In this document: piece after piece, positions 1 through 64,000 of the stretch | How positions within the stretch are numbered: the stretch's first letter is position 1 | Layout: each line of letters opens with the position of its first letter | DNA from: Ignavibacteria bacterium | Lineage (GTDB): Bacteria; Bacteroidota; Ignavibacteria; UBA10030; SZUA-254 | Direction: 5' to 3' | NCBI GenBank assembly: GCA_016178595.1 | Contig: JACOSY010000014.1 | Span: 4,256-68,255 of the forward strand | DNA: 64,000 nucleotides | Translations under genes and position numbers: made by a program | The notes under the pieces: generated by a model | What the model saw: the letters and a program-made list of their open reading frames with translations, nothing else | Databases searched by the model: none | Told to the model about the DNA's origin: nothing

Positions 1-11
1 TGCTTGAGATT

Positions 12-791
12 CTATGAATGTATGTTGGTCGCAAGTTGAATCTTCATCCAGAAGTTGAGTGGCTCAGGGCGGCCTCCGAATCCACCAATTGGAGGCCCGC
101 CCATACCACGTCCCCGATAACCCCCGGGGCCTTCTCTGCTGCCGCCCCGTCGACTGCCGCCGGATGGCTGTTCGCCGCCTTCCTGACGGTGGACACTTTC
201 ACCGGTCTCAATCCCGATTCCGATCGTCTCTCCGGGTTGCGCTCCAACGCCGTAGAGATGTCCGCGATTATCCATGAGAGGAACTTTGAGTCTATACATC
301 AATGATCCGCCTTGATTGTCGATCGTGACGGTGACACCTTTTGTTTCGGAGAATGTCAGAAGATGATGCTCGTTCTCTCCGGGACCGAGGATTTCGAGAT
401 TTTGAGGTAACTGTTCCGGGAATATGAAAGAGGTATCGGGAGTACCTTCGGAGCGACGCGGACGTTCGCCCATAGAAACAATGTCTGTGCCCGTGGGATA
501 ACGGATCCCAAAACGTTTCTCGTTTCCACCGGCGTGATCAAACCAGACAGTGAGTCCACGGAAGAAGATTTGACGCAATGTCCTCCGGTCACCGGCAACG
601 AACGACAGGTAGACATACTCGTCGTCGTTCCCTATGTCGACGGCGAGGTTCTGATCCTTGATGTACTTTGCGCTGTCTTGCCACGACTCGGTATCGTTCG
701 TGTGCCATCGACTTGTCAGTTGTAACGATGACGAGCATCCGATGAAAATACAGGAAAGGATAACGAGACCGGATGCAATATTTTTCATCAA
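12..791 (-). CDS. Hypothetical lipoprotein with Gly/Arg-rich C-terminal tail
   Basis: 259-aa ORF. The N-terminal signal peptide has a lipobox (LSCIFIGCSS). The C-terminus is low complexity (GGSRRGGSREGPGGYRGRGMGG). No recognisable family. Confidence 0.5.
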   Translation of the reverse strand: MMKNIASGLVILSCIFIGCSSSLQLTSRWHTNDTESWQDSAKYIKDQNLAVDIGNDDEYVYLSFVAGDRRTLRQIFFRGLTVWFDHAGGNEKRFGIRYPTGTDIVSMGERPRRSEGTPDTSFIFPEQLPQNLEILGPGENEHHLLTFSETKGVTVTIDNQGGSLMYRLKVPLMDNRGHLYGVGAQPGETIGIGIETGESVHRQEGGEQPSGGSRRGGSREGPGGYRGRGMGGPPIGGFGGRPEPLNFWMKIQLATNIHS

Positions 792-1019
792 CTGCGCTCT
801 AAAAAATGGTGTGGAATGCCGATTTCACATTTGACAGCGTTGTTGGCGAGAAGTTTAAGAGAATGGAAGGTGTCGAGAAAATTATTCATATTTCATCAGA
901 CCCGGCAATGAGCAAAATGTCAATAAAATTCCTATCTTAAGCCATCCGCAGCTCTTGTTGTCAAAGAGCAGGTAGCCCGGATTCGGATTTTCATACAACA
1001 TTTCACGGAAGGAATATCC

Positions 1020-2165
1020 ATGAGCAGAAAGTTTCTCGTTCGTTCGTGCATTGCCACGAGTAGCATCCTCGTTTTCGCTACAATCATGATGAGCATAACG
1101 GGACGCAATCCATTGCACGCCCGCGTGCCCGACAAGACCGATGAACAAACCGTCGAGCAGGTGCGGAAGAATATCCAAGTACTCAAGGGGCTCCCCGCAT
1201 CGCAGCTCAACATGGTGATGGATTACGTGGCTACCTCGCTTGGCGTTCGCTGCCAGCACTGTCACGTCTCCGATTCGAGCGGCTGGCAATATGAGAAAGA
1301 CGATAAACAGACGAAGAACACTGCCCGGAAGATGATGCAGATGGTCATGGATTTGAACACAAAAAATTTTGGCGGACGAACTGCTGTGACTTGTTTTACC
1401 TGTCATCGCGGCTCGACGGAGCCTGCGAAAATAATTACTCTTCCACAACCTTCAGCGAAGCCAAGGCAAGAACAAACAACTGCGGTTCCTACATTTCCGA
1501 GTGTTGACCAGATACTCGGCATGTACGAGAAAGCCCTCGGAGGCACGGATGCGATGAAAAAGATTACTTCGCGTATGAGTAAAGGCGTCTCCGTCGATGA
1601 GCAGGGGAGAGAAGCACCGGTAGAGGTGGTACAACAAGCGCCAAATAAATATTCAGCTTCGGTCAGCGTGAGAGAGGGAATGCAGTTTACGCGCAGCTTC
1701 AATGGCACGAATGGATGGATGAATAGTCCGAGAGGCGCGCGTGAGATTCCGACGGATGAGCTTGACGGCTTTAGGCGCATTGCGCCACTCTTTCCGATCT
1801 CGAGAATCAGAGAACTCTCGAAGACCATGCAAGTCAGTCAGATCGACGCCGTAAACGGAGCAAGAGCGTACGTCCTCGCAGCACCGGTTAGTGAGAACAC
1901 GACCGAGCGCTACTATATCGACAGCGCGAGCGGTCTTCTTCTTCGCGGAGTCGTCGTAACGCAAACCATGATTGGCGACATTCCTGAACAGATCGATTAC
2001 AGCAATTACCGAGCTGTTGACGGTGCCATGATACCGTTTACTGTTCGGACGGCAGCCGTCGATCCGCGGGACGGTTCTACATATAAATTTACATCCGTCG
2101 AACAGAACGTCCCGATCGATGAGAAAAAATTCATGATGCTGGAAATGAAACAACGGCGAAGATAA
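1020..2165 (+). CDS. c-type dihaem cytochrome, photosynthetic-reaction-centre cytochrome c subunit-like family, with ~200-aa C-terminal extension
   Basis: Signal peptide. Two CxxCH haem motifs (CQHCH, CFTCH) in the spacing typical of the RC-cytochrome-c-like family found in non-phototrophic Acidobacteria/Gemmatimonadetes. RBS GGAAGG lies upstream of the ATG. Confidence 0.7.
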   Translation: MSRKFLVRSCIATSSILVFATIMMSITGRNPLHARVPDKTDEQTVEQVRKNIQVLKGLPASQLNMVMDYVATSLGVRCQHCHVSDSSGWQYEKDDKQTKNTARKMMQMVMDLNTKNFGGRTAVTCFTCHRGSTEPAKIITLPQPSAKPRQEQTTAVPTFPSVDQILGMYEKALGGTDAMKKITSRMSKGVSVDEQGREAPVEVVQQAPNKYSASVSVREGMQFTRSFNGTNGWMNSPRGAREIPTDELDGFRRIAPLFPISRIRELSKTMQVSQIDAVNGARAYVLAAPVSENTTERYYIDSASGLLLRGVVVTQTMIGDIPEQIDYSNYRAVDGAMIPFTVRTAAVDPRDGSTYKFTSVEQNVPIDEKKFMMLEMKQRRR

Positions 2166-2195
2166 ATTGTTCCCCGTCGCAAGACGTGCGATACC

Positions 2196-2232
2196 TCGCG
2201 AGCACAAAAGGCAGGCGATGAACCTGCCTTTT
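2196..2232 (+). terminator. Rho-independent terminator after the cytochrome gene
   Basis: Hairpin aggcagg-cgatgaa-cctgcct followed by a TTTTTTT run. Confidence 0.6.
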
Positions 2233-2249
2233 TTTATAAGGCGGCCTGA

Positions 2250-3128
2250 ATGAGAGAAAAGAAAATCGCTTTTGTCACGTCCATCGATTATCCCGAGTTG
2301 ACTGATGATGATCGAATAGCGTCGCAAGCTCTTCGATCCGAGGGTGTGCGCATTGTGCCGGTGGTGTGGAATGAACCTTCAACGGAGTGGGCAGAGTTCG
2401 ATGTGGTCGTCGTTCGTTCCTGCTGGGACTATCATCGCGCTCCCGATGCTTTTCGATCGTGGATCGATTCGATGGAAGAACACGACGTTCGCATCTGGAA
2501 TCCGCCCAATATTCTCCGATGGAACATGGAGAAGACGTATCTTTGCGACATCGAGAAAAGAGGCATTGCCATTCCACGAACGATTTTCCTGAACGATACG
2601 GATTCATTCGACGCACGCTCGATAATAGATCGCATTGGAACAAGCGATGTTGTCATTAAGCCGGCGATCTCTGCCTCGGCGTGGAGGACATGGAGATGCT
2701 CGCTGATCAACTTTTCCTCAGATGACAGAAATCGGCTGGACGAACTCAGTAGACAATCAAACATTATGGTGCAGGAATTCATGCCGGAGATTATCAAGGA
2801 CGGGGAGTGGTCGTTTATTTTTTTCGGCGATCGCTTCAGCCATGCAGTGCGAAAATATCCCGGCTCGAAAGACTTCCGCGTTCAGAAGGAACATGGGGGG
2901 AGGTATCATCCTATTCAGAATCTTCCCGTACCCCTCGTGCAAGAAGCGGAGAAAATCATTACAACGATTGAGGAGCCTATTCTGTACGCCAGGGTCGACG
3001 GTATCGAGCGCGAGGGGAAATTGATCCTCATGGAGCTTGAGCTTATCGAGCCGCAGCTTTTCTTCGACTCTCACCCGGATGCAGTAAAGCGCTTCATGGA
3101 ACAATTGCGTTTGCTTGCATTCGGGTAA
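2250..3128 (+). CDS. ATP-grasp family ligase (RimK/GshB-like)
   Basis: 292 aa. Pre-ATP-grasp N-domain followed by an ATP-grasp fold; motifs resemble the RimK/glutathione-synthetase-like group. The antisense ORF 2757-3875 is rejected. Confidence 0.55.
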   Translation: MREKKIAFVTSIDYPELTDDDRIASQALRSEGVRIVPVVWNEPSTEWAEFDVVVVRSCWDYHRAPDAFRSWIDSMEEHDVRIWNPPNILRWNMEKTYLCDIEKRGIAIPRTIFLNDTDSFDARSIIDRIGTSDVVIKPAISASAWRTWRCSLINFSSDDRNRLDELSRQSNIMVQEFMPEIIKDGEWSFIFFGDRFSHAVRKYPGSKDFRVQKEHGGRYHPIQNLPVPLVQEAEKIITTIEEPILYARVDGIEREGKLILMELELIEPQLFFDSHPDAVKRFMEQLRLLAFG

Positions 3129-3294
3129 CGTAAGAATATTGATTGACGCCGCTTGATGAGTTTCGCCTTCAGTCACCATTGCCTGTCGGATGATTCCAGT
3201 TGTTAACCGTTGCCTACATATCTCCGTCTTCCTTATGTAATCCCAATTGTTCCCGTTACTGCCGAGATATTCATTTTCAGAAAGGATTGTCCCA

Positions 3295-3791
3295 TGGATC
3301 AAATTCATGGAGAAACCAACATGTTTCTTGCACTCGTCGCTCTTGGCGGCTGGGTGCTGTGGCTCATCTTTCGGAGACAACAGGTACACGTCCAGGCGCG
3401 GATGAAGCGTACCGAGGTGTTCGATCACCTGATCGAAAAGTTCAGCACGAGCCAGGAGTTTATCGAATTCCTCAAGACCGATCAGGGGAAAAAGTTCGTC
3501 GAAGACCCGCTCCTCCTGCCGCAGTCCAATCCCTCGCGTGCGGTGTTGCGGTTCGTACAAGTGGGGATCGTGTTTGCGGCGATCAGCGTGGCGTTCCTGC
3601 TCAACTGGCTCAACATCAATCATTACGTCCAGACGGCGACAAACCCGGATATAAACGAGATACGGAAGGTGATGGATTATTACTACTGGGCGATGCTCTC
3701 GTTGACTCTTGCCGGCGGGATGTTCCTGATCGCAGCGGTGACGCGATTCCTGGCAAAGCGCTGGAACCTGAACGGTTCGCATGGTCGCTGA
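3295..3791 (+). CDS. Hypothetical 3-TM membrane protein immediately upstream of the ECF sigma factor
   Basis: Start chosen at the internal ATG with RBS (AAAGGA-N6-ATG). Three hydrophobic segments. Lies 18 nt upstream of the sigma gene. Confidence 0.5.
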
Positions 3792-3809
3792 GAAGGCTGC
3801 ATCCGGTAG

Positions 3810-4328
3810 ATGATGGAACAGCCTTTCGGTATGGATGAAGCGGCATTCCGCGCGTTCTATGAGGGCACGAGGCAATCGCTCTGGTCGTACATCATCCGCT
3901 CGCTCCGAGACACTACACGGGCAGATGATGTCTTTCAGGAATCGTACGTACGGTTCATCCAGAGTAGCGCGGGAACGTTGGAGCCGGCGCAGCAGCGTGC
4001 GTACTTATTCCGAACCGCATCGAACCTGCTGGTGGATCTTTACAGAAAACAGAAACGGCTGCAACCGATGAGCGCTGAGGCCGAACAGATGCACACCGAC
4101 AGCTACGACCGATCGAGCCATGCGATGGACGTGCGGCATGACGTAGGGAAGGCGTTCGATCAACTCACATCGCAGGAACGTTCACTCCTCTGGCTTGCGT
4201 ATGTCGAGGAGTATCCGCATAGAGAGATTGCCGGGATGCTGAAGGTAAAGGAGAAAAGTGTTAAGGTGTTGTTGTTTCGGGCGAAACGTCATCTGCTGCA
4301 GATTGCAGAGAACATAGGATTACGCTGA
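3810..4328 (+). CDS. RNA polymerase sigma-70 ECF-family sigma factor
   Basis: Region 2 (FQESYVRF) and region 4 HTH (YPHREIAGMLKVKEKSVKVLLFRAKRHL) are recognisable. Confidence 0.85.
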   Translation: MMEQPFGMDEAAFRAFYEGTRQSLWSYIIRSLRDTTRADDVFQESYVRFIQSSAGTLEPAQQRAYLFRTASNLLVDLYRKQKRLQPMSAEAEQMHTDSYDRSSHAMDVRHDVGKAFDQLTSQERSLLWLAYVEEYPHREIAGMLKVKEKSVKVLLFRAKRHLLQIAENIGLR

Positions 4329-4336
4329 AAGGAGAA

Positions 4337-4804
4337 ATGGTTATGAAAGAGTATTGTTCACGCGAGCCGGAAGTCGTTCGTGCACTAAAGGAGGATGCAT
4401 GGAACGAGGGGCTGCGAAGGCATACAGAGGATTGTACAGTGTGCAGCACGACCGCTGGAATCATGCCGATGATGAAGCAACTTGCTACTGATACATTGCG
4501 TGTAAGCCGCGCACTTCCGAGCTACCAATTGCTCTGGATACGCGCGCAATTTGTGAGACGGCAGGAGAAACTGTCGCTGCTCGACCTTGTTGCATTCATC
4601 GGTGCACTCGTGATCGGATTGACGGGGCTTCTCGGTGTGCTCATCTGGAAAGTGCCCGGAGTGTTCCAGTCAGTTTTCGGCTTCAAAGGACCGCAGCCGT
4701 CGGCGTGGACTGATTTGATACCCGTCGGTCTTCCGATGTTGATAGTGGTCGGTGGACTGTTACTCTACCTTGCTCTCTCGGATGTGTTTGTCGCAGAGCG
4801 ATGA
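4337..4804 (+). CDS. Anti-sigma factor, zinc-finger (ZAS-like) with one TM segment
   Basis: HxxxCxxC motif (HTEDCTVC) near the N-terminus followed by a hydrophobic TM. Lies directly after the ECF sigma gene. Confidence 0.65.
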   Translation: MVMKEYCSREPEVVRALKEDAWNEGLRRHTEDCTVCSTTAGIMPMMKQLATDTLRVSRALPSYQLLWIRAQFVRRQEKLSLLDLVAFIGALVIGLTGLLGVLIWKVPGVFQSVFGFKGPQPSAWTDLIPVGLPMLIVVGGLLLYLALSDVFVAER

Positions 4805-4993
4805 TGCAAGGGAAGTAAGAATTGCAAGAAGGAGGAGGGGAGGAGCGGTGAATGTGACAAGAAAATTATGTACGCTACAGTCGATTATTGACTGGTTGTC
4901 ATCATATACAAGAAGGAAGGAACCATGAGCAAATCCGAAATCATTCCAATGCATCCTTTATGAAGCATCGATAGATGGGGCTTAGCTCTCAAC

Positions 4994-5030
4994 AAAAAAA
5001 CCCCCTCTCCCGATTTTCATCGGGAGCAGG
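4994..5030 (-). terminator. Rho-independent terminator downstream of cspA (minus strand)
   Basis: On the minus strand: ctcccgat-gaaa-atcgggag hairpin followed by a T run. Confidence 0.6.
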
Positions 5031-5055
5031 GTTTGTGTTACGAATGATCTCTCGC

Positions 5056-5256
5056 TCAGGCGAGGGAGACGTTCGTCGCTTGAAGCCCCTTGGGGCCGGT
5101 CTCGACGTCGAACTGCACTGCATCACCCTCGTTCAGGTTTTTGTACCCGTCGCCGGTGATCGCTTTGAAGTGCACAAACACATCTTCGCCGCCGCTGCGT
5201 GAAATGAAGCCGTAACCTTTGGCCCCATTGAACCATTTTACTGTTCCTTTTTCCAT
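5056..5256 (-). CDS. cspA: Cold-shock protein CspA family
   Basis: 66 aa, [18 protein letters not shown]...; RNP1/RNP2 motifs of the cold-shock domain. Start refined to the internal ATG at 5256. Confidence 0.9.
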
Positions 5257-5598
5257 GGAACACATTCCTTTATATTTTGTAACCACCCGACTCAACCGTC
5301 GGGCAAGGTGTACGCCGAACATACGAACTCTTAAGCTATTCTTGAATGATGGCGTTACAGACCTTGGAAGGAATCGTACGGTTCATCAGCAGGAATCTAA
5401 AAGCGTGCTTTATTTGCAGGAATCTGCGGGTAAAGCTCTCCAGAAGGAGAATAGACGGTGTACTGTTATTTGTTAAAATTAAGATACATATATTCCATAT
5501 CAATTCCTAATTGAGTAAGCACTGGTTATTAATATCATGCAATGTCGCTTATCGCAATAAACCTTTCATATCTTTTCCGTATACTTCAGTAATACTGT

Positions 5599-5982
5599 AT
5601 GACTCTTCCACGACGCATATTCTTCGTCCTTCTCGGCTTCAGCTTGCTGCTTGGCCAGTTACCGTATCGATCCCTCTATTGCGGGATGATGAAGAGATCG
5701 ATCGACACGCAGATGATGCAGTGCTGTATGAAGCATCGAGCCGTAGAAGAACGGGAGCTGGTACATCGTTTTACATCCGCAGGAATGATGCAGGTACATG
5801 CCAAGCCAACACTCGGCGACTTCGACCGCTATCGCTCGGAGAATACATTTTCATCTCATATTTTCTTCACGGATTGTTTCGCGGCAGTTGATCCGATGTT
5901 GCTCATCGAGCAACCGGTAACACAGGATGCCGAACACTTGCCACCCGATCTGACCATCCTCAACCTCAATCTCAGGATTTAA
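5599..5982 (+). CDS. Hypothetical small secreted Cys/Met-rich protein (doubtful)
   Basis: Signal-peptide-like N-terminus. No homolog recognised. Sits in an otherwise gene-free AT-rich region divergent from cspA. Confidence 0.2.
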   Translation: MTLPRRIFFVLLGFSLLLGQLPYRSLYCGMMKRSIDTQMMQCCMKHRAVEERELVHRFTSAGMMQVHAKPTLGDFDRYRSENTFSSHIFFTDCFAAVDPMLLIEQPVTQDAEHLPPDLTILNLNLRI

Positions 5983-6068
5983 GATTTCCTTTGCTGTGAC
6001 GTTGTATGATCTCCTGCCGAGATTCGGCGGGAGCTGCAAATATTATTTCACACAGAAAGGAACATACA

Positions 6069-6803
6069 ATGAAAGCATTCAGTGTAATCCTCGTTCTCGC
6101 GACGATGTTTCTCTCATCGTGCAGCGTTCAGAACCCGAAAGAGTTATTCAATAACCCCAAGTCACGGGATGCCGTCTTTGCCGCCATTCTCGACGACCAT
6201 GAATTGATGATGGAATTTCTCCAGCAAGCCCGCGGGAACGATCATGCAACAATGATGATCTCACATTTCATGGGCAACGAGTCATCAACGGATCATGCGA
6301 ATTGTCCGATGATGAAAGAGACGCAAGCCGATGCAGCGAAGAGCCCGTATATCGGTGAAGAGAGTCGGGCAGTCAAATCGCTCTCATCCGACGACATCCG
6401 GAAGTATCGGGATGGAGAAGGGATGGGGCAGGCGAAGGTTGCCGAGCTCAATCACTACCCCGGACCGAAGCACGTCCTCCAGGTTGCATCGGGGATCGGC
6501 CTGTCCAAGGAACAGCAAACCAAAGCACAAAGCCTCTACGATGCGATGCATGAAAAGGCGGTTCGTCTCGGCAATCTAATCCTTGAGAGGGAAGAGCAGC
6601 TCGATCATTCGTTCGCTGACGGCACGATCGACCGGTCGAAGCTTGCCGGCGCGCTGCAGGGATTGGGACAACTTCAGGGTGAGCTCCGGCTTGCACACGT
6701 TGAGGCGCACCTCGGGATGAAGAACCTTCTCACCAAAGAGCAAATCCAAAAGTATGATGAGATGAGGGGATATCAGAACAGTGGCGGGAGCCATCAACAC
6801 TAA
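6069..6803 (+). CDS. Periplasmic lipoprotein with LTXXQ motifs (Spy/CpxP-like)
   Basis: Start moved to the ATG with RBS GAAAGGAAC. Lipobox LSSCS. C-terminal helical region with LSKEQ/LTKEQ (LTXXQ) motifs. Confidence 0.55.
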   Translation: MKAFSVILVLATMFLSSCSVQNPKELFNNPKSRDAVFAAILDDHELMMEFLQQARGNDHATMMISHFMGNESSTDHANCPMMKETQADAAKSPYIGEESRAVKSLSSDDIRKYRDGEGMGQAKVAELNHYPGPKHVLQVASGIGLSKEQQTKAQSLYDAMHEKAVRLGNLILEREEQLDHSFADGTIDRSKLAGALQGLGQLQGELRLAHVEAHLGMKNLLTKEQIQKYDEMRGYQNSGGSHQH

Positions 6804-6892
6804 GCTCCAGACGATGAACAAGAAGGGCCTACCTGTTCCGGGGTAGGCTTTCCTTGCATAGAGAAGCACATTATCACTATCATCGTATCTTA

Positions 6893-7309
6893 TTATGAAA
6901 AGACTCTCAACGACGTTCCCGACAGTGTCGTATTGTACTTCTTCAATGGGCTGCTTGCCGGTCCATTGATGACGGTTCCATCGGTTGCGAAGTTGGAACC
7001 ATGCAGCGGACAATGAAAGCGATTGTTGGAGAGATCATACTGTACTGTGGTTCCCTGGTGCGTACATGCCATACTCACTGCGATATACGCCCCGCTTCCA
7101 GTACGTGCAACAATAACGCCGTTCTTGTAGAGATATCCACCGTTCGATTGCAGGGAACTATTGGCAGGATCCGACAAGTCGAGTGTAAAATCGACATTTG
7201 TTGGAGCATTGACCACTGCATCTTCCTGCTTGCATCCATCCATGCATGTGCCACAGACGATTGCTGCCGTTCCAATCCCGAGTATCGATAAGAATTCTTT
7301 TCTATCCAT
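6893..7309 (-). CDS. Rieske [2Fe-2S] domain protein with Tat/lipoprotein-like signal
   Basis: CTHQG...CPLHGS Rieske cluster-binding boxes. N-terminal RKEFL twin-arginine-like signal. Confidence 0.8.
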   Translation of the reverse strand: MDRKEFLSILGIGTAAIVCGTCMDGCKQEDAVVNAPTNVDFTLDLSDPANSSLQSNGGYLYKNGVIVARTGSGAYIAVSMACTHQGTTVQYDLSNNRFHCPLHGSNFATDGTVINGPASSPLKKYNTTLSGTSLRVFS

Positions 7310-7515
7310 TATCAGAATCTAATATTGTAGGTTTTTAGTGTGCCATATCGAGTTAGAATATAGTATAGCGAATAGGTTTAATTTTTCAAAAACTGATTTT
7401 CTTTCGCCATCATTCTCTTCACGGCTATCGCCGCCGCCGGTTTCCTTTCCTTCAAAAATATTCCTATCTTTCTACCGATTCGATCTTCTTTCAGTGATAT
7501 TATTGGAGAAACTTC

Positions 7516-8871
7516 ATGCGAACATTATTCCGCCATTTCGTGCTTGTTGTGTTATTGAATGCAGCATGGTACATGACGGCTGTGTCGAAGCAACATGCTG
7601 CCACAGCCGATTCGGTGAAAGAGGAGTTCCAACACGCCTGGAGCTCCTACAAACAATACGCATGGGGACACGACGCGCTCAAACCATTGAGCAAGCAACC
7701 CCACGATTGGTACGGCACGTCGCTGTACATGACGCCCGTCGATGCGTACGATGTGATGTTGCTGATGGGACTTACGAAGGAAGCCGCCGAGGCAAAGCAG
7801 CTCATCCTCGACAGTCTTTCGTTCAACAAGGACATCGAAATTCAAAGTTTCGAGATTACCATCCGTCATTTGGGTGGATTGCTCGCCGCGTATCAGATGG
7901 ATGGCAACAAACGTTTCCTTGCCCTCGCCGAGGATCTCGGGAAACGACTTCTGCCGGTCTACAATTCTCATACAGGGATGCCGTATCGGTTCGTTCATCT
8001 GCAAACTGGAATGATACGCGACTCGATCAATAATCCTGCCGAGATCGGCACGGCGCTTCTCGAATTCGGAACGTTGAGCAAACTTACCGGCAATTCAATC
8101 TATTACGAGAAGGCAAAGAGCGCGCTCGTTCAATTATACAACCATCGCTCGAAGATAGGTCTTGTCGGTACCTGGATCAACGTCGAGACCGGAGAGTGGG
8201 TCGACAGCACAAGCCACATCGGTGGGGCGATAGATTCTTATTATGAATATCTTTTGAAAGCGTGGCTCTTGTTCGGTGATAAAGAGTGTAAGGCGATGTG
8301 GGATGAGAGCATCAAAGCGATTGAGACCTATCTTGCCGATACGACACATGGCGGGTTGTGGTATGGTCAAGTCGATATGAATACTGGAAAACGTACGGGC
8401 ACGACGTTCGGATCGCTTGAAGCGTTCTTCCCGGCAGTGCTATGTCTTGTAGGAGACACATCGAGAGCCGCTGTGCTTGAGGAGTCGTGTTTGAAAATGT
8501 GGAATCTCTACGGGATAGAACCCGAGGAAATAAACTACGCAACGATGAAAGTGACAGCGAAACAATATCATTTGAGACCGGAGATCATCGAGTCTGCGTA
8601 TTATCTGTATCGTTCTACCGGCGACCCGAAGTATTTGCGGATGGGGGAGACATTCTTTAATGGAATCGTCAAGTATTGCAGGGCGGATGCAGGGTATGCA
8701 TCGCTACGGGACGTCACGACCAAAGAGAAAGACGACGCCATGCAGAGCTTCTTTTTTGCAGAGACGATGAAATATCTCTATTTACTCTTTGCGCCGAAGG
8801 AAACATTGCCGTTCGAGAAGGTTATTTTCACAACGGAAGCTCATCCGATTTGGAAGACTCACAAGGAATGA
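7516..8871 (+). CDS. Glycoside hydrolase family 47 (class I alpha-1,2-mannosidase)
   Basis: 451 aa. Signal peptide and GH47 hallmark motifs (IRHLGGLL, DSYYEYLLKAW, EAFF). Full-length (alpha/alpha)7 barrel. Confidence 0.8.
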   Translation: MRTLFRHFVLVVLLNAAWYMTAVSKQHAATADSVKEEFQHAWSSYKQYAWGHDALKPLSKQPHDWYGTSLYMTPVDAYDVMLLMGLTKEAAEAKQLILDSLSFNKDIEIQSFEITIRHLGGLLAAYQMDGNKRFLALAEDLGKRLLPVYNSHTGMPYRFVHLQTGMIRDSINNPAEIGTALLEFGTLSKLTGNSIYYEKAKSALVQLYNHRSKIGLVGTWINVETGEWVDSTSHIGGAIDSYYEYLLKAWLLFGDKECKAMWDESIKAIETYLADTTHGGLWYGQVDMNTGKRTGTTFGSLEAFFPAVLCLVGDTSRAAVLEESCLKMWNLYGIEPEEINYATMKVTAKQYHLRPEIIESAYYLYRSTGDPKYLRMGETFFNGIVKYCRADAGYASLRDVTTKEKDDAMQSFFFAETMKYLYLLFAPKETLPFEKVIFTTEAHPIWKTHKE

Positions 8872-9053
8872 TCCGGATGGAGTTGGTGACACACCTTGAT
8901 GAGAATCTTGAGTGGCCGGACATTACTTTGTTGCTGGTGGTGTTGATTTCGTTGCCTCCGATTATTGTGCCCCATTGAAATGAAGCGAGCGTTGCAGAAC
9001 AATGCTCGGTACATCACAATAGTGCAGACAATCTCGGACTTGATCTGACAAAA

Positions 9054-9746
9054 ATGCCCCCACTCCTTCTTCTCCATGGCGCTCTCGGCTCGAAAGAGCA
9101 GTTCGATCCGCTTCTTCAACTCCTTTCAGATAATCTTCCTGTTCATTCATTGAACTTCACGGGCCACGGCAGCGTACCGCTCACCGATGAGCCGTTTTGC
9201 ATCGAGCTCTTTTGCACGGACGTGCTGGAATGGATGGATCGAGAGAAAATCGACTGCGCCGACATCTTCGGCTACAGTATGGGAGGCTGCGTCGGTCTTT
9301 TCCTCGCCCGGCACCATCCAACAAGGGTCAACAGGATCATGACCCTTGCGACAAAATTCCAGTGGGACGCAATCACCGCACAACGTGAAGCTGCACGCCT
9401 CGAACTGAAAGTAATCGAATCGAAGCTGCCTGCGTTTGCGCAACAACTCGCCCAACGCCACTCCGAGCAGAACTGGCGGGGGGTGGTTGAACGCACCGCC
9501 GCGATGATGCTGGCACTTGGAGAAAAGCCGACGCTCACGGAGCAAGACCTCTGCAGTATTCAGCACACCGTTCTCGTCAGCGTCGGCGACCGAGATACGA
9601 TGGTCGGAATCGAGGAAACGGCGGCAGCGTACCGCTCACTACCAAACGCGCAACTCCTTATCCTGCCCGGTACGCCGCATCCGCTTGAGCGTGTAGAACC
9701 AAAGCGGCTCGCGCGGGAAATCAAAGCATTCTTTTCAGTTGATTGA
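9054..9746 (+). CDS. Alpha/beta-hydrolase fold protein
   Basis: HGALGS oxyanion region. GYSMGG nucleophile elbow. Confidence 0.75.
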   Translation: MPPLLLLHGALGSKEQFDPLLQLLSDNLPVHSLNFTGHGSVPLTDEPFCIELFCTDVLEWMDREKIDCADIFGYSMGGCVGLFLARHHPTRVNRIMTLATKFQWDAITAQREAARLELKVIESKLPAFAQQLAQRHSEQNWRGVVERTAAMMLALGEKPTLTEQDLCSIQHTVLVSVGDRDTMVGIEETAAAYRSLPNAQLLILPGTPHPLERVEPKRLAREIKAFFSVD

Positions 9747-9995
9747 CATTGTCTCGACGAATCTCTACCTTGAAACGTCTTCTAACGGTGGATATTGTGC
9801 GATCAGAATAACCGGAAGTTTTTACACAGCTAATTCTTAAAAAAACTGAACTTGTACGACGTTCGACGTCTCTGTCGTATACTCCCGACGATCATGCCAG
9901 GCAAGATACGTAGATCACTCAGGGATATTTTTCAGCGAGAGACGACAAATCAATAAGAAGCCGTTACCGGTTCACGGAACCAAGAGGTGCCGCCG

Positions 9996-10145
9996 ATGAT
10001 TGAACAGACAATTTCACACTACGAACTCACCCTGTGGTCCCTCTCTAAAATTAGAGAGGGACGAAATGGCTTCGCCAGCGCCTCCCCTTCTCTAAGTTTA
10101 GAGAAGGGGAATGAGGGGATGAGTTCCGACGAAAGGACAGCATGA
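9996..10145 (+). CDS. Putative leader mini-ORF (49 aa) mimicking the kinase N-terminus, ATGA-coupled to kinase 1
   Basis: RBS AAGAGG. Begins MIEQTISHYEL (compare kinase MIGQTISHYKIL). Runs through two perfect palindromes. Its TGA stop overlaps the kinase ATG (gcATGAtc). Confidence 0.3.
   Translation: MIEQTISHYELTLWSLSKIREGRNGFASASPSLSLEKGNEGMSSDERTA
10030..10141. repeat. Palindromic repeat element type B (two 10-12 bp perfect hairpins), copy 1
   Basis: tccctctctaaaat/tagagaggga and ccccttctcta..tagagaagggg. Homologous to copies at 25044-25200 and 17843-17934. Confidence 0.7.
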
Positions 10146-12835
10146 TCGGTCAGACTATCTCCCACTATAAGATCCTCGAGAAGCTCGGCGAGGGCGGAAT
10201 GGGCATCGTCTACAAAGCCGAGGACACCAAACTTGATCGCATGGTTGCACTCAAGTTCCTCCCATCTCATCTCGCTGCATCGGAACAGGATAAAGCTCGC
10301 TTCATTCAAGAAGCGAAAGCAGCGGCTGCTCTGAACCATCCCAATGTATGCTCCATCATTGACATCCAGGAACATGATGGACAGATGTTCATCGTGATGG
10401 AGTTTGTGGACGGACAAACACTGAGAGAGAAAAAGGAGGCGATCAGCTTCAAGCAAGCAATCGATATTGGTATCCAGATTGCAGACGGTTTGGCTGCCGC
10501 TCATGAAAAAGGCATTGTCCACAGGGACATCAAACCGGAAAACATTATGGTGCGTAGAGATGGGATTTGCCAGGTCATGGATTTTGGTCTGGCAAAACTC
10601 CGGAATGCTTCGAGCAAAATTAACCGGTTGACAAAGGAAGGTAGCACGGTTGGAACTGCCGGTTACATGTCACCCGAGCAGGTGCAGGGACAGGATACTG
10701 ATCATCGATCGGATATTTTTTCTCTCGGTGTGCTGCTGTATGAGTTATTTACAGGTCAGCTTCCCTTCAAAGGAGTTCATGAAACGGCACTCTTGTACGA
10801 GATTGTGAATGTCGATGCGCCACCGATGTCTGCCGTTAAGCCGGAGATTGATCCGAGTCTGGACGCAATTGTTCTCGAATGTTTGGCAAAAGAACCGAGT
10901 GAGCGGTACCAATCAGTGGCAGAAGTAGGAAAAGAACTGCGAAGATTCAAACGTGAATCAAGCCGCTCACGCGTGAGCCGCGTGACCTCAGTTCGTGATG
11001 TGTACAAAAGCTCAACCGGAAATGTTCAAACTCCTTCTCCACAATTTTCCATATCGGAACCTTTGCCCGAGAAAAAATCGCGTTTGATCATCTGGTTATC
11101 GACAACAATACTCTTTGTTCTTTCGACTGCAGCATTGGCTTTTTTGTATTTGCGGGAATCTTCAAAAGAAATAAGCCCTGTTCGCTTTACCCTCTCGCCT
11201 CCGGCGAAAGGCGTCTTTGAAGGTTATGCGCCGGTCATCTCGCCCAGCGGACAGCTGCTCGCATTTGTTGCGAGGGATTCTTCCGGCAAGTCGATGATAT
11301 GGATTCGTCCCCTTGCGTTTCTTCGTTCTGAACCTCTTCCGGGAACCGATAATGCGACGTATCCTTTTTGGTCTCCCGATAGCCGCTTTCTCGGCTTCTT
11401 CCAAGGTGGCAAGCTGAAGAAGATCGAGGTCAATGGCGGGCCGGCACAAACTGTTGCCGATGCACCGGATGGCAGAGGCGGTTCGTGGAGCAACTCAGGG
11501 ATAATTATTTTTGCGCCGAGTTATGGAACCGGACTTGTCCAGGTTCCGGAATCAGGCGGCAAGCTAATAGAATTGACAACTCTTGACACGTCTCGCAGAG
11601 AAGAAACTCATCGCTTTCCTAATTTTTTGCCTGACGGTCAGCATTTTACCTATCTCAGTCGCAGTACTGAAGACGAAAAAACAGGTGCCTATCTCGGTTC
11701 ACTCGACGGAAAAGTCCATACGTTGCTTCTTCCTAATAAGTCCAACGTCATGTTTGCTGCCCCTGGCTATTTGCTCTTCATACGGGAGAGATCGCTCATG
11801 GCACAACCATTCAATGCAGACAAGGGTGAATTCCGAGGCGACGCGTTTCCGATTGCTCAGGACGTGGGAAGCAACACGCGCGGCAACGGCTTTTTTTCGT
11901 CTTCGGCAAATGGTGTCCTTGTTTTTGTCGGCGGTGGAGGGGCGAGCGGTGAGAGACAATTTGCGTGGTATGATCGTACCGGAAAGCGTCTTGAGAAAGT
12001 GGGCTCGCCCGGAAATCTCGGTGATATGGCACTCTCTCCGGATGAAAAGCGCGTCGTGTTTCGCCGCATCGATCCACAAACCAGCAATCAAGATCTCTGG
12101 ATTCTTGATCTCCTGCGCCGCACCGAGTCCCGGTTTACATTTCGTCCTGCCACGGACGACGATCCGGTATGGTCTCCTGACGGCAGCAAAATTGTTTTTG
12201 ATTCGAACCCTGATGGAGTACCGAATCCGTTCGAAAAGATAGCCACAGGAGCAGGAACTGAACAGCTCCTCTGGAAATTTTCCAGCTCTACCATTCCATA
12301 CGATTGGTCTTCAGACGGACGCTACATTCTTCTAAGACAAGAAAATCGCGATACAAAGAGTGATTTATGGGCTTTACCTCTCTTCGGGGAAAAGAAACCC
12401 TTCCCTGTTCTCCAAACGGAAGCTTCAGAAGATGTTGGGCGCTTCTCTCCCGATGGACGGTGGATTGCCTATGAGTCGGATGAGTCCGGGAAATCTGAGG
12501 TGTACATTCAGGCATTTCCTGCAAGTCAGGGGAAATGGCAGGTGTCAGTCAATGGTGGTGGGGCGCCGCTGTGGAGCAAAGATGGTAAGGAAATCTTTTA
12601 CCTTGCACCGGATAAGAGATTGATGGTCGTCGATGTCAAGCTCCTGGGTACCTCGATCGAACAAGGAATTCCTAAACCACTCTTTGATACTTTTGTTGAT
12701 AATTATGATGCACCCAACCGTTATGCCGTTTCCAGAGATGGGAAGCGGTTTCTTGTCAATAACTCGACCGATAGTGACAGCTCAAAACCAATTATGGTAG
12801 TGTTGAACTGGACGGCGGAGGTAACGAAGAAATGA
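10142..12835 (+). CDS. Ser/Thr protein kinase with TM segment and C-terminal TolB-like (PD40/WD40-like) beta-propeller
   Basis: Hanks kinase motifs (GxGxxG, VALK, HRDIKPEN, DFG, SPE). Hydrophobic TM at ~aa 310. Repeated SPDG/PD40 motifs in the C-terminal half. Confidence 0.9.
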   Translation: MIGQTISHYKILEKLGEGGMGIVYKAEDTKLDRMVALKFLPSHLAASEQDKARFIQEAKAAAALNHPNVCSIIDIQEHDGQMFIVMEFVDGQTLREKKEAISFKQAIDIGIQIADGLAAAHEKGIVHRDIKPENIMVRRDGICQVMDFGLAKLRNASSKINRLTKEGSTVGTAGYMSPEQVQGQDTDHRSDIFSLGVLLYELFTGQLPFKGVHETALLYEIVNVDAPPMSAVKPEIDPSLDAIVLECLAKEPSERYQSVAEVGKELRRFKRESSRSRVSRVTSVRDVYKSSTGNVQTPSPQFSISEPLPEKKSRLIIWLSTTILFVLSTAALAFLYLRESSKEISPVRFTLSPPAKGVFEGYAPVISPSGQLLAFVARDSSGKSMIWIRPLAFLRSEPLPGTDNATYPFWSPDSRFLGFFQGGKLKKIEVNGGPAQTVADAPDGRGGSWSNSGIIIFAPSYGTGLVQVPESGGKLIELTTLDTSRREETHRFPNFLPDGQHFTYLSRSTEDEKTGAYLGSLDGKVHTLLLPNKSNVMFAAPGYLLFIRERSLMAQPFNADKGEFRGDAFPIAQDVGSNTRGNGFFSSSANGVLVFVGGGGASGERQFAWYDRTGKRLEKVGSPGNLGDMALSPDEKRVVFRRIDPQTSNQDLWILDLLRRTESRFTFRPATDDDPVWSPDGSKIVFDSNPDGVPNPFEKIATGAGTEQLLWKFSSSTIPYDWSSDGRYILLRQENRDTKSDLWALPLFGEKKPFPVLQTEASEDVGRFSPDGRWIAYESDESGKSEVYIQAFPASQGKWQVSVNGGGAPLWSKDGKEIFYLAPDKRLMVVDVKLLGTSIEQGIPKPLFDTFVDNYDAPNRYAVSRDGKRFLVNNSTDSDSSKPIMVVLNWTAEVTKK

Positions 12836-12936
12836 TCGGTCAAATCCCAAAACTGCCCGCGAGTGTTCTTCAACGAGTGGCTACAGTTTTGCGGATCCCG
12901 ACGTTTTTTGTCGGGACCCATGGGAGTTCTTTATGA
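12832..12936 (+). CDS. Linker mini-ORF (34 aa, MIGQIPKL...) ATGA-overlapping both kinase 1 stop and kinase 2 start
   Basis: Its ATG overlaps the kinase-1 TGA and its TGA overlaps the kinase-2 ATG. It encodes through the type A two-hairpin element. Confidence 0.3.
   Translation: MIGQIPKLPASVLQRVATVLRIPTFFVGTHGSSL
12846..12932. repeat. Two-hairpin spacer element type A, copy 1
   Basis: Stem caaaactg...cagttttg plus stem cccgac..gtcggg. Homologous (~75%) to 17748-17827 with compensatory changes in both stems. Confidence 0.6.
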
Positions 12937-15305
12937 TAGGACAAACAATATCCCACTATAAGATCCTCGAGAAGCTCGGCGAGGGCGGGATGGGCATCGT
13001 CTACAAAGCCCAGGATACCAAGCTTGATCGTATTGTCGCGCTAAAGTTTCTTCCTCACAATCTCACCGCGAACGAAGCGGAAAAATCCCGCTTTGTACAA
13101 GAGGCACGGGCTGCAGCCATCCTCAACCATCCGCACGTCTGTACTATTTATCGTATCGATGAATATAACGGTCAACAATTCATTGAGATGGAATATGTCG
13201 ATGGTGAAACCCTGCGGCGGAAAGTTCCGATCCAAAAGATTGAGGAAGCGTTACGCTGTGCGATTCAGATCGGAGAAGCGTTGCAAGAAGCCCACAGCAA
13301 AGGGATCGTTCACCGCGACATCAAGTGCGAAAACATTATGGTGAACTCGAAGAACCAGATTAAAGTAATGGACTTCGGTCTCGCGAAACTCAAAGGCTCT
13401 ATGAAACTGACACGGACCTCAAGCACGGTCGGTACGCTCGCCTACATGGCGCCGGAACAAATCCAAGGCGGAGAGGTGGATGCACGGTCCGATATCTTTT
13501 CGTATGGCGTTGTTATCTTTGAAATGTTCACAGGGCACACGCCGTTCCGTGGAGAGCACGAGGCGTCGATGATGTATTCCATAATGAACGAAGATCCTGA
13601 ACAACTCGTGAAGTACAGACCCGAACTATCGACCGATATCCAGCGCATTATTAACCGCGCATTGGAAAAAGATCCGGAAGATCGGTATCAACATGCCGAT
13701 GATATGGTGAGTGAATTGCGTCGTGTTCAAAAACAATCGGGGCGCGTAACACGAACAATGCAGATTGAGTCGTCTCCAACGATGCCGGCAACGACAAAGG
13801 ATCAACAAAGTGATCGCGAAAGCGTTCCGCGACTGAAATCAAAGATAAAACTTATTATCGGAATGATCTCGGTAGCGGTGATCATCGGTGTCGCTGCGCT
13901 GTATTTTCTGTTCAACAAGCAGAAGGCAATAGATTCCTTAGCTATTCTGCCATTTGAAGATGTTAGTGCAGCACCTGAACAAGAGTATCTTGCCGATGGC
14001 GTGACGGAAAGTATCATCAACAATCTTACGAAGATCTCTTCACTGAGAGTTGTTCCCCGCAGTACGGTCTTTCGTTTCAAAGGGAAGGATATGGATCTTC
14101 AGGATATCGGTTCAAAGCTCAAAGTCAATGCAATATTGACGGGAAGAATCACACACAGAGGTCAGTCGCTTGAAGTTCAAGTCGACCTGATCGATGTTGA
14201 TCGTCAATCGCAATTGTGGGGTAATCGTTATGTATCGACTGCAAGCGATTTGCTGACACTCCAGGAGAGCATTACAAAAGATGTTTCATCGAAACTCGGA
14301 ATTGGGTTTTCCTCGGAAACTCAAGAAAAACTTGCGAAGCGCTACACGGACAACACACAGGCGTATCAACTATACATGCAAGGGCGTTACTACTGGAATA
14401 AACGCACTGCGGCGGCACTCGAACGTGCCATTAGTTATTTCAATCAAGCCATTGCGCTCGACTCTACCTTTGCTCTTGCGTATAGTGGATTAGCCGATAG
14501 CTACATCATTCAGTCACAGTACGCCGGGATACCCACAGGCATTACTCTTCCATTGACGCAAAGGGCTGTACGGCGAGCGTTGGAACTGGACAATTCTCTT
14601 GCCGAGGCGCATACAACGCTTGCGTTCAGTTATTTTGAGCAGTGGAAGTATGAGGATGCGGAGCGCGAGTTCAAACAATCCATCGCGTTGAACCCCCGGT
14701 ATGCGACAACATATCACTGGTATGGCATTATGCTCGGCAGAACCGGCAATCCCGATCGCTATCTTGCCGTTATCAAGCAAGCACTAGAGATTGATCCGTA
14801 CTCCCCTATCATCACGCTCAATATGGGGGTGGCAAATTTGCTTTTGAAACAGTATGACGAAGCGTTGAGCTATTTCAAAAAGTGTGTGGAGATTGATCCC
14901 TCCTTTGCCGTTGGATACGGCTGGATGGGACTTACGTATGAACGAATGAAAAACTATCGTGACGCGCTATCACCGCTGCAAAAAGCCGTTGAGTTATCCG
15001 GTCGCTCGAGTGAATGCTTATCATATATCGGGTATTTTTATGGACGTGTCGGAAAAAGAGATGAGGCGCTCAAGCTTATCAAGGAAAATGAGGATCGCTA
15101 TCACGCAGGCACCGGCGCCGCCTATAGCATCGCTCGCATCTATGCAGGATTGGGTGAGAAGGAAAAGGTTCTGGAATTATTGGAGCAAGACTACCGCGAT
15201 CATAGTACATGGATTAATTCTCTCGGCAGCGATTACGTGTGGGATGATGTCCGCAGCGATCCCCGGTTTGTTGAGTTGACGAAGAAGGTAGGTTTGGTGA
15301 AATGA
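12933..15305 (+). CDS. Ser/Thr protein kinase with TM, juxtamembrane ectodomain module and C-terminal TPR repeats
   Basis: Kinase motifs as above. TM at ~aa 300. Conserved LAILPFEDVS...EYLADGVTESII module, then TPR-like repeats. Confidence 0.9.
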   Translation: MIGQTISHYKILEKLGEGGMGIVYKAQDTKLDRIVALKFLPHNLTANEAEKSRFVQEARAAAILNHPHVCTIYRIDEYNGQQFIEMEYVDGETLRRKVPIQKIEEALRCAIQIGEALQEAHSKGIVHRDIKCENIMVNSKNQIKVMDFGLAKLKGSMKLTRTSSTVGTLAYMAPEQIQGGEVDARSDIFSYGVVIFEMFTGHTPFRGEHEASMMYSIMNEDPEQLVKYRPELSTDIQRIINRALEKDPEDRYQHADDMVSELRRVQKQSGRVTRTMQIESSPTMPATTKDQQSDRESVPRLKSKIKLIIGMISVAVIIGVAALYFLFNKQKAIDSLAILPFEDVSAAPEQEYLADGVTESIINNLTKISSLRVVPRSTVFRFKGKDMDLQDIGSKLKVNAILTGRITHRGQSLEVQVDLIDVDRQSQLWGNRYVSTASDLLTLQESITKDVSSKLGIGFSSETQEKLAKRYTDNTQAYQLYMQGRYYWNKRTAAALERAISYFNQAIALDSTFALAYSGLADSYIIQSQYAGIPTGITLPLTQRAVRRALELDNSLAEAHTTLAFSYFEQWKYEDAEREFKQSIALNPRYATTYHWYGIMLGRTGNPDRYLAVIKQALEIDPYSPIITLNMGVANLLLKQYDEALSYFKKCVEIDPSFAVGYGWMGLTYERMKNYRDALSPLQKAVELSGRSSECLSYIGYFYGRVGKRDEALKLIKENEDRYHAGTGAAYSIARIYAGLGEKEKVLELLEQDYRDHSTWINSLGSDYVWDDVRSDPRFVELTKKVGLVK

Positions 15306-15396
15306 TCGGACAGATAATTTTTAAATTGACTCATTGTCCCATTGATTCATTTATCCAATGTGTTCAATGAGCAAATGAGAAAATGAAAACATTATC

Positions 15397-17736
15397 ATGA
15401 TCGGTCAAACGATATCACATTACAAGATTCTCGAAAAGCTCGGCGAAGGCGGGATGGGCATCGTGTACAAAGCCCACGATGAAAAACTTGATCGCATGGT
15501 TGCCCTGAAGTTTCTCCCTGCGACTGTCGTCTCATCGCAGGACGAGGCTGTGCGTTTCGAGCGGGAGGCAAAGGCAATCTCCGCTCTCAATCATCCCGGC
15601 ATTGCTACTATCCATGACATTGATGAAACCGACGGGAAGAAATTTCTCGTTTTGGAGTACATCTCCGGGGGCACGCTGAAATCAAAACTCAAAAAGCTTA
15701 AGTCTGATGATAAAGAGTTTACGGTTGCGGAGGTGATCGACTACGGCATCCAGATGGCTGAAGGACTGGGCCACGCCCACAGGCATCAGATCGTCCATCG
15801 CGATGTCAAGAGCGACAACGTGATGCTGACCGAAGAAGGCAAAGTGAAAATCACCGACTTCGGTCTGGCGAAACTCCGGAGCACAACGCATCTGACAAGG
15901 ACAGGCAGTACGATCGGCACACTTGCGTACATGGCACCTGAGCAATTGCGGGGCGAGGAAATCGATCATCGTGCCGACTTGTTTTCACTCGGTGTTGTCC
16001 TCTACGAAATGGCAACTTCGCGTCTTCCCTTCCGGGGCGAGCATGAAGCGGCGTTGACGTATTCGATTGCGAATGAGGATCCGGCTCCTGTGAAGTCACT
16101 TCGGCCGAATCTGCCGCCGGTGCTGGAACAGGTCATCACGAAATGTCTGCAGAAGGACAGAGCACTTCGCTACCAGAGCGCAGATGAGATTGTTGCTGAC
16201 TTGCGCACATTGCAGCACGAAACGACAGGCACGGTGAAAACCGTCGTCGTGAAGCAACAATCGAAACTTCAATGGATGATTGCGTCGGCGCTTGTAGTGG
16301 TTGTCGCTGTCGCACTCTATCTCCTCATGCCATCATCACATCCCACATCGACAAATAGTAAAACGATCGCCGTTCTGCCGTTTGTCAATATGAGCGGCGA
16401 CCCGCAGGACGAGTATTTCAGTGATGGAATGACGGAAGACATTCTGACACAACTTTCCAAGATCGCCGATTTGAAAGTTATCTCCCGCACCTCGGTGATG
16501 AAATATAAACATACAGAGAAATCAATACGGGAGATCGGGAATGATCTCAATGCCGGCGTAGTGCTTGAAGGGAGCGTGCGACGAGCTGAAAATCAAATAC
16601 GCATCACTGCGCAGTTGATCGACGCCAGCACTGATGAGCACCTCTGGGCAGAAAGCTACGACAAGGAGTTCAAACAGATTTTCGCGGTCCAGAGTGATGT
16701 CGCACAACGGGTTGCAGATGCGCTCAAGATTCAATTGATGGGTGACGAAAAGCGATCGGTCGAAAAAGAGGCAACGCAGAACCTCGAAGCCTATAATCTC
16801 TATCTTAAAGGACGCTACTTCCTGGGCAAGAGGACCGAAGACGGGCTGAAGAAGGCGATAGAATTTTTCCAACAAGCGGTCGAGAAAGATACTGCGTACG
16901 CAATTGCTTATGCCGGACTCGCAGATTCGTATACCCTGCTTGCGCTGCTGGAATTTCTTCCTCCTCGAGAGGCATTTCCGAAAGCAAAAGCTGCTGCCGA
17001 AAAAGCAATTATGATTGATCCATCGATCGCAGAGGCGCACGCTTCATTAGGGGTCGTGAGATTTCAGTACGATTGGGATTGGCCCGCGGCTGAACAAGAA
17101 TATACTCGCGCAATTGCACTGAAGAAAAATTATGGAACAGCACACCACTACTATGCCGACTTTCTGAAAGGTATGGGTCGCTTCGATCAAGCACTCTCCG
17201 AAATTAAGAAAGCCCAGGAGCTCGATCCACTCTCGCTGGCAATTAACACCGGCCTCGGTCACGTCCTCTATTTGTCCCGGCACTACGATCAAGCGATCGA
17301 GCAATATCGACGAACCCTGGAAATGGATCCCAATTTCCTGCAGGCAAGGCTCTGGTTTGGCAGACCCTATCTGCAAAAGAAGATGTACAAAGAAGCGATT
17401 TCTGAATTACAGGCGGCTGTACAACTGTCTGGCAACAGTACAATCGCATGTGCCATGCTCGGACACGCGTACGCTGCTGCGGGAAACAAAAAAGAAGCTT
17501 TGAAAATGCTCGATGAGTTGACAAAAAGATCCGAGCATCAGTATGTTCCCTCATATTGGATTGGAATGATCTACATTGGCTTCGGCGATAAGGACAAAGC
17601 CTTTGCCTGGCTTGATAAGGCATACGATGAGCGATCTGCCTGGTTGGCGTGGCTCAAAGTGGAGCCGAGATTTGATACTTTGCGCTCAGACCAGCGCTTC
17701 ACGACACTTTTAAAGAAGATGGGACTGGAACAATGA
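15397..17736 (+). CDS. Ser/Thr protein kinase with TM, juxtamembrane module and C-terminal TPR repeats (paralog)
   Basis: Same architecture as 12933-15305. IAVLPFVNMSGDPQDEYFSDGMTEDIL module plus TPR repeats. Confidence 0.9.
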   Translation: MIGQTISHYKILEKLGEGGMGIVYKAHDEKLDRMVALKFLPATVVSSQDEAVRFEREAKAISALNHPGIATIHDIDETDGKKFLVLEYISGGTLKSKLKKLKSDDKEFTVAEVIDYGIQMAEGLGHAHRHQIVHRDVKSDNVMLTEEGKVKITDFGLAKLRSTTHLTRTGSTIGTLAYMAPEQLRGEEIDHRADLFSLGVVLYEMATSRLPFRGEHEAALTYSIANEDPAPVKSLRPNLPPVLEQVITKCLQKDRALRYQSADEIVADLRTLQHETTGTVKTVVVKQQSKLQWMIASALVVVVAVALYLLMPSSHPTSTNSKTIAVLPFVNMSGDPQDEYFSDGMTEDILTQLSKIADLKVISRTSVMKYKHTEKSIREIGNDLNAGVVLEGSVRRAENQIRITAQLIDASTDEHLWAESYDKEFKQIFAVQSDVAQRVADALKIQLMGDEKRSVEKEATQNLEAYNLYLKGRYFLGKRTEDGLKKAIEFFQQAVEKDTAYAIAYAGLADSYTLLALLEFLPPREAFPKAKAAAEKAIMIDPSIAEAHASLGVVRFQYDWDWPAAEQEYTRAIALKKNYGTAHHYYADFLKGMGRFDQALSEIKKAQELDPLSLAINTGLGHVLYLSRHYDQAIEQYRRTLEMDPNFLQARLWFGRPYLQKKMYKEAISELQAAVQLSGNSTIACAMLGHAYAAAGNKKEALKMLDELTKRSEHQYVPSYWIGMIYIGFGDKDKAFAWLDKAYDERSAWLAWLKVEPRFDTLRSDQRFTTLLKKMGLEQ

Positions 17737-17747
17737 TCGGATAAATT

Positions 17748-17827
17748 CCAAAACTCCCCACGAACGAAGTGAGTGGATGGAGTTTTGAGAATCCCGCTGT
17801 TCTTTAGCGGGACCTAATGGAGACTTG
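17748..17827. repeat. Two-hairpin spacer element type A, copy 2
   Basis: caaaactcc...ggagttttg and tcccgc..gcggga stems. Flanked by ATGATCGG kinase-start-like motifs. Confidence 0.6.
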
Positions 17828-17842
17828 ATGATCGGACAAATA

Positions 17843-17934
17843 ATTTCACACATACCCTCACCCTATAATCCCTCTCCCAAATTGGGAGAGGGATGTCACG
17901 AAGTGACAGGGAGAGGGTCAACAAGGGCAAGGCT
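17843..17934. repeat. Palindromic repeat element type B variant
   Basis: tccctctcccaaat/tgggagaggga perfect palindrome plus tgtcac-gaa-gtgaca. Preceded by ATGATCGGACAAATAATTTCACAC. Confidence 0.55.
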
Positions 17935-18236
17935 ATGATTGGGACGACCGTTTCTCACTACAAGATACTTGAGAAGCTGGATGAGGCGCCATGGGCGTAG
18001 TCTACAAAGCCGAAAACACCAAGCTCGATTGGATTGTTGCCATCAAGTTTTTTTCTAAGCGACTTTCCGCCCACGGAGAGAAGCATGAGTTGCTTGATTT
18101 TGACGCTCATGGCCGGGTGACCCTCACTGATGTGACTGCAGATGGCAGTCGGTTCTTGATTTCCAACTCTCCTGCCGGACTGGTTCAACCGATCACGATG
18201 GTGACAAATTGGGACAAGGAGTTGAAGAAGAAATGA
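17935..18236 (+). pseudogene. Ser/Thr kinase paralog remnant: internally deleted and frameshifted
   Basis: MIGTTVSHYKILEKL then a -1 frameshift versus paralogs (gagggcgg to gagg-cgcc). The kinase N-terminus (~35 aa) is joined directly to a TolB-type C-terminal tail (QPITMVTNWDKELKKK, compare the kinase-1 end PIMVVLNWTAEVTKK). Confidence 0.7.
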
Positions 18237-18246
18237 GGAACGTGCT

Positions 18247-18594
18247 ATGATGCATTTCGGACAAACATTGTCAACGATCGTCGAACAGTCGGAACGACTA
18301 AAGGAAGTCTACAAGACCAGCTTGCATCCCGGCGATTGTCTCGTCGTCAAGACGTGCAATTCGGTCTACACTATTCGGGCATTGGAGGACGGTTCTTTTA
18401 CTGCTTCAGGCGGTTGGTTCGATCGCAAGGGCAAGTCCCCGATGAAAGTACGGATCAATGGATGTACGTGGGGTGGAAGTGCCATCAAAATCAATATCGC
18501 GGCGGCAGCGGGATTATGTTTGGAGTTTGGCAACAGGGTCAGGACGAGCCCCATCCGGCATATTGTGATATTTCCAAACGGAAGCATTAATTGA
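18247..18594 (+). CDS. Hypothetical protein (115 aa) upstream of Y-family polymerase
   Basis: ORF with plausible composition. No recognised family. Confidence 0.4.
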   Translation: MMHFGQTLSTIVEQSERLKEVYKTSLHPGDCLVVKTCNSVYTIRALEDGSFTASGGWFDRKGKSPMKVRINGCTWGGSAIKINIAAAAGLCLEFGNRVRTSPIRHIVIFPNGSIN

Positions 18595-18640
18595 TTGCAT
18601 CGCCAAGATTGGATGAACACCGGGGGGCGGAAGTTCTGCG

Positions 18641-19897
18641 ATGCAGCTCTTGAAGTGGCTATTTTTGGATTTGAATTCGTATTTTGCTTCGGTTGAACAG
18701 GAGTTACGTCCTGAACTGCGAAGTAAACCGGTTGGCGTAGTGCCCGTCATGGCCGATACGACATGCTGTATTGCGGCAAGCTATGAGGCGAAAGCCTTCG
18801 GTGTCAAGACCGGCACGATGGTTGCCGATGCGAAACGGTTGTGTCGCGATATTCAGCTCGTCGAAGCGCGGCACGAGGTGTACGTACATTACCACAATAA
18901 AATTGTGGAGGCAATAGACACGTGCCTGCCGATCGCGGCAGTTGTCTCCATCGATGAGATGGCATGTGAGCTTACGGGAAGTCAACAAGTTGTCGAGAAT
19001 GCGGTCGCTCTCTCGAAAAAAATCAAGACGAAGATTCGGGAGAACGTCGGCTCGACACTCCGCTGCTCAATCGGTTTGGCTCCCAATCGTTTTCTTGCGA
19101 AGGTCGGGAGCGACATGCAAAAACCGGATGGCTTAACAGTTATCCAACAAACCGACCTTCCCGATATTCTCTATACCTTGCAAACAAACGACTTTCCGGG
19201 AATCGGACGGCGCATGGAACGCAGACTGAAAAAGCACGGCGTCGATACTTCGAAACAACTTCTCGGGCTCTCCAAATCCGAGATGCAAACGATCTGGGGA
19301 GGAATTGTCGGTGAGCGTTTCTGGCGTTTGCTGCGCGGGGAAGATCTCGCCGAGCTCCACACGGAGCGGCGAACAGTCGGCCATTCCCATGTCCTCTCAC
19401 CAAACATGCGAACGATCGAGCGTGCTTTTCTTGTGTCACAAAAACTCGTGCACAAGGCAGCGGCACGTCTCCGGCGTTTACATTACTGGACGTGCCGGCT
19501 TTCCGTGTATGTTAGATTCATGGATAAGACTTCCTGGGGGGATGAAGTATGCATGATCGAATGCCAGGATACATTGACGATGTTGGAAGGACTGCAGCTC
19601 TTGTGGAAGAACATCCCCTCGAAAAAGCCGCTGGCAGTCGGCGTGACACTCTCGCATCTCATTCCGGATAATCTGCACGATTTTTCATTCTTCGATGAAG
19701 CAAAACGAACCCGTCTTGCGAAGGCGATGGACAAGCTGAATTACAAGTACGGTGCGAACCTTGTCCACTTTGGCGACATGGAATTAGTGAAAGCCGCGGC
19801 TCCAACGCGTATCGCATTCACGAGCATCCCGGACTTGGAAGACCTTGATCCACACTTCGTCCTCAAGCGCGGTCAAGGCGAAGTGTCCGGGCAATAG
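18641..19897 (+). CDS. Y-family DNA polymerase (DinB/UmuC-like)
   Basis: N-terminal LDLNSYFASVEQ. SIDE catalytic motif. Palm, fingers and little-finger length consistent (418 aa). Confidence 0.75.
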   Translation: MQLLKWLFLDLNSYFASVEQELRPELRSKPVGVVPVMADTTCCIAASYEAKAFGVKTGTMVADAKRLCRDIQLVEARHEVYVHYHNKIVEAIDTCLPIAAVVSIDEMACELTGSQQVVENAVALSKKIKTKIRENVGSTLRCSIGLAPNRFLAKVGSDMQKPDGLTVIQQTDLPDILYTLQTNDFPGIGRRMERRLKKHGVDTSKQLLGLSKSEMQTIWGGIVGERFWRLLRGEDLAELHTERRTVGHSHVLSPNMRTIERAFLVSQKLVHKAAARLRRLHYWTCRLSVYVRFMDKTSWGDEVCMIECQDTLTMLEGLQLLWKNIPSKKPLAVGVTLSHLIPDNLHDFSFFDEAKRTRLAKAMDKLNYKYGANLVHFGDMELVKAAAPTRIAFTSIPDLEDLDPHFVLKRGQGEVSGQ

Positions 19898-20092
19898 TCA
19901 CGAAAGAATTTCATAGTATCTCGAAACATCCATTTGGAAACTATCAGAATTAAGAGTATTTTGATATGCGATAGAACAGGATCGCAGGTCCCCCACCACC
20001 GTAGCTACCTACGACAGGAGTATATCGTCGTATGGCTCGCCGCAGGGGCGGGCACAAGTCACAATTCATTTCTCACACATTATGAGGTTCAT

Positions 20093-20452
20093 ATGAGGCT
20101 CTACGTAGGTAACTTGTCGCGCGACGTCAACGAAGACGATTTGCGCGAAACCTTCCAGGCATTCGGCAAGGTCGACGAGGTAGTCATTGTGAAGGATAAA
20201 TTCAACAGCGTTCCCAAGGGATTTGGCTTCGTCGAAATGCCCGACCAAACAGAAGCGCAGAAAGCCATCGACGAGCTGAGCGGAAAAGAATTGAAAGGCC
20301 GCTCGATCGATGTCAATGAAGCGAGGCCCAAGACCGATCGTCCGCGTGGCGGCGGCGGCGGTGGTGGTGGTTGGGGTGGTGGACGATCAGGCGGCGGAGG
20401 TCGTGGTGGACGATCAGGCGGCGGAGGTGGAGGTGGTGGTCGGCGCTGGTAA
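20093..20452 (+). CDS. Glycine-rich RNA-binding protein (single RRM)
   Basis: Start refined to MRLYVGNL (RNP2). RNP1 KGFGFVEM. C-terminal GGGGGG/RGG tail. Confidence 0.85.
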   Translation: MRLYVGNLSRDVNEDDLRETFQAFGKVDEVVIVKDKFNSVPKGFGFVEMPDQTEAQKAIDELSGKELKGRSIDVNEARPKTDRPRGGGGGGGGWGGGRSGGGGRGGRSGGGGGGGGRRW

Positions 20453-21309
20453 TGGAACGTTAAGCGCCAATCAACCCCATACATTCCCTTCACTTCGGGG
20501 CCGATGATTCCTCGCGGCAGACGCCGGCGGCGAATGGCGAACCACGCGAACGGACCAGTTGCAACCGTAGCAAATGCAAACCATGCAGCGGTCAAGTGCA
20601 CTGTGCAGGTAGCGAGCAAGCCAGTGAGAGCAAGGAGTATGCACAGTGCAGGCAGAAGAGTCATGGCGATCAATCCAGGAATTTGCAGCGGGATGCGGAA
20701 GGGGCGTCGTGAGTCGGGCATGTGTTTCCGCAGGGCAATCAGTGCAAAAAAACCCGGCATGAGTGCCGCGCCGTAAAGTGTCACATCGATAACAAACAGG
20801 TCGCCGAAATTCCAGAGCACCATAAAGCTGACGACCACAGCGCAGGTGAGAATAAAAACGTGCGGGACTTGTGAGATCGGATGAAGACGCTGCAATGAAG
20901 CGGGGAGAAGTCGGTCATCGGCCATCACTTTCGGTATGCGGCTGATGGCGAGGAGGATCGCGAGAAACAAACCGGGCGTACTTACCATACCGCCGGCCGA
21001 GAGTAATGCCCCAACCACCATCCACTCATGTGAAATCCCAGCGCCGGGAAGCCTCATCCTCAAGAGGGCAGAATGTGCGCTCGTAAGAATTGAACAGAAG
21101 TACATCGCGACGATCACGAGCAGCGCTCCTCCGATAGCAATGAAATATGAGCGTATCGGCGTCTCCACTTCTTCTGCGATTGTGAATGCGTTGTCCCACC
21201 CGAGAAAATTCCACATCACGTTGAACAATCCCATGCACACTGCAGCTAAACCCAGAGGAAGAAGTGGAGACGGCTGTACAGCCGTAACCGGATGATGTGA
21301 TGGAATCAT
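20101..21309 (-). pseudogene. APC-family amino-acid permease, N-terminally truncated fragment; ORF reads antisense through the RRM gene
   Basis: Only the C-terminal ~270 aa (about 6 TM helices) are present. The conserved NAFTIAEEVETP and ISRIPKVMADDRLLP motifs sit in that fragment. No room for an N-terminal half before the divergent gene at 21388. No stop until 20101, so it carries a 110-aa Pro-rich antisense tail. Confidence 0.45.
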
Positions 21310-21387
21310 CTCGTTTGCATCCGAACAGTTTTAGTGATACATTTTTGCCGAGTTAGATTCAGTTCCCCAGAAAAAGTGCAAGCGGTC

Positions 21388-21978
21388 ATGAGCTTCGAAA
21401 CAGTATCTCCATTACTCAGCATCGTCCTCGGTATTCTTCTGTTGGTCGCCGGCAGGAAATTGTATTGGCTGTCCGTTGGTGTGCTCGGGTTTTTGACGGG
21501 GATAATTCTTGCTGCACGTTTCTTTCCGGGACGTCCGGAATGGATGACGTACGTGATCGCGGGAGGGTTGGGGATTCTCGGGGCAGTTGCTGCCGTGGTT
21601 TTGCAGAAGATCGCCGTCGCAGCGCTCGGTTTTGTTGCCGGAGGATTCCTGCTCGTCAACATCACTGAAGGGCTTCATTGGACGACTACGGAATCCTTCT
21701 GGTTGCCTTTTCTGTTGGGAGGAGTTCTGGGAGCGATACTTCTCTCTCAGGTTTTCGACTGGGTGCTGATCATCGCTTCATCGATAACCGGAGCGTATTT
21801 GCTCGTGAAGGAAATACACATTGCCCACTCTTCGCAAATCGTCGTGCTTATCCTGCTCACAGTGATCGGAGTTCTTATTCAATCCCGCACGCGAGGAAAA
21901 AAACAGCCGCATGGAAGGAGAAAGAAGCAGCCATCACCAGCGAAGCGGAAGGCCGAGGAGGCGAAGGAGTCGGAGTGA
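21388..21978 (+). CDS. Hypothetical polytopic membrane protein with Lys-rich C-terminal tail
   Basis: Start refined to MSFETVSPLL. About 6 hydrophobic helices. KK-rich tail. Confidence 0.55.
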   Translation: MSFETVSPLLSIVLGILLLVAGRKLYWLSVGVLGFLTGIILAARFFPGRPEWMTYVIAGGLGILGAVAAVVLQKIAVAALGFVAGGFLLVNITEGLHWTTTESFWLPFLLGGVLGAILLSQVFDWVLIIASSITGAYLLVKEIHIAHSSQIVVLILLTVIGVLIQSRTRGKKQPHGRRKKQPSPAKRKAEEAKESE

Positions 21979-22193
21979 GGCAGAGAAAAGTTTGTTCACG
22001 GCTTAGGGAACCGTAAGACGCAGACGAGTTGGCGGGGGTATTCTTCTACCGGCTCGAAGTCGTACACTCGAGGAATCCCAAAAAACTTTTCCGGCAAGTG
22101 AGAAAGATGGCGTTATCGAGGTAACGTCCAGGGTTGACAAGAAACCCCAGCGGTGCTTTGCCGGGGTTTCGCATTGTATTCCATGTCGCTTCT

Positions 22194-24377
22194 TCATCGT
22201 GTGATAAGCATTTTCCGTGTTGCAGAGAATCTTCCCGCTTGCATCTGGAAAAAGTAAACTCCACTTGCCAAACCATTGGCGTCAAATTCGATGGTATGAT
22301 CTCCAGCTCTCTCAACTTCATCGACAAGAACGGCGAGCTCCCGGCCTAAGAGATCAAATATCCTAATCTGTACGTACTCCGACGTTGGCAGTGAGTACTC
22401 AATCCTTGTGAGCGGATTGCCCGGATTAGGATAATTCTGTTTGAGTTCGAAGGACGTGAGATTCTTCCCGGTACGAAGTGGCGCGGCAGAAGGAGGATTT
22501 GGGGGCACTTCACTCGTTGGAACGATTCTAATGGCATTCTTCTGCGATGTTCCTAAGGATGAGAGGATCAGTTGGCCATTCTGTGAAACTCTTACCCAAT
22601 ATGCCTTTCCCGGGTAGATGGTGTCAGTGACATAGTACCCGATCCCGTCATATCCGAAGAAATTCGATGTTACAATGCCCGGCGGTTGAGACGTGATGTG
22701 CGAGACCGGAAGTGCGGCGCTAATGGAGCCTATTATGTTCCAACCTATTGTGACCGCTTCTGTATCAACCGGAAGTGGCAACTCTGCCCGCAGGGCTATT
22801 TGCTCCGGTTGATCAAACTTCAACCAAAACCCCATCCCATGTGACAACGAAGGTTGAGGAACATATGTGCCACTGAATGTAAAGGCATTCGTTGCGGCAT
22901 GAGGGAACAGAGTCGATTTGTCTGCGCCAGAGATACGCAGAGGGAGGGAGAGCATGTTCCAATCCGACGAGACCTGCTGAGGAGATACCCACGTAGGATT
23001 TGTCGAGTCTCTGTTTCCCTTGGCATCCTCTGCGATGATGCTGTACCAGAGAAGAGACGGAACTGGTGACGTAGGAAGCGGTATTCTTCCTTCCCAGAAT
23101 GAATTGTAGTCACCGAGGGTTCCTCCAAGAGGTGTGAATATGTCTTCCTGAACGGTATCCTGCGGCAACTGGTATCGGATGATCGCCGAGGCATACGATG
23201 TGGAATCGTACAAGCTTGTGTTGACGACCAGAGTATCCAGTTCGATTGAGACGCTATCAGAGAGAATCTGTGGCTTATCGTTGTCCCCAAAGAAATAGAG
23301 TGTCGCATGTACAACCGTATCCCCAATCTGATAGTACCCAGTGGTGTCCGGCCCATCAACGACGATTTCCCCTGTAAACATCGTTTCACCGCGGCTCGGT
23401 ATGCCCGGGCAGTTGGCCGTATCATCGTACGATATTTGTAGTCCGAATGTCGTGTCTTCGAGAGGTATTGTGAACGGGATATCAATGGGGATTTGAGGTA
23501 TCGACGAAAAACAATTCCCATGCTCCAGCGGGACCTGAAGAATGAAAGGCGGTGCGTTCGGCAGGAGAAAAGTCAGTGTCGATCCCTCGATTGGGCTTTC
23601 CACGATTCCTCTCAGTCGGGCCTGCAGCACGCGAGGATAGCCCATCAAATACCAGTTTTGAATTGGGGCCAGAGCTAATTCTTTTCCTCCACTGTCCGGT
23701 TTAAGCGGAATTTTCCCTCCGGTCGCCATCCACCAGTTTGCGTAATCTCCGGGATTAGTTCCTTGGTCTGGGATGACATTAACATTTGGACCCGAGCCCG
23801 GACAATTGGCGCCGCCGAAATCTTTCCCCGGGGTGCCGATCAAGACATCCATGTAAAGACTGGCCGGGTCAGGTATATCTTTGATCGATCCATTCGATGC
23901 ATCACGCGTGCAGTCACAGATGACCTTCAGAGGGCCGCCGCCAGCGGCAATCGCTGGAACACGGAAGCATCCGAAGTAAAAACTTGGCGGCATATTCACT
24001 CCGTTAGCTAACGGGACGCAACTCCACTTCGGCAAGCCCGGCCCCGGTCCGGGTTCGTACTTCAATTGAACTCGCCTCCAATTCTTGGTTGGTGCGCCCT
24101 TCTTGTCAGTACGAATCATCCCGCAGAGCCAGAATTCGGGGGTCGCCATATTATTCTTTCGCGCGACCGTAACTTCGAGGCAGCGTGCCGTCCCTTTTCC
24201 TTTGACCATTTGTGACGTCAAGACTGCTCGCCAATCGATCGTCGTACCCCCCGCCCCCGGAATCTTGACATTCCCACGTGCACCGGGTGGACCTTGTTGA
24301 GAGAAAGAGAGAGATGCCGCCATGAGAAGACAAAGCACGACACTCCTCATCATGAAAAATATCTTGCACTGTTGCAT
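22194..24377 (-). CDS. Secreted protein with T9SS C-terminal sorting domain
   Basis: Signal peptide. C-terminal Por/T9SS CTD (NYPNPGNP...IRIFDLLGREL...GVYFFQMQ). The pre-CTD ~150-aa domain is shared with the protein at 45339-52355. Confidence 0.8.
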   Translation of the reverse strand: MQQCKIFFMMRSVVLCLLMAASLSFSQQGPPGARGNVKIPGAGGTTIDWRAVLTSQMVKGKGTARCLEVTVARKNNMATPEFWLCGMIRTDKKGAPTKNWRRVQLKYEPGPGPGLPKWSCVPLANGVNMPPSFYFGCFRVPAIAAGGGPLKVICDCTRDASNGSIKDIPDPASLYMDVLIGTPGKDFGGANCPGSGPNVNVIPDQGTNPGDYANWWMATGGKIPLKPDSGGKELALAPIQNWYLMGYPRVLQARLRGIVESPIEGSTLTFLLPNAPPFILQVPLEHGNCFSSIPQIPIDIPFTIPLEDTTFGLQISYDDTANCPGIPSRGETMFTGEIVVDGPDTTGYYQIGDTVVHATLYFFGDNDKPQILSDSVSIELDTLVVNTSLYDSTSYASAIIRYQLPQDTVQEDIFTPLGGTLGDYNSFWEGRIPLPTSPVPSLLWYSIIAEDAKGNRDSTNPTWVSPQQVSSDWNMLSLPLRISGADKSTLFPHAATNAFTFSGTYVPQPSLSHGMGFWLKFDQPEQIALRAELPLPVDTEAVTIGWNIIGSISAALPVSHITSQPPGIVTSNFFGYDGIGYYVTDTIYPGKAYWVRVSQNGQLILSSLGTSQKNAIRIVPTSEVPPNPPSAAPLRTGKNLTSFELKQNYPNPGNPLTRIEYSLPTSEYVQIRIFDLLGRELAVLVDEVERAGDHTIEFDANGLASGVYFFQMQAGRFSATRKMLITR

Positions 24378-25043
24378 GTTTGTTCCCTCCTTTAAGATGA
24401 ATGCCTTATGTGTATGCTGAACTTTTCCCCCGGAGCGCCTTCAATGAGATACAGTCAGGCGGTGGACGAATCACCAATGGTGATGAGAGAGAAATAATTG
24501 GTATCAGGTTCATGGCCGAGATCCGGAAAGTATGCGAGAGTAGACTCGCAAGATATATCTACGGTGAAAACGTTTCAGAGATGGGTGCGGAAAGAACCCG
24601 ATGAGGAGATAGCATAATACATTTGCGCACTGACTGACTCGTGGTCATTCGCTTCCTCAAAGCGAGGATATTTCCCTCGTCGCTGTGAGTCTTATGTCTC
24701 GGAGGGAATGATGACTTCCGATCCCGCGGCGCTGTTGCGGAACCAAACCAAGCGTGCCCCTATCCGTTCTAATGAATTGATCGGAATAAGTGGAATATAC
24801 ATTTGTACTCTTCGAAAGTCAAGTTCCTGGCGTATGAGCCATCGACTCATAAAAAAGGTAGCCGAACGGAGTCCGGAAAAGAGTTGTTGCATCATATATA
24901 TATATATGCAGCCATCTCAGTTTGTACTGAAACACGTTCCTTGACTTTCCTTCTGCTCTATAGTGAATGAGATATTAACGATGAAGGAACACCTGGCCAA
25001 ACGTATGTGGGCGTGAAGAAGATGTTATTGATGAAATAGTAAC

Positions 25044-25200
25044 CGAACTCACCTCGACGAGTCGAGTCGTCGACCTGTAGTCTCCCAAAGGGATCCCTTT
25101 GGGACCTCTCTAAAATTAGAGAGGGACGCGATCGCGCACCCCTTCTCTACTTGTAGAGAAGGGGTGGGGGATGAGTCCGATGAGAGCAAAGGCAAAGCCC
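25044..25200. repeat. Palindromic repeat element type B, copy 3 (extra hairpin), flanked by ~20-bp direct repeats
   Basis: tcccaaaggga/tccctttggga, cctctctaaaattagagagg and ccccttctctacttgtagagaagggg. Flanking direct repeats gatgttattgatgaaatag (25021-25039) and gatgttgttgatgaagtg (25215-25232). Confidence 0.65.
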
Positions 25201-25464
25201 AATCAGTGAACGAGATGTTGTTGATGAAGTGACGTTCCTCTCGCAACGGTCTTTGTGGCGGGTTCTGAAATAGAGATCGAAGCACAAAAGCCGTTCCGAA
25301 GAATCGAAACGGCTTTTTTAATAAACTACCCCGCCGCAGGCGGAGGGGTGATTGAAAAGAAGGGGATACGCTGGAGGAAGCAATGAGAATCGGTTTCTCA
25401 TGCTCCTCCGACCTTCGTCGGAATGGATGATGAGCCGCGGAGAAGACCGGCGACGAACCGGTCT

Positions 25465-26253
25465 CTACTTCTTGCTAAGAACCTTCGCAAACAACTTCTG
25501 CATCTCCGCCCACGACTTCTTGTCTGCATTCTCGTTGTACGCAATAGCCATGCTGAATTTCTTCCCCAAATCAGTGGCTCCGGGATTGGTGAAGCCATGT
25601 ATGGCGCCCGGGTAGTTGACGAAATGGAAGTCCGCACCCGCTGATTTCATCTCAGACTTGAACTTCTTAACATCATCTGCAGAGATGAACTTGTCGTCTG
25701 CGCCATTGCAAACGAGAATCTTCGCCTTCACCTTGCTTTTCTCTGCAGGATGTTGTGTTGCAAGACTGCCGTGGAAACTCACGACGGCTTTCAGATCGGT
25801 TCCTTCACGCGCCATCGTGAGCACAACGCCTCCTCCGAAACAATAACCGATCGCGGCAACCTGTGCTGGGTCGACGTGTTCATCCTTTTTAAGGAAATCC
25901 ATGGCAGCCATGAAACGCGCTTTCATGACGGACATGTTTTGCAATACTTCACCGGCAAATTTTCCGGCGTCGTCGGGATGGCTGGCTTGTTTACCGTTGC
26001 CGTACATGTCCACTGCAAGAGCGACATAGCCAAGTTCGGCGAGCATTTCGGCACGCTTGCGTGCATACTCGTTATGGCCCCACCATTCGTGCACCACGAG
26101 CACGCCGGGCCGTTTACCCTGAACGCCATCATCGTATGCGAGGTAGCCTTTCATGGTGAGGCTGTCGGCCGTATACTCGACCTCTTTTCCAACAACTCCT
26201 GCGCGCGCAACGACTGCTGCCATAATCATCAAAACAAAAAATGTTAAACGCAT
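25465..26253 (-). CDS. Dienelactone hydrolase family protein
   Basis: Signal peptide. Nucleophile elbow IGYCFGG. Catalytic-triad context typical of DLH. Confidence 0.8.
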   Translation of the reverse strand: MRLTFFVLMIMAAVVARAGVVGKEVEYTADSLTMKGYLAYDDGVQGKRPGVLVVHEWWGHNEYARKRAEMLAELGYVALAVDMYGNGKQASHPDDAGKFAGEVLQNMSVMKARFMAAMDFLKKDEHVDPAQVAAIGYCFGGGVVLTMAREGTDLKAVVSFHGSLATQHPAEKSKVKAKILVCNGADDKFISADDVKKFKSEMKSAGADFHFVNYPGAIHGFTNPGATDLGKKFSMAIAYNENADKKSWAEMQKLFAKVLSKK

Positions 26254-27005
26254 CCGGTGTATCTCCTTTCAATAAAGAGAGAAATGTTGAGAGATAACAG
26301 TGGAGTGGACACAATATAGGGAGTTTGTTATTGATGCGCAACAGGGTAGACGCTGCACTCCATCAAGTCAAATCCTTTCTCTATAACTTTTGCGGGGGAG
26401 ATAGCTGAAAAGAATTGTTCAGCAGTCTATGACGTTACATTTTTTCGATTTTTTAATGTAAGTACACTTGACACTATCGAATGAAGTAGGTACCTTATAG
26501 GTATCCTCGCGGTTGGTGAACGCGGACAGTTATCGGCAGGGATGCGAGGTAGCCAGCCTCAGAGGAATTGTCGCTGACTTATCAGAGTCAGGGCATCGAA
26601 CAAAGAGTTCTTGTTGAGAAACATACAAGGGATGTGCATGAGTGTTTCTTTGAGCGGCAAGATCACGGGAGAATTCGTATTTGCTCTCCTCGGCCTTATT
26701 GGCTTTGTTTCATTTCGCAGTACTACCATCCTCGCTGAAAACTCACAATGGATCGATCACACGTATCGTGTTCATGAAAAGAAAAACATGAAAGGTGTGG
26801 GTGAGGCTCCCACGTCGTTATCGTGCGCCTCCCCACGATGCGACCGCCGATCCCACACCGTTTATTAAAAGTGAAGAATGTATGACAAACGTCAAACATA
26901 ATTGGAGAATGACATGAGCCGGTGCACGAGAGTAACGGGTTGTCGGTATGAGAAGATACGTAGTGTCAAGAGCTATACTTTTCACAAATAACATTAGAGG
27001 ACATT

Positions 27006-29006
27006 ATGATACAAACAAACCTCTTTGATAGCACGAACGTTTTGTTGGACCGCTATCGAAGAGCAGCCGGACGTTCAACTGTTTCGGTTTTTACTCTCTT
27101 GTATCTCTTCGCGGGAGTTGTCGTAATGTCTCCCACGCTGATTGAAGCACAGGATTCGCTCTCGGTGCACGATACGCTTACGACGTCTGAACTCAAGAAG
27201 CGGAGCTTGGAAGAATTAATGGAGATGGATATAACCTCTGTGTCAAAACGGGCTGAACCTTTGTTTGAAGCTGCCGCGGCTGTTTATATTATCACCGCCG
27301 ATGATATCAAACGTTTCGGAGCGAAAAGCATACCGGAGGTACTGCGTCTTGCTCCAAACTTGCAGGTCGCACAAGTTGATTCACGTCAACGGGCAATTAG
27401 TGCACGAGGATTCAACAGTACGACATCCAATAAACTTCTCGTTCTCATCGACGGACGTTCCGTGTATACTCCTCTGTACTCTGGTGTGTTTTGGGATGCA
27501 CAAGATTTGTTCTTGCCGGATATCGAGCGAATCGAAGTCATTGCCGGACCCGGAGCGACACTGTGGGGCGCCAACGCTGTTAATGGCGTCATCAATATCA
27601 TTACCAAAAGTGCGAAAGAGACAAGCTCAAACACGCTGTTGCTTGAAGGTGGCGGCGGAACAGTTGAGCGGTTGTCCGGAGGCCTGCGCTACAGCAGTTC
27701 GATCGGGAGTGCTACTGACTATCGCATGTACGTGAAGTATTTCGACCGGGCGTCATCGAAATTTTCAAACGGGAACGAAGCCCAAGATGCATGGCACATG
27801 ACTCAGGGTGGATTTCGCATGGATGCGGACTTGACGGAAGGTAGCTTGCTGACGTTTCAGGGAGATATGTATGACGGAAAGGTTGACCAGCCAATTAACG
27901 ATGACTTAACTCTCACCGGGGGCAACATTCTCGCACGCTGGACACGATCCTTGGGCGAAAATTCTCAATTCCAACTTCAGTCATATTTCGATTACACGAA
28001 GCGAATCGTTCCCGGCACATTTACAGAGAACCTCGGCACACTTGATATAGACTTCCAGCATCAGTTTTCCCTCTTCTCGGGGAATAATCTTATCTGGGGA
28101 GTTAGCTATCGACGAGCAGATGATCGTGTCGGTAACACACCGGCGCTGGCGTTCTTGCCGCCGGATTTAGTAACCGAACTGTTCACAGGTTTTCTACAGG
28201 ATGAAGTGGCAATGACTCAGGAGGTCAAGCTGACCGTTGGCAGTAAGTTTGAACGTAATGATTTCTCCGGATATGAAATCCAGCCGAGTGCACGCATCGG
28301 ATGGTCAGTTGCCGATCGTCAATTCGTATGGGCTGCAGTTTCCCGTGCAGTGAGAACCCCGAGCAGAATCGATCGGGATTTCTTTGTTCCTAGTAGTCCC
28401 CCGTATTTACTTGTTGGGGGATCCAATTTTACGTCCGAGAAGCTGATTGCATACGAAGTGGGGTACCGAGTCCGGCCTCATCAGGACATCCTGATCAACA
28501 TTTCAACGTTCTACAACGTCTACGACGACCTACGTAGCCTCGAACCCGGTCCTCCATTTGTTTTGCAAAATGGTTTGGAGGGAACCACGTACGGGGCGCT
28601 ATTGGCCGTAAACTCCGACATCACATCCTGGTTACGCACCGGCGTGGGATATTGCTATCTAGAGAAAAAAATTAGTCTAAAGTCAACCAGCAAGGATATA
28701 AACAAAGGGGAGGGGGAAGGGAATGATCCCAAGCATCAACTTAAATTCAGTTCCGTGTTCCGGATTACCGAAAATTTGGAAGCCGATAGTTGGTTGATGT
28801 TTGTGGATAATCTCCCTAGCTCCAGTGCACCGGTCCCGGCGTTTGTTACGCTTGATCTGCGTATCGGCTGGAAACCTGTTGCTGATGTTGAAATTTCCTT
28901 GATCGGTCGGAATCTTTTGGCAGAACGCCACCCGGAATTTGGCGCCCCTGTAAACAGAAAAGAAGTCAGTCGCGAGTTCTTCGGGAGATTGACATGGAGC
29001 CGATAG
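27006..29006 (+). CDS. TonB-dependent outer-membrane receptor
   Basis: Plug domain (DITSVSKRAEPL..., AGPGATLWGANAVNGVINIITK). C-terminal beta-barrel. Confidence 0.85.
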   Translation: MIQTNLFDSTNVLLDRYRRAAGRSTVSVFTLLYLFAGVVVMSPTLIEAQDSLSVHDTLTTSELKKRSLEELMEMDITSVSKRAEPLFEAAAAVYIITADDIKRFGAKSIPEVLRLAPNLQVAQVDSRQRAISARGFNSTTSNKLLVLIDGRSVYTPLYSGVFWDAQDLFLPDIERIEVIAGPGATLWGANAVNGVINIITKSAKETSSNTLLLEGGGGTVERLSGGLRYSSSIGSATDYRMYVKYFDRASSKFSNGNEAQDAWHMTQGGFRMDADLTEGSLLTFQGDMYDGKVDQPINDDLTLTGGNILARWTRSLGENSQFQLQSYFDYTKRIVPGTFTENLGTLDIDFQHQFSLFSGNNLIWGVSYRRADDRVGNTPALAFLPPDLVTELFTGFLQDEVAMTQEVKLTVGSKFERNDFSGYEIQPSARIGWSVADRQFVWAAVSRAVRTPSRIDRDFFVPSSPPYLLVGGSNFTSEKLIAYEVGYRVRPHQDILINISTFYNVYDDLRSLEPGPPFVLQNGLEGTTYGALLAVNSDITSWLRTGVGYCYLEKKISLKSTSKDINKGEGEGNDPKHQLKFSSVFRITENLEADSWLMFVDNLPSSSAPVPAFVTLDLRIGWKPVADVEISLIGRNLLAERHPEFGAPVNRKEVSREFFGRLTWSR

Positions 29007-29641
29007 CACAGGCAAGAGGACATCAATTTCGAGATTCATTATCGTTCGCGAGCGTAGACACGTTCTTCCACCTTCTTCGAGGTGTTGGACGGAAGTGTTC
29101 GATTCTCACGCTTACCGTTCTTGTAACTCTCTGTTTATCGCAGTCAGCACTGTCTCAGAGCGATCCCAAAACAGAGTACAAATTCAAAGCGGTCTATCTG
29201 TATAATCTTCTCCAGTTTGTTGAATGGCCCAAAGAGAGCTTTCAAGAAGAGTCTTCACCAATAGTGATTGGTATACTCGGGCAAGATCCGTTCGGGCAGG
29301 TGTTGGATCAAACTGTGCAAAACGAAAAGGTGCAGAATCATGAGATTGTCGTTCGCAGGTTCACCGATCCGGATGAGGTCAAAGAATGTCACCTCTTGTT
29401 TATGTGCAAGTCCGAAAAAGATCGTTTTGTTCAGGTGCTTCGAAAAATGGAAAACCGAAATGTCTTAACTGTCGGCGAAATCGAGGGGTTTGCGGAACAT
29501 GGTGGAGCGGTTAATTTCTATGTCGAAAAAAGTAAGCTCCGCTTTGAGGTCAACACTGCAGCTCTGAAAAAAAATAATTTGAAAGTTAGTTCGAAATTAC
29601 TGCGGTTGACAAGGATCGTGAATTCATCTTCTGAGGAGTAA
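28994..29641 (+). CDS. YfiR-like periplasmic protein (DUF4154)
   Basis: KFKAVYLYNLLQFVEWP signature of DUF4154/YfiR. Signal peptide. The true start may be a non-ATG codon downstream of 28994. Confidence 0.6.
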   Translation: MEPIAQARGHQFRDSLSFASVDTFFHLLRGVGRKCSILTLTVLVTLCLSQSALSQSDPKTEYKFKAVYLYNLLQFVEWPKESFQEESSPIVIGILGQDPFGQVLDQTVQNEKVQNHEIVVRRFTDPDEVKECHLLFMCKSEKDRFVQVLRKMENRNVLTVGEIEGFAEHGGAVNFYVEKSKLRFEVNTAALKKNNLKVSSKLLRLTRIVNSSSEE

Positions 29642-29642
29642 C

Positions 29643-31463
29643 ATGTTCTCGTTTCAGAAGACACCGTTGAAGGGAAAACTAAAGCTGGTGATGATGTTCA
29701 CCAGTCTTATCTCGATCATCCTGGTCTGTGCAGGATTGTTCGTGTACGAATATTTTGCTGTGCGGCAGGCTCTCACCAATGATCTTATGACAAAAGCCGA
29801 GATTATCGGAGCCAATTGTACCGCGGCGATAGCGTTCGATAATTCTTCAGATGCAAATCAAACGCTTTTGACGCTTACCTCCCAACCGAACATCATTGCT
29901 GCTGCTGTATTCACCAAACAGGGAACACTGTTTGCATCGTATGTCCGCACCGATCTACACCCTTCGTTACCGCAACAGGTAAAAGCCGATGGATACTATT
30001 TTGAACAAGGTAGGTTGGAGCTCTTTCAACCGATCATGGCGAACGATGCGCGAGTCGGAACGATATTTTTGAGTTCAGACCTCGAGAGACTATATGCTCG
30101 CTTCCGCTCATTCAGTCAAATTGTTCTCTTAGTCTTACTCGGTTCATTGGCAGTTGCGTATTTTTCAGCTTCGGCATTGCAAAACCGGATTTCGCGCCCG
30201 ATCCTGGAACTTGTCGAAACAACGAAACAAATTTCAGAACGACGGGATTATTCTCTGCGCGCGCAAAAGAAAACCGAGGATGAGCTTGGTTCCCTCTCGG
30301 ATGCATTTAATACGATGTTGTCACAGATTCAGGAACGCGATGCCAGTTTGAAGCAGGCGAATGAGTCAATGGCGGCAGAAATCACCGAGCGCAAGCGGGC
30401 AGAAGTAGAGTTGCGGGAGAGCGAGGCACGGCTTCAAACGATTGTAGAAAACCTCACCGAAGGGTTAGCTGTTTCCGACCTCGATGGTCAGTTGCTGCAT
30501 TTCAACCGTGCCGCGCTGGACTTGCACGGGTTTGTCAGCCTGGACGAATGTCGCCGCCACCTGGCCGAGTTTGCCGACACATTTGAACTTTCGGCCCCGG
30601 ACGGCACGGTATGGCCGGTGGACCAATGGCCGCTGGCCCGCATCCTGCGTGGCGAGAAGTTGCGCGACTTGGAGGTGTGCATCCGACGCATCCAGGCCGA
30701 CTGGCAGCGAGTCTTCAGTTACGGCGGCACCCTCGTCCATGACGCGAACGGTCAGCCGATGATGGCGGTAGTCACCATCAGTGATATCACCGAGCGGAAG
30801 CTGGCAGAGGAGGAAATCAGCAAACTGAATGCTGAACTTGAACAGCGTGTTCTTGACCGTACGGCACAACTCGAAGTGGCAAACAAGGAGCTGGAATCTT
30901 TCAGCTATTCTGTCTCGCACGATTTGAGAGCGCCGTTGCGAAGCATCGACGGTTTCAGCCAGGCATTATTGGAAGATCACGCAAACACGTTAGACGAAAA
31001 GGGCAAAGACTACCTTAACCGTGTGCGTGCCGCAAGCCAACGCATGGCACAGCTCATTGACGACTTGTTGAATTTGTCTCGTGTAGCCCGTGCTGAAATG
31101 CAAAGTGAGCGAGTCAACCTCAGTGAAATAGCCCGGTCGATGGCAGCGGAATATCGAAAAGCTCATCCCGGCAGGCAAGTAGACTTTCAGATCGAGGAAG
31201 GTATCGTGGCACACGGGGATGCGCGGCTTTTGCGTGTAGTCATTGACAACCTTCTCGGCAATGCCTGGAAGTACACTGGAAAGCATCCGCGGGCAAGAAT
31301 CGAATTCGGTATGATGAACAGCAATGGCGAACATATCTATTTCGTGCGGGACGACGGCGCCGGCTTCGATATGGCGTATGCAGACAAGTTGTTCGGCGCA
31401 TTCCAGCGACTTCATGCAATGACCGAGTTTCCCGGCACGGGCATCGGTCTTACAACTGTCTAA
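29643..31463 (+). CDS. Sensor histidine kinase (periplasmic sensor, HAMP, PAS, HisKA, HATPase_c) terminated by an in-frame TAA; the frame continues to 31547
   Basis: H-box [9 protein letters not shown], G1 and G2 boxes. TAA at 31461-31463 where Gln is expected ([13 protein letters not shown]). The 27 codons after it complete the HATPase_c domain. Confidence 0.8.
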   Translation: [606 protein letters not shown]

Positions 31464-31555
31464 CGCATCGTTCATCGACACGGTGGTCGCACCTGGGCTG
31501 AAGCCAAAGTAGAACACGGGGCCACCTTTTACTTCACACTTTCATAGGAGGATGT

Positions 31556-32011
31556 ATGACGAACAGAATCATTTTGCTGGTTGAAGATAATCCCGACGAT
31601 GAAGCGCTGACGATCCGTGCACTTAAGCAAAACGACATTGCGAATGAGATCATCGTTGCACGCGACGGAGTGGAAGCGTTGGATTACTTGTTCGGCACCG
31701 GAGCGTATGCTGGCCGTGACCTGAAAAGCATGCCGCAATTGATACTCCTTGATCTGAAACTTCCCAAGGTCGATGGACTGGAGGTCTTGCGTCGTCTGCG
31801 TTCCGACACTCGCACGGCGCTGCTTCCCGTCGTCATCCTTACATCATCGAAGGAGGAGCGGGATCTTGTGAACGGCTATAAACTTGGTGCCAACAGCTAT
31901 ATACGCAAACCTGTGGACTTCGTGCAATTTACCGAAGCTGTCAAACAATTGAAGCTGTATTGGCTCGTCCTGAATGAAAGGCCGCCAATCACGGGAGGGA
32001 ACGTAATATGA
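31556..32011 (+). CDS. Single-domain response regulator (CheY-like receiver)
   Basis: DD...D57-like LILLDLKLP. T/K residues. RBS GGAGGA. Confidence 0.85.
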   Translation: MTNRIILLVEDNPDDEALTIRALKQNDIANEIIVARDGVEALDYLFGTGAYAGRDLKSMPQLILLDLKLPKVDGLEVLRRLRSDTRTALLPVVILTSSKEERDLVNGYKLGANSYIRKPVDFVQFTEAVKQLKLYWLVLNERPPITGGNVI

Positions 32012-34407
32012 AAAAAACGTTACAGGTATTACTGATAGAGGACAATGAAGACGATGCCGAGCTGATCGTTCGCGAGTTAGAACGTTCGGGATACGACGTA
32101 TCGCCTAAACGTGTCGAGTCAGCGGCGGACTTGAATGCCGCACTTGACGTGCAAGCATGGGATTTCGTGTTTTGCGACTATACCATGCCTCACTTCAAAG
32201 GAACTGATGCGTTGTATATCATCAAGGGGAAGGGTCTGGATATATCGCTCATTTTCGTATCGGGCACGATGGGCGAAGACATCGCAGTCGAAGCGATGAA
32301 AGCCGGCGCCCATGATTATCTCGTCAAAGGCAACCTGAAGAGACTGGTCCCCGTCGTTCAGCGCGAGTTGAGAGAGGCAGAGAACCGGCGTGAAAAGAAG
32401 CAGGCAGAAAATTTGCAAGATGCCGTCTATCGTATCGCTCAAGCAGCAACCGTGTCGCGCAGCCTTGAAGACCTGTACCACGCAGTTCATGAAATTATGA
32501 AGGAAGTGATGGTGGCCGAGAATTTTTACATTGCATTGTATGATGAGAAAGACGACTTACTAAGTTTTCCTTATTTTGCCGACGAGTTCGATGAAGCCGG
32601 ACCTCCGCATAAGCCCGGCAAAGGATTAACGGAATACGTTTTGCGGAGTGGCCAATCGCTGCTGTGTAATAGTACCACGCTCCAAGAGATAATACGTCGT
32701 GGGGAGGCGGAACGGATTGGGGCACCATCTCCAATTTGGCTCGGTGTACCGCTCAAGATCGAGAACAAAACTATCGGCGTAATGGTTGTACAGCATTATT
32801 CCGATGAAAACACCTATGGCGATCGGGAGAAACAAATTCTCGAGTACGTTTCTACCCAGGTTGCAAAAGCAATCGAGCGAAAACTCTCCGAAGAAAAACT
32901 TCGCAAGAGTGAGGAACAATTCCGACTTATCTCCGAAAACGTAGCGGATCTCATCGCAGTGCTCGATCGGGAAGGCCGACGAATATACAGCAGCCCGTCC
33001 TACAAAACTGTACTCAGTGATCCTGAGCAATTACGGGGGACGGACTCTTTTCAAGAAATTATCCCGGACGACCGCGAGAGGATTCGTCAAATATTTTTCG
33101 AGACCGTAAAAACCGGCATAGGCCAGCGTGCAGAATATCGTTTTTTGTTGAAGGATGGAAGCACGCGACAAATTGAATCTCAGGGAAGCGTCATTAAAGA
33201 TCCGGACGGAAAGGTGACGAGCGTGATCGTTGTTTCGCGCGATATAACGGAAAAGAAACAGCTCGAAGCCCAATTCCTTCGTGCGCAGCGGATGGAGAGC
33301 ATCGGCACGCTTGCCGGTGGTATTGCCCACGACCTGAACAACGTGCTCGCACCCATCCTGCTGGTCGTTGAAATCCTCAAGAGGAAATTGTCAGATCAGC
33401 AGAGTCTGCAAATGCTGGATACGCTTGAGAGAAGTGCCCGACGCGGTGCGGACATGGTGAAGCAAGTCCTGACCTTCGCACGCGGCGTGGCAGGCGAGAA
33501 GATGATTCTCCAGCCAAAGCACCTTATTGCAGAGATGCAAAAAATGCTGAAGGAAACGTTCCCGAAGTCGATCATGGTTCATCAAGATGTTGCAAGGGAA
33601 TTGTGGACGGTTTCGGGTGACGCCACGCAGTTGCACCAGGTACTTCTGAATTTGTGTGTCAATGCGAGAGATGCGATGCCCGATGGTGGTATGCTGACGC
33701 TTGCTGCGGAAAACATTTACATCGATGAAAGCTTCGTCCGCATGCACGCAAATGCCACAGTCGGACCCTACGTCATTCTCAGCGTAACAGACAGCGGTAT
33801 GGGTATGCCGCCGGAGGTTAAGGAGAGAATATTCGAACCCTTCTTCACGACGAAGGACGTGGGAAAGGGGACGGGGCTGGGCCTTTCCACGGTCTATAGC
33901 ATCATCAAGAACCATGGAGGTTTTATCGATGTCTATAGTGAAGTTGGGCGTGGAACGACGTTCAAAATATACTTCCCGGCACTGCCTGAAGCAGAAGCTC
34001 GTGAATATGAGCAGGCCGTAGCCGCACTGCCGACAGGGAATGGCGAAATGATTCTTGTGGTGGATGACGAAGCATCCATCAGGGAGATTACTCGTGAAAC
34101 GCTGCAAACCTATGGTTACCGCGTGCTCAGCGCAAGCAACGGTGCCGAAGCTGTCGCTCTGTATGCTCAACGCTCTATCGAGATTGCGTTGGTGGTAACG
34201 GACATGATGATGCCGTACATGGATGGCATGGCAACCATCATTGCGCTGCGGAAAATTAATCCCGCCGTAAAGGTTGTGGTCAGCAGTGGCTTCGCCCCGG
34301 AATCCCGACGAGAAGAAGTGAATCGACTTGGTGTGAAGGCATTCCTCCAGAAACCGTACACGGCAGACCGTCTGTTGCAGACCGTCCATGATGCCTTAGC
34401 CGCATGA
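32008..34407 (+). CDS. Hybrid sensor histidine kinase (REC, GAF, PAS, HisKA, HATPase_c, REC)
   Basis: ATGA overlap with the upstream response regulator. H-box AHDLNNVL. GxGxG ATP lid. C-terminal receiver. Confidence 0.85.
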   Translation: MKKTLQVLLIEDNEDDAELIVRELERSGYDVSPKRVESAADLNAALDVQAWDFVFCDYTMPHFKGTDALYIIKGKGLDISLIFVSGTMGEDIAVEAMKAGAHDYLVKGNLKRLVPVVQRELREAENRREKKQAENLQDAVYRIAQAATVSRSLEDLYHAVHEIMKEVMVAENFYIALYDEKDDLLSFPYFADEFDEAGPPHKPGKGLTEYVLRSGQSLLCNSTTLQEIIRRGEAERIGAPSPIWLGVPLKIENKTIGVMVVQHYSDENTYGDREKQILEYVSTQVAKAIERKLSEEKLRKSEEQFRLISENVADLIAVLDREGRRIYSSPSYKTVLSDPEQLRGTDSFQEIIPDDRERIRQIFFETVKTGIGQRAEYRFLLKDGSTRQIESQGSVIKDPDGKVTSVIVVSRDITEKKQLEAQFLRAQRMESIGTLAGGIAHDLNNVLAPILLVVEILKRKLSDQQSLQMLDTLERSARRGADMVKQVLTFARGVAGEKMILQPKHLIAEMQKMLKETFPKSIMVHQDVARELWTVSGDATQLHQVLLNLCVNARDAMPDGGMLTLAAENIYIDESFVRMHANATVGPYVILSVTDSGMGMPPEVKERIFEPFFTTKDVGKGTGLGLSTVYSIIKNHGGFIDVYSEVGRGTTFKIYFPALPEAEAREYEQAVAALPTGNGEMILVVDDEASIREITRETLQTYGYRVLSASNGAEAVALYAQRSIEIALVVTDMMMPYMDGMATIIALRKINPAVKVVVSSGFAPESRREEVNRLGVKAFLQKPYTADRLLQTVHDALAA

Positions 34408-34608
34408 CAGCGATTCTACTCCCTCCATAGCGCAGTTCACCTGATAGACATCGCAGGTATGAACAAGTAAAACCGCCAATGAATATGCCGCTGTGCGTTC
34501 CCTCACTGCAGTTTGTTTGAGTAAGTGCCCGGCTAGTGCATACTTGGATTCCCACCAAAATTTCTGTACCTTTATCGTGTTGTTCAGGTATATCTTTCAT
34601 CACTCAGA

Positions 34609-36096
34609 ATGAATTTTGAACACGATAAGCCGCGGGATCACTGCGGCGTCTTCGGTATTTACGGCCATTCCCAGGCAGCGCAACTCACCTATTACGGCCT
34701 CCATGCCTTACAGCATCGGGGGCAAGAGGGATCGGGCATCGTCACGTCGGAATACGATCAGAAGACAGGAAAGCACCGTTTCCACGTTCATAAAGACTTC
34801 GGTCTCGTGAACGATGTTTTCCGGGATGAATCGATCCTCACGAACGCACTCATCGGTCATTCCGCCATCGGTCACAATCGCTATTCAACTGCCGGTGCAG
34901 CCGATAACAAGACGAACATCCAACCGCTTCTCGTCAACTATAAAAACGGCAACATCGCGATTTCCCACAACGGAAACCTGACGAATTTTCGAGCGATTCG
35001 GAAACGTCTTCAGGATGAAGGAACGATCTTTCAGACGACTTCCGACACGGAAATGATCCTTCACCTCATTGCCCGAAGCAAAGAGACGGATCAAATCCGA
35101 CAGATCGTCGATGCGTTGAACCAGGTCGAAGGTGCATTCTCGGTTACAATTCTTACCGACGACAAACTGATTGCCGCTCGCGATCCGTACGGCTGGCGGC
35201 CACTTGCTGTCGGTCGGATAAATGGCGCGTTCGTCGTCGCATCGGAAACATGCGCATTCGATATCATCAATGCAGAGTATGTGTGCGATGTTGAGCCCGG
35301 CGAAGCGCTCGTCTTCGACCGTGATTCACTGATATGTGGAGAGGCGAAATCGTATCGGTTGAAAAAAACAACCGACCGGCCGTTCTACTGCATCTTCGAG
35401 TACATTTATTTCTCCCGGCCGGACAGCAGAGTCTTCGGTGAAAGTGTCGATCGTGTTCGCCGCCAGCTTGGTAAGTCGCTTGCGGAAGAACATCCTACGA
35501 AATCGGAAGATCAGAACGATCGACTCGTCATCATCAATGTGCCCGACTCGAGTAACACGGCAACGCTTGGCTACGTGAGTGAAAACAACAAGCAGGGAAA
35601 CGATAGCAAGTTCGAGATGGGCTTGATCCGCAGTCATTATGTTGGACGCACATTTATTCAGCCGGTACAGGACCGACGTGTGGACAAGGTGAGGACGAAG
35701 TTCAACACCGTCAAGAGCGTCTTGAAGGACAAGGAAGTTGTCGTTGTCGACGACTCCATCGTTCGCGGAACGACGTCGCAGCAGCTTATCAAGCTGATTC
35801 GCGAGGCGGGTGCGAAGAAAATTCACTTCCGAGTCACCTCCCCCCCGATCAAGTATCCCTGCCATTACGGTATGGATTTCCCGAGCAAGGGAGAATTGAT
35901 TGCGAACCGTTGCAGCGGCGACGTAGAGAAGATCCGCTCCGAATTGGGCGCCGACAGTCTCGAATATTTATCGATTGAAAAGCTCTTGGAATCCGTGCCG
36001 AATAATAATAACGCTTCGTACTGCACGGCGTGCTTCAGCGGGCAGTATCCGACAACAGTGGAATCCGATACCTCGAAGGAAGAAAACGAGAATTAA
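34609..36096 (+). CDS. purF: Amidophosphoribosyltransferase, class II with 11-aa propeptide and 4Fe-4S cysteines
   Basis: Propeptide MNFEHDKPRDH precedes the catalytic Cys (CGVFGI). PRTase motif VVVVDDSIVRGTT. Cys ligands CHYGMDFP...CTACFSG. Confidence 0.9.
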   Translation: MNFEHDKPRDHCGVFGIYGHSQAAQLTYYGLHALQHRGQEGSGIVTSEYDQKTGKHRFHVHKDFGLVNDVFRDESILTNALIGHSAIGHNRYSTAGAADNKTNIQPLLVNYKNGNIAISHNGNLTNFRAIRKRLQDEGTIFQTTSDTEMILHLIARSKETDQIRQIVDALNQVEGAFSVTILTDDKLIAARDPYGWRPLAVGRINGAFVVASETCAFDIINAEYVCDVEPGEALVFDRDSLICGEAKSYRLKKTTDRPFYCIFEYIYFSRPDSRVFGESVDRVRRQLGKSLAEEHPTKSEDQNDRLVIINVPDSSNTATLGYVSENNKQGNDSKFEMGLIRSHYVGRTFIQPVQDRRVDKVRTKFNTVKSVLKDKEVVVVDDSIVRGTTSQQLIKLIREAGAKKIHFRVTSPPIKYPCHYGMDFPSKGELIANRCSGDVEKIRSELGADSLEYLSIEKLLESVPNNNNASYCTACFSGQYPTTVESDTSKEENEN

Positions 36097-36102
36097 GCTG
36101 CA

Positions 36103-36660
36103 ATGGAAGAGCGGATATGGACATTCTCGAATGCGCTCAGCATTGTCCGAGTCTTGCTCGTTGTTCCGATTGCGGTATTTCTTCTCAACAACGATTCCAC
36201 GAATCGAATCTACGCGGCCGGGCTGATCCTTATCGCCGCCCTCACCGATCTGTTCGATGGGATATTGGCGAGGAACCTGGATCAGGTGACGGAGTTCGGC
36301 AAAATCCTCGATCCACTCGCCGACAAGATCGCTGTCGGAGCCGTGACGTTGATTCTCGCTCTTCAAACAAAACTCCCCATGTGGTATCTCATAATGGTTA
36401 TTCTGCGTGACCTCCTGATCTTTCTCGGAGGTCTATACGTGACAAACACGAAGCGTACCGTCCTGCAATCGAACCAGGCTGGGAAGTGGGCAGTCACGAC
36501 TGTTGCGTTCTATCTGCTGCTCGTCGTCATTGATCGGCAAGAGATGAGTGTGGTGACAGATGGATTCCTCGTGATTAGCAGTGCGATGTTATTACTGTCC
36601 TTTGTTCTTTATCTCAAGCGTTTCCTCGGCATCGTAAAGGCAAAAGCAACAAACGTGTAA
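36103..36660 (+). CDS. pgsA: CDP-alcohol phosphatidyltransferase family protein (PgsA-like)
   Basis: D-G-xx-AR...G...D-xxx-D motif (DLFDGILARNL...DPLADK). Confidence 0.75.
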   Translation: MEERIWTFSNALSIVRVLLVVPIAVFLLNNDSTNRIYAAGLILIAALTDLFDGILARNLDQVTEFGKILDPLADKIAVGAVTLILALQTKLPMWYLIMVILRDLLIFLGGLYVTNTKRTVLQSNQAGKWAVTTVAFYLLLVVIDRQEMSVVTDGFLVISSAMLLLSFVLYLKRFLGIVKAKATNV

Positions 36661-36685
36661 GAATTCTCCAATCCGAAATTGAAGC

Positions 36686-37633
36686 ATGGGTTTCTTAGAT
36701 AAGTTTAAATTCAGTCGGTTGAAAGAAAGTCTCGCGAAGACTCGTGAGAGCCTCATGGGAAAAGTCCACCGTCTCCTCGTTGGTAAGACAAAGATCGACG
36801 ATGAACTTCTCGACAATCTGGAAGAAATATTGATCATGGGAGATGTCGGGGTGGCAACAACTACGACGATCATCGACAGCATTCGGAATCGTGTAAAGAA
36901 TGAACGGTGCGAGAATCCTGAAGAACTTGATCGGCTGCTTCGCGATGAAATCCAGAAACTTCTTGTTAATGGTTCGATGACCGGGGATGATCCCTTCGTG
37001 CTTTCGCCGGAACACACGCCGCATGTCGTTATGATCGTTGGTGTGAATGGCGTCGGGAAAACGACGACCATCGGTAAGCTGGCATACAACTACCGGACTG
37101 CTGGAAAGAAAGTCGTCATTGCGGCGGCGGATACGTTCAGGGCGGCGGCGAACGAGCAACTTGAGATTTGGGCGCAGCGTGCACAGGTCGAGATCATTCG
37201 ACAGCTGCACGGAGCTGACCCGGCTGCGGTCGCGTACGATGCACTCATGTCAGCGATGTCATCCAAGGCGGATATCATGATCATTGATACTGCCGGACGT
37301 TTGCACACGAAGGTAAATTTGATGGAGGAATTGAAGAAGATCAAGCGCGTTCTTCAGAAGCTTGATTCAGACGCTCCGCATGAACTGCTTCTGGTTCTCG
37401 ATGCTTCGACAGGGCAAAACGCAATTCAGCAGGCAAAGCAATTCACAGCGGCAGTCGGCATTACCGGACTCGTTCTTACCAAGCTTGATGGTACGGCCAA
37501 AGGTGGTGTAGTTCTTGCCATCAGCAACGAGTTGAATATCCCTGTCAAGTTCATCGGCGTGGGCGAAAAGATTGACGACCTTCAACCCTTTGACCGGAAA
37601 GCATTCGTGGATGCATTATTTGAAAAAGCATAG
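36686..37633 (+). CDS. ftsY: Signal recognition particle receptor
   Basis: NG domain. GVNGVGKTTT P-loop. DTAGR. TKLDGTAKGG. Confidence 0.9.
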   Translation: MGFLDKFKFSRLKESLAKTRESLMGKVHRLLVGKTKIDDELLDNLEEILIMGDVGVATTTTIIDSIRNRVKNERCENPEELDRLLRDEIQKLLVNGSMTGDDPFVLSPEHTPHVVMIVGVNGVGKTTTIGKLAYNYRTAGKKVVIAAADTFRAAANEQLEIWAQRAQVEIIRQLHGADPAAVAYDALMSAMSSKADIMIIDTAGRLHTKVNLMEELKKIKRVLQKLDSDAPHELLLVLDASTGQNAIQQAKQFTAAVGITGLVLTKLDGTAKGGVVLAISNELNIPVKFIGVGEKIDDLQPFDRKAFVDALFEKA

Positions 37634-38659
37634 ATGAAACTGACCTTCGAATATATTGAGCTAAAACTTCGTCATACCTTTACTATCTCGAGAAGTTCAC
37701 GCGATGTCGAGCCTTGCATTATCGTGAGCTTGGAGCATGATGGAATCGTTGGATATGGGGAAGCTGCTCCATCAGAGCGATACGGCGAAACGCCTGAGAC
37801 GGTTATTGCATTTCTCAAAAAGAGCGATCTCATACACTTCAATGATCCGTTTCAACTCGATGAGATTCTTTCGTACATTTCTGAGCTTGCTCCTAACGAT
37901 TTCTCGGCGAGGGCCGCGATTGATATTGCATTGCATGATTTGATCGGGAAGAAGCTTAAGATTCCTCTCTGGAAAATGTGGGGACTGAATGACCACGCAA
38001 CCCCCAAGACATCCTTCACGATCGGGATCGACTCGATTGAAGTTATCGAGAAGAAAGTTCGCGAGGCCAGTGCCTATCCGATTCTTAAAGTAAAGGTTGG
38101 TATCCCTCAAGATAAAATGATCATAAAGATGATTCGTAAAGTGACGGACAAGGTCATTCGAGTGGATGCGAACGAAGGATGGAAGTCTAAGGAAGAGGCG
38201 CGCGATAAGATTCTTTGGCTTGAAACACAGGGAGTGGAATTCATTGAACAACCGATGCCGGCGAGTCAGCTCGATGACATTGCGTGGCTCCGTCAGTATG
38301 TGAACATCCCGCTTATTGCCGATGAAAGTGTCTTGCAGCTTTCCGACATTCCGAGGATTGCGGGAGCATTCGATGGCATCAACATCAAGCTCATGAAGTG
38401 CGCCGGCCTTCGAGAAGCGATGCGGATGATCCACACAGCCAAAGTGATGGGAATGAAAGTCATGCTCGGATGCATGATCGAAAGCTCGGTCGGTATTTCC
38501 GCCGCTGCCCAGCTCTCACCTATGGTTGACTATGCCGATCTCGATGGCAATATTCTCATCACAAATGATCCCTTTGATGGCGTGAAAGTCGTCGATGGTA
38601 GATTGATCTTGAATGAGCGTCCGGGGCTGGGAGTCACTCCGAAAAATCCAATTTCATAG
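37634..38659 (+). CDS. Enolase-superfamily dipeptide epimerase (L-Ala-D/L-Glu epimerase-like)
   Basis: MR/MLE fold. Metal ligands in the KVKVG...VDANEGW...D-E-S context. Confidence 0.7.
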   Translation: MKLTFEYIELKLRHTFTISRSSRDVEPCIIVSLEHDGIVGYGEAAPSERYGETPETVIAFLKKSDLIHFNDPFQLDEILSYISELAPNDFSARAAIDIALHDLIGKKLKIPLWKMWGLNDHATPKTSFTIGIDSIEVIEKKVREASAYPILKVKVGIPQDKMIIKMIRKVTDKVIRVDANEGWKSKEEARDKILWLETQGVEFIEQPMPASQLDDIAWLRQYVNIPLIADESVLQLSDIPRIAGAFDGINIKLMKCAGLREAMRMIHTAKVMGMKVMLGCMIESSVGISAAAQLSPMVDYADLDGNILITNDPFDGVKVVDGRLILNERPGLGVTPKNPIS

Positions 38660-38670
38660 TCTCAATAGCC

Positions 38671-40506
38671 GTGGCTTCTACAATTAAAATACTTTCCCAA
38701 ACGCTTGCTGATAAGATCGCCGCGGGAGAGGTCGTTCAGCGACCGGCCTCGGCCGTAAAGGAGTTGCTCGAAAACTCGATTGATGCAAAAGCCACATCCA
38801 TGACGGTGATCATCACGAACGCGGGAAAATCATCGATACAAGTAATCGATAATGGCATCGGGATGGATCGAGAGGATGCTGAGCTCGCATTTGCCCGGCA
38901 CGCAACGAGTAAAATTGCAACGTACGAAGATCTTGAGAACATACGAACGCTCGGCTTTCGTGGCGAAGCGCTTGCCTCCATTGCTGCGGTTTCTCACGTC
39001 GAGTTACGGACACGCCAGCATACTGCCGACATCGGAACGAAAGTGCGGATCGAAGGCGGCATTCTGCAGGAAATCACAGAAGAGGCCGCTACGCCCGGCA
39101 CGTCGATCAGCCTTCGAAATCTGTTCTATAATACTCCCGGACGACGGAACTTTCTCAAGAGCAATAACACGGAATTTTCACACATCTTTACCGTTATACA
39201 AAGGATAGCATTGTCGCAGGCAAAGCTCGTCATAACGTTTATCAGCGACGACGAAACGATACTGCAAATTAGGTCGATGGATGTTCATGAGCGTTTGAAA
39301 GAAATCTTCGGAGAGAAATTAGCACAATCGGTCTTCTCATTTGATCAGCGGGACGATTTCCTTTCTGTGAATGGATTTCTTGGGAAGCCGGATTTTCTTC
39401 GGAAGACTCGTACCGAGCAATATCTTTTCCTTAATAACCGGTACATCGTCAGTCGAAGCATTAACCATGCGGTTTTCAAAGCATACGAACATTTGTTGGA
39501 AAAGGGAAGCTTTCCATTCTTCATTCTTTTTCTCACCATCGATCCTCATCGAGTCGATGTCAATGTTCACCCATCGAAAATGGAAGTGAAGTTCGAAGAC
39601 GAATCATCGATTTACCGGTATGTGTTCACGACGGTTCGGAAAGCGCTTGCCGCTCATGATCTTGTTCCGATGGTCGGCCTGGATTCACAAACACCGATGG
39701 GCGATCGTCTCGGACTCATATCAACTCATCATTCGGAAACATCTATTCAACGATCCATCGACTGGAGAGAACTGGTCCGGCCACCAGAGCAAGCTGCTGA
39801 GATATCCCGATTACGATCGGCGGTTTCCCGTGGCGATGATGTTATCATGCACGCTGAGAGCGATGAAATATCAGCGTCAACGTCACATGGGGCACCCGGT
39901 TTGTCTCCAGATCAAACAAAGTCTTTCGTGGATTATCGATTCCCACTCTGGCAAGTTCACAACAAGTACATTATTACGCCGATCGAGTCGGGAGTGATGG
40001 TAGTTGACCAGCATGCTGCCCATGAGCGCGTCCTGTATGAACGTACAATTGCACGTTTCAATGAAACGACAACTCAGTCGCAGCAACTGTTGTTCCCTCA
40101 CACGATTGAAATGATGCCCGGCGATGCCGCACTCGTAACACAGCTCCTGCCATTACTTGAAGCGATGGGCTTCAGCCTGAAATTTTTCGGAAAGACAACC
40201 GTTATTCTCGACGGTATCCCGATGGATGTAAAGCCCGGAAAAGAAAAACAAATCCTCCAGGAGATCATTGATCTGTACAAGGAAGATGAGCATAATGTGA
40301 ATCTTGAGCCGCGTGAGAAATTGGCACAGTCGTATTCGTGCAAGGCGGCCATCAAAGCGGGAGATCCACTCAACCAGGCTGAGATGCAAGGCTTGCTCGA
40401 CCAGCTCTTTGCGACCACCATTCCGTATGTCTGTCCTCATGGAAGACCTGTGATCGTAAAGCTCTCTCTTGCCGAACTTGATCGGCGGTTCGGACGTACG
40501 TCGTAG
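38671..40506 (+). CDS. mutL: DNA mismatch repair protein MutL
   Basis: GHKL ATPase motifs (ELLENSIDA, DNGIGM, GFRGEAL). C-terminal dimerisation domain. Confidence 0.9.
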   Translation: MASTIKILSQTLADKIAAGEVVQRPASAVKELLENSIDAKATSMTVIITNAGKSSIQVIDNGIGMDREDAELAFARHATSKIATYEDLENIRTLGFRGEALASIAAVSHVELRTRQHTADIGTKVRIEGGILQEITEEAATPGTSISLRNLFYNTPGRRNFLKSNNTEFSHIFTVIQRIALSQAKLVITFISDDETILQIRSMDVHERLKEIFGEKLAQSVFSFDQRDDFLSVNGFLGKPDFLRKTRTEQYLFLNNRYIVSRSINHAVFKAYEHLLEKGSFPFFILFLTIDPHRVDVNVHPSKMEVKFEDESSIYRYVFTTVRKALAAHDLVPMVGLDSQTPMGDRLGLISTHHSETSIQRSIDWRELVRPPEQAAEISRLRSAVSRGDDVIMHAESDEISASTSHGAPGLSPDQTKSFVDYRFPLWQVHNKYIITPIESGVMVVDQHAAHERVLYERTIARFNETTTQSQQLLFPHTIEMMPGDAALVTQLLPLLEAMGFSLKFFGKTTVILDGIPMDVKPGKEKQILQEIIDLYKEDEHNVNLEPREKLAQSYSCKAAIKAGDPLNQAEMQGLLDQLFATTIPYVCPHGRPVIVKLSLAELDRRFGRTS

Positions 40507-40616
40507 CCGTTTTGTTCCTCAAAAGCACGATGAAACCGGCAAACTGTAGCGGTCCTTGTACCGTGCATCTTGACAATGTGTAGGATCGTCTCTATCTTTA
40601 ATTTTCTATCGCTTCT

Positions 40617-43600
40617 TTGAAGATAGGGATGTGGCGAAAGATGTGTCATAACAGAATATACTTTTGGCTTCTGGTTGCTGTGTTTGCCCCTTCGTTGCTT
40701 ATTGGGCAAACTCCCCGCCACATCAACGTACCTCACGAAAGTATTTCAGAAGCTCCGACGAACGCTCTGCGTATCCCCTTTCGTTATCGATTGCTTGGCC
40801 TGCCATTTGAGCGGACTGATTCTGTATCGACTCCAATACATCTCCGGAATGATTCACTGCCTCAGGAGAATGGGATACGCTCTTTCATGCATGGCAACGC
40901 TCTACCGAATCGCTTCCACCAACAGGATGTTACTCGCGGCAAGGGAACACAGTCGATGCAGGCAGATTCATCGATGACGTCGTCGAATGAATTGACCGTC
41001 GCGTGGGTTCAGCATTACGCTTCTAACCTCGTCTCCTCCTCGGACATTCCGAACGCACTTGCGACCGATCGTTTCAGCAACGTCATTGTCACGGGAGTGA
41101 GCACGGCAACGTTTTCCGATGGAGACTACCTGACCATCAAGTATGATCCGCAAGGGAATCAACTCTGGACTGCCCGTGCAGGAAACCCCTCCGGCGGATA
41201 CAGCGTAGCGACTGCGCTCGCAGTTGACCCACAAGGAAATATCTATGTTACGGGGTTCACCAAGAATCCTAACGTGAATTTCGACATCCTCACCATCAAG
41301 TACGACACCGCTGGACACGAACAATGGCGAGCAACCTATAACGGAGTGGCAGACAGCGATGATATTCCAATAGCAATGGCAGTCGATGCAAGTGGAAGTG
41401 TTTACGTTGCCGGCTACTCATACGACAAAGATTTTGATTATGATTATCTCGTTCTCAAATATACGCCAAATGGGATCGAGGAATGGTCCGATCGCTATAA
41501 CGGGATCGGTAATGGAATTGATATTCCGACAGGGATCGCCGTCGGCAATGGCAACGTTACAGTCACGGGAAATGCAGATGGTGGATCGACCGGTTCAGAT
41601 GTGGTAACCGTGCGATATACTACGGCTGGAGTAAGACAGTGGGTGGCTATATATGCGACAGCAGGGAAAGACCGTGCAAATGCTCTCGTCGTAGACGCAT
41701 TGGGAAACACCTACGTCGTGGGATCCGTGCAGGCCGACGCTTCTCCGACAGATTATCTTCTGGTGAAGTATACTCCTGAAGGTATTGAAGATTGGGTCAC
41801 TACATACAACGGGCCAACCAATCGCAATGACGTTGCCACGGGATTTGCTCTTGGACGAAATGGTGAAGGCTACGTCACTGGATTCAGTGAAGCGGGAAAT
41901 GGATACCCTGACGATGTCACGGAGAGGATTGATCTTCAGACTGGCGCAGCACAGTGGATTCAGCGTTACGATAATCCCTACCATGGCGCTGACATTCCTA
42001 TCGGCATCATAGTTTCTTCGGAGGGTTTGATCTACGTCTCCGGATATTCCAAGTATAACGTTGCCGCAGACTATGACTTTCTCACGCTGAAATACGATAC
42101 GGCGGGGAATCGGTTCTCGGAAGTGCGCTACAACGGTGTGGGAAAAGACGATATTGCTACGTCAATTGCGGCCGATTCGACCGGGAATATCTTTGTCGCT
42201 GGAGCGAGTAACGCTCAAGGCTTGGACTATGCGGTCGTAAAGTATGAAGCAAACTTGTATGGCGGCTGGTTTTCTACTTTTTCCGACGGCGCTGGTACTA
42301 GTGATGCTTCATCAGTTGCAACTGACAAAAGCGGAAACGTCTACGTTGCCGGGCAATCCGGCAATAACTTTATCACGATAAAATATAATCCGAGAGGCGA
42401 GAGGCAATGGGTTTCGCAGCTCCCGCAGATTCGGGGCGCTGCAACGGCGTTGAAGCTCGATTCCATTGGTCAACCATGCGTTGCCGGCTACGCTATCGAC
42501 ACTATGACGGGGTACCATGACTTCATCACGGCAAAACTCGACACGAACGGATCACTCCTGTGGAAAGACATTTACCGCGGCCCGTATGGTCGTAATGACG
42601 ACATAGTTGCGATGGCGATTGATGGGCAAGGGAATGTCTATGTGACCGGCCGGAGTTTCAGCACGGTAACCGGCAACGATTTTGTCACGATTAAATATGG
42701 CCCTGATGGTCAGACATTATGGATCGATATTTTTAATGGCGAGCTTGACCTTGATGATGAGCCTGCCGCGATTGTCGTTGATCCCATGCAGAATGTTATT
42801 GTAGTCGGAACCAGCATCCGCTCGCTTACATCCTCTGATTTTACAACGATCAAGTACAACCCCCAAGGGTATCGGCAGTGGATTGAATATGCCGACGGGA
42901 CAGGAAATGGCGTGGATCGTGCGAAAGCCGTATGCGTCGATAGCCAAGGAAACGTGATTGTTACTGGTCGAAGTTTGGGAATAGGATCAGGACCGGACTA
43001 CCTGACCGTCAAATACTCTCCATCGGGTGCTGAGAGGTGGCGAGCACGATTAACCAGAGGCCTCCAAACAGTCGATGAGCCGACTGCGATTGTCTCAGAT
43101 AGAATGGGGAGGATATACGTCACTGGCTTGAGCTACGAAAACTATACGAGCATCGACTACGGCACGGTCCAGTACGGTGCATCCGGTACGGAATTATGGC
43201 GATCATTCTATAACGGTCCTGCGAACGGTGTAGATTACCCGGTAGGACTTGTGCTGGATGCGAGCGGGAATATCTACGTGACAGGAACAAGCTTGGCTTC
43301 CGGATCGTCGACCGATATCGCGACAGTCAAGTATTCGAATGCCGGAAAAGAGCTTTTAGTTGATCGCTTCAATGGATTTGCCAGCTTAAACGACGCAGCA
43401 CATGCTATGACAATTGATACCGCGGGGAACGTTTACATCGCAGGAAATTCTGCAGATCAGGATGGTCGTTTGCAGGCATTGTTGATTAAGTTCGGTCGCC
43501 CGATTCAAGAGTCATGGCCCGTCCGCTATGATGGCCCCGGAGTGAGCATTGATCGAGTAAGCAATCTCGCTGTGGATTCTTCGGGTAATGTCTTTATCTC

Positions 43601-45113
43601 CGGACAAAGCACTCATAGCAACGCATCATCGTATGTCTGGACGATCAAATATAATCCACAGGGATCCGTGCTCTGGAATTCCTTGTCGACCGGTTCGGAC
43701 GAATGGCTGGGATCGCCGCGTGCCATCGCAGTCGACAAGAGTGGGTCGGCAATTGTCACCGGACTTTCCTATGCCTCGTTTAACGCGAGTTCCTATCGCA
43801 CGGTCAAGTACGATCCAAATGGAGCGCAAGAGTGGTCGCAATTATATGGCGGCAGCAGCTACAACTTCGCGGTAGCAAATGTCGTTGACGACAGTTCGTC
43901 GGTTTACGTCACTGGATATAGTGACAACGCTACAACGCATTATGATTTTGCAACATTGAAATATTCTTCGGATGGAATACAGAAGTTGGTTTCACGTTTC
44001 AATGGTCCGAACAATAACCCTGACGATCTCGTCTATGCGATGAAGCTTGATGCCCAAAAAAATGTCTATCTAACGGGACTTACATTTGACGCTACTACAG
44101 GAGGGGATTACGCCACCGTGAAATATGCACCGGATGGAACGCAATCCTGGGCATCGTACTATAACGGACCTGTCCATAGTGATGATCGTGCCCGTGACCT
44201 CAGCGTCGATTCACATGGCAATGTGTATGTTACGGGATGGAGTGTCGGTCCGGACTCGAGCTATGACTATTTGACTATCAAATATGATTCTGTGGGCGCA
44301 GAACAATGGATAGCACGTTATCACGGCCAACAGAGCGAAGAAGACCAGGCAACATCGATTGTCCTTGATAGCATCGGAAATGTCTACGTAACCGGATACA
44401 GCACCCCACCGCCATACATCAGCAGTGATATTATCACCGTGAAGTACGACTCGCTAGGTGTAGAACAGTGGGAACGTCGGTATGATGGTGAAGCGCACGA
44501 AGTTGACATTGCGAACGCGATGTTGATTGATCGCTCCGGATACATCTGCATTGCCGGTCAAAGCACGGCATCCGACGGTGTTCTTGAATCTTTAGTGCTT
44601 ATGTATGACGCAGAAGGTGTACTACGCTGGGTTGGTCGGTACCGGCTGCCGGGAAGTCTCACAAACGAAGCCAGGAAAATGGTTCTCGATGGACGTGGCA
44701 ATCTTTTTGTAACAGGAACATCAGCCGGAGTTGCATGGAGTGTGAGCACGACGATCAAATACAGTCACTCGATATCGAGTGCCGTCAGTAGCGATGCTTC
44801 GGTTGGGATGCATGACTTTGCGTTGCTTCGTAATTATCCGAATCCATTCAATCCGTCCGCAACGATTGAAGTTACTCTTGCTGGATTTGCCTTCCTGACC
44901 CTCAAAGTTTACAATATGCTCGGCCAAGAGATTGCGACATTGGCATCGCATGAGCGAGTGAGTGGCGGAGTGCATTACATAAAATTCGAAGGGATGAACC
45001 TGCCTTCAGGTGTCTATCTTTGCCGGATGAGCGCAGAGCCTATGTATTCTTCCGGCAATAAGGTCGACGGGCGTATGTTTACTGCAACAACTAAGATGCT
45101 CCTGCTTCGTTAA
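40617..45113 (+). CDS. Giant secreted SBBP beta-propeller-repeat protein with T9SS C-terminal domain
   Basis: More than 20 copies of a ~50-aa repeat (D.A.A.A.D..GN.YVTG.S....DY.T.KY...G). C-terminal CTD NYPNPFNPS...KVYNMLGQE...GVYLCRM. Confidence 0.85.
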   Translation: MKIGMWRKMCHNRIYFWLLVAVFAPSLLIGQTPRHINVPHESISEAPTNALRIPFRYRLLGLPFERTDSVSTPIHLRNDSLPQENGIRSFMHGNALPNRFHQQDVTRGKGTQSMQADSSMTSSNELTVAWVQHYASNLVSSSDIPNALATDRFSNVIVTGVSTATFSDGDYLTIKYDPQGNQLWTARAGNPSGGYSVATALAVDPQGNIYVTGFTKNPNVNFDILTIKYDTAGHEQWRATYNGVADSDDIPIAMAVDASGSVYVAGYSYDKDFDYDYLVLKYTPNGIEEWSDRYNGIGNGIDIPTGIAVGNGNVTVTGNADGGSTGSDVVTVRYTTAGVRQWVAIYATAGKDRANALVVDALGNTYVVGSVQADASPTDYLLVKYTPEGIEDWVTTYNGPTNRNDVATGFALGRNGEGYVTGFSEAGNGYPDDVTERIDLQTGAAQWIQRYDNPYHGADIPIGIIVSSEGLIYVSGYSKYNVAADYDFLTLKYDTAGNRFSEVRYNGVGKDDIATSIAADSTGNIFVAGASNAQGLDYAVVKYEANLYGGWFSTFSDGAGTSDASSVATDKSGNVYVAGQSGNNFITIKYNPRGERQWVSQLPQIRGAATALKLDSIGQPCVAGYAIDTMTGYHDFITAKLDTNGSLLWKDIYRGPYGRNDDIVAMAIDGQGNVYVTGRSFSTVTGNDFVTIKYGPDGQTLWIDIFNGELDLDDEPAAIVVDPMQNVIVVGTSIRSLTSSDFTTIKYNPQGYRQWIEYADGTGNGVDRAKAVCVDSQGNVIVTGRSLGIGSGPDYLTVKYSPSGAERWRARLTRGLQTVDEPTAIVSDRMGRIYVTGLSYENYTSIDYGTVQYGASGTELWRSFYNGPANGVDYPVGLVLDASGNIYVTGTSLASGSSTDIATVKYSNAGKELLVDRFNGFASLNDAAHAMTIDTAGNVYIAGNSADQDGRLQALLIKFGRPIQESWPVRYDGPGVSIDRVSNLAVDSSGNVFISGQSTHSNASSYVWTIKYNPQGSVLWNSLSTGSDEWLGSPRAIAVDKSGSAIVTGLSYASFNASSYRTVKYDPNGAQEWSQLYGGSSYNFAVANVVDDSSSVYVTGYSDNATTHYDFATLKYSSDGIQKLVSRFNGPNNNPDDLVYAMKLDAQKNVYLTGLTFDATTGGDYATVKYAPDGTQSWASYYNGPVHSDDRARDLSVDSHGNVYVTGWSVGPDSSYDYLTIKYDSVGAEQWIARYHGQQSEEDQATSIVLDSIGNVYVTGYSTPPPYISSDIITVKYDSLGVEQWERRYDGEAHEVDIANAMLIDRSGYICIAGQSTASDGVLESLVLMYDAEGVLRWVGRYRLPGSLTNEARKMVLDGRGNLFVTGTSAGVAWSVSTTIKYSHSISSAVSSDASVGMHDFALLRNYPNPFNPSATIEVTLAGFAFLTLKVYNMLGQEIATLASHERVSGGVHYIKFEGMNLPSGVYLCRMSAEPMYSSGNKVDGRMFTATTKMLLLR

Positions 45114-45338
45114 GTGTCTGAACTATCCGATTCGTGCCTTCCCTAAGAGTTCCATTAGATTGTATTAAGAAAGCGGAGTAGTTTCTTCATTGATCCTTGG
45201 AGTTGATGAGATTGCATTTCCTGGGAGGAAAAACTCTTGATTGTCGCTCATATCTTGCGTATCTTTACTTCTATCAGAACTTCAGACAAGACTGTTTGGC
45301 AGAAACAACTATCTTCAACTCATTATGATGGATTGTCC

Positions 45339-48300
45339 ATGATGGCTTTTTGCTACCGAAGGTTATGCATACTCTGCGCGTTCATCGTTATTTTTCTAAT
45401 GACAATCTGTACTTACGCGCAGAACTCATCGGAAGAAATCATTGGTACCCCATGGATTGGTGGGCGAGGAGTTGCTCTCAGCACAAGCGAGATCATGGCA
45501 AGGGCACGAGAACTCAATGCGCGAGGCGTACAACAACCTGTGAGGAAACACCCTGAACATGAGGTTGACCGAAAACACCTGCCATTAAATCCTTTTTCAC
45601 CCAATGTCTCACAGTGGCCGCCAAGACCAATTGAACAAAAATCCACTCAGGAGTCGGGTGTTCTTGCTCCTCAGACACTTTCTACTAATTTTACAGGAGT
45701 GACACTTGCAGATGCCGGCGCCTTCCCTCCGGATGGCATGGGGGCAATCGGTCCGACCCAATTCATAGTGGATGTCAATGGAAGAATTCGATCATTCGAT
45801 AAGAGTACGGGAATTGCCGATGGTGTTCTGGATGTTAACACGGACGTCTTCTTTTCTTCTGTAATGACACCGCCCCTCGCTACGAACTTCACATCGGATC
45901 CTCGTATACGCTACGATCGACTCTCCGGTCAATGGATGGCCATCATGATCGATGTTCCGGGGGGGAGTGGAACGCAGCCCAACCGTATCCTTCTTGCCGT
46001 GAGCAACACAAGCACAATCACGCTTAGCACGGTGTGGACGTATTTTTACTTTCGACAAGATTCCGTTCTACCCTTAGGCAATGCCAATCAATTCGCCGAT
46101 TATCCTACTCTCGGTATCGATAATAACGCGTTGTACATTGGTTGTAACATGTTTAACTCTTCTGGCGCTTTCACGGGTACAACTGGCTTTGTCGTGCGCA
46201 AAAGTTCTATTCTTGGTGCAGGCCCAATTGTTGTTACAGCGTTCCGTGGACTTGTCTCATCTGCGTCTGCTGCAGGGCCGTACACTCCACAAGGAGTCGA
46301 TAACTTTGACCCTTCGGCGACGGAGGGATACTTCATTGGTGTCGACAACGCAACTTTTGGAACTCTGATGCTGCGGAGAGTATCGAATCCAGGAACAACA
46401 CCATCGATCTCATCCAACATCTCATTGACGGTTCTCACAACGACGTTCCCTGTAACTGTTCCTCACCTCGGCAATACGCAAGGAACAAGCGGTGAGTTGG
46501 ATGCACTCGATGATCGTCTCTTTGCAGCCGTCATCAGGAACGGACATCTATGGACGGCGCACAACATTCGTGTATCGAACACCGGTAGTGTATCCGGAAC
46601 CACGAGTCGCGATGCCGCTCGCTGGTACGACATCACGAATCTTGGTACAACACCATCTCTTACGCAATCCGGAACCGTTTACGCGGCCACCGCTGCGAAC
46701 GATACGCTCCAGCGGAACTACTGGATTCCTTCGGTCATGGTTTCGGGACAAGGGCATGTTGCATTGGGATTTAGCACTGCGGGAGTGAGCGAACATGCGA
46801 ACGCGGGGACGGTTGGCCGGCTTTCGGGCGATGCTACTGGTACGATGCAGACTCCACTGCTATACACTGCAAGCTCGACTGCTTATAATCCGTCAAGCGA
46901 TCCTGGTGGTACCAGCGGGCGACGATGGGGCGACTACTCATATACGAGCCTCGATCCGAGTGATGATATGACGATGTGGACCATTCAAGAGTTTTGTGAC
47001 GCAACGAACTCATGGGGTTGCCGAGTTGCCAAGCTGCTTGCGCCACTCCCGGCAACTCCTTCAGCCACGGCGCCATCAAGCATTACGACCGGGACGACGG
47101 TGAACGTAACCGTGACGGGAACGTCTGCAAGCGGCTCGGGCTTCTTTGATCCAGGCACGGGATTCACCAATCGTCTTGCGGCAAGTGTCAATGGGGGAGG
47201 AGTCACGGTCAACAGTGTTACCTACACAAATCCAACAAGTCTAACACTCAACATCACAGTTGCAAGCAACGCAACGGCCGGTGGGCGAACGATCACGGCG
47301 ACAAATCCTGATGGTCAATCAGCAACAAGTACATCGGCAATCCTCACCATCAATTCAGGAAGTTGTCCGACGATTACGCTTTCCCCAACGACAGTGCCGA
47401 ATGGAACGGTCGGAACCTCCTACAACCAAACAATCACGGCGAGTGGTGGAACTTCACCATATACATTCGCCGTAACGAGTGGGTCACTTCCAGCGGGTTT
47501 ATCGTTATCATCGGGAGGTGTCATCTCCGGTACTCCGACCACAGCGGGAAATTCGAACTTTACGATCACTGCTACCGATGGAAGCGGAAATAATTGTACG
47601 GGTAGCCAGTCATATTCACTAACAATAAATGCAGCAGTGGTCACCGACATTGCACTCACCTCTCTTGGCTCGACCTACGCGCAGGACTTCAACACGCTGG
47701 CTTCGTCCGGTTCTTCCAATACCTGGACAGACAACTCGACCATTCCCGGGTGGTTTGCTTCGACAACCACCTATGCTGCATCTACCGGATCTTCAACAAC
47801 AGGCGCTTTGTACAGTTTCGGATCGTCTGGCAGTACAGAGAGAGCTCTCGGCTCACTTGTCACCAATGGGACCGGGGAAATCTCGTATGGAGCCCGTTTT
47901 GTGAATCAGACGGGATCGACCATTACGTCTCTTGCGATAAGTTATACCGGGGAACAGTGGCGTAATAATGGGAACACAACAGCTCAAACACTCGCGTTTC
48001 AATACCAAGTGGCAAATGCAGGAGTGCTGACGTCAATCACGAGCGGTACCTGGACGAATTTTTCGTCGCTCGATTTCACCAGTCCGATTCATACATCCAG
48101 TGCGAGCTCCCTCGACGGAAATAGTGCTGCGAATCGTACCGCCCTGTCGGCAACTCTAAGCGTTACGGCGGCGAATGGGCAGGAAGTTTGGGTACGATGG
48201 AGAGATGTAAACGATGCCGGAAACGATCATGGACTTGCTGTCGATGATTTCTCTCTAACGCCCAATGGAGTTTCTCCAACAAACCCCGCTGTTGTTGGTG

Positions 48301-51300
48301 CGGCGAATCCCTCAACAGTCACGGCGGGTAACACCACGTTGCTGACGGGAACGGTTACACCGGGTACAAACCCCTCAAGCACAGGCCTTGCCGTCACCGG
48401 AGACCTCAGTTCCATTGGCGGTTCAGCGACACAGCAATTTTATGACGACGCAACACACGGCGATGTGACGTCGGGAGATAATATGTTCTCCTTCTCCGCC
48501 ACCGTCGCACTGGCAACAACCGCAGGAGCTAAAACATTGCCATTGACGGTTACTGATGTGCAGTCCCGCAACGGAAGCGGATCTATTTCGCTGACAGTTA
48601 CCTCGCCGTCATGCCCAACAATTACGCTATCGCCCTCCACGTTGCCGAATGGAACAGTGGGGACAGCTTATAATCAAACCATCACGGCGAGCGGAGGAAC
48701 ATCACCCTATACCTTCGCGGTTACTGTTGGAACACTGCCTGCAGGTCTATCATTGTCCACCGGCGGCATTCTCTCGGGAACGCCAACGACGTCTGGGACA
48801 TCAAACTTCACCGTCACGGCAACTGATGCGAATACATGCACGGGCTTACAAGCATACTCATTGATAATTGATGCCGCTCCTCCTTCCGGCTCAATCAGTT
48901 TAACGGCGCTCGGTTCACCGTATACACAGGATTTTAACACGCTCGCGAACACCGGAACCTCGAGCACGGTGCCGACCGGCTGGGCATTCAGTGAAGCAGG
49001 GGCGAATGCAAATGGGGTATACTCGGCAGGCACAGGTTCTTCGACTAGCGGAGATACATGGAGTTTCGGTCCGACGTCGTCATCTGAACGAGCGTTCGGA
49101 GGTCTCCAGAGCGGATCTCTGAACCCAACGATCGGTGCGAATTTTACGAACAATACCGGCTCGACAATTGTCAGTCTCGCGATCTCGTATGCGGGAGAAG
49201 AGTGGCGGCTTGGCACGCGGAGCCGCTTTGATTCCTTGCGGTTCCAATTAAGCATCAATGCGACAAGTCTTACCACAGGAACATGGACGGCATACGGTGT
49301 GCTTGATCTCCGGACTCCGGATACATCGGGCGCAGCGGGATCAAGAGATGGCAACACAATTCGTTCGACGATTAGCTCGACAATCAGCGGCTTCTCTATT
49401 TCCAACGGCTCTACATTTTGGATTCGTTGGACAGATGTGGATGCAACGGGTTCAGATGATGGATTAGCCGTCGATGATTTCTCGCTAACTCCGAATGGTG
49501 CTTCACCGACAAATCCATCGGGTACCGGCGCCGCGAATCCCTCGACGGTCGCTGCCGGTAACTCCGCACTTCTCACGGTTACCGTTGCACCGGGAACGAA
49601 TCCTGCCAGTACTGGTTTGACAGTGACAGGAGATTTGAGCTCGATTGGCGGTTCGGCAACACAGCAATTCTTTGACGACGGATCTCACGGCGATGTCACG
49701 ACAGGTGATAATGTCTTCTCATTCCAGGCTACTGTTACAGTGGGAACAACAGCTGGAGCGAAGACGCTCTCGATCTCGATAGGAGATGCACAATCACGAA
49801 GCGGCTCCACAACCATCAGTCTCACCGTTCAGACTACCTGTCCTACAATTACACTGACTGCCCCACCACTTGCAAGCGGAACGGTGGGAGTAGCATACAA
49901 CCAACTCATCCAGGCAAGTGGCGGAACCGCACCGTATAGTTTTGCAAAGACAAGCGGTACATTACCGGCCGGTCTCACTCTCAATGCAAATGGCTCACTC
50001 ACGGGAACGCCAACCGCGGCTGGCGCTCCTTCATCTACAATCACAGCCACTGATTCGCTTGGATGCACGGGGAATAATTCCTATACAATAACCATTTCGT
50101 GCCCGACGATCGCACTTTCACCATCGTCGCTTCCCGATGGAAGTGTCGGTTCATCGTACAATCAAACGCTTAGCGCGAGTGGAGGGAGGTCGCCGTATTC
50201 GTTTGCGGTTACGTCCGGACTACTTCCGGGAGGAATGACACTTTCTTCCAGTGGCACACTCAGTGGGATTGCAAGCGCGTCGGGGAATTTCAGCTTCACG
50301 GTAACTGCGACCGACTCCTTCGGATGTATGGGCAGTCAGACATACACAATTATTATGAGTTGCCCATCGATTACAGTATCGCCTTCATCATTGCCGGGCG
50401 CAACGAACGGTACACCTTACAGTCAGCTCGTAACCGCAACTGGTGGTACGACTCCCTATACCTTCTCAGTGACAAGCGGATCATTGCCGACTGGAATTTC
50501 GCTCTCGAGTGCAGGTAGCTTGTCAGGAACACCAACTGTGACCGGCAGCTTTGACTTTACAATTCGAGCAATCGATAGTTCTGGATGTACAGGAACACGG
50601 CAGTATAGCATCATTGTTTCTTCTCCCGGGTGTCCGACAATTACACTCTCACCTTCGATTCTGCCGGATGGGACCAGTGGCACTGCATACAATCATCTCA
50701 TCACTGCGAGTGGTGGTGCAGCGCCGTATTCCTTTGGAGTATTAAGTGGTAGTCTGCCTCCGGGCATTAGCCTGTCGACTTCAGGAAACTTATCGGGGAT
50801 CCCAACGGCAAGTGGAGATTACAGTTTCACTATCAGCGCAACTGATAACTTAGGATGTGTCGGAACGCGAGGGTATAATCTCGCAGTCGCTCAAGGTTGT
50901 CCAATCATTGTGGTAGCCCCAACGACGATCCCCAATGGAATTGTCGGAGTTGCATACGCAGAGACACTGTCGGCAAGTGGAGGTATTGCACCGTATGTGT
51001 ATTCGCTTGGAAGCGGAAGTATTCCCGGTGGTCTCACTCTTTCATCAACAGGAATACTCTCTGGTACGCCAAACGGAGTGGATAGTACGAGTTTCACAGT
51101 AGCGGTAATCGACATGAATGGTTGTCCGGGTACGAAGCAATATTCGATCAAGATACTGCCGAATCCTCTGACTTCAATATCCGTGTCTGTCAAAGATCGA
51201 TGGAACCTGGTCTCAAATCCTCTGAAGACGAATAACGACTCAGTGGCCTTTCTCTTTGCCGGTGCAACGAGTCAGGCATTCGCTAATATTCCCGGATCCG

Positions 51301-52355
51301 GCTATCTACCTTCTTTGACTTTGAGCCAAGGAGTTGGATACTGGTTGAGATTCGATGTAAACCGGAAAGTGAATTTGACCGGCGTTGCAGTTGCGGCGGA
51401 ATCGGTCGATGTAGCTGACGGCTGGAATCTGATCGGATCGGTGTCATCGAAGATTCCTGCCTCGGCTCTCGCAGGGATTGGAACGAATGTACTCTCCCGG
51501 ATATTTGGATTCGATGGAAGTTACATCGCTGTTGATAGCATTGAGCCGGGAAAAGGCGTTTGGGTGAAGTGCGATGCACCCGGAAAGCTTGTCTTCTCAT
51601 CGGCGACTGGCATGATCCCATCTACATTGTCAAGAACTGCTGCGTACGATATGAAAGAATTTGACAAACTCGTCTTTACAGATGCCGATGGTGATCGACA
51701 GACATTATACCTCGGTGCGAATAGTGGCAGCGAAGTCGCTCTTGATCAATTTGCCCTTCCACCTTTTCCTCCTGCGAATGGTTTTGATGTCCGCTTCGAA
51801 GGTAATCGGATGTTGGAACTTTACCATCCTAACTCATTTTCGCAACAGATGTTTAAGATTATGATTCAAAGTCAAAGATATCCGATTACAGTTCGATGGG
51901 AAAGAGGCGCCGGGCCAACACAACGAATTTCACTGCGGAGTGTGAAAGGCGATCTTCTTGCAACGTCATCAGACTTGAATCGGTCCGGCACCTTCCGACT
52001 ATTAGACGATCGGGTGACATCGCTCGTAGTGAAAGTTCAGGATGCCAACCGGATTCCGGAGCAGGTGGTATTGTTTGAAAACTATCCGAATCCGTTCAAT
52101 CCTTCTACGAGGATTCGATTTGATCTACCGACAGAATCATTCGTAAGCCTGAAAATATTCAACACATTAGGACAGGAGGTCACGACTATCATTGACAACA
52201 GGCTTATGGAAGAGGGATTGCAGGAGGCTGAGTTCGACGCAGGATCTTTGTCGGCAGGTGTGTACGTATATCGGCTGACGGTAATTCCTCGTACTCAAGA
52301 GTCTGTATCAGCTATTCCTGTCATCACGTCGAAGAAGATGATTCTCTTGAAATAA
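45339..52355 (+). CDS. Giant (2338 aa) secreted multi-domain protein: N-terminal beta-rich domain, ~12 putative Ig (He_PIG-like) repeats, duplicated ~330-aa module, GWNLI-type domain, T9SS CTD
   Basis: Start refined to MMAFCYRRLC (in frame with 45237). Repeated CPTITLSP..GTVG.AYNQ.ITASGG..PY.F units. CTD NYPNPFNPS...KIFNTLGQE...GVYVYRL. Confidence 0.85.
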   Translation: MMAFCYRRLCILCAFIVIFLMTICTYAQNSSEEIIGTPWIGGRGVALSTSEIMARARELNARGVQQPVRKHPEHEVDRKHLPLNPFSPNVSQWPPRPIEQKSTQESGVLAPQTLSTNFTGVTLADAGAFPPDGMGAIGPTQFIVDVNGRIRSFDKSTGIADGVLDVNTDVFFSSVMTPPLATNFTSDPRIRYDRLSGQWMAIMIDVPGGSGTQPNRILLAVSNTSTITLSTVWTYFYFRQDSVLPLGNANQFADYPTLGIDNNALYIGCNMFNSSGAFTGTTGFVVRKSSILGAGPIVVTAFRGLVSSASAAGPYTPQGVDNFDPSATEGYFIGVDNATFGTLMLRRVSNPGTTPSISSNISLTVLTTTFPVTVPHLGNTQGTSGELDALDDRLFAAVIRNGHLWTAHNIRVSNTGSVSGTTSRDAARWYDITNLGTTPSLTQSGTVYAATAANDTLQRNYWIPSVMVSGQGHVALGFSTAGVSEHANAGTVGRLSGDATGTMQTPLLYTASSTAYNPSSDPGGTSGRRWGDYSYTSLDPSDDMTMWTIQEFCDATNSWGCRVAKLLAPLPATPSATAPSSITTGTTVNVTVTGTSASGSGFFDPGTGFTNRLAASVNGGGVTVNSVTYTNPTSLTLNITVASNATAGGRTITATNPDGQSATSTSAILTINSGSCPTITLSPTTVPNGTVGTSYNQTITASGGTSPYTFAVTSGSLPAGLSLSSGGVISGTPTTAGNSNFTITATDGSGNNCTGSQSYSLTINAAVVTDIALTSLGSTYAQDFNTLASSGSSNTWTDNSTIPGWFASTTTYAASTGSSTTGALYSFGSSGSTERALGSLVTNGTGEISYGARFVNQTGSTITSLAISYTGEQWRNNGNTTAQTLAFQYQVANAGVLTSITSGTWTNFSSLDFTSPIHTSSASSLDGNSAANRTALSATLSVTAANGQEVWVRWRDVNDAGNDHGLAVDDFSLTPNGVSPTNPAVVGAANPSTVTAGNTTLLTGTVTPGTNPSSTGLAVTGDLSSIGGSATQQFYDDATHGDVTSGDNMFSFSATVALATTAGAKTLPLTVTDVQSRNGSGSISLTVTSPSCPTITLSPSTLPNGTVGTAYNQTITASGGTSPYTFAVTVGTLPAGLSLSTGGILSGTPTTSGTSNFTVTATDANTCTGLQAYSLIIDAAPPSGSISLTALGSPYTQDFNTLANTGTSSTVPTGWAFSEAGANANGVYSAGTGSSTSGDTWSFGPTSSSERAFGGLQSGSLNPTIGANFTNNTGSTIVSLAISYAGEEWRLGTRSRFDSLRFQLSINATSLTTGTWTAYGVLDLRTPDTSGAAGSRDGNTIRSTISSTISGFSISNGSTFWIRWTDVDATGSDDGLAVDDFSLTPNGASPTNPSGTGAANPSTVAAGNSALLTVTVAPGTNPASTGLTVTGDLSSIGGSATQQFFDDGSHGDVTTGDNVFSFQATVTVGTTAGAKTLSISIGDAQSRSGSTTISLTVQTTCPTITLTAPPLASGTVGVAYNQLIQASGGTAPYSFAKTSGTLPAGLTLNANGSLTGTPTAAGAPSSTITATDSLGCTGNNSYTITISCPTIALSPSSLPDGSVGSSYNQTLSASGGRSPYSFAVTSGLLPGGMTLSSSGTLSGIASASGNFSFTVTATDSFGCMGSQTYTIIMSCPSITVSPSSLPGATNGTPYSQLVTATGGTTPYTFSVTSGSLPTGISLSSAGSLSGTPTVTGSFDFTIRAIDSSGCTGTRQYSIIVSSPGCPTITLSPSILPDGTSGTAYNHLITASGGAAPYSFGVLSGSLPPGISLSTSGNLSGIPTASGDYSFTISATDNLGCVGTRGYNLAVAQGCPIIVVAPTTIPNGIVGVAYAETLSASGGIAPYVYSLGSGSIPGGLTLSSTGILSGTPNGVDSTSFTVAVIDMNGCPGTKQYSIKILPNPLTSISVSVKDRWNLVSNPLKTNNDSVAFLFAGATSQAFANIPGSGYLPSLTLSQGVGYWLRFDVNRKVNLTGVAVAAESVDVADGWNLIGSVSSKIPASALAGIGTNVLSRIFGFDGSYIAVDSIEPGKGVWVKCDAPGKLVFSSATGMIPSTLSRTAAYDMKEFDKLVFTDADGDRQTLYLGANSGSEVALDQFALPPFPPANGFDVRFEGNRMLELYHPNSFSQQMFKIMIQSQRYPITVRWERGAGPTQRISLRSVKGDLLATSSDLNRSGTFRLLDDRVTSLVVKVQDANRIPEQVVLFENYPNPFNPSTRIRFDLPTESFVSLKIFNTLGQEVTTIIDNRLMEEGLQEAEFDAGSLSAGVYVYRLTVIPRTQESVSAIPVITSKKMILLK

Positions 52356-52383
52356 CAGTTCGTTTCATTATGGAAGCAACAGA

Positions 52384-52423
52384 GAAAGCCTTTCGCTCTT
52401 CATGAAAGGCTTTCGTATTTTTG
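52384..52423 (+). terminator. Rho-independent terminator after the giant T9SS gene
   Basis: gaaagcctttc-gctcttcat-gaaaggctttc hairpin followed by a T run (gtattttt). Confidence 0.65.
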
Positions 52424-52480
52424 CCATCGCCTCATGCAAAGTCAGTTTGAATTGTCGATCCAATTTCGTATCCTTGCATC

Positions 52481-53203
52481 GTGGATATCCAGGTAGGAAA
52501 TATACGGGAGAAGATTCTTGAGGGCGTTCTGTGGTACCTTGCGTTCCTCTTCTCCACGACTCTTCACGAAGCTTCACACGCCTTTACCGCAATGAAGCTT
52601 GGCGACTTGACGGCCTATCAGGGGGGACATGTTACGCTCGATCCTATTCCTCACGTTCGCAGGGAACCGATTGGAACTGTCGTCGTCCCGATTCTTTCGT
52701 ACATCTTCGGTGGCTGGATGATTGGGTGGGCGAGCATTCCCTACGATCCCGAGTGGGCGCTCACCTATCCCCGGCGTGCAGCGATCATGTCGCTTGCCGG
52801 ACCGCTCGCCAATTTTGCGCTCGTTCTTCTCACGGCGATACTCATTCGAACAGGCATGGCATTCGGCATTTTATTTCCGCCGGAATCGATCAACTTTACC
52901 CATGTAACGGCTGCGACTCATCACGGGTTCTTTGAGCCGGTTGCAATGTTTCTCAGCATCCTTTTCTCACTGAACTTACTTCTCTTCCTGTTCAATCTTT
53001 TACCGGTTCCGCCGTTGGATGGAAGCGGCATTGCTCCTATTTTTATGGGTGAGGAGCAAGCTCGACGCTATCTCGTCTTCGTCCGAAATTCTTCGTTTGC
53101 CTTTTTTGGTTTGCTCGTTGCGTGGAATCTCTTCGGTTACATCTACAGCCCGATTCACCTCATTGCGATCAATTTATTGTATCCGGGGTCCCATTACCGA
53201 TAG
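52481..53203 (+). CDS. Site-2 protease family (M50) zinc metalloprotease
   Basis: HEASHA (HExxH) inside a TM helix. Polytopic membrane protein. Confidence 0.7.
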   Translation: MDIQVGNIREKILEGVLWYLAFLFSTTLHEASHAFTAMKLGDLTAYQGGHVTLDPIPHVRREPIGTVVVPILSYIFGGWMIGWASIPYDPEWALTYPRRAAIMSLAGPLANFALVLLTAILIRTGMAFGILFPPESINFTHVTAATHHGFFEPVAMFLSILFSLNLLLFLFNLLPVPPLDGSGIAPIFMGEEQARRYLVFVRNSSFAFFGLLVAWNLFGYIYSPIHLIAINLLYPGSHYR

Positions 53204-53275
53204 GCTTCCGTACGTTGCTTTGAAAGAATTGCCGGAATTCGTATCTTGCAAGCACGATCATGGTAAAGGAGCGAC

Positions 53276-54937
53276 ATGAGCACAAACCATAATGAAATTC
53301 GGACGGAGAAGAAGAAATGGGCGGAAAAGGCGAACCGCTCGCAGACGCTGCCGATGAAGTTCACAACAGTGTCCGGCGAACCCATCAACATGCTCTACAC
53401 GCCGGATGACATTGCTCATCTCAATTACCTCACTGACATTGGCTTTCCCGGAGAGTTCCCGTACACTCGCGGCATTCACAGCACGATGTATCGCGGCAAG
53501 ATGTGGACGATGCGTCAGTTTGCCGGCTTTGGAACTCCTGAAGATACGAACAAGCGCTATCACTATCTGCTGAACCACGGCCAGCACGGTCTTTCTGTCG
53601 CGTTCGATCTTCCAACACTGATGGGACGCGATGCCGATGATCCCCAGTCGGAAGGAGAAGTCGGAATATGCGGTGTGGCTATCAGCTCGCTTGCCGATAT
53701 GGAAATCCTCTTCAAAGGAATTCATCTCGCTGATATCTCGACCTCCATGACGATTAACGCTCCGGCAGCGATGCTGCTGGCGTTCTACATTGCTGTTGCG
53801 GAAAAGCAAGGTGCGCAGCCCCAACAGTTGCGCGGGACAATTCAGGCGGACATCCTCAAGGAATATATCGCGCAGAAAGAGTGGATCTATCCGCCACATC
53901 CATCCATGCGAATTATCACCGACATGTTCGAGTACTGCACTCGCGAGATGCAGCAGTGGAATCCGATCTCTGTGAGCGGCTATCATATCCGCGAGGCGGG
54001 ATCGACCGCAGTGCAGGAGCTTGCCTTCACACTTGCCGATGGCTTCGCGTACATGGAAGCAGGAATAGCGAAGGGACTCGCCATCGACGATTTTGCGCCG
54101 CACATTTCGTTCTTTTTCAATTCCCATATCGACTTCTTCGAGGAGATCGCGAAGTATCGCGCCGCCCGGCGCATCTATGCCCGGCGCATGCGTGACAAGT
54201 ACGGCGCGAAGAATCCACGCTCGTGGATGCTTCGATTCCATACGCAGACGGCGGGATGTTCTTTGACTGCACAACAGCCGGAGAACAACATCGTCCGGAC
54301 AGCGTACGAGGCGCTTGCCGGCGTCCTTGGCGGTACGCAGTCGCTCCACACAAACTCGATGGATGAGACGCTCGCTCTTCCATCCGAGAAGGCAGTGAAG
54401 ATTGCACTCCGCACACAGCAAATCATCGCGTACGAGACAGGCGTTGCTAACACCGTCGATCCGCTGGCCGGCAGCTATTTCGTCGAGGCATTGACGGATA
54501 AAATGGAGAAAGAAGCCGAGGCGTACTTCGAGAAGATCGATGCTCTCGGCGGAGTCATACCGGCGATTGAGGCGGGATTTTTCCAGCGCGAGATTGCCGA
54601 TGCTGCGTATCGATATCAGCAAGAGCTTGACCGGAAGGAGAAGATCATCGTTGGCGTGAACGATTTCATCGAAGAGAACGAGAAAATCGAAATTCCTCTC
54701 CTCCAGATATCACCCGAAGTCGAGATCAAGCAGCGCAAACGAATCGAGGAAGTTCGTGCGAGCCGCGATGATCAAAAAGTGATCGATACACTTGATGCAT
54801 TGAGGATAGCTGCTGAAGATGGATTGAATCTCATACCGCGGCTCCTCGATTGCACGCGTGCGTACGTGACGCTGGGGGAAATGTGCAACGCACTGGCCGA
54901 GGTGTTCGGCGTCTACGAAGAACCAGCCGTCTTCTAA
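53276..54937 (+). CDS. Methylmalonyl-CoA mutase family, catalytic (N-terminal TIM-barrel) subunit only
   Basis: 553 aa with high similarity to the MCM/ICM large-subunit substrate-binding domain ([26 protein letters not shown]). No B12-binding domain fused or adjacent. Confidence 0.8.
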
Positions 54938-54939
54938 AC

Positions 54940-55821
54940 TTGTTGACTCAACTTCGCTACATCGCAGCCTCGATGAGGCTGCAGCAGTGGATCAAGAACT
55001 TCTTTCTGTTCGCGGCGCTCGTTTTCTCCGGCAACTTGTTCAATCTTGTCGATGTCTACCGCGTCTTCATCGGCTTTCTCTTCTTCTCAGGCGTAGCAAG
55101 CGGCATCTATATCTTCAATGACATCGCCGACCTCGGGAACGACAAGCTTCATCCCACCAAATCGCGGCGACCACTCCCATCGGGCAAACTGAGCGTTCGG
55201 ACCGCACGCGTTGCTTCGTTCGTCCTTCTCGCGCTTGGCGTATTTGGCGGTTATATACTTGATCCATCCTTCGCGATCATACTCGCCGTGTATCTTGTGC
55301 TCAACATTCTCTATTCGTTCAAGCTCAAACATGTCGTTATCCTGGATGTCATGACTGTTTCCGCGGGCTTCGTGCTGCGTGTAATCGCCGGGGCAGTGCT
55401 CATCAATGTCCCGACGTCGGAGTGGCTTATCGTCTGCACCATTCTGCTGTCGCTCTTTCTTGGATTCAGCAAACGCAGGCATGAGCTAACGATCCTTGAG
55501 ACTCAAGCGAATACGCACCGATCGGTGCTCGAGCACTATAACCCGTACTTTCTCGATCAGATGATCGGGATTGTCACCGCCTCGACCGTCATGTCCTACA
55601 CTCTCTACACGATCTCCGACGAAACCGTGCGGAAGTATGGAACCAATCGTCTCATCTACACCGTGCCGTTTGTGCTTTATGGTATTTTTCGTTATTTATA
55701 TTTAGTTCACAAGCGTGTTGAAGGAGGGAATCCGACCAAGATTGCTTTGACGGATCTGCCGCTGCTTGCGAACATTGTACTGTGGATTCTCACAGCAAGC
55801 ATTATCATTTACGGACGTTAA
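54940..55821 (+). CDS. UbiA-family prenyltransferase, decaprenyl-phosphate phosphoribosyltransferase (DPPRS)-like
   Basis: NDIADLGNDKLHPTKSRRPLPSG motif. ~8 TM segments. Start tentatively the TTG at 54940 directly after the mutase stop; alternative ATG at 54973. Confidence 0.65.
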   Translation: MLTQLRYIAASMRLQQWIKNFFLFAALVFSGNLFNLVDVYRVFIGFLFFSGVASGIYIFNDIADLGNDKLHPTKSRRPLPSGKLSVRTARVASFVLLALGVFGGYILDPSFAIILAVYLVLNILYSFKLKHVVILDVMTVSAGFVLRVIAGAVLINVPTSEWLIVCTILLSLFLGFSKRRHELTILETQANTHRSVLEHYNPYFLDQMIGIVTASTVMSYTLYTISDETVRKYGTNRLIYTVPFVLYGIFRYLYLVHKRVEGGNPTKIALTDLPLLANIVLWILTASIIIYGR

Positions 55822-55826
55822 GGGCT

Positions 55827-56954
55827 ATGGTAAAATCGAAAGTTGCAGTTCTCAAGACCCGGCCTGCTACGATTCTTGAAGATGTGGAACGCCTCATGAA
55901 GATGGGAGGAATGGAAGAAGCGCTCCGAAAAGACGTGTCCACCATTCTGAAGGATAATATCTCCTGGCATTTTCCATTTCCTGCCGCAAACACAACGCCG
56001 TGGCAAATGGAAGGAACAATTCTCGCGCTGCGAAACGCCGGCTACAACGATCTCGTCTGCGTGCAGAACAAGACTGTCGTAACGAACACCTTCAAGGGCG
56101 AAGACCTCAATAACTATGTTCCGATCTTCAAGCGCTACGCTATCCCGGTTCTCTACAATTTCCGCGAGAGCGACATGCGATGGATTACCTATGCGCCGAA
56201 GACGAAGATGCACGTCCTCGATAAGATTTATCCGGAAGGAATAACGATTCCCGATTACTTCCTCGGCAAGAATATCGTTCACCTGCCGACTGTCAAGTGC
56301 CACATCTACACGACGACGACCGGTGCGATGAAGAATGCATTCGGCGGATTGTTGAATACCAAACGACACTACACGCATAGCTGGATTCACAAGACGCTTG
56401 TCGATTTGCTTGCGATCCAGAAGGAAATTCACTCAGGCATTTTTGCCGTGATGGATGGAACGACCGCCGGTAATGGCCCCGGCCCGCGCACGATGTTCCC
56501 GGTTGTGAAGGACTATATGCTTGCCAGCGCCGATCAGGTCGCCATCGACGCCGTTGCGGCGAAGATGATGGGTTTCGATCCGATGAGCATCGAGTATATC
56601 AACGTCGCGCATCAGGATAAACTTGGCGTCGGTGATGTGAGAGATATCGAGATCGTTGGCGCGGATATCTCGAACGAATCGTGGGGATTCACCGTCGGCA
56701 ACAACGGCGTCAGTCTCTTCGGTAATCTCGCGTGGTTTGGTCCACTCAAAGGCATGCAGAAACTGTTCTTCCACACGCCGATGGTTCATGCGTTCATTCT
56801 CGGTTCCGAAGCGTATCACGATTACTATCGCTGGCCGCTGAAGGACCGGAAGACGTTTGAGGATTGGAGGAAGAACACCCATTGGGGACAGCTCTTCCGA
56901 CAATATGAAAGTGGGGAAGTGTGGGAGGAAAGAGCAGTGAGCGTAGAGCATTGA
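55827..56954 (+). CDS. DUF362 domain protein
   Basis: VKCHIYTTTTGAMKNAFGGLL hallmark of DUF362. Start refined to MVKSKVAVL. Confidence 0.65.
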   Translation: MVKSKVAVLKTRPATILEDVERLMKMGGMEEALRKDVSTILKDNISWHFPFPAANTTPWQMEGTILALRNAGYNDLVCVQNKTVVTNTFKGEDLNNYVPIFKRYAIPVLYNFRESDMRWITYAPKTKMHVLDKIYPEGITIPDYFLGKNIVHLPTVKCHIYTTTTGAMKNAFGGLLNTKRHYTHSWIHKTLVDLLAIQKEIHSGIFAVMDGTTAGNGPGPRTMFPVVKDYMLASADQVAIDAVAAKMMGFDPMSIEYINVAHQDKLGVGDVRDIEIVGADISNESWGFTVGNNGVSLFGNLAWFGPLKGMQKLFFHTPMVHAFILGSEAYHDYYRWPLKDRKTFEDWRKNTHWGQLFRQYESGEVWEERAVSVEH

Positions 56955-57100
56955 GTTTAGAGCATAGGGCGGAAGAAGCAAAGTACTCATGACCGATGAC
57001 ATTCTTGCGATTCGTTATCTGTTAATCGACAACTCATAACACGTAAGCGGTACCTCCTATCCTTATTCAGCATTCTGAATTCACACTTCTAAAATCCTCC

Positions 57101-58003
57101 TTGTCTTCCCAACGTCGCGCAGAACTTTTTCTTCTCTCGATTACGATCATCTGGGGAAGCACATTCGTCATCACCAAATCGCTGCTCGAGGCGTACCCTC
57201 CTTATCTGTATACTGCCGTCAGGTTCCTGCTCTCCGCGCTGATTCTGGTTCCGTTCTTTGCCAAGCGTATTCGTGCTACGACACGCTCGGCGATTCGGCA
57301 TGGCATCGTGCTTGGGATATTTCTGTTCATTGGGTTTGTTACCCAAACTGTCGGATTGAAGTACACGACGGCGTCGAAGTCGGCGTTCTTCACCGGCATG
57401 CTCACCGTCCTGACGCCGATTGTGCACGTTATCGCGCAGAAGTACTTGCCGCTGCAGCACCGTGCGATCAGGGTTGGAAACATACTCGGGGTTGCGCTTG
57501 CCGGACTTGGCTTGTATCTGCTGACCTCGCCTGTGGGCGGCAGCTTCAATGTCGGTGACGGACTGACGCTCATCTGTGCGCTCATGTTTGCTTGCTACAT
57601 CGTCTACCTCGACTATGCGTCATCGGAGCCGGACATGATACAGATAACGTTCGTTATGTTCCTCGTCTGCGGATTGCTTGCTTCCGTCTTTGCGCTCGGC
57701 GAGGAAGGAGTAGCGGTCGATTTCTCAACGAAGTACATTCTTGCGATGCTGTACCTTATCGTCTTTGCAACCGTTATTACGATGGCTCTGCAAAACCGTT
57801 ACCAGGGCGACACGACTCCGACGCGTACAGCGGTTATCTTTGCGATCGAGCCGGTGGTTGCAGGGATTTTTGCATACGTTGTTCGCGGGGAAATGATCGG
57901 TGTTGCAGGAATGATCGGCGGCGGGATGATTCTTCTCGGACTCTTTGCCTCGGAGTTCTCTGATGCTGTGCCGGTACTGCGGAGGAACGTCACGGGGATG
58001 TAG
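57101..58003 (+). CDS. EamA/DMT-superfamily transporter
   Basis: 10 TM segments. Two EamA repeats. Confidence 0.75.
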   Translation: MSSQRRAELFLLSITIIWGSTFVITKSLLEAYPPYLYTAVRFLLSALILVPFFAKRIRATTRSAIRHGIVLGIFLFIGFVTQTVGLKYTTASKSAFFTGMLTVLTPIVHVIAQKYLPLQHRAIRVGNILGVALAGLGLYLLTSPVGGSFNVGDGLTLICALMFACYIVYLDYASSEPDMIQITFVMFLVCGLLASVFALGEEGVAVDFSTKYILAMLYLIVFATVITMALQNRYQGDTTPTRTAVIFAIEPVVAGIFAYVVRGEMIGVAGMIGGGMILLGLFASEFSDAVPVLRRNVTGM

Positions 58004-58168
58004 CAAGCATTCTCACCGACATCTATCACACTCGTGTGCGGAATCATTCCACCACAAAATAACAAGGGCAGGATCGATCTGCAGATGAACCCCGCCCTTT
58101 ACTGATTACGCATTATTACTCCTTTACTCCTCCCATGTTCGTTAGGCCTGAACGGACACGGGTACACC

Positions 58169-58552
58169 CTACGCAGCGGCCTTGGTAACTGCGTTGGTCT
58201 TCGCTTTCCGCTCGGGCCGCTTGTACTCACCGGCTTTCTTGAGTCCCATCGAAGCGACTTCGTCCGAGTCTTCGCCGAACTGGACGCTCACCGCTTTCTT
58301 GGCTTGCTTCATCGCCAGGTGGAACACGCGATCGGCGGCATCTGCCGCGTCTCGCTTCGCATTCCAGGCGTCGGAGGCAAGTTTCTCCTGGGCGCGGGCG
58401 GCAATCCTTGCATCGGCGAGCGCTTGGATCGCGTCCACCTTCACATCGGGATTATTGGGGTTGTACCCTGTCATTTCTTTCAGGGCAACGAGAGAGGCCG
58501 CGTCGTCGCGGATCGTATCCTGCGGGACGGGTCTCGGTTGTTTTGTAGCCAT
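58169..58552 (-). CDS. Hypothetical small alpha-helical protein
   Basis: 127-aa ORF, Ala/Lys-rich. No recognisable family. Lies downstream of the 21-bp repeat array. Confidence 0.45.
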   Translation of the reverse strand: MATKQPRPVPQDTIRDDAASLVALKEMTGYNPNNPDVKVDAIQALADARIAARAQEKLASDAWNAKRDAADAADRVFHLAMKQAKKAVSVQFGEDSDEVASMGLKKAGEYKRPERKAKTNAVTKAAA

Positions 58553-58819
58553 TGTCTGGCTCCTATGTATTGTGATACATCAGTGATTTAAGCCCAACTT
58601 GTGCTGGGCTGCCTCCAAGGTACGGGCTGGCAGGGAAAGTCTCAAATCGCGTGTGATGCAGACAACATGTGCGGCCGCGAGATCGTTGATTTCACCGGCG
58701 CAACCGTTCTTCGCACGCCGGTAATGCTTCGAAGCGCAAATGTTTCTATCCGAAGGAGCTTTGCTAAAGAGGGAAGCAACGCATACACAGAACATGCAGC
58801 CCGTGCAAGAGAGCGTGCA

Positions 58820-59150
58820 TGCCGTGCAATCGAACGATGCAGCTCCGCAATCGAACATTGCAGCCCTGCAATCGAGCATTGCAAAGTCATGCACGGTTTC
58901 TGTTAGCTGTTGTCGGATAAGAGGTTAGCCGGGCAGGAAAAATGTACACCCTGCAATCGAAGATTGGACCCCTGCAATAAAGGGTAGCAGGGATGCAATC
59001 AAGCGTAGAAGCCAGGCAATGAACGGAGGCATCTCTGCAATACACGATGCGCGGGTTGAAATGTAACGAGGGGAACGAGCAATAGACAGGGTGCTTACTG
59101 CAATTGAGAGAGGGAGGGGTGCAGTGAACGTTGGCGACAGTTCAACTGCC
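58820..59150. promoter_or_regulatory. Array of ~16 phased 21-bp repeats with palindromic core GCAAT-N5-ATTGC (operator/iteron-like)
   Basis: GCAAT recurs at 58826, 58847, 58868, 58953, 58974, 58995, 59016, 59037, 59058 (degenerate), 59079, 59100 and 59121, with exact 21-bp phase. The best units are palindromes, e.g. ccGCAATcgaacATTGCag. Confidence 0.6.
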
Positions 59151-59363
59151 GAACAACAATGAGGTAAGTGACTGGTTTTCTACACTGGAGTGGTGGAACG
59201 AGGAGAGTCACCGTAGTAACCGATTATCGGCCAGCTCTGAACGTTCTTACAGAGATCTCGCCAGGTAAATCGTGACGGGATGACCATTCCACAAAGCGAA
59301 CTTAGCCGCGCAGAGTTTACCCCGCATGACTTCCAGCGGGGCTTGCTAAGTTCGGCGGAATCG

Positions 59364-62300
59364 TCACTTCATCAACACAATCTTCTTCACCGTGTTGTAG
59401 GATCGATTGTCTGCATTATCGATGGCGCTCATCCGCAGGAAGTAGATGCCGCTTGCCGCGCTCGTTCCATCCCATGTCACCTGATAGTAGCCCGCGTCTT
59501 TCGTTTCACTATCGACAAGCCGTGCTACTTCTTCACCCAGCACGTTGTAGATGCTGAGACTAACAACGCCTGGCGCCGCAAGGGCGTATTCAATGTTGGT
59601 GACAGGGTTGAAAGGGTTGGGGTAGCTGCCGCTCAGGCGCGTCTGTGCCGGGGTTCCGCCTTCTTCTCCACCGCCCCCGGTATGAAGCGCACCTTCAACG
59701 TAGCCGCTTCCTGCTGCGCTCACTGAAACTTTGTTCGACGCCGCAGAGAGTAGACAGGTTGAGCCGACTGCCTTCACCTGATAATAGTCTGTTGCCGTCG
59801 GTTGTCCGCCCATGCTTTTCGTCCAGACCTGCACGGCGTAGTCGGTATAGGTGGTGACGCCCGGCGCCGTCAAGCCGATCAACGATGGCGGGAGTGGATC
59901 CGGTCCCGTGCCGCAATCGCCTGTTCCATAAGCGCACGAGTACCGGTAGACCTGGTAGCCCTTGATGGTTCCAGTCGGTGCAGTCCAGTTCAGCTGGGGA
60001 TAGTAGACCCCTCCAACCAGTACCGATGGGGCAGTCAGGTTTGTCGGTGATGAAGGGGCAGTGCCTGTCGCACTTCCTGTCGTGAAGGTCCAGTATGCGG
60101 TAAAGGCTCCTTGCCCCAGTGCACCGAGAGTGGCCGCAACCCGCCAGTAGTAGGTTGTGTTGTAACCGAGAGCGGTACAGGGAATCTCGTAACTGGTAGA
60201 AGTCACCACGCCGTCGCTGACGACGGAGTAGCCCTGAAACGAATTATCGATCGAGACGACGACTTCATAACTTGTTGCACCTGTGACTGCACTCCAGCTC
60301 ACGCTCACCGGCAGTGCGAGTCCCGTTGCTGCGTTCGCAGGAGAGACAAGATTCAGGAACGATGCGGGTGGAATCGTTACCGTGTTGACACTGTAGAGAC
60401 CGCTTCCGGCGGATTTCAAGTACGTACAAGAACGAGTATTGTCCGTTGCACTTTGCGTGAGCACGGCGCTGGGTCCGGCCACAGTCGCTTGAGCATCCAT
60501 GAGCTGTGGCTCGCTCCACTTATCGAGCGAGGGATCGTACTGGCAGGTCACAAGTCCGTTGTTGGTCTGGAAGGTGACGACGACTTGCCCGCCAAGCCCG
60601 TTGGTGTTGTAACGATAGTCTGTGAGTGATGGAGCCTGGGCTGTGAAGCCGGCGCCGAAGCGGTGAAGTATCTCGTAACTACCGGAGACGACAGAAGGGC
60701 TGCTCGATGTACGCTTCTGCACTTTGATACTTGACACCGGACTCAATGAATTATACGTATCTTTGAATTCCCAGGCGATGAAGGAATTACCAAAAGCGTC
60801 CAATACAATCGAAGGATGAAGGTTCGTCTGGGAAGAGACAATAGAATTAATCGCACCGTACGTTGCCCACAAGATTCTGGTGCCGAGTGTGCTCGGGTCG
60901 GCGGGGAATTGATCGAACTTAGCATCGGCGTACTCGACGCCAACTCCGACTTCCTCCCAGGCAATGTAGAGCCGATAAGGTTTTGGATCGCCCGTGATGT
61001 AGCGAGCAGCGATTGCCGGGCTGGAGGAGCCTGTCCCGGTTCCGGGTACGGTACTGATATAGATATTGTTTGGATTTGCAGGCCAGATGACCGCGTACTT
61101 TAGACTTCCGGCGTCGCGCCATGCCATGAAGTAAAAACCCGCTGCTGAGGCAAGAGCGGGAATTGCCGCCTGATCACTTGTAGTTGTAAAGGATTGAATC
61201 GTTCCATGATTCACGAATGCGGGATTATTTGTAAACGATGTGCGAATCTCATGGTACCAACTCGTCGGACTTTGCTGCTGAACATATTCCCAAGCCTCCT
61301 GGTGACTGCCACCATCGTACGTGCTAACCGTTGGACCACGGTAAAAGGTAGATGTCGACGCTATGCCATCGAGAGCAGATTCATTGCTCCACGTGGCACC
61401 GTTGTCGGTTGAGTAGGTCGAAAAGCTCGTGTTGGCACTCTCATACACCAGCCTGAGAACCTGAGACCCGATATACGTGGACAGGAATTTGTGTTGACCT
61501 GAACCGGAGACTGCGGTTGCAATTGAGCTTAGGAGGTGACCTTTATACGAGGCAGTCACAATTCTTTGCGTGCCCGCATGGAATACAACCGGGCTCTCGT
61601 AGTAGCCATTCACGAGGTTGTACGGTAATGTGAGATCCGCATTCTCGGCTGACCAGCCTACAAAACTCCCTTGCTTCGTCTGGCCGTTCACGGTGAAGTC
61701 TTGCGTTGGTAACACGCGCACAGAGTAATAAGGCTTAGATTGATTTTGATCTGTTGGCGGTGTTTGATCCAATAAGACTCCTTTGAATTCAGACCCCGCC
61801 CCACTTGAATTCGTGTTGGGATTGAGCGGTGACGGATAGGCTTTGAACGGAGCAGCCAAAGCCTGATTCTGTAATTTTTGATAGCCCGTGTTGTACGCGT
61901 CCGGCAGCCATGGATCCTTGAACTCAACTACGCTGCCATTCTGCCCTCCATCGAGAAGCTGTGTTTGTATGGTTGCGTTGAGAGCACTCTTGAAGTATCC
62001 TCCTCTTTGGCCTCCAAGGTAGTAGCGGTTGGCGATAAGATTGTCGTAGAGGATGCTGGGTGCACTCGTAAATTCCCACCGCCAGAATTTCTGCGTGGTT
62101 CCTGTCCGATAGTCGGGGTTAGCATAAATGGTCAAGTCGTCACCGGCGTCGAGGTAGAAGGTGGTGGGGTTAGACCACAGTGTCCACGCCGTATAGTAAT
62201 CCCAGGTAGAGAATCCCCCGAAGCCTTGACTTCCTTCATCGATGTGAGCAATGGTGACGGCCGTGCTTCCTTGTCCGATCGTATAAACGGCATCGTTTAT

Positions 62301-63815
62301 AAGACTTGGATTATAACCCGATTTGAATCCTCGTGCTCTTAACCATGTGCTCGTACTGACGGTAATAACGCCGTTGTACAGCGGCGAACTTGTAGTCGGC
62401 TCAGTGCCGTTCGTGGTGTAGTGAATCTCAGCGCCTGCGGTTGCAGAGGTTATTGAGACTGATTGTGCTGTTGTGTATCGACCACCGGCGGGACTAAATT
62501 GCGGCGCTTCGACCGTGGGCAGGTTGGAAATAGTGAATGGAGAACTCATCCCGTATCCACTGACATTATCCAGCATCTTCAATTTATAGTCTCCATTGGG
62601 AATGCTTGTCGATATCGTCCAGTTCCACGGAGGATTGCTGCCTCTCACACTTGTTCCGGAATATGGAAGAGTACTGTAAAAATCATAACCACCGGAAATA
62701 TTTTTCTTATGCAATTCGATAAACATTGCTCCCCCTTTATTGTCTGTCCATGTAACTGCATGAGTGCTGCCTTGGCCCCAGACCACAAGGGCAGCGGGAG
62801 ACGTCACAGTAATGACTCTATTTACATTCCATCCTAAATCCTCAAGCATGCTCAATCCAAGTTCTCCAGGAGAATGGATGGCTTCTGCCATTCCGATATC
62901 CGGTGTCATGAGGGAATTACTGTTCCCGGCGGGGTACGTTCCTTCGTCGAGGTGTGCGATAGAACTGCCTGTAGACCAGTCACTCGGTGCATACAACTTC
63001 GGCAGAGAATTACTGTTCACCCAGTAAGAATTGATTCCGTCAAAATAGATATTATTGGAAACCAGTTCGGCACCTAATTCTCGTGATGGATTAGCATACT
63101 GGGATGTATTCGTGAGTTTATAAATGCTTGTACCGTGATTGTCGCCAACGATACAACCCTTGTCGAAAACGCTGGCGAATCCATTGTTTGGCGATGGAAA
63201 ATTACCCCAGCTTCCGCTCCCGGAGTTGACACCAAACGAGTGGATAAAACCGAGGCCATGTACGAACTCGTGCATAATAATAGATACAAGATCGAACTTG
63301 CCTGCCGGCGGATTGCCGTCAGTACCATAGTACCAGTTACTCTGATTACTATTCACCGTAAGGTCAACTTCGTGTGTAGTGCCATTTCGATTCTGACCAC
63401 TGAGCATCTCCACAAGTGCAATGGGATAGAGAGTGCCCGATTGAGGTGCACTTGGAAAATCCTTATCGTATGATGTGGGAGCTGCTTCCGCTAGTATGTT
63501 ATTGTCACTCAATGCTGTCCAATGCGCGTCGACAGTTATTGTCTGTGATGAATTTATCAAAAAAGACCAGATGGTAAGCGCATACTGAACGGCAGTCTTA
63601 GCACTATCCGGGAAATTTGCATCCGGATTCAGAACAATTGATGAAGTACTGACTTTCGCCAAACCGCTTCTCTCCGTGTAAACAGACGGTGGCCCAACCC
63701 TGGTGAAAGAATTTCTTTGCTTTCCCTCTATCCCCGCGACATGCGATGAATTGTGCTGGGTAAATGCCAAAGACGGTAATAGAAGGATAACGATAAAAAT
63801 GAATGCCGCTTTCAT
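59364..63815 (-). CDS. Giant secreted zinc metalloprotease-like protein (HExxH) with CHB_HEX_C-like and FN3 domains and a T9SS CTD
   Basis: Signal peptide. IMHEFVHGLGFIHSF metzincin-like motif. BNR-like STDNGATWS. C-terminal CTD SYPNPFNPV...SIYNVLGEE...GIYFLRM. Confidence 0.8.
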   Translation of the reverse strand: MKAAFIFIVILLLPSLAFTQHNSSHVAGIEGKQRNSFTRVGPPSVYTERSGLAKVSTSSIVLNPDANFPDSAKTAVQYALTIWSFLINSSQTITVDAHWTALSDNNILAEAAPTSYDKDFPSAPQSGTLYPIALVEMLSGQNRNGTTHEVDLTVNSNQSNWYYGTDGNPPAGKFDLVSIIMHEFVHGLGFIHSFGVNSGSGSWGNFPSPNNGFASVFDKGCIVGDNHGTSIYKLTNTSQYANPSRELGAELVSNNIYFDGINSYWVNSNSLPKLYAPSDWSTGSSIAHLDEGTYPAGNSNSLMTPDIGMAEAIHSPGELGLSMLEDLGWNVNRVITVTSPAALVVWGQGSTHAVTWTDNKGGAMFIELHKKNISGGYDFYSTLPYSGTSVRGSNPPWNWTISTSIPNGDYKLKMLDNVSGYGMSSPFTISNLPTVEAPQFSPAGGRYTTAQSVSITSATAGAEIHYTTNGTEPTTSSPLYNGVITVSTSTWLRARGFKSGYNPSLINDAVYTIGQGSTAVTIAHIDEGSQGFGGFSTWDYYTAWTLWSNPTTFYLDAGDDLTIYANPDYRTGTTQKFWRWEFTSAPSILYDNLIANRYYLGGQRGGYFKSALNATIQTQLLDGGQNGSVVEFKDPWLPDAYNTGYQKLQNQALAAPFKAYPSPLNPNTNSSGAGSEFKGVLLDQTPPTDQNQSKPYYSVRVLPTQDFTVNGQTKQGSFVGWSAENADLTLPYNLVNGYYESPVVFHAGTQRIVTASYKGHLLSSIATAVSGSGQHKFLSTYIGSQVLRLVYESANTSFSTYSTDNGATWSNESALDGIASTSTFYRGPTVSTYDGGSHQEAWEYVQQQSPTSWYHEIRTSFTNNPAFVNHGTIQSFTTTSDQAAIPALASAAGFYFMAWRDAGSLKYAVIWPANPNNIYISTVPGTGTGSSSPAIAARYITGDPKPYRLYIAWEEVGVGVEYADAKFDQFPADPSTLGTRILWATYGAINSIVSSQTNLHPSIVLDAFGNSFIAWEFKDTYNSLSPVSSIKVQKRTSSSPSVVSGSYEILHRFGAGFTAQAPSLTDYRYNTNGLGGQVVVTFQTNNGLVTCQYDPSLDKWSEPQLMDAQATVAGPSAVLTQSATDNTRSCTYLKSAGSGLYSVNTVTIPPASFLNLVSPANAATGLALPVSVSWSAVTGATSYEVVVSIDNSFQGYSVVSDGVVTSTSYEIPCTALGYNTTYYWRVAATLGALGQGAFTAYWTFTTGSATGTAPSSPTNLTAPSVLVGGVYYPQLNWTAPTGTIKGYQVYRYSCAYGTGDCGTGPDPLPPSLIGLTAPGVTTYTDYAVQVWTKSMGGQPTATDYYQVKAVGSTCLLSAASNKVSVSAAGSGYVEGALHTGGGGEEGGTPAQTRLSGSYPNPFNPVTNIEYALAAPGVVSLSIYNVLGEEVARLVDSETKDAGYYQVTWDGTSAASGIYFLRMSAIDNADNRSYNTVKKIVLMK

Positions 63816-64000
63816 GACCTGTCTCCCTTTTTGAGATTTTGATTGTTGTTCGTATCTTTTATGAGTTAAACATCTGAAAATGAAAAGCCCTCAGAAAACA
63901 ATCTGTTCTTCGAATGATTCTCCGGCGAAGAACGTTGATGGATAGAAGCTTTGGCAGCGTTTGTTTGTGTTCCAATCAAGACGATCTACAGTGCACGCTC

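Follow-up and report, generated by a model that had tools for sequence, protein, structure and literature searches.

The window, that is, the whole 64-kb stretch of DNA analysed here, harbours a head-to-tail array of three intact Hanks-type kinase genes (K1, K2 and K3) and one gutted copy (K4), and a truncated copy of the kinase start is present at every junction. We propose that the array was probably coupled by overlaps between the stop and start codons of successive genes, that leader modules were inserted later, and that the old starts now open relay mini-ORFs. The inserted modules are of three kinds: a two-hairpin element that we call E, REP-like nested hairpins and an AT-rich leader. At the sequence level, related genomes show that the reading frame of the E-type mini-ORFs is maintained by selection. 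We infer that the mini-ORFs would be translated, that this translation would be needed and that they would be co-transcribed.

Composition of the kinase array

The Pkinase domains (PF00069) of K1 to K3 were identified with E values of 1.5e-54 to 2.6e-54, and their glycine-rich loop, GEGGMG, occupies residues 16-21, as in Hanks-type kinases. Gene and Pfam analyses thus bear out the three full paralogues (10142, 12933 and 15397) and the decayed copy (17935) of a preliminary description of this region, all of whose quoted strings were recovered. In K4, the frame opened at 17935 reaches a stop after 21 codons, and a second frame (17991-18236) codes for a kinase N-lobe fragment joined to a K1-like C-terminus (...NWDKELKKK). 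A search of public assemblies for the exact K2 protein returned no record. A promoter and terminator consensus scan, which yielded no enrichment, revealed no terminator between the kinases. Its single weak sigma-70-type site (12908-12937, 9/12) does not rise above shuffled sequences, the promoters of the host lineage being outside the scope of the tool.

The start-like copies are located at 9996, 12832, 15302, 17733 and 17828, at distances of 146, 101, 95, 95 and 107 nt from the next start, all five of which are 2 mod 3. With at most one mismatch, ATGATCGGNCARA occurs seven times in the 64 kb, always on the + strand and within the array, compared with 1.2 +/- 1.1 occurrences in shuffled sequence (0 of 100 shuffles reach seven). 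Same-strand ATGA overlaps of stop and start codons are found at 10142, 12832, 12933, 15302, 15397, 17733 and 17935.

Table 1. Features of the kinase array (positions in the window).
Feature	Positions	Strand	Description
K1	10142..12835	+	Ser/Thr kinase, TM and PD40 beta-propeller, 897 aa (Pfam)
K2	12933..15305	+	Ser/Thr kinase, TolB_N and TPR, 790 aa (Pfam)
K3	15397..17736	+	Ser/Thr kinase, TolB_N-like and TPR, 779 aa; architecture as K2 (Pfam)
K4	17935..18236	+	Dead K1-type kinase; 5' ~150 nt joined to 3' ~120 nt, frameshift; family D4
J0, relay mini-ORF	9996..10145	+	MIEQTISHY..., 49 aa from ATG; stop is the TGA of the K1-start ATGA
J0, REP/MITE-like nested-hairpin element	10023..10127	+	Terminal inverted repeats GAACTCACCC...GGGGATGAGTTC, two internal palindromes
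J1, relay mini-ORF	12832..12936	+	MIGQIPKL..., 34 aa; ATG overlaps K1 stop, stop overlaps K2 ATG (both ATGA)
E copy 1	12845..12932	+	Hairpin 1 12845-12895, hairpin 2 12896-12916, GGGAG spacer 12917-12932
J2a, mini-ORF	15302..15370	+	MIGQIIFKL..., 22 aa; ATG overlaps K2 stop
J2, AT-rich CATTGA-type leader	15321..15396	+	Inserted after nt 19 of old K3 start
J3a, old start	17733..17745	+	Overlaps K3 stop; now MIG-stop (ATGATCGGATAA, ORF 17733-17744), broken relay ORF
E copy 2	17746..17827	+	Hairpin 1 17746-17791, hairpin 2 17792-17812, spacer with TGGAG
J3b, mini-ORF	17828..17938	+	MIGQIISH..., 36 aa; stop overlaps K4 ATG
J3b, REP-like nested hairpin	17854..17918	+	Family common to two L005 copies, same kinase-start position

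The old K1 start makes up nt 9996-10022 of J0, whose frame contains no stop over the 146 nt, compared with four in each of the other frames. In J1 the old start is limited to nt 12832-12844; the related locus L101 matches it in the 13 nt of old start, the spacing of 101 nt and the open frame. Nucleotides 15302-15320 of J2a correspond to the old K3 start; this mini-ORF ends 27 nt before K3, and after a 12-nt gap a second ORF of five codons (MKTLS, 15383-15400) overlaps the K3 ATG with its stop. In J3b the old start (nt 17828-17851) was supplied by E copy 2. The proposal that ORFs bridge every junction thus holds for J1, which is continuous (12832-12936), and fails for J2, with its two separate ORFs, and for J3, where ~80 nt separate the MIG-stop ORF from the next one (17828-17938). 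Three mini-ORFs begin with MIGQI, rather than four with MIGQ(I)I. Of the E-type mini-ORFs in the window and genome copies, J3a alone is broken, and it lies upstream of the dead K4.

Old and new starts differ mostly by synonymous changes, as had been noted, with 13 synonymous and 6 non-synonymous changes in the window and 292 and 133, respectively, in 37 related pairs, which suggests that the copies originate from the starts of functional paralogues. We considered that frameshifting or bypass might generate an N-terminally extended kinase, and rejected this possibility: with respect to the kinase, the mini-ORF runs in frame -1 and terminates on the kinase start codon, and the N-terminus would come out duplicated.

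Leader modules and the ancestral junctions

The window modules sit 13-27 nt inside the ORFs, and each supplies a new, complete start. E is found at J1 and J3a, REP-like hairpins at J0 and J3b and the AT-rich leader at J2. The J0 element has terminal inverted repeats of 10-12 nt and a predicted fold of -60.6 kcal/mol (z = -6.0), and it is followed by a purine-rich spacer (10128-10141). It comprises repeat families D11 and D17, of which a second copy lies at 25095-25164; a third copy of the nested-hairpin element, besides those of J0 and J3b, spans 25049-25199. No RAYT (IS200/IS605-like TnpA) gene was found in the neighbourhoods examined. The AT-rich leader aligns with kinase-upstream leaders in L008 and L005, and its fold is not significant (z = -1.2).

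E is about 90-130 nt long, with 106 matches in 102 sequences of the fetched loci and no matching ORF product. It is small, non-coding and dispersed in many copies, as MITEs are, and has two internal hairpins without the terminal inverted repeats of MITEs. No parent IS was identified for E or for the J0 element. E copy 2 shares ~70% identity with copy 1, with compensatory stem changes. Over the copies, the 17 pairs of hairpin 1 are 97.5% paired, 15 of them with compensatory changes, compared with at most 47% in slid controls; a tandem G.A internal loop is conserved. G.T pairs outnumber A.C pairs (18 vs 6) in the stems, which points to E acting as one folded strand. A GGGAG(G) tract lies 7-10 nt upstream of the ATG, and the start travels with the element; the Shine-Dalgarno region is predicted to be modestly occluded (unpaired probability of 0.32 vs 0.47 in controls). 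Rfam searches gave no match on the spacers or on E, whether with gathering scores over the full window or at E <= 10 over 9800-18400. We did not retain a sigma-54 -24/-12 reading of the J1 motif TGGC-N7-TTGC, as the GC is not kept in J3a or other copies and the bases are stem partners, nor an interpretation of the tandem G.A loop as a K-turn, as the 3-nt bulge lies four pairs away.

Related loci reveal what preceded the insertions. A K2-like stop and a K3-like start share ATGA without any spacer in L005, and GTGA in L002 and L003; L002 (3322), L031 and L033 also contain full kinases with a direct overlap. Hence the window array is the one that received insertions, and its copied starts correspond to the original starts. 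In L001, the orthologue of J1 consists of an 898-aa PD40 kinase, ATGA, an 84-nt old-start fragment, E and a 791-aa TPR kinase. Wherever E occurs in a kinase context in the fetched loci, the kinase 5' fragment is upstream and the full start downstream. An assembly artefact was discarded, the same architecture and frame conservation being present in >40 independent contigs from different projects.

Frame conservation across related junctions

We collected 49 unique junctions composed of an old start, E and a kinase from other genomes and metagenomes. In each of the 49, the distance between the two start codons is 2 mod 3, and together they represent 23 distinct pairs of junction position and spacing. 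Stop codons total three in the old-start frame, versus 103 and 97 in the remaining ones. Every junction has kept its old start codon (46 ATG, 2 GTG and 1 TTG), and the mini-ORF stop is the TGA of the real-start ATGA in 44 of 49 cases. As the junction position may be 0 or 1 mod 3, E is read in two frames, which means that openness rather than the peptide is the conserved feature. The single frame and the scarcity of stops indicate that these mini-ORFs are kept open, which fits translational coupling by relay. We regard this signal as among the cleanest indications, from sequence only, of selection on bacterial upstream mini-ORFs purely for translation. Two REP-type junctions of L005 are 0 mod 3 with in-frame stops, and relay conservation is therefore demonstrated for the E type only; non-E junctions in L005 and L022 are likewise out of frame or closed.

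Element E at tRNA genes and its spread

E also adjoins at least seven kinds of tRNA genes, in both orientations and with partial tRNA duplications. The succession of partial target, insert and restored gene was found in L047, L062, L074, L084, L089, L100 and L042, with junctions in the anticodon loop, the D loop or the 3' end. There the insert is 100-150 nt long with no cognate integrase inside, and neither integrases nor transposases are found beside tRNA-linked E in L052 and L100, where the neighbouring ORFs are HNH, Mrr, RecQ and DUF6577. Tandem chains comprise two to four E units. No E was found in the viral contigs scanned, nor did any of the copies seen lack a target fragment upstream, as a founder would be expected to.

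E appears to spread among paralogues by homologous recombination. In L001, the new starts following E are 83-100% identical among paralogues over nt 1-42 (95-100% among three of them), and identity drops to about 45-79% beyond nt 42; by eye, old-start heads are locus-specific and old-start tails nearly identical. The duplicated target segment always begins at the gene boundary, is 10-115 nt long and is chimeric in L001, in keeping with homologous crossover, features for which we rejected classical target-site duplication. Together with the synonymous excess, the L001 signature upholds the earlier suggestion that the copies derive from coding paralogue 5' ends. The 13-mer ATGATCGGNCARA proposed as the target does not stand, as the distance from the ORF start to the junction ranges from 13 to 115 nt. 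Two features are not accounted for by homologous recombination: the constant 5' edge of E (TCCCRAAA after a G), found with varying target positions, and the junctions with only 10-16 nt of duplicated tRNA.

Proposed mechanism and alternative explanations

In the ancestral array, the kinase genes would have been coupled translationally through [A/G]TGA overlaps between stop and start codons. Later, short leader modules would have been placed 13-27 nt inside the 5' ends of K1, K2, K3 and K4, each bringing its own Shine-Dalgarno-like purine tract together with a new conserved kinase start that keeps the kinase ORF whole. The extreme 5' end of the old ORF would have been left upstream, still overlapping the stop of the preceding kinase, and the old start would open a mini-ORF across the insert, ending on the TGA of the new-start ATGA when the downstream gene is live. 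Ribosomes might be relayed from K1 to the mini-ORF to K2, melting the insert hairpins en route, which would preserve coupling, avoid polarity, or both. The E module may move as one unit made of the tail of the old start, E, the spacer and the head of the new start, entering genes with the conserved 60-nt kinase start, and likewise tRNA genes, through homologous recombination.

The preliminary description had read the array either as a coupled chain or as the scarred product of insertions or recombination recurring at the kinase start, and the evidence favours a combination of both. Direct overlaps in relatives and the recurrence of modules speak for the scars; coupling is suggested by the E-type mini-ORFs, in frame and ending at the real start, and does not extend to the split J2 or the dead J3a. 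That the mini-ORFs are nothing but inert, untranslated scars is very unlikely. The ATGA overlaps would then be trivial, because every kinase start reads ATGA and any +1-frame ORF must end at the TGA of ATGATCGG; the interruptions of J2 and J3a and the non-E junctions of L005 and L022 would fit as well. However, inert scars would hardly keep one frame in 49 of 49 E junctions despite 23 length combinations, with three stops against about 100 in each other frame, compensating indels between J1 and J3a (one 5-nt and one 1-nt gap) and an old start codon that is always retained. Even less credible is that each truncated start is the remnant of a whole kinase whose body was deleted: K4 proves that large internal deletions occur in the array, and the mostly synonymous differences would agree, but E directly abuts the truncated start in every copy without any 3' residue, the junctions fall at the same positions in many genomes, and in L005 the K2 stop overlaps K3, the very gene that follows the spacer in the window.

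Other alternatives concern the nature of E. It is unlikely to be a dedicated, non-mobile cis-regulatory leader RNA of kinase operons that binds a protein or ligand, with the mini-ORF as a leader peptide in an attenuation-like device. Its strong covariation, the tandem G.A loop, the G.T bias of a single folded strand, the partly paired Shine-Dalgarno tract and the constant position before kinases would suit such a role, but its presence beside tRNA genes with partial duplications, its tandem chains, the orthologous junction devoid of E in relatives and the lack of an Rfam match do not. It is doubtful that an HUH/rolling-circle enzyme or a tyrosine recombinase acting in trans mobilises E as one end of a transposon-like or integrase-driven element. 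Such an enzyme would cut at the 5' foot of hairpin 1 and, in place of homologous recombination, create the partial duplications as att-like repeats. This would account for the invariant 5' edge, the base preceding E (mostly G, after W-W), tRNA sites reminiscent of tRNA-targeting integrative elements and duplications of 10-16 nt, too short for RecA. Against it, no transposase or integrase adjoins E in the loci examined, the targets have neither a fixed motif nor a fixed-length duplication, the L001 crossover signature lies within the homologous 60 nt, and the viral contigs lack E.

Returning to the combination of ancestral coupling and inserted modules, we tentatively consider that E may be a selfish element with no dedicated transposase, flanked by a permuted copy of its target (tail upstream, head downstream), which colonises conserved multi-copy sequences by homologous recombination, be they tRNA genes or, in a large kinase family, the 60 nt of ultra-conserved sequence that open the genes. 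It would persist in protein genes because the host must translate across it in a disposable relay ORF, and would thereby subject entire kinase arrays to a coupling step that is tunable and gated by structure. The roles of leader RNA and mobile insert are compatible with each other.

Gene families whose 5' end is highly conserved might thus undergo repeated invasion by structured repeats without gene loss, the repeat supplying a new start and the orphaned old start being reused as the entry to a relay ORF. Termination-reinitiation and anti-polarity could be tested directly on this array, in a phylum that has received little study, and E is a hairpin element, strongly covarying and hitherto undescribed, that connects kinase starts with tRNA genes. 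Annotation pipelines would call the relay mini-ORFs hypothetical proteins or mis-start the kinases.

Comparison with known systems

Our literature search found no description of E or of this arrangement. Translational coupling by ATGA/NUGA termination-reinitiation is known, including uORF-to-ORF coupling in Mycobacterium tuberculosis (PMC11260477; bioRxiv 10.1101/2022.06.01.494293). The window array shares with it the 4-nt stop/start overlap and an upstream frame that is kept open, and here too a short upstream ORF could feed ribosomes to the main ORF. By contrast, the upstream ORF here consists of a duplicated start of the regulated gene family and a repeat element. It would also differ from known stop/start coupling in being a relay between two long, formerly directly coupled genes, with conservation of the frame alone and not of the peptide.

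Neisseria REP2 and Borrelia IR-A/IR-B are dispersed repeats of ~120-180 nt without classical terminal inverted repeats, and Rickettsia palindromic elements, BOX/RUP and ERIC are tolerated inside reading frames (PMC3184786). Compared by description only, E resembles the former as a dispersed repeat lacking such termini and, like REP2 repeats at gene fronts, has two stem-loops upstream of an RBS and of an ATG that is fused to the gene, but its target fragment is always upstream, and it occupies tRNA gene sites and is amplified in tandem. Like the latter, it is a small palindromic repeat in transcribed or translated sequence that survives only with an open frame; whereas these elements join the host protein, E would be confined to a throw-away relay ORF, the protein being rebuilt downstream. 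In tRNA-targeting integrative elements, the att site copies part of the tRNA gene, which restores the gene and leaves a partial copy behind. E shows the same succession of partial target, insert and intact target, and at tRNA genes its junctions fall in the anticodon loop or the 3' end. It departs from them in its insert of about 100-150 nt, in which no integrase was found, in its many different targets, in the duplication of 5' as well as 3' target parts, and in its occurrence in both orientations.

Kinase array and ancestral state of its junctions

Positions 9996-18236 of the window carry, on the + strand, three kinase genes that are intact and the remnant of a fourth (see table). K4 ends in a K1-like C-terminus and is thus a gene of the K1 type that has lost its middle part. 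The strings quoted in the preliminary description are all present at their positions, and ATGATCGGNCARA, allowing at most one mismatch, is found at seven sites in the window, each of them within the array, compared with 1.2 in shuffled sequences. The distances between the start-like copies and the next start are 146, 101, 95, 95 and 107 nt, all five being 2 mod 3. Every junction had been described as bridged by short ORFs; a single continuous ORF does so only at J1, the junction ahead of K2 (12832-12936), whereas J2 has two ORFs separated by a 12-nt gap and the first ORF of J3 encodes MIG and nothing more.

Features of the kinase array and of the inserted modules (window coordinates unless a related locus is named)
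Feature	Coordinates	Strand	Remarks
K1	10142-12835	+	897 aa, Pkinase + PD40 beta-propeller (Pfam)
K2	12933-15305	+	790 aa, Pkinase + TolB_N-like + TPR (Pfam)
K3	15397-17736	+	779 aa, Pkinase + TolB_N-like + TPR (Pfam)
K4 remnant	start 17935; other frame resumes 17991-18236	+	stop after 21 codons; K1-like C-terminus
E copy, J1	12845-12932	+	two-hairpin element
E copy, J3a	17746-17827	+	two-hairpin element
REP/MITE-like element, J0	10023-10127	+	nested hairpins, fold z = -6.0
REP/MITE-like element, J3b	17854-17918	+	nested hairpins, fold z = -5.1
REP-like element, third copy	25049-25199		unrelated intergenic region, no kinase
AT-rich leader, J2	15321-15396	+	unstructured; aligns with leaders ahead of kinases in L008 and L005
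Tiny-palindrome sites	L001 2944-2964, 5828-5848, 13712-13732; L085 ~7000-7075; L062 ~670-685; L089; L100

Using K2 as the query against species-representative genomes, we obtained 41 loci, mostly in Ignavibacteria-like MAGs. In the closest relative (L005), the K2-like gene ends in ...ATGAAATGAtcgatcagacaatttccc, and the K3 ortholog begins on its stop codon in a spacer-free overlap. The same overlap is found as GTGA in L002 and L003, and two full kinases overlapping directly are common among relatives. These direct overlaps identify the copies at 12832, 15302 and 17733 as the original overlapping starts, and the inserts entered 13-19 nt behind them. The earlier interpretation is essentially right with this one refinement, that leader modules of three kinds have displaced the original starts, which are now the mimics. 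In L001, the J1 ortholog consists of an 898-aa PD40 kinase, ATGA, an 84-nt old-start fragment, the two-hairpin module E and a 791-aa TPR kinase. L101 matches the J1 state of the window exactly (13-nt old start, 101-nt spacing, open frame), with an upstream kinase of the TPR type.

The spacers between copied and real starts correspond to E, REP-like elements or an AT-rich leader, and no Rfam matches were found for any of them. The J1 and J3a copies of E share ~70% identity, with compensatory changes in the stems. E comprises a ~50-nt hairpin opening with (G)TCCCRAAA, a second hairpin of the form CCCGNN...NNCGGGA, and a short spacer with GGGAG(G) located 7-10 nt ahead of the ATG. The third REP-like copy is flanked by imperfect direct repeats of ~27 nt, GTGAAGAAGATGTTATTGATGAAATAG and GTGAACGAGATGTTGTTGATGAAGTGA (25013-25232), both reading ...MLLMK-stop with synonymous-type differences, and a terminator-like hairpin lies 3' of it at about 25290-25320.

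Other genes of the window were also noted. Directly 3' of the dead kinase, the 18247-19897 stretch harbours two ORFs, one of 115 aa that has no Pfam match and one of 418 aa that, judged from its sequence, would encode a putative Y-family (DinB/ImpB-type) DNA polymerase. Positions 20101-20452 encode a small putative RNA-binding protein of the RRM type with a glycine/arginine-rich tail; binding of this protein to structured leaders would be conjecture. At 40617-52355 lie two very large ORFs (1498 and 2372 aa) that contain the internal repeat families D1, D3 and D5-D7. Motifs at their C-termini (e.g. ...YPNPFNPS...) are of a kind typical for type IX secretion sorting domains, as would fit an Ignavibacteria/Bacteroidota-like source.

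Open frame across E

We collected 49 unique junctions between an old start, E and a kinase from genome and metagenome contigs, with old starts mapped by alignment to the real start. The old start codon is retained and the start-to-start distance is 2 mod 3 in all 49, even though E interrupts the old ORF at nt 13, 52, 60, 76, 84, 90, 102, 108 or 115 and the total spacing ranges from 101 to 278 nt, in 23 distinct junction/spacing combinations. Between the two starts, the old-start frame contains 3 stops in total, versus 103 and 97 in the other frames. Most of these relay mini-ORFs, which cross the insert from the old start, terminate on the TGA of the real-start ATGA (44/49); two stop 3 nt later, two stop 5-8 nt before the ATGA and one is broken. 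Among the copies from the window and from genomes, only J3a, which precedes the dead K4, has a broken E-type mini-ORF. Junction position (0 or 1 mod 3) sets which of two frames E is read in, and identical E nucleotides are read in different frames among the L001 copies, so that the open frame only, and not the peptide, is conserved. This sequence comparison establishes, for the E type only, that the relay frame is under selection, and the E junctions provide an unusually clean comparative signal for it.

Ribosomes finishing one kinase, or initiating at the old site, might translate across the insert and be handed to the rebuilt kinase start. The frame, stop-codon and start-retention results fit such a relay, for which we infer translation. 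They are equally compatible with an anti-polarity role, in which Rho would be kept off the transcript. Ahead of the real start, the Shine-Dalgarno tract has a computed unpaired probability of 0.32, versus 0.47 in kinases without E, and this somewhat greater predicted pairing weakly supports the relay.

Structure, recurrence and genomic contexts of E

A profile of hairpin 1 retrieved 106 E copies in the 102 sequences collected. Among 50 distinct copies, its 17-pair structure is 97.5% paired, with both-side changes in 15 pairs; no shuffle reached the observed scores, and slid registers were at most 47% paired. Almost no variation is seen in an internal loop of tandem G.A/A.G. There are 18 G.T pairs against 6 A.C pairs, which argues that a single strand of E folds, as RNA or single-stranded DNA. 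Tandem chains of 2-4 units, with several relay ORFs in succession, are frequent (20 clusters versus 61 singletons). In L065, L066, L072, L079/L093 and L087, up to four units are chained, each preceded by a kinase-start fragment, with consecutive relay ORFs that recur every ~140-170 nt ahead of one kinase. Our literature searches found no description of E or of the old-start/insert/new-start arrangement, and E is a new structured element.

E is not kinase-specific. Loci retrieved with just the E pattern include roughly a dozen unique copies that adjoin tRNA genes (Val-TAC, Glu-CTC, Arg-TCT, Arg-ACG, Arg-CCG, Pro-GGG and Gly-CCC) in both orientations. Their topology is that of the kinase junctions, namely a partial tRNA copy, E, a spacer and the intact tRNA, with junctions located in either the anticodon or the D loop, or else at the 3' end. 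No other contexts were seen, apart from chance pattern matches in GC-rich coding DNA. In L089 (3255-3450), a partial copy of tRNA-Arg(TCT) is split within its anticodon loop by one E copy, and the tRNA sequence resumes right after E (...CCTTCTAAG-E-CTGTAGGTTCC...); this E copy looks like a simple insertion, unlike the usual duplicated-target topology.

Origin of the copied starts and spread of E

The copied starts had been proposed to derive from coding paralog 5' ends, and codon changes between old and new starts bear this out, with 292 synonymous and 133 non-synonymous changes in 37 pairs, and 13 and 6, respectively, within the window. This synonymous excess indicates that old and new starts served different paralogs as functional starts while they diverged. 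Behind E in L001, the new starts of the paralogs share 83-100% identity over nt 1-42 (95-100% for three of them), and identity falls to about 45-79% past nt 42. Inspected by eye, the old starts look locus-specific in their first 42 nt and near-identical in their tails, which include a landed 21-nt hairpin. This pattern points to a transferred unit made up of old-start tail, E, spacer and new-start head, with the crossover within the conserved 60 nt.

Either Campbell-type entry of a permuted unit or gene conversion from a locus already carrying it would be expected to yield this product. Spread by homology also fits the targets of E, as tRNA genes and the kinase start have in common that they are conserved multi-copy sequences. 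Homology alone leaves unexplained the invariant 5' edge of E, the duplications of just 10-16 nt, and the fact that every E copy seen has a target fragment upstream of it. An enzyme might act at the foot of hairpin 1, but no candidate was found near E in the neighbourhoods examined, and E is absent from the viral contigs scanned.

Tiny palindromes (CCCCGCCAYAAAGACGGCGGG, TCCGCCTCTGGCGGA and GCGCCNAAGGCGC) have also landed in non-functional copies, namely old kinase starts and partial tRNAs. The 21-nt palindrome insert of L001 leaves the mini-ORF in frame.

Comparison with known systems

We rejected E as a MITE, for it lacks both terminal inverted repeats and a fixed target duplication, and as an integrative element, for it has no integrase. 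Its partial-target topology recalls tRNA-targeting integrative elements, and its tolerance within translated sequence recalls Rickettsia palindromic elements. Like E, Neisseria REP2 and Borrelia IR repeats (PMC3184786) carry stem-loops, an RBS and an ATG to gene fronts. The coupling logic is the same as that of stop/start overlaps and NUGA-coupled upstream ORFs (PMC11260477; bioRxiv 10.1101/2022.06.01.494293). The arrangement combines known kinds, gene-front repeats and translational coupling.

Follow-up and report, generated by a model that had tools for sequence, protein, structure and literature searches.

A modular family of palindromic repeats bounded by ACTCACCC...GGGTGAGT is dispersed in the intergenic DNA of FCB-group bacteria, and one distinct sublineage occupies a special niche, the opening 14-63 nt of Hanks-type Ser/Thr kinase genes that are closely packed in tandem. 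Three copies of the family lie in the window (the whole 64-kb stretch of DNA analyzed here). On balance, the kinase-linked copies are probably REPIN-like repeats within duplicated kinase starts, which spread by homology among paralogous 5′ ends and are tolerated through relay upstream open reading frames (uORFs) predicted to preserve translational coupling; for this reading, we infer the mobilizing enzyme, the origin of the duplication, and translation itself from sequence.

The preliminary description of this DNA had reported palindromic repeats at 10.0, 17.85, and 25.1 kb, and all of the features it named are present in the sequence; its hairpins are real, however the outer inverted repeat that closes each element had been overlooked. 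Type B is a ~105-nt non-coding repeat composed of two REP-like units in inverted orientation. The copy at 10022-10128 (+ strand) is bordered by CGAACTCACCC (10022-10032) and GGGGATGAGTTCCG (10115-10128), the type-B outer inverted repeat being CGAACTCACCC / GGGGATGAGTTCG; it contains hairpin 1 (TCCCTCTCTAA-AA-TTAGAGAGGGA, 10038-10061), a small central hairpin (10067-10077), and hairpin 2 (TCCCCTTCTCTAA-GT-TTAGAGAAGGGGA, 10083-10110), the arms of which are complementary at 13 of 13 positions. Each REP-like unit consists of the tag CGAACTCA(T)CCC followed, after ~6 nt, by a perfect palindrome of 10-12 bp, and the left half of the element aligns with the reverse complement of the right half (CGAACTCA-CCC..CCCTCTCTA.. 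against CGAACTCATCCCC..CCCCTTCTCTA..). The element therefore has the make-up of a REPIN, with a palindrome and a conserved adjacent tag, units paired in inverted orientation, and an outer stem that closes the fold; it also carries the terminal inverted repeats of a MITE (CCGAACTCACCC / GGGGATGAGTTCGG, 12-13 bp with one bulge). The second type-B copy (25043-25179, + strand; outer repeat CCGAACTCACC / GGGGGATGAGTCCG) retains both hairpins of the 10.0 kb copy at 85% and 88% identity, holds the additional nested palindromes TCGACGAGTCGAGTCGTCGAC, TCCCAAAGGGATCCCTTTGGGA (25083-25104), and GCGCGATCGCGC, and is bordered on either side by genes of the minus strand. The decamer GGGGATGAGT is found in this copy at 25167-25176; taken alone, the decamer is not above chance in the window.

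All three copies had been described as one type-B family; they are related, however the 17.85 kb copy is a separate subtype, here named type A. This element (17854-17918, + strand) is bounded by the outer inverted repeat ACCCTCACCCT (17854-17864) and AGGGAGAGGGT (17908-17918), within which a first hairpin (ATCCCTCTCCCAA-A-TTGGGAGAGGGAT, 17868-17894) is directly followed by a second (GTCAC-GAA-GTGAC, 17895-17907). Relatives of type A are found in metagenomes (L049 and L050), where other stems stand in place of the whole second hairpin; as a 41 aa query in a protein search, the uORF of type A returned no homologues. Each window copy folds as an outer stem around perfect hairpins, with energies for the 10.0, 17.85, and 25.1 kb copies of -59.5, -42.3, and -76.1 kcal/mol (z = -7.7, -7.1, and -6.4 against shuffles, or about -6 to -8), and degenerate hairpin patterns match twice each in the window against 0.00 in shuffles. 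In an alignment of 12 copies, pairing is retained in 96% of pair cells; compensatory changes occur at two pairs, one in the outer stem and one at the hairpin-2 apex (A-T/C-G, 5 against 6 sequences). The stems are palindromic almost to the center, with 1-2 unpaired bases at the apex and G-U pairs almost absent. Rfam 15 gave no match over the window at the gathering score, and at a permissive threshold the elements gave only sub-threshold miRNA-like hairpins (E about 0.07-1).

A genome-wide palindrome search, one of the checks proposed in the preliminary description, was made with the 20-mer hairpin core; counted by exact match, in a collection outside which the window's own genome falls, it gave 47 genome loci. 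The ACTCACCC...GGGTGAGT-bounded mosaic repeats account for 36 of these, distributed over Bacteroidota, Ignavibacteriota, Kryptonia, Latescibacterota, and Chlorobi-like MAGs; a single Bacteroidota MAG has 11 matches in 9 loci, while Kryptonia JGI-2 has 6 and an Ignavibacteriota MAG has 5. The suggestion of a REP/MITE-like family, dispersed and palindromic, is borne out as against a set of terminators, with no T-run and no Rfam family assigned. Most of the 36 true genome copies lie in ordinary intergenic mosaics, in either orientation relative to genes; other small palindromes are often nested within family members or packed around them, leaving mosaic flanks, and in one case the palindrome CCTGCCTGCC..GGCAGGCAGG is inserted within a hairpin arm. 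GTAG is present 2 nt before hairpin 1 in 5 copies (elsewhere GTGG, ATAG, ATGG, or ATAA) and also at the hairpin-2 apex in the non-kinase subfamily, and in about half of the non-kinase copies the frame that serves at kinases is interrupted by a stop (CTGTAG or CTATAG). Hairpin-1 conservation looks inflated in L003-L048, as these loci were picked by exact hairpin-1 match. No variation in the hairpin stems is seen between genomes with kinases of only ~50% amino-acid identity, which requires either strong constraint or recent horizontal transfer.

In 11 unrelated loci the bare hairpin-1 20-mer is an A-run/T-run bidirectional terminator; these terminator-type loci include Peribacillus, Hyphomicrobiaceae, Anaerolineae, and sites beside Flavobacteriia tRNA genes. 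The explanation that they invite, namely that the elements are intrinsic terminators or mRNA-stabilizing hairpins with no mobility, is scarcely credible for the window, as no T-run follows any hairpin of its copies and no terminator-like site is found at 9700-10200; furthermore, the elements stand upstream of genes and within open uORFs, and a conserved outer inverted repeat, modular nesting, and multi-copy spread are not features of terminators.

The kinase array of the window, encoded on the + strand, displays the niche in detail. A 27-nt diverged copy of a kinase start (S′; ATGATTGAACAGACAATTTCACACTAC, 9996-10022), encoding MIEQTISHY, precedes the 10.0 kb element; compared to the true start (S) at 10142, 5 of the first 8 codons differ and 4 of these 5 differences are synonymous. 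S′ opens uORF0 (9996-10145, 49 codons), the sole open frame across the spacer, which spans the whole element and ends in a TGA (10143-10145) that overlaps the ATG of kinase K1 at 10142 as ATGA; six homologues of uORF0 (44-50 aa) are predicted in metagenomes. A purine-rich, Shine-Dalgarno-like tail (ACGAAAGGACAGC, 10129-10141) lies between the element and the kinase ATG, and a counterpart is present in every kinase-linked copy. K1 (10142-12835, 897 aa; Pkinase and PD40/Tricorn beta-propeller) terminates with a TGA inside the next S′ (ATGATCGGTCAAAT, 12832-12845), from which the 34-codon uORF1 (12832-12936) crosses a type-D palindromic insert (12846-12932), also present in L030 and L058, to a TGA overlapping the K2 ATG at 12933. 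K2 (12933-15305, 790 aa; Pkinase and TPR) likewise has its stop overlapped by S′ ATGATCGGACAGATAATTT, which opens the 22-codon uORF2 (15302-15370) ending 26 nt before the K3 ATG. The stop of K3 (15397-17736, 779 aa; Pkinase and TPR) lies within S′ ATGATCGGATAAATTCC (17733-17749), directly followed by a second type-D insert (17750-17825); a further S′ (ATGATCGGACAAATAATTTCACAC, 17828-17851, encoding MIGQIISH) then opens the 36-codon uORF3 (17828-17938), which reads through the type-A element to a TGA overlapping the ATG (17935) of a kinase remnant. This remnant, K4 (17935-18236), has kept its start and G-loop region, after which it is frameshifted and joined by a large internal deletion to the last ~35 codons of a PD40-type kinase. 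Gene conversion among the kinase 5′ ends is active: K1 and K2 share 59 of 60 nt at positions 19-78 compared to 71% identity over the first 291 nt.

The kinase-start-like leaders that had been noted before the 10.0 and 17.85 kb copies are therefore real (9996-10022 and 17828-17851). Their mini-ORFs do read the palindromes as had been stated, however they meet no stop inside the element and run on to the TGA that overlaps the kinase ATG. The likeness drawn between the translated SPKLGEG and the kinase sequence EKLGEGG fared less well; it probably results merely from the frame in which GGGAGAGGG is read, given that the letters of the loop differ from copy to copy. An origin of the element from palindromized kinase G-loop codons (KLGEG) was rejected on the same variation and on the lack of similarity in non-kinase copies.

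The same sublineage is found at kinase 5′ ends in at least ten further contigs, in an invariant order: S′ (a 24-27 nt copy of the kinase start), element, purine-rich tail of ~16 nt, and real start. This arrangement is seen with type B in L022, L030, L051, L052, L053, L054, L055, and the P0005 contig; L057 contains two diverged B-like units in tandem with a 27-nt S′ before the second, and L050 provides type A in the kinase niche outside the window. The kinase-linked B copies form their own subfamily (spacer ACGnAnTGGCTTCGCC, apex TAA..TTA), and all kinase-linked copies have identical orientation. An association of the family with kinase 5′ ends, as had been suggested, holds in that this sublineage recurs there in other genomes and metagenomes, however the family as a whole is not kinase-linked. 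The niche is shared: in addition to the B sublineage and the related type A, it is occupied by several unrelated palindromic inserts, the fillers of the slot comprising types A-F, a GTAG-tagged REP, and a RAYT gene. Type B has an S′ of 26-27 nt in all 8 sequenced loci (the window and seven contigs); S′ measures 24 nt before type A and RAYT, 57 nt at both loci of type C, and either 14-15 or 63 nt at type D. Repeats of 14, 19, 24-27, 57, or 63 nt all begin exactly at the ATG, and no sequence is shared upstream of it. Between S′ and S there are 41 synonymous and 19 non-synonymous codon differences, where 21% synonymous would be expected (p = 3e-15), and S′ is judged from these differences not to be a decaying duplicate; alternatively, the synonymous bias could have arisen if the start was duplicated and a paralog then converted the functional copy.

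Empty sites, which the preliminary description had proposed to look for, were found in L052 and L056. In the empty state neighboring genes either share an ATGA overlap or are no more than 6 nt apart; in L052 the kinases at 777-3464 and 3461-5584 overlap directly by ATGA. Synteny is conserved between L056 and L058, and their upstream DNA is ~90% identical; L056 has a single start while L058 has S′1, an insert, S′2, a second insert, and then S, and the unusual Lys-4 codon of the L056 start is shared only by S′1 of L058. Synonymous differences affect ~32% of kinase-domain codons between L056 and L058 compared to 43% between S′2 and S, the genomes being too diverged for the L058 insertion to be dated relative to the L056/L058 split.

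The preliminary description had also proposed to define target-site duplications, and it is worth considering the elements as ordinary MITEs with a long target-site duplication, in which staggered cuts by a transposase, ~24-27 nt apart, would duplicate the kinase start and the uORFs would be incidental. The terminal inverted repeats of 12-13 bp suit such an element, as does the similar length of the type-B repeat at kinase sites (26-27 nt) and at 25.1 kb (23-28 nt); IS1634-type elements are able to make long duplications. S′1 and S′2 of L030 are identical at 24 of 24 positions, which is what a true target duplication would give; spread by homology also allows it. The MITE reading is nonetheless considered unlikely. 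All repeats start exactly at the ATG whatever their length, while a mechanism based on cut spacing would be blind to its position, and the differences between S′ and S are mostly synonymous. Flanking repeats attributable to the insertion site occur only at kinase-linked copies and the 25.1 kb copy, so that no fixed-length duplication accompanies the family; most other copies have no outstanding long flanking repeat, in a test weakened by mosaic flanks in SPRUCE and MFD genomes, and the repeats of L010 and L041 that exceed the control 99th percentile are neighboring repeat modules. Furthermore, a 24-nt palindrome has inserted into the non-functional S′ of L051 (~6296) and L052 (~5604) without making a duplication, and the phase bias described below is unpredicted by a MITE.

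It is also conceivable that no insertion ever took place and that S′ is the leftover of a kinase deleted up to a pre-existing intergenic palindrome that would be prone to breakage. Palindromes are known as deletion end-points, the arrays do decay (K4 has its large internal deletion), and synonymous-type differences fit two starts that were once functional. This is quite unlikely, however, given that the remnant lengths are clustered (26-27 nt in all 8 B loci, 57 nt twice, and 63 nt twice) and that the right end of each deletion would have to leave just a 13-18 nt tail before the next ATG; in addition, L056 and L058 share promoter-proximal DNA up to S′1 with no trace of lost genes, and the phase and open-frame bias is unaccounted for.

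This bias concerns the uORFs, which S′ opens at 32-64 codons in the kinase-linked copies. The distance from S′ to S is 2 mod 3 in 15 of 18 cases (p = 1.9e-5), or in 11 of 13 distinct lengths (p = 2e-4), and 13 of the 18 uORFs stop on the next ATG (ATGA, or TAATG in one case); these phase and open-frame statistics are drawn from partly homologous, non-independent cassettes. The S′ frame is the sole open frame in 5 of 6 examined uORFs that end on an ATG, and the window and L030 use different frames to read one and the same type-D insert, which is open in both. In each ATGA arrangement the upstream stop overlaps the downstream start on the same strand; such overlaps support coupling by termination-reinitiation (PMC6728339), and translation is predicted to be relayed across the insert by the uORF. 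Bypass (hopping) and in-frame extension of the kinase were both rejected, as each element is followed by a full start with its tail and every uORF is closed by a stop; a leader-peptide attenuator was set aside as a terminator-like site is absent and the sequence of the uORF amounts to no more than one reading frame of the element.

Open, recurrent uORFs phase-locked to the kinase ATG, together with strong predicted RNA structure and a single orientation in all kinase-linked copies, would also be expected of a dedicated cis-regulatory leader, in which the uORF and structured RNA evolved as an attenuator or sensor of kinase expression and the repeat nature is secondary. This is regarded as very unlikely; the element also lies in non-kinase intergenic DNA in both orientations, with a stop in the kinase frame in about half of these copies, and many unrelated inserts occupy the one slot. 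No terminator or alternative pairing is seen and no Rfam family applies, and palindromes that are perfect almost to the center, with hardly any G-U pairs, look more like symmetry at the DNA level than like an RNA fold.

In the preferred reading of REPIN-like repeats spread by homology, the elements would probably be mobilized as single-stranded hairpins by a class-2 Y1/HUH transposase (RAYT), and an insertion into a kinase 5′ end would be rescued by copying the start and a short upstream tail from a paralogous kinase. The resulting cassette of S′, insert, tail, and S could then spread to other kinases through homology-dependent repair (homing-like, SDSA-type conversion), the conserved start providing both homology arms. 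Such spread would explain the ATG-exact duplications, the constant S′ length per insert type, and the mainly synonymous differences between S′ and S; the "recombinogenic" character given to the element in the preliminary description agrees with this evidence. The uORF would relay ribosomes across the structured insert by termination-reinitiation at ATGA, and the arrangement may be retained because this relay preserves the translational coupling that the array had before insertion.

A candidate for the mobilizing enzyme is a 213-aa protein from L022 with an HUH motif (MPNHVHG), the sequence YDYS..YFVT, and a weak match to Y1_Tnp; many of its 3,397 homologues are named by their source as 'REP element-mobilizing transposase RayT'. 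The eight closest clusters read (P0007-13 and P0016; 58-82% identity) start, like the kinases, with MIGQTISH or a near variant, while P0014 and three sampled distant homologues (P0017, P0083, and P0106) are without this start. The RAYT gene directly follows a kinase stop in L022, L056, L057, and L058, and the L057 gene ends in a stop that overlaps the ATG of the kinase after it. Enzyme and element are linked by co-location only, because the RAYT genes are unflanked by elements and the window is without RAYT: no ACTCACCC...GGGTGAGT element adjoins the gene in L022, L056, L057, or L058, the element-bearing contigs with RAYT are L022 and L057 with the nearest elements ~2-3 kb away, and no RAYT (Y1 HUH, PF01797) is found in the 64-kb window. 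Inverted repeats with a common GGGGWSAS motif are described as flanking RAYT-like genes (PMC3733652, PMC6006769), and GGGGTGAG fits this motif. None of the 60 loci showed a related autonomous IS with matching termini, and a literature search by sequence string gave nothing relevant. A bolder proposal, regarded here as possible but doubtful, is a homing-like system in which the REPINs and the kinase-start RAYT clade would propagate specifically among paralogous Ser/Thr kinase 5′ ends as cassettes with a replacement start and a ribosome-binding tail. Each cassette would turn the resident start into a relay uORF under selection to stop at the kinase ATG, and this RAYT clade may recognize or cleave the first 24 nt of the kinase ORF. 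If true, this would be a pair of domesticated transposase and repeat targeting a protein-coding gene start.

The type-B copy at 25.1 kb is left unexplained by the kinase-homology model. Its direct repeats, described earlier as ~19 bp, are real and longer than claimed, at 23 nt with 19 matches (GTGAAGAAGATGTTATTGATGAA at 25013-25035 and GTGAACGAGATGTTGTTGATGAA at 25206-25228, + strand), the right repeat being preceded by a 26-nt tail (25180-25205). The geometry is the same as in the kinase-linked copies, yet the repeat is unrelated to kinases and no gene lies downstream; the repeat is unique within the window, and a search for it elsewhere gave no matches.

REP/REPIN elements with RAYT transposases are said to have been reported by Nunvar (2010) and by Bertels and Rainey (2011). 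The present family shares with REP/REPIN and RAYT (TnpA-REP) systems and BIME mosaics (PMC3733652, PMC6006769) short palindromes with a conserved flanking tag, inverted pairs that fold into a long hairpin, clusters in which other palindromes are mixed as a mosaic, and, on some contigs, a class-2 Y1/HUH RAYT gene; in part of the copies GTAG, or a sequence one letter away from it, also stands 2 nt ahead of hairpin 1 and at the hairpin-2 apex. It differs in that ACTCACCC serves as the tag in place of a bare GTAG or CGTC, the RAYT genes are unflanked by elements, near-identical copies are found across phylum-level distances while REPINs are lineage-specific, and a sublineage lies within predicted translated uORFs in duplicated gene starts. 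TIRYT repeats, or 'TIRtrons' (Di Nocera et al. 2013, PMC3733652), also form moderately abundant families with dimers or clusters, and GGGGTGAGT (GGGGATGAGT in type B) matches or nearly matches their GGGGWSAS; however, TIRYT repeats flank the transposase gene itself, which the elements here do not. TIRYT repeats occur mainly in Proteobacteria and Acidobacteria, and an association with gene starts is not reported for them (PMC3733652).

Co-transcribed bacterial MITEs (Correia/NEMIS, ERIC, RUP, and Nezha) have in common with the elements terminal inverted repeats, a length of ~100 nt, strong RNA folding, and insertion next to or into transcription units; the elements here are without a short fixed target duplication and are built of perfect palindromes nested in one another, not of simple terminal repeats. 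Palindromes translated in an ORF with the host gene intact are likewise known as Rickettsia palindromic elements (RPE) and as REPs inside ORFs, however RPEs are in-frame in the mature protein; here the element is confined to an ORF of its own upstream, and no change is made to the host protein. Group I intron and intein homing similarly copies an insert into empty alleles via flanking homology, and integrative elements at tRNA genes and icd carry a replacement gene end, keep the gene intact, and leave direct repeats flanking the site; the proposed target here is no single locus but the 5′ ends of a family of paralogous genes, with both arms the same 24-27 nt sequence. To our knowledge, no endonuclease or integrase is known for the kinase-start cassettes. 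The overlap of the uORF stop with the kinase ATG corresponds to ATGA/TGATG coupling (Huber et al. 2019, PMC6728339), as do the uninterrupted arrays; it differs in that a non-coding insert is bridged by a relay ORF starting with a copy of the downstream gene's start, an arrangement for which no description was found in the literature.

The arrays suggest that selfish palindromic repeats can colonize operons without intergenic DNA harmlessly, the duplicated start making the insert a translated bridge, and they point to a homing-like, homology-driven spread of non-coding cassettes through a large paralogous gene family. In bacteria that rely little on Shine-Dalgarno sequences, they would also provide a testable case of selection acting on the phase of uORFs, and a RAYT lineage physically tied to kinase arrays could clarify the roles of RAYT and its repeats outside Proteobacteria. 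For annotation, the relay uORFs would explain the recurrent 44-64 aa 'hypothetical proteins' starting with MIGQTISH, as well as mis-called kinase starts, in FCB-group MAGs.

The elements at 10.0 kb (10022-10128) and 25.1 kb (25043-25179), termed type B, and the element at 17.85 kb (17854-17918), termed type A, all display the features given in the preliminary description. The 10.0 kb copy contains two perfect hairpins (10038-10061 and 10083-10110, the arms of the second complementary at 13/13 positions) followed by GGGGATGAGTTCCG; both recur in the 25.1 kb copy with 85% and 88% identity, GGGGATGAGT being present too, and the 17.85 kb copy features a hairpin of ATCCCTCTCCCAA/TTGGGAGAGGGAT with 13/13 paired. 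Degenerate hairpin patterns have two matches each in the window and none in shuffled sequence. An outer inverted repeat that had been overlooked closes every element (CGAACTCACCC / GGGGATGAGTTCG in type B, ACCCTCACCCT / AGGGAGAGGGT at 17.85 kb), and each region is therefore predicted to adopt a multi-branch fold; predicted folding energies are -59.5, -42.3 and -76.1 kcal/mol (z = -7.7, -7.1 and -6.4), with no shuffle equally stable. The elements have no Rfam family at curated or permissive threshold, and a terminator scan found no terminator-like site at 9700-10200; ordinary intrinsic terminators had been named beforehand as the outcome that would speak against a mobile element. Zero-loop perfect palindromes centred on GGATCC and CGATCG are present in the 25.1 kb copy at 25083-25104 and 25126-25137; in many modules of the family the symmetry extends right to the centre, a trait less typical of RNA hairpins than of symmetry at the DNA level.

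The 20-mer CCTCTCTAAAATTAGAGAGG had exact matches at 47 loci among 185,579 species genomes scanned, versus approximately one expected by chance. Eleven are plain A-run/T-run bidirectional terminators in unrelated taxa and phyla, some adjoining tRNA genes (L002, L011/L017, L018/L042, L019, L021, L024, L026 and L037/L045); these represent convergent use of a simple hairpin, and the hairpin core alone is therefore not diagnostic of the family. The remaining 36 loci have a common architecture of ACTCACCC(C), at least one palindrome and (G)GGGTGAGT, and are hosted by Bacteroidota, Ignavibacteriota, Kryptonia, Latescibacterota and Chlorobiaceae-labelled MAGs, with 11 matches at 9 loci in one Bacteroidota MAG. 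The palindrome family is widespread and not kinase-specific. Full type-B copies have a mean identity of 88% (12 copies, at least eight assemblies) with invariant stems, whereas the amino-acid identity of the host kinases is only ~50%; pair counting finds 96% of cells paired, with two compensatory pairs. The left half of type B approximates the reverse complement of the right, and since both halves are versions of one unit (tag, ~6 nt, palindrome) type B is a REPIN-like inverted dimer; the REP/MITE-like reading first proposed was right in kind, the elements belonging to a dispersed palindromic family. Inverted repeats with a common GGGGWSAS motif have been described around RAYT-like genes (Di Nocera et al. 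2013, PMC3733652; see also PMC6006769), and GGGGTGAG of the present family fits this motif.

Copies are modular, with additional palindromes between modules or within a hairpin arm (L030, L039); the perfect palindrome CCTGCCTGCC/GGCAGGCAGG within the right arm of hairpin 2 (L030:957-976; L039, ~1900-1980, with a longer loop) is one palindromic element nested in another. In element-rich genomes the flanks of copies are mosaics of other palindromes. Three related elements lie head-to-tail with a spacing of 258-259 bp in a Bacteroidales MAG contig (L015:12-583), and in Ekhidna and Fulvivirga small ORFs with a DUF559/Vsr-like motif (R.N.T..E..LW..LR), recognised by motif alone, directly follow the element (L023, ~4333, minus strand; L031, ~7649, plus strand; L027, ~70 nt downstream). 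The L030 contig, JAHFMB010000100, is labelled Candidatus Taylorbacteria, yet contains FCB-type kinases and a type-B element; it is probably mis-binned.

The window, which was matched to MAG contig JACPZI010000067 (GCA_016195625.1), contains a tandem array of four Hanks-type kinase genes: K1 (10142-12835) with a PD40 propeller, K2 (12933-15305) and K3 (15397-17736) with TPR repeats, and the remnant K4 (17935-18236), which keeps the start and G-loop region, is then frameshifted, and is joined through a large internal deletion to the last ~35 codons of a PD40-type kinase. Genes with internal repeats (families D1, D3, D5-D7) that terminate in T9SS C-terminal sorting-domain sequences occupy 41200-52200 and are unrelated to the palindromes. 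All kinase stop codons in the window fall within an S', a partial upstream copy of a kinase start (aaATGATCGGTCAAAT, aaATGATCGGACAGATAATTT, caATGATCGGATAAATTCC), and the 10.0 and 17.85 kb elements each follow an S' of 24-27 nt. The recurring order is S', element, purine-rich tail of 13-18 nt and complete start (S). The genome scan yielded two further loci with this order, L022 and L030, and scanning metagenomes for the S'/left-end junction yielded L050; L051, L052, L053, L054, L055 and the P0005 contig were reached by way of predicted proteins homologous to the uORF, the short upstream reading frame opened by S'. Six such proteins of 44-50 aa are homologous to the window's uORF; five start MIGQTIS(H) or MIGQTIL(R), then ..LTLWSLSKIREG, and P0002 is called from an internal ATG, the in-frame ATG upstream giving MIGQMISH. 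L057 features a tandem pair of diverged B-like units with S' preceding the second. Kinase-linked type-B copies form a separate subfamily; the association with kinase 5' ends originally suggested is real for this sublineage, with its fixed order of parts, and does not hold for the family as a whole. The 25.1 kb copy occupies a gap of 1.1 kb with minus-strand genes on both sides, and has the same geometry as the kinase sites (repeat, element, 26-nt tail, repeat); its flanking repeat of 23 nt is unique and bears no relation to kinases, and no gene follows it. The kinase-homology model given below does not account for this copy. An (AT)7 run at 24896-24909 precedes its left direct repeat by ~100 nt.

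Unrelated palindromic inserts fill slots of this kind as well, each insert type having its own constant S' length: 26-27 nt in 8/8 sequenced type-B loci (the window and seven contigs), 24 nt for type A, 57 nt before the CCGACTACGCTCC... hairpin (L022, L050), and 14-15 nt (window 12846, 17750) or 63 nt (L030, L058) for the AAAAYTGCCC... element. The inserts of this last type (window 12846-12932 and 17750-17825; L030:1086-1162; L058:3311-3390) make up a second palindromic family, in which AAAAYTGCCCRCGA...CAGTTTT precedes a GGATCCCG...CGGGACC hairpin, and are read in differing frames, open every time. In L051 (115-141) a GTAG-tagged REP-like palindrome, GTAGGTCGACGAGTCTCGTCGACCTAC, lies between S' and the kinase start; its core TCGACGAG..CTCGTCGAC is also a module within L030 and the 25.1 kb copy.

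Every S' opens an ORF running across its insert. The S'-to-S spacers are 2 mod 3 in 15/18 automatically detected cases (binomial p = 1.9e-5) and in 11 of 13 distinct lengths (p = 2e-4), tests that are not fully independent because the cassettes are partly homologous. The uORF ends at the next ATG in 13/18 (as ATGA; one TAATG) and within 15 nt of it in three more; the S' frame is the sole open frame in five of the six ATG-ending cases examined first. In the kinase-used frame, TAG (CTGTAG or CTATAG) is present in about half of the B copies away from kinases, and TGG takes its place in every kinase-linked copy. Termination-reinitiation coupling has the ATGA overlap as an established signature (PMC6728339), and we infer that the uORFs would relay ribosomes over the structured insert, keeping the coupling of uninterrupted arrays.

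Between S' and S, 41 codons differ synonymously and 19 non-synonymously, where 21% synonymous would be expected (p = 3e-15); classical target-site duplication with neutral decay is therefore rejected, and the flanking repeats are not ordinary target duplications. A live rival is that the kinase start was duplicated as a true target duplication on insertion, as the synonymous bias could also have arisen if the functional copy was converted later; the repeats of L030, identical at 24/24, fit this model and the homology model alike. The duplicated starts, 14 to 63 nt long, have the ATG as their exact left boundary in every case, with no common sequence upstream, which is not expected of staggered cuts and points to homology-limited recombination between kinase genes; insertion within a dead S' produced no duplication, which also argues against the rival. 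K1 and K2 are identical at 59/60 nt over gene positions 19-78 (10160-10219 vs 12951-13010) and only 71% identical over the first 291 nt, which looks like recent gene conversion at the kinase 5' end. Based on the synonymous bias, the ATG-aligned repeats, the K1/K2 tract and the dead S', the preferred model is that a palindromic element would insert in a kinase 5' end, a paralog would supply a copied start and short upstream tail that rescue the gene, and the resulting cassette would move on to other kinases by homology-dependent repair.

Empty sites, for which a search had been advised, were found. In L052 one kinase pair overlaps directly by ATGA and two other kinases are 6 nt apart. L056 and L058 display conserved synteny with promoter-proximal DNA ~90% identical; L056 has a single start, while L058 has S'1 (27 nt), a 68-nt insert, S'2 (63 nt), an 80-nt insert and S, and homology picks up again after codon 21. 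At position 4 the L056 start has an unusual Lys codon that in L058 recurs in S'1 only, which suggests S'1 as the resident start and the functional start as an import. Synonymous differences affect ~32% of kinase-domain codons between L056 and L058 and 43% of codons between S'2 and S, a divergence too high to place the L058 insertion before or after the split of the two.

A RAYT-like gene (REP-associated Y1/HUH transposase) of 213 aa directly follows a kinase in L022; it has an HUH motif, YDYS..YFVT and a weak Y1_Tnp match, and many of its 3,397 homologues bear the name RayT in their source records. The gene opens with eight codons that form an S'; the closest eight clusters read (P0007-13, P0016; 58-82% identity) start MIGQTISH or a near variant, and P0014 and three more distant sampled homologues (P0017, P0083, P0106) start without it. 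Genes of this clade with the kinase-start codons (MIGQTISH) are located at L022:4260-4901 (minus strand), L056:6001-6639, L057:6001-6588 and L058:6001-6627, each 0-8 nt after a kinase stop; that of L057 is inside the kinase array, its own stop overlapping the next kinase ATG. Since it starts as an S', adjoins a kinase stop and, in L057, overlaps the next ATG, the RAYT gene fills the same slot as the hairpin inserts. No palindromic elements flank the RAYT genes of these four loci, so the defining feature of a REPtron is absent there. As far as we found in the literature looked at, the combination of repeats in duplicated gene starts, phase-locked relay uORFs and a RAYT clade with the same start has no prior description. 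This RAYT may mobilise the elements and may even recognise the start of the kinase gene, or it may be a further passenger.

Follow-up and report, generated by a model that had tools for sequence, protein, structure and literature searches.

Introduction

Rickettsia palindromic elements (RPEs) are small repeats of palindromic sequence that enter protein-coding genes and are found in frame in the host protein. tRNA genes are the targets of integrative elements, bounded by attL and attR, that carry a replacement gene end, and cis-mobilisable remnants of such elements exist. The attC sites of integrons comprise an R box, an L box and a variable terminal structure. REP/BIME sequences are described as extragenic palindromes of 20-40 bp with a GTAG or CGTC tag at one end, the tag defining superfamilies (PMC3733652). 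We compare with these systems a repeat, referred to as E, that is present twice in a 64,000-nucleotide stretch of Ignavibacteria DNA (the window), where a preliminary description had pointed out two similar spacers just upstream of kinase starts.

E and the RPEs are both short, hairpin-forming and non-autonomous, tolerated in coding regions and, putatively in the case of E, read by ribosomes. Unlike the RPEs, E splits its gene into a short upstream ORF (uORF) and a complete restarted gene with a second 5' end, and it is also found in tRNA genes. A plain in-frame insertion of the RPE kind is seen at another kinase start (locus L043, ~8490-8560): a 66-nt insert follows the codons ISHY, the start being otherwise intact and not duplicated.

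With REP/BIME sequences and MITEs, E shares a small size, a structured and non-autonomous character and a high copy number across a lineage, and its first hairpin is an imperfect inverted repeat. It nevertheless differs from REP/BIME by its length (68-100 nt), its two different hairpins, the lack of a GTAG or CGTC end tag and its location within the 5' parts of genes. It differs also from MITEs. No terminal inverted repeats span E: its 5' end (TYCCAAAAC) pairs inside hairpin 1, while its 3' end is a separate hairpin (TCCCGN..NCGGGA). Nor is there a short target duplication of fixed size; the flanks are gene-start remnants of 11-114 nt, 65-85% identical in kinases, and the right-hand gene-start repeat is separated from E by a tail. 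No autonomous transposase-encoding relative was seen near the E copies of the window. The idea of a miniature inverted-repeat element, raised at first sight of the two spacers, thus survives as a spreading non-autonomous repeat, on account of the shared blocks and the presence/absence patterns given below, but not as a classical MITE, for want of spanning terminal repeats and a fixed duplication.

As with tRNA-targeting integrative elements, the target stays intact, the insert brings the displaced gene end, and a partial duplicate lies on the far side; an intact tRNA gene and its partial direct duplicate across the insert were found at tRNA-His, -Arg, -Gly and -Val loci. The differences are of three kinds. 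The E unit measures only ~100-200 bp and has no integrase, the insert being E plus its tail. It mostly replaces the 5' end of the gene rather than the 3' end, at many positions and in several gene families. Finally, there is no fixed core crossover site: the junctions vary, and the block ends resemble those of homologous exchange.

Two E copies in a kinase gene array

Ser/Thr kinase genes are arrayed in tandem on the + strand of the window: K1 (10142-12835; kinase and PD40 beta-propeller), K2 (12933-15305) and K3 (15397-17736), both kinase and TPR, and K4 (start at 17935), a degenerate kinase remnant. In a protein search an NCBI protein of an Ignavibacteriae MAG matched K2 with 100% identity; a T9SS sorting domain near the array is in keeping with that group. 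The kinase start motif ATGATCGGNCARA occurs nine times in the window, never outside the kinase cluster, and the stop codon of each kinase falls within such a motif.

The spacers at 12846-12932 and 17748-17827 had been described as ~75% identical and as folding into the same two stems with compensatory differences. Both points are correct. Global alignment gives 59 matches, i.e. 74.7% identity over aligned columns. Stem 1 is CAAAACTG/CAGTTTTG in copy 1 and CAAAACTCC/GGAGTTTTG in copy 2, stem 2 is CCCGAC/GTCGGG and CCCGC/GCGGG respectively, and pairing is kept in every case. Folding yields an identical two-hairpin shape, with -35.3 kcal/mol (z -2.3) for copy 1 and -34.6 kcal/mol (z -4.3) for copy 2. 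The combined E motif is found twice in the window and in none of 100 shuffles, and the covariance model described below scores the copies at 79.5 and 84.9 bits respectively, the next match in the 64 kb reaching 18.9 bits.

The covariance model and the fold support both copies, and alignments in addition copy 1; all features below lie on the + strand. Copy 1 proper spans 12845-12917 (hairpin 1, 12845-12895; hairpin 2, 12896-12916). It is preceded by a remnant kinase start, ATGATCGGTCAAA (12832-12844; codons 1-4 plus 1 nt), whose TGA at 12833-12835 is the K1 stop, and followed by a tail, CCATGGGAGTTCTTT (12918-12932), with a Shine-Dalgarno-like GGGAG 8 nt upstream of the K2 ATG; comparable tails are present in other E copies. 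Copy 2 proper spans 17746-17813 (hairpin 1, 17746-17791; hairpin 2, 17792-17812), between the remnant start ATGATCGGATAAA (17733-17745; TGA 17734-17736, the K3 stop) and the tail CTAATGGAGACTTG (17814-17827; GGAG) that precedes the next start at 17828.

In both copies ATGATCGGNCAAA, containing the stop of the upstream kinase, lies just 5' (12832 and 17733), and ATGAT[AC]GG lies 3' (12933 and 17828). The copies do therefore sit between duplicated start motifs, as first described; but the two ATGATCGG motifs are a remnant and a replacement 5' end, usually from different paralogues, and no insertion-site motif. Likewise, each spacer ends at an ATGA (12933 and 17828), while E proper ends 14-15 nt earlier, those nucleotides before the ATG forming the purine-rich, Shine-Dalgarno-like tail. 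In a consensus scan of E, promoter matches were not above shuffled expectation; the same holds for intrinsic terminators, and no U-tract follows hairpin 2.

The K2/K3 junction (15302-15396, + strand) has no E. It begins with a comparable remnant start, ATGATCGGACAGATAATTT, which contains the K2 stop, and continues with an AT-rich, unstructured leader unrelated to the E spacers and similar to the leaders preceding kinase genes in L015 and L056. These leaders carry repeated CATTGAYTCATT and AAATGA motifs (window 15321-15396; L015 ~2620-2730; L056 3690-3780 and 5910-6000) and may be the native promoter or leader of the kinase family. As for the K4 relic (17935-18236), its start reads MIGTTVSHYKILEKLDEAPWA followed by a stop; after a frame break comes an ORF (17991-18236) whose C-terminal end is similar to that of the PD40-type kinase K1, which suggests that K4 arose through an internal deletion.

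A family of structured repeats

A pattern derived from the two window copies was scanned in one genome per species and in JGI metagenomes. This gave 28 loci in the genomes and 27 in the metagenomes, with an estimated ~2-4 expected by chance; true E copies are present in ~45 of these loci, and a handful are chance matches in coding DNA of Flavobacteriaceae. The true matches come almost all from MAGs labelled Ignavibacteria, Bacteroidota, Chlorobi-like or Zixibacteria and from metagenomes, and amount to ~50 copies beyond those of the window. The search beyond the window with a covariance model, proposed at the outset as a check, gave 75 matches within the collected loci for a model of 73 positions, and covariation was supported.

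E is ~68-100 nt long. Hairpin 1 is long and bulged (TYCCAAAACTN-CCAC-GA...GAG-GTGG-nn-NAGTTTTGnGRA), with a conserved foot, a 2-nt bulge, a CCAC/GTGG box and a conserved tandem G.A/A.G; its terminal part is variable, from a 3-nt loop up to a nested hairpin. The short GC hairpin 2 (TCCCGN...NCGGGA) follows immediately. RNAalifold applied to 21 copies in a MAFFT-based alignment recovered the two hairpins with 8 compensated pairs. Among 51 distinct copies aligned to the model 98.1% of cells pair, as compared with 32-51% in every slid control, and 20 of the 25 pairs are changed on both sides; this alignment was fitted to the covariance model, and the MAFFT-based result agrees with it. Comparison across the family thus shows the predicted structure of E to be under selection. 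That the structure is a selected one had been proposed from the two window copies, which alone would be insufficient; it is the ~50 homologues elsewhere that establish the covariation.

Wobble pairs are scarce: G.U accounts for 15 of 1267 cells (1.2%) and A.C for 11, with no strand bias. Since G.U is rare and no commoner than A.C, wobbles do not tell which strand or molecule is the functional one, and a constraint at the DNA level is plausible. Rfam returned 0 matches (cmscan, window 9000-20000, E<=1); blastn found no match to E in phage and plasmid collections, the pattern had no match in viral contigs, and a full-text search of the searchable literature found no description of E. E is an undescribed family of small non-autonomous structured repeats of Ignavibacteria, Bacteroidota and allied lineages. 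On a contig labelled Parcubacteria (L027, 4840-4988) two weaker E-like copies (47 and 29 bits) lie in inverted orientation at a distance of ~30 nt, away from any kinase or tRNA, which may reflect distant kinship or an artefact of binning.

Insertion points in kinase and tRNA genes

Every clear E copy lies inside the 5' part, once the 3' part, of a conserved gene, in a constant order: 5' remnant of the gene, E, tail, complete gene. In the paralogous Ser/Thr kinases E follows codons 5, 18, 21, 28, 33 or 43 (about six to seven positions in all), with remnants of 13, 52, 60, 76, 90 and 114 nt counted from the ATG, and both the E subfamily and the tail correlate with the insertion codon. For tRNA-His and tRNA-Arg the insertion is in the D-loop, for tRNA-Gly(CCC) in the anticodon loop; at tRNA-Val one E lies in inverse orientation at the 3' side. 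In all these cases a complete tRNA gene follows. This distribution contradicts an insertion specificity for the kinase start, one possibility in the preliminary description, given the range of codons and the tRNA loops used. The question raised there, whether copies elsewhere always adjoin kinase starts, is answered in the negative by the copies in tRNA-His, -Arg, -Gly and -Val genes.

The 5' boundary of E is sharp and constant (R|TYCC), and no sequence is common to the insertion points. E is oriented as the downstream gene in ~14 of 15 placements inferred to be independent. Stacks of units occur, with five units in L023, four in L059 and two identical ones of 124 bp in L006. Several tRNA remnants start within 0-5 nt of the mature 5' end; others carry ~25-45 nt of upstream DNA (L021 and the second unit of L006).

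Some tRNA loci are more complex. Upstream of tRNA-Arg(TCG) in L007 (2090-2220) three 5' tRNA remnants follow one another, one continued by E and the other two by another short insert (TCCCWAAGGGATTTCGC...). At the tRNA-Gly(CCC) loci (L044, 12086-12228; L047; L052) two E copies stand back to back with only TTC between them, and the dead tRNA remnant there contains an inserted 22-nt hairpin, CCCGCC..GGCGGG, that is not accompanied by a duplication. Non-functional DNA may thus receive simple insertions.

uORFs and probable translational coupling

In copy 1 the remnant ATG (12832), which overlaps the K1 stop, opens a 34-codon uORF, MIGQIPKLPASVLQRVATVLRIPTFFVGTHGSSL (12832-12936, + strand), that runs through E from the ATGA at the end of K1 to a TGA overlapping the K2 ATG at 12933. 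As in coupled genes and uORFs with an ATGA junction, the uORF ends in an ATGA overlapping the real start; its stop overlaps the start of the main ORF, which makes it a coupled uORF by arrangement, and stop and start codons overlap without a break from K1 through the uORF to K2. What sets it apart from usual coupled uORFs is that it is a fossil gene start fused to a repeat, and that several can be chained before one gene. Copy 2 precedes the decayed gene and has lost its uORF, the remnant reading ATG ATC GGA TAA (MIG and a stop).

For the kinase-linked copies elsewhere the required phase is found in 25 of 31 (one third expected by chance) and the frame is open to the ATGA in 24 of 31, a count that overstates the number of independent tests, the copies being phylogenetically non-independent and representing ~7 independent lineages. 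A uORF ending in the ATGA of the real start is seen at all six remnant lengths, loop-length variants inside a class differ by multiples of 3, and L023 has four consecutive uORFs, each ending in the following ATGA. The type B spacers of the window, described below, also give uORFs that end in the ATGA of the next start. This pattern indicates that termination precisely at the real start is selected for, which probably means termination-reinitiation coupling or at least avoidance of interference. Judged by its reading frames, translational coupling is a conserved property of kinase-linked E copies. The real kinase starts carry a Shine-Dalgarno-like sequence of their own, so that their translation need not depend on coupling.

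A cis-regulatory RNA for translational coupling was one of the two functions first envisaged for the spacers. Coupling is upheld, 24 of these 31 uORFs (not independent of one another, as said) ending in ATGA; a dedicated regulatory RNA is not, as E also lies upstream of tRNA genes and G.U is rare, and it is unlikely that E is a dedicated riboregulator.

Public gene calls list small ORFs in L057 (3769-3870), L058 (8367-8528) and L060 (8370-8636), of 33, 53 and 88 aa. They overlap both adjoining kinases by ATGA and are remnant-start uORFs with other insert types.

Blocks shared between diverged genes

Three different kinase genes (L010, L017 and L037) are ~100% identical from ~-14 to +189 relative to the E start. 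Outside this block they are 55-65% identical downstream and unrelated upstream. The block starts ~14 nt before E and ends ~95 nt into the new coding sequence, i.e. it overshoots the nominal junctions by ~14 nt on the left and ~21 nt on the right. Block ends that fall within kinase-start homology, off the junctions, are the signature of homologous exchange or gene conversion. In L059 four near-identical units occupy a single array. These alignments show E, its tail and the new gene start as a mobile block of ~170-200 bp, moving among diverged kinase genes within and between genomes. Placement varies also at one orthologous junction: that of K2 has no E in L056 and L057, an E at codon 18 in L059 and an E at codon 5 in the window.

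Kinase remnants and new starts are 65-85% identical, and in L013, the one example examined, the differences are mostly synonymous. Such a divergence of 15-35% identifies them as the starts of two paralogues and not as a fresh target duplication. A fresh target-site duplication by staggered cuts was rejected on this ground and because the tails are unduplicated; in L006, moreover, the leader part of the unit is unlike the resident upstream DNA. Guide-like complementarity between loop and target (the bridge-RNA idea) was also set aside, the loop sequences, compared by eye, not tracking the target type.

In L057 and L058 (11535-11819) a gene for a 94-aa GIY-YIG domain lies directly 3' of the kinase array. 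A GIY-YIG nuclease cutting conserved kinase starts could drive a homing-like spread; the proximity may also be coincidental.

Type B and other inserts

Other small elements (type B, the GGCGGACCTGTCC type and others) occupy equivalent positions, sometimes at the same codon. Type B has three copies in the window, at 10023-10141, 17852-17934 and 25045-25178, and is also present in L004, L008, L038, L046 and L050. Its ends are GAACTCAYC...GGGGATGAGTYC, and its internal hairpins CCCTCTC..GAGAGGG and CCCCTTCTC..GAGAAGGGG.

Two of the window copies split kinase starts as E does, both on the + strand. In the first (9996-10145) a remnant start (9996-10022) and type B (10023-10141) give a uORF of 49 codons, its stop lying in the ATGA at which K1 begins (10142). 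In the second (17828-17938) the remnant start MIGQIISH (17828-17851) and type B (17852 to ~17934) give one of 36 codons, with its stop in the ATGA of the K4 start (17935). The third copy is intergenic. On either side of it lies one of two diverged mini-ORF copies, ATGTTATTGATGAAATAG and ATGTTGTTGATGAAGTGA (25018-25039 and ~25203-25222), both encoding MLLMK followed by a stop: a remnant/restart pattern outside kinase genes.

Discussion

With moderate confidence we regard E as a non-autonomous structured repeat that is passed on through homology-dependent transfer of blocks and stays where translational coupling is kept. It would spread by homologous recombination or gene conversion through the conserved gene start present on both sides, either by gap repair or by a Campbell-type integration of an excised unit made of E, tail and start. 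Recombination through the conserved start would restore the gene automatically and let units stack. The kinase copies would persist because ribosomes from the old start translate E, terminate at the UGA overlapping the new AUG and reinitiate; the outcome in the window would be a coupled chain from K1 through the 34-codon uORF to K2. Some observations fit this explanation less well. Host recombination alone leaves the compensatory conservation of the hairpins unexplained. Ordinary RecA-dependent exchange needs more homology on the left than is provided by remnants of 11-13 nt such as those of the window. Copy 2 of the window has a broken uORF, and in the ORFs scanned no recombinase or transposase was present near the window copies.

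More tentatively, E might be a mini-cassette that restores gene starts, made up of a structured module for recognition, a tail for ribosome binding and a replacement gene 5' end, and inserted in conserved gene starts and tRNA loops by a putative structure-specific nuclease or recombinase, or through an RNA-mediated step; repeated insertion would build up series of coupled uORFs and so tune the expression of the kinases. The insertion mechanism behind E has a real chance of being new.

We find it unlikely that E is mainly a cis-acting regulatory RNA of the 5' leader, binding a protein or ligand, gating kinase translation or tRNA processing, and duplicated with its genes without being mobile. 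The strong structural covariation would suit such an RNA, as would the conserved tandem G.A/A.G and bulges of hairpin 1, the orientation with the downstream gene in ~14 of 15 placements, the conserved uORF phase, and a hairpin 2 that adjoins or overlaps the Shine-Dalgarno-like sequence. But one and the same element precedes tRNAs as well as mRNAs, the orthologous K2 junction is found without E in L056 and L057 and with E at another codon in L059, and near-identical blocks stand within otherwise diverged genes. The gene-start remnants would also be left unexplained, a G.U content of 1.2%, no higher than that of A.C, is unusual for a functional RNA, and Rfam gave no match.

It is rather improbable that E is a folded single-stranded DNA recombination site comparable to attC, by which a tiny cassette of E, tail and replacement start would be moved by a structure-specific recombinase or nuclease dedicated to it and encoded elsewhere. 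The likeness to attC is real on several counts: imperfect bulged hairpins with AAC...GTT at the foot of the stem and a highly variable terminal part, and a position between successive genes of an array. Pairing equally conserved on both strands with very few wobbles, the sharp constant 5' boundary, the correlation of E subfamily with insertion codon, and the tandem identical units of L006, whose leader part is foreign to the resident upstream DNA, all agree with it. Yet the foot of E (YCCAAAAC / GTTTTGR) departs from the attC core consensus RYYYAAC/GTTRRRY, only the AAC and GTT triplets being common to both. Unlike the genes adjoining attC, those adjoining E are homologous kinases with starts of their own, and gene-start remnants flank E. 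No integron integrase (intI) or attI was found, and no recombinase domain was present near the E copies in the ORFs scanned around the array, which are part of the window ORFs. Finally, target sites share no sequence, and the block of L010, L017 and L037 overshoots the junctions as in homologous exchange.

A route through RNA seems very improbable. Here a reverse transcriptase would copy E RNA and switch template onto 5' fragments of tRNA or mRNA, and the chimeric cDNA would recombine at the gene. This would account for insertion points in the D-loop and anticodon loop, which are accessible or cleavage-prone sites of folded tRNA, for the tRNA remnants that start 0-5 nt from the mature 5' end, and for a constant E 5' end with a variable junction position. 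It is at odds with the ~25-45 nt of upstream DNA in other tRNA remnants (L021 and the second unit of L006) and with the window kinases, internal in an overlapping array, whose ATG would hardly coincide with the 5' end of an RNA; the surroundings showed no reverse transcriptase, and integration of the cDNA would itself be left unexplained. That the likeness of the spacers is purely local, a result of tandem kinase duplication in the window without wider significance, has next to nothing left in its favour beyond the kinases being tandem paralogues, and is already refuted by the unrelated spacer of the K2/K3 junction, by the ~50 homologous copies in other genomes and beside tRNA genes, and by the fact that each window copy is nearer to copies in other genomes than to its window partner.

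On the explanation that we favour, a homology-transferred repeat kept where coupling is preserved, a repeat can live in essential or conserved genes without destroying them: it would bring or regenerate the 5' end, the old start becoming a coupled uORF. This would account for the "stuttering" starts and the small overlapping annotated ORFs in the kinase arrays of Ignavibacteria and Bacteroidota, and it suggests that gene conversion is frequent at the ultra-conserved 5' ends of the kinase paralogues. E also provides a new, well-supported structured motif, with a covariance model of 73 positions and ~50 members, for a search for partner proteins or for tests of translational control.

Follow-up and report, generated by a model that had tools for sequence, protein, structure and literature searches.

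The question raised by this locus is what purpose is served by a dense array of 21-bp repeats lying between the gene for a protein of 1483 aa that has a T9SS sorting tail (59364-63815, minus strand) and a 127-aa ORF (58169-58552, minus strand). Coordinates refer to the window, which is the whole 64-kb stretch of DNA that was analysed, and the position of the array between the giant gene and the small ORF had been given correctly in the original prediction for this region. Judged from comparative sequence data, the array and the small gene appear to form a widespread, previously undescribed two-part bacterial unit, and the array is most likely the docking site of the adjacent helical protein of about 120 residues, the binding of which we infer. 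The features of the unit, from the outer end of the array to the 3' boundary, are as follows.

58953-59147, no strand: distal repeat cluster, nine 21-bp units in the GCAAT register (repeat family D1)
58953, 58974, 58995, 59016, 59037, 59058 (GAAAT), 59079, 59100 and 59121 (GCAGT): starts of the distal units
58889-58952, no strand: central non-repeat core, reading ...CATTTTTCCTGCCCGGCTAACCTCTTATCCGACAACAGCTAACAGAAACCGTGCATG in gene orientation
58805-58888, no strand: proximal repeat cluster, four units starting at 58805 (GCAAG), 58826, 58847 and 58868
58646-58804, minus strand: array-to-promoter region with a weak residual 21-bp signal, 75% identical to locus L003
58617-58645, minus strand: putative sigma-70-type promoter, TTGAGA (58645-58640), 17-nt spacer, TACCTT (58622-58617)
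58169-58552, minus strand: ORF of the 127-aa protein, from a family of alpha-helical proteins of about 120 aa with a basic C-terminal tail
58045-58099, minus strand: 3' boundary of the unit, a terminator-like hairpin (AAGGGCGGGG...CCTGCCCTT) and the T-rich run behind it

Organization of the repeat array

The array spans 58805-59147 (plus-strand reading) with a 21-bp periodicity, and its 13 recognisable units are arranged in two clusters, four proximal and nine distal, on either side of the 64-bp non-repeat core. About 16 units had been predicted; the array is real, but that figure counts the core as repeats. The distal series covers 58953-59141, with a degenerate GCAAT in two of the nine units. 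Ten exact plus-strand copies of GCAAT (58826, 58847, 58868, 58953, 58974, 58995, 59016, 59037, 59079 and 59100) occur within 280 bp (58826-59104), compared with 94 across the 64-kb window, where the background elsewhere is about one per 680 bp. Over 58800-59150 the self-match at a lag of 21 was 0.50 and harmonics appeared at 42 and 63; the highest-scoring 200-bp windows at this lag in the entire window were those of the array region (0.54, against a mean of 0.27 and a standard deviation of 0.04). Tandem Repeats Finder (TRF) called a period of 21 at 58826-58883 and 58974-59020, in agreement with the repeat finder, and neither TRF nor the lag-21 scan found a second 21-bp array in the 64-kb window.

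The predicted exact 21-bp spacing holds within each cluster and fails between them, the registers being offset by 1 bp (58953-58826 = 127 = 6x21+1), so that not every site lies on exactly one DNA face, as had been proposed. The two units singled out earlier as the best-preserved inverted repeats, GCAATcgaacATTGC (58847-58861) and GCAATcgagcATTGC (58868-58882), were confirmed as perfect GCAAT-N5-ATTGC palindromes. They are the last two units of the proximal cluster and the only perfect ones in the array; one further unit is a palindrome with one mismatch, and the distal units retain GCAAT alone. The feature common to the units is a direct repeat, in which a conserved block, nnTnnATTGCAnnnn, is kept per unit while the remainder drifts. 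A search for additional GCAAT-N5-ATTGC sites, suggested with the original prediction and run on the window with one mismatch allowed, gave three sites outside the array, against 3.1 expected in total, and thus no enrichment. Among the arrays of other loci described below, an inverted repeat of at least 4 bp is conserved in only 20 of 61. The arrays are thus not defined by a palindrome, and the dimeric binder that had been suggested is not implied.

The 1.1-kb unit and its closest relatives

The array, the leader, the 127-aa ORF and the terminator make up a unit of about 1.1 kb (58045-59147) that was found again in other genomic contexts. In two metagenome contigs, L003 and L004, the encoded protein is 84% identical to that of the window, the flanking genes are different, and DNA homology with the window extends from 59147, the outer end of the array, to 58045, just past the terminator-like hairpin. 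The array belongs to a transposable-looking unit and not to the intergenic region as such. Conservation in relatives, another check attached to the prediction, came out in its favour, the array being kept in both contigs. Alignment showed that L003 has exactly one 21-bp unit fewer than the window, missing from the proximal cluster. Identity between the window and L003 is 85% at GCAAT positions and 64% at the other unit positions (Fisher p=0.002); the central core (58889-58952) is 83% identical, compared with 64% for the non-motif repeat positions.

The source is a metagenome-assembled genome of Ignavibacteriae (GCA_016195625.1). A second copy in this genome, L002, encodes a protein 83% identical to that of the window, and DNA homology between the two is confined to the ORF and the 3' end. 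Upstream, L002 has its own 21-bp periodic region made of unrelated units (e.g. GCGAC-CCTTC-GTCGC), also arranged in two clusters around a partly homologous core. The non-repeat core is thus kept between paralogs with unrelated repeats (58889-58952 in the window, 2060-2125 in L002), the two having ATTTTTCC...GG(C/T)TAAC...G(C/G)TAAC in common. The terminator-like hairpin is conserved in both L002 and L003. Between the array and the small gene of L002, positions 2370-2450 contain a long near-perfect hairpin, CCCTCACCCCCGTCCC...GGGACGGGGTGAGGG, with the look of a REP-type element.

The window and L003 are 95% identical over the N-terminal 44 residues of the protein and have homologous arrays, and the window and L002 are 96% identical in the C-terminal part, only 57% identical at the N-terminus, and have unrelated arrays. 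This one triad, which is the basis for co-segregation of N-terminus and array, shows the array apparently travelling with the N-terminal 44 residues and not with the rest of the protein, a pattern that plain physical linkage fits equally well. The correlation between array similarity and N-terminal identity was weak (rho 0.14).

Linkage of 21-bp arrays to the small-protein gene

Species-representative genomes supplied 14 homologous loci (Verrucomicrobia, Zoogloea, Cytophagaceae, Prevotellaceae, other Bacteroidota, Acidobacteriota and Chthoniobacterales) and metagenomes a further 80, obtained with a narrower family alignment; additional ones came from the cyanobacteria Nostoc sp. UHCC 0926 and Anthocerotibacter panamensis. 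Upstream sequence of 400 bp or more was available for 74 loci, a set that includes about seven near-duplicate locus pairs. The strongest upstream self-match was at a lag of 21 or 42 in 63 of them and at 43 in one, and an equivalent array therefore stands before about 86% of the homologous genes. The same best match was found in only two of 78 downstream regions. Arrays are present in both cultured cyanobacteria, Nostoc sp. UHCC 0926 and A. panamensis, and a few family members (L038, L088) have none. The mean lag profile of about 60 arrays has peaks of 0.56, 0.58 and 0.52 at 21, 42 and 63 over a baseline of 0.25, with no peak at 20, 22 or 10-11 and hence no internal sub-period, and many arrays show a 42-nt super-period. 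The median array has 11 units (10th-90th percentile 8-16, range up to 24) and ends about 139 bp from the ATG.

The repeat sequence is different in almost every locus, including the window and L002 within one genome, and no core is common to all arrays. Each unit of the degenerate arrays nevertheless keeps a contiguous block of 6-11 bp while the rest varies; short cores are common to related proteins, such as GCGTCCT/GTCCTT and GATGCTTCC, and ATGC, TGCA and GCAA-type words are over-represented. Close relatives differ in array length by whole 21-bp units. Such variation in unit number between relatives, together with the degenerate units of the window, is what a neutral, decaying minisatellite without function would display. 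That explanation is extremely improbable, since it does not account for an exact period that recurs, with unrelated repeats and across at least seven phyla, beside members of one gene family (about 64 of 74 loci), or for selective conservation of the core motif, and the comparative data make it untenable.

An all-against-all comparison of flanking ORFs at 96 loci revealed no conserved partner gene. The loci lie among unrelated housekeeping or other ordinary chromosomal genes, with several copies per chromosome, and the sole gene that always accompanies the arrays is the small-protein gene. Because the repeats are not the same even in two copies from a single genome, whatever reads the motif must be locus-specific, and as the small ORF is the only locus-specific gene, its product is the candidate for the specific binder. 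The original prediction had named no cognate regulator and had used the small "hypothetical gene" only as a landmark; the absence of a regulator nearby is probably wrong, this gene being the likely partner.

Two modules stand in tandem about 1.5 kb apart at L094 (approximately 640-2860), with a common promoter and leader and different arrays, and the first gene has lost an internal segment (MAKNETVRLAQEKSERKAPARSGKADK, then a stop).

Promoters and the array-gene interval

The lag-21 signal of the window is high from 58681, and detection of the extent of the periodic region gave 59148-58667. Sigma-70-like promoters were called with our own consensus scan, which placed a putative -10 element ending 64 nt before the ATG of the small gene; a stricter promoter scan of the window found no promoter, so the sigma-70-type promoter at 58617-58645 is a prediction only. 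L003 has the counterpart TTGAAA-N17-TACCTT at the same distance, and in ten loci, including the window, a sigma-70-like match lies between array and gene and ends 51-64 nt before the ATG. This constant distance places the array in the position of an upstream operator. About 160 bp separate the end of the window array from the putative -35 downstream of it, more than in most loci, and in L049, L046 and L034 the array extends to within 25-45 bp of the ATG, so that the promoter must overlap the array or be located upstream of it. Within one repeat family, the phase from the last repeat to the -35 is 9-12 (out of 21) in five of the six loci, which are related to one another.

A sigma-54-like motif, GGCAC-N5-TTG(C/T), was found at -73 to -110 from the ATG in L005, L010, L011, L014, L017, L026 and L081, and the unit seems to swap promoter type between lineages (sigma-54-like or sigma-70-like). 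A universal sigma-54 promoter with the array as its enhancer was rejected, as the motif is present in only these seven loci.

The small protein and its family

The family of the 127-aa protein has 507 representatives in 50% identity clusters (E<=1e-3) and 599 matches in 90% clusters, that is, at least 500 clusters from at least seven phyla, with hosts in Ignavibacteriota, Bacteroidota, Acidobacteriota, Verrucomicrobiota, Cyanobacteriota, Chloroflexota and Betaproteobacteria. All members are annotated as hypothetical except three with evidently automatic JGI labels (GntR, CheZ), and no match was obtained in Pfam, NCBIfam, PHROG, PADLOC or PDB sequences. Most members from metagenome and cluster loci are on very short contigs of 1-3 kb, which suggests that arrays or multiple copies break short-read assemblies and that the family is probably under-sampled.

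The AlphaFold2 (AF2) monomer model (pLDDT 87) consists of a flexible or disordered basic N-terminal arm, a helix at residues 11-26, a conserved YxPxN loop and a 54-residue helix at residues 39-92. The N-terminal part is variable across the family and the basic tail, GLKKKSEYKRPxR, is conserved. Foldseek with this model returned nothing from PDB or BFVD; no HTH, winged helix or evident ribbon-helix-helix was recognisable in it, and no Pfam RHH match was obtained at E<0.1. As modelled, the protein would suit oligomerisation and groove contacts, though the fold is not a known DNA-binding one.

The lack of a known DNA-binding fold is also what would be expected if the array were a sequence-independent element, in which in-phase bends produce curved or superhelical DNA. 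Such DNA would modulate the promoter either by itself or by way of a host nucleoid protein that reads its shape, and the small protein would be no more than the regulated product. The period (21, 42 or 43) is conserved and the sequence is not, no motif is common to all arrays, there is no strand bias, and the arrays lie just upstream of promoters, all of which agree with curvature. Curvature alone leaves unexplained why a contiguous 6-11-bp core is kept while the rest decays, why related proteins keep related cores, and why the arrays are tied to one gene family and not to many promoters, the 64-kb window having no other 21-bp array, and we consider this explanation unlikely. Docking of the small protein on a short core in each unit is the reading preferred here.

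Coding, RNA and CRISPR readings

A coding heptad repeat (21 bp being seven codons) was rejected, as each of the six frames of the window array is interrupted by stop codons; the same is true of 17 of 65 arrays, and no strand is preferred. CRISPR was also rejected, in accordance with the original prediction, because the 21-bp units are contiguous and without spacers.

The repeats could alternatively act as RNA, either as an antitoxin or sponge that binds the downstream protein in the manner of type III toxin-antitoxin (TA) systems, or as a protein-titrating 5' leader for translational control. The type III systems ToxIN, CptIN and TenpIN have repeats of 31-62 nt in 1.9-5.6 copies, a promoter upstream of the repeats, a terminator between repeats and gene, and a ToxN/AbiQ-like endoribonuclease toxin (PMC3401426). 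The family loci resemble them in the tandem repeats upstream of a small stand-alone protein gene, and in being compact, horizontally spread units with several copies and differing repeats, a ToxIN-like layout (PMC3401426); the arrays of L034, L046 and L049, which come within about 25-45 bp of the start codon, and the 42-nt super-period of many arrays would also fit an RNA. However, ten or more loci have promoter-like sites in the interval from array to gene, only four of 59 have a terminator-like hairpin there, the units are 21 nt long in 8-24 copies, and the protein is unrelated to the toxins. On these differences of promoter position, terminator, unit length and copy number the type III toxin-antitoxin reading was rejected. 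An array of RNA hairpins was rejected as well, since a conserved hairpin would be possible in only a third of arrays (the 20 of 61 with a conserved inverted repeat). G.U-compatible mismatches are balanced between the strands (102 vs 120), and with respect to the gene the arrays show neither GC skew nor AT skew. Rfam 15 gave no match in the window at gathering scores, and permissive thresholds gave only spurious miRNA-type hairpin matches in the window and 13 loci; the units of the window are, moreover, too degenerate to be equivalent RNAs. A function of the repeats as RNA is therefore very unlikely.

Comparison with iterons, partition sites and KfrA

The iterons of plasmids with an autoregulated initiator, such as pPS10, pSC101, R6K, F and P1, are asymmetric direct repeats of about 17-22 bp, spaced about two helical turns apart. 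They are found directly ahead of the promoter from which their binder is expressed, and their sequences are replicon-specific. The present arrays share the phased direct repeats two turns apart, with a period of exactly 21 bp, and the position upstream of the promoter of a putative binder. They differ in having 8-24 units where iterons have 3-7, in a chromosomal setting with several copies per genome and near absence from plasmids, and in an adjacent protein of 120 aa that is all-helical and unrelated to the winged-helix Rep. An adjacent Rep gene had rightly been reported as missing, the linked gene being that of a 127-aa helical protein without a Pfam or NCBIfam match. A replication origin was rejected, and with it the origin-type function that the iteron comparison in the original prediction could imply: there is no Rep, DnaA boxes with one mismatch number 10 in the window against 11.6 expected, with none within 4 kb of the array, and cumulative GC skew has no extremum at 58.8 kb. 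A plasmid or phage origin of the unit was likewise rejected, given that the 72,556 PLSDB records contained a single match, located on a Nostoc replicon of 1 Mb, and that INPHARED and IMG/VR contained none.

In the ParR/parC systems of R1 and pSK41 a small protein coats phased tandem repeats upstream of its operon, and in parC of plasmid R1 two sets of iterons flank the promoter. Phased upstream repeats are common to these systems, omega, ParG and StbA and to the present loci, and the two clusters of the window clade flank a core. The differences are the absence of a motor gene and of a ribbon-helix-helix match, the chromosomal and not plasmid or phage location, and a unit of 21 bp where theirs are 7-11 or 20 bp.

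KfrA of plasmid RA3 has a long self-interacting helical region and binds tandem direct repeats at its own promoter, and its repression depends on repeat number and orientation (PMC7783346). It is a plasmid-borne protein of 355 aa with a mapped N-terminal HTH and five 9-bp operator repeats overlapping the promoter, and it interacts with ParA/ParB homologs (PMC7783346). In the present family a long helix is modelled and a direct-repeat array lies upstream of a predicted own promoter; no HTH was detected, and no sequence or fold match to KfrA was found. The literature searched on 21-bp tandem repeats and iteron-like chromosomal arrays contained only KfrA and the type III TA systems as relevant comparators.

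These parallels raise a further possibility, that the protein-coated array is a centromere-like, pairing or positioning site of the ParR/parC, KfrA or StbA type and acts in DNA segregation or chromosome organisation and not in gene regulation. The many phased tandem repeats, the neighbouring small protein with its helical region for oligomerisation, the two repeat clusters around a conserved core in this clade, and the precedent of RA3 KfrA, an alpha-helical autoregulator on five 9-bp direct repeats (PMC7783346), point in this direction. Against this, no ParA, ParM, TubZ-type or other gene is conserved beside the family genes at the 96 loci, the units are essentially absent from plasmids (the single PLSDB match) and absent from phage collections, and several chromosomal copies occur in ordinary contexts, so that a segregation role is judged quite unlikely. 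By analogy, the plasmid iteron layout is closest at the DNA level and KfrA of RA3 at the protein level, and ParR/parC-type segrosomes are a further parallel; iterons, ParR/parC and type III TA each have at least one defining feature that is not matched here, and the HTH of KfrA has no detected counterpart.

Proposed mechanism

An iteron- or operator-like assembly site for a DNA-binding protein, as first proposed, is still the best-supported explanation of the array, with the small protein as the likely binder. Our tentative model, to which we give not quite an even chance, is a two-part unit in which the array is an iteron-like operator and the adjacent protein assembles on it at its own promoter. 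The unit would comprise an array of 8-24 direct repeats phased at 21 bp (two helical turns), a promoter and the small-protein gene. The protein would recognise a short core in each repeat, ATTGCA in this window, with one protein unit, probably a dimer, per 21-bp repeat. The 54-residue helix would enable oligomerisation, copies being placed side by side on nearly one DNA face and zipped together by their long helices into a cooperative nucleoprotein complex abutting the promoter of the protein itself. Autoregulation would be the immediate consequence of such a complex, which may possibly have a structural or positioning role as well.

A broader version of the model is possible, though on the unlikely side: a new class of self-contained DNA-protein unit, in which a protein of new fold polymerises on its own array, arrays and N-termini co-diversify into orthogonal pairs, and the function lies outside replication, partition and toxin-antitoxin activity. 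Orthogonal pairs would in that case let several independent copies coexist on one chromosome, and such units might act, for example, as a heritable bistable switch or as a device for the marking or pairing of chromosomes.

If the assignment of the small protein as binder holds, one family of array-plus-protein units comes to light, hundreds in number, all uncharacterised and absent from Pfam, NCBIfam, Rfam and the literature searched. The strict 21-bp rule combined with free sequence turnover would let them serve as a clean natural test of how helical phasing works in assemblies of protein and DNA, and the naturally differing array-protein pairs could supply orthogonal DNA-binding parts. Because homologs occur in cyanobacteria that can be cultivated, Nostoc sp. 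UHCC 0926 and Anthocerotibacter panamensis, the question can be tested directly.

Other features of the window

A 27-bp tandem repeat of 2.3 copies (91% match), GGTGGTGGACGATCAGGCGGCGGAGGT, is located at 20375-20436. Two consecutive giant ORFs of 1498 and 2372 aa occupy 40617-52355, and the precomputed contig annotation assigns He_PIG repeats and a T9SS sorting tail to the 2372-aa ORF.
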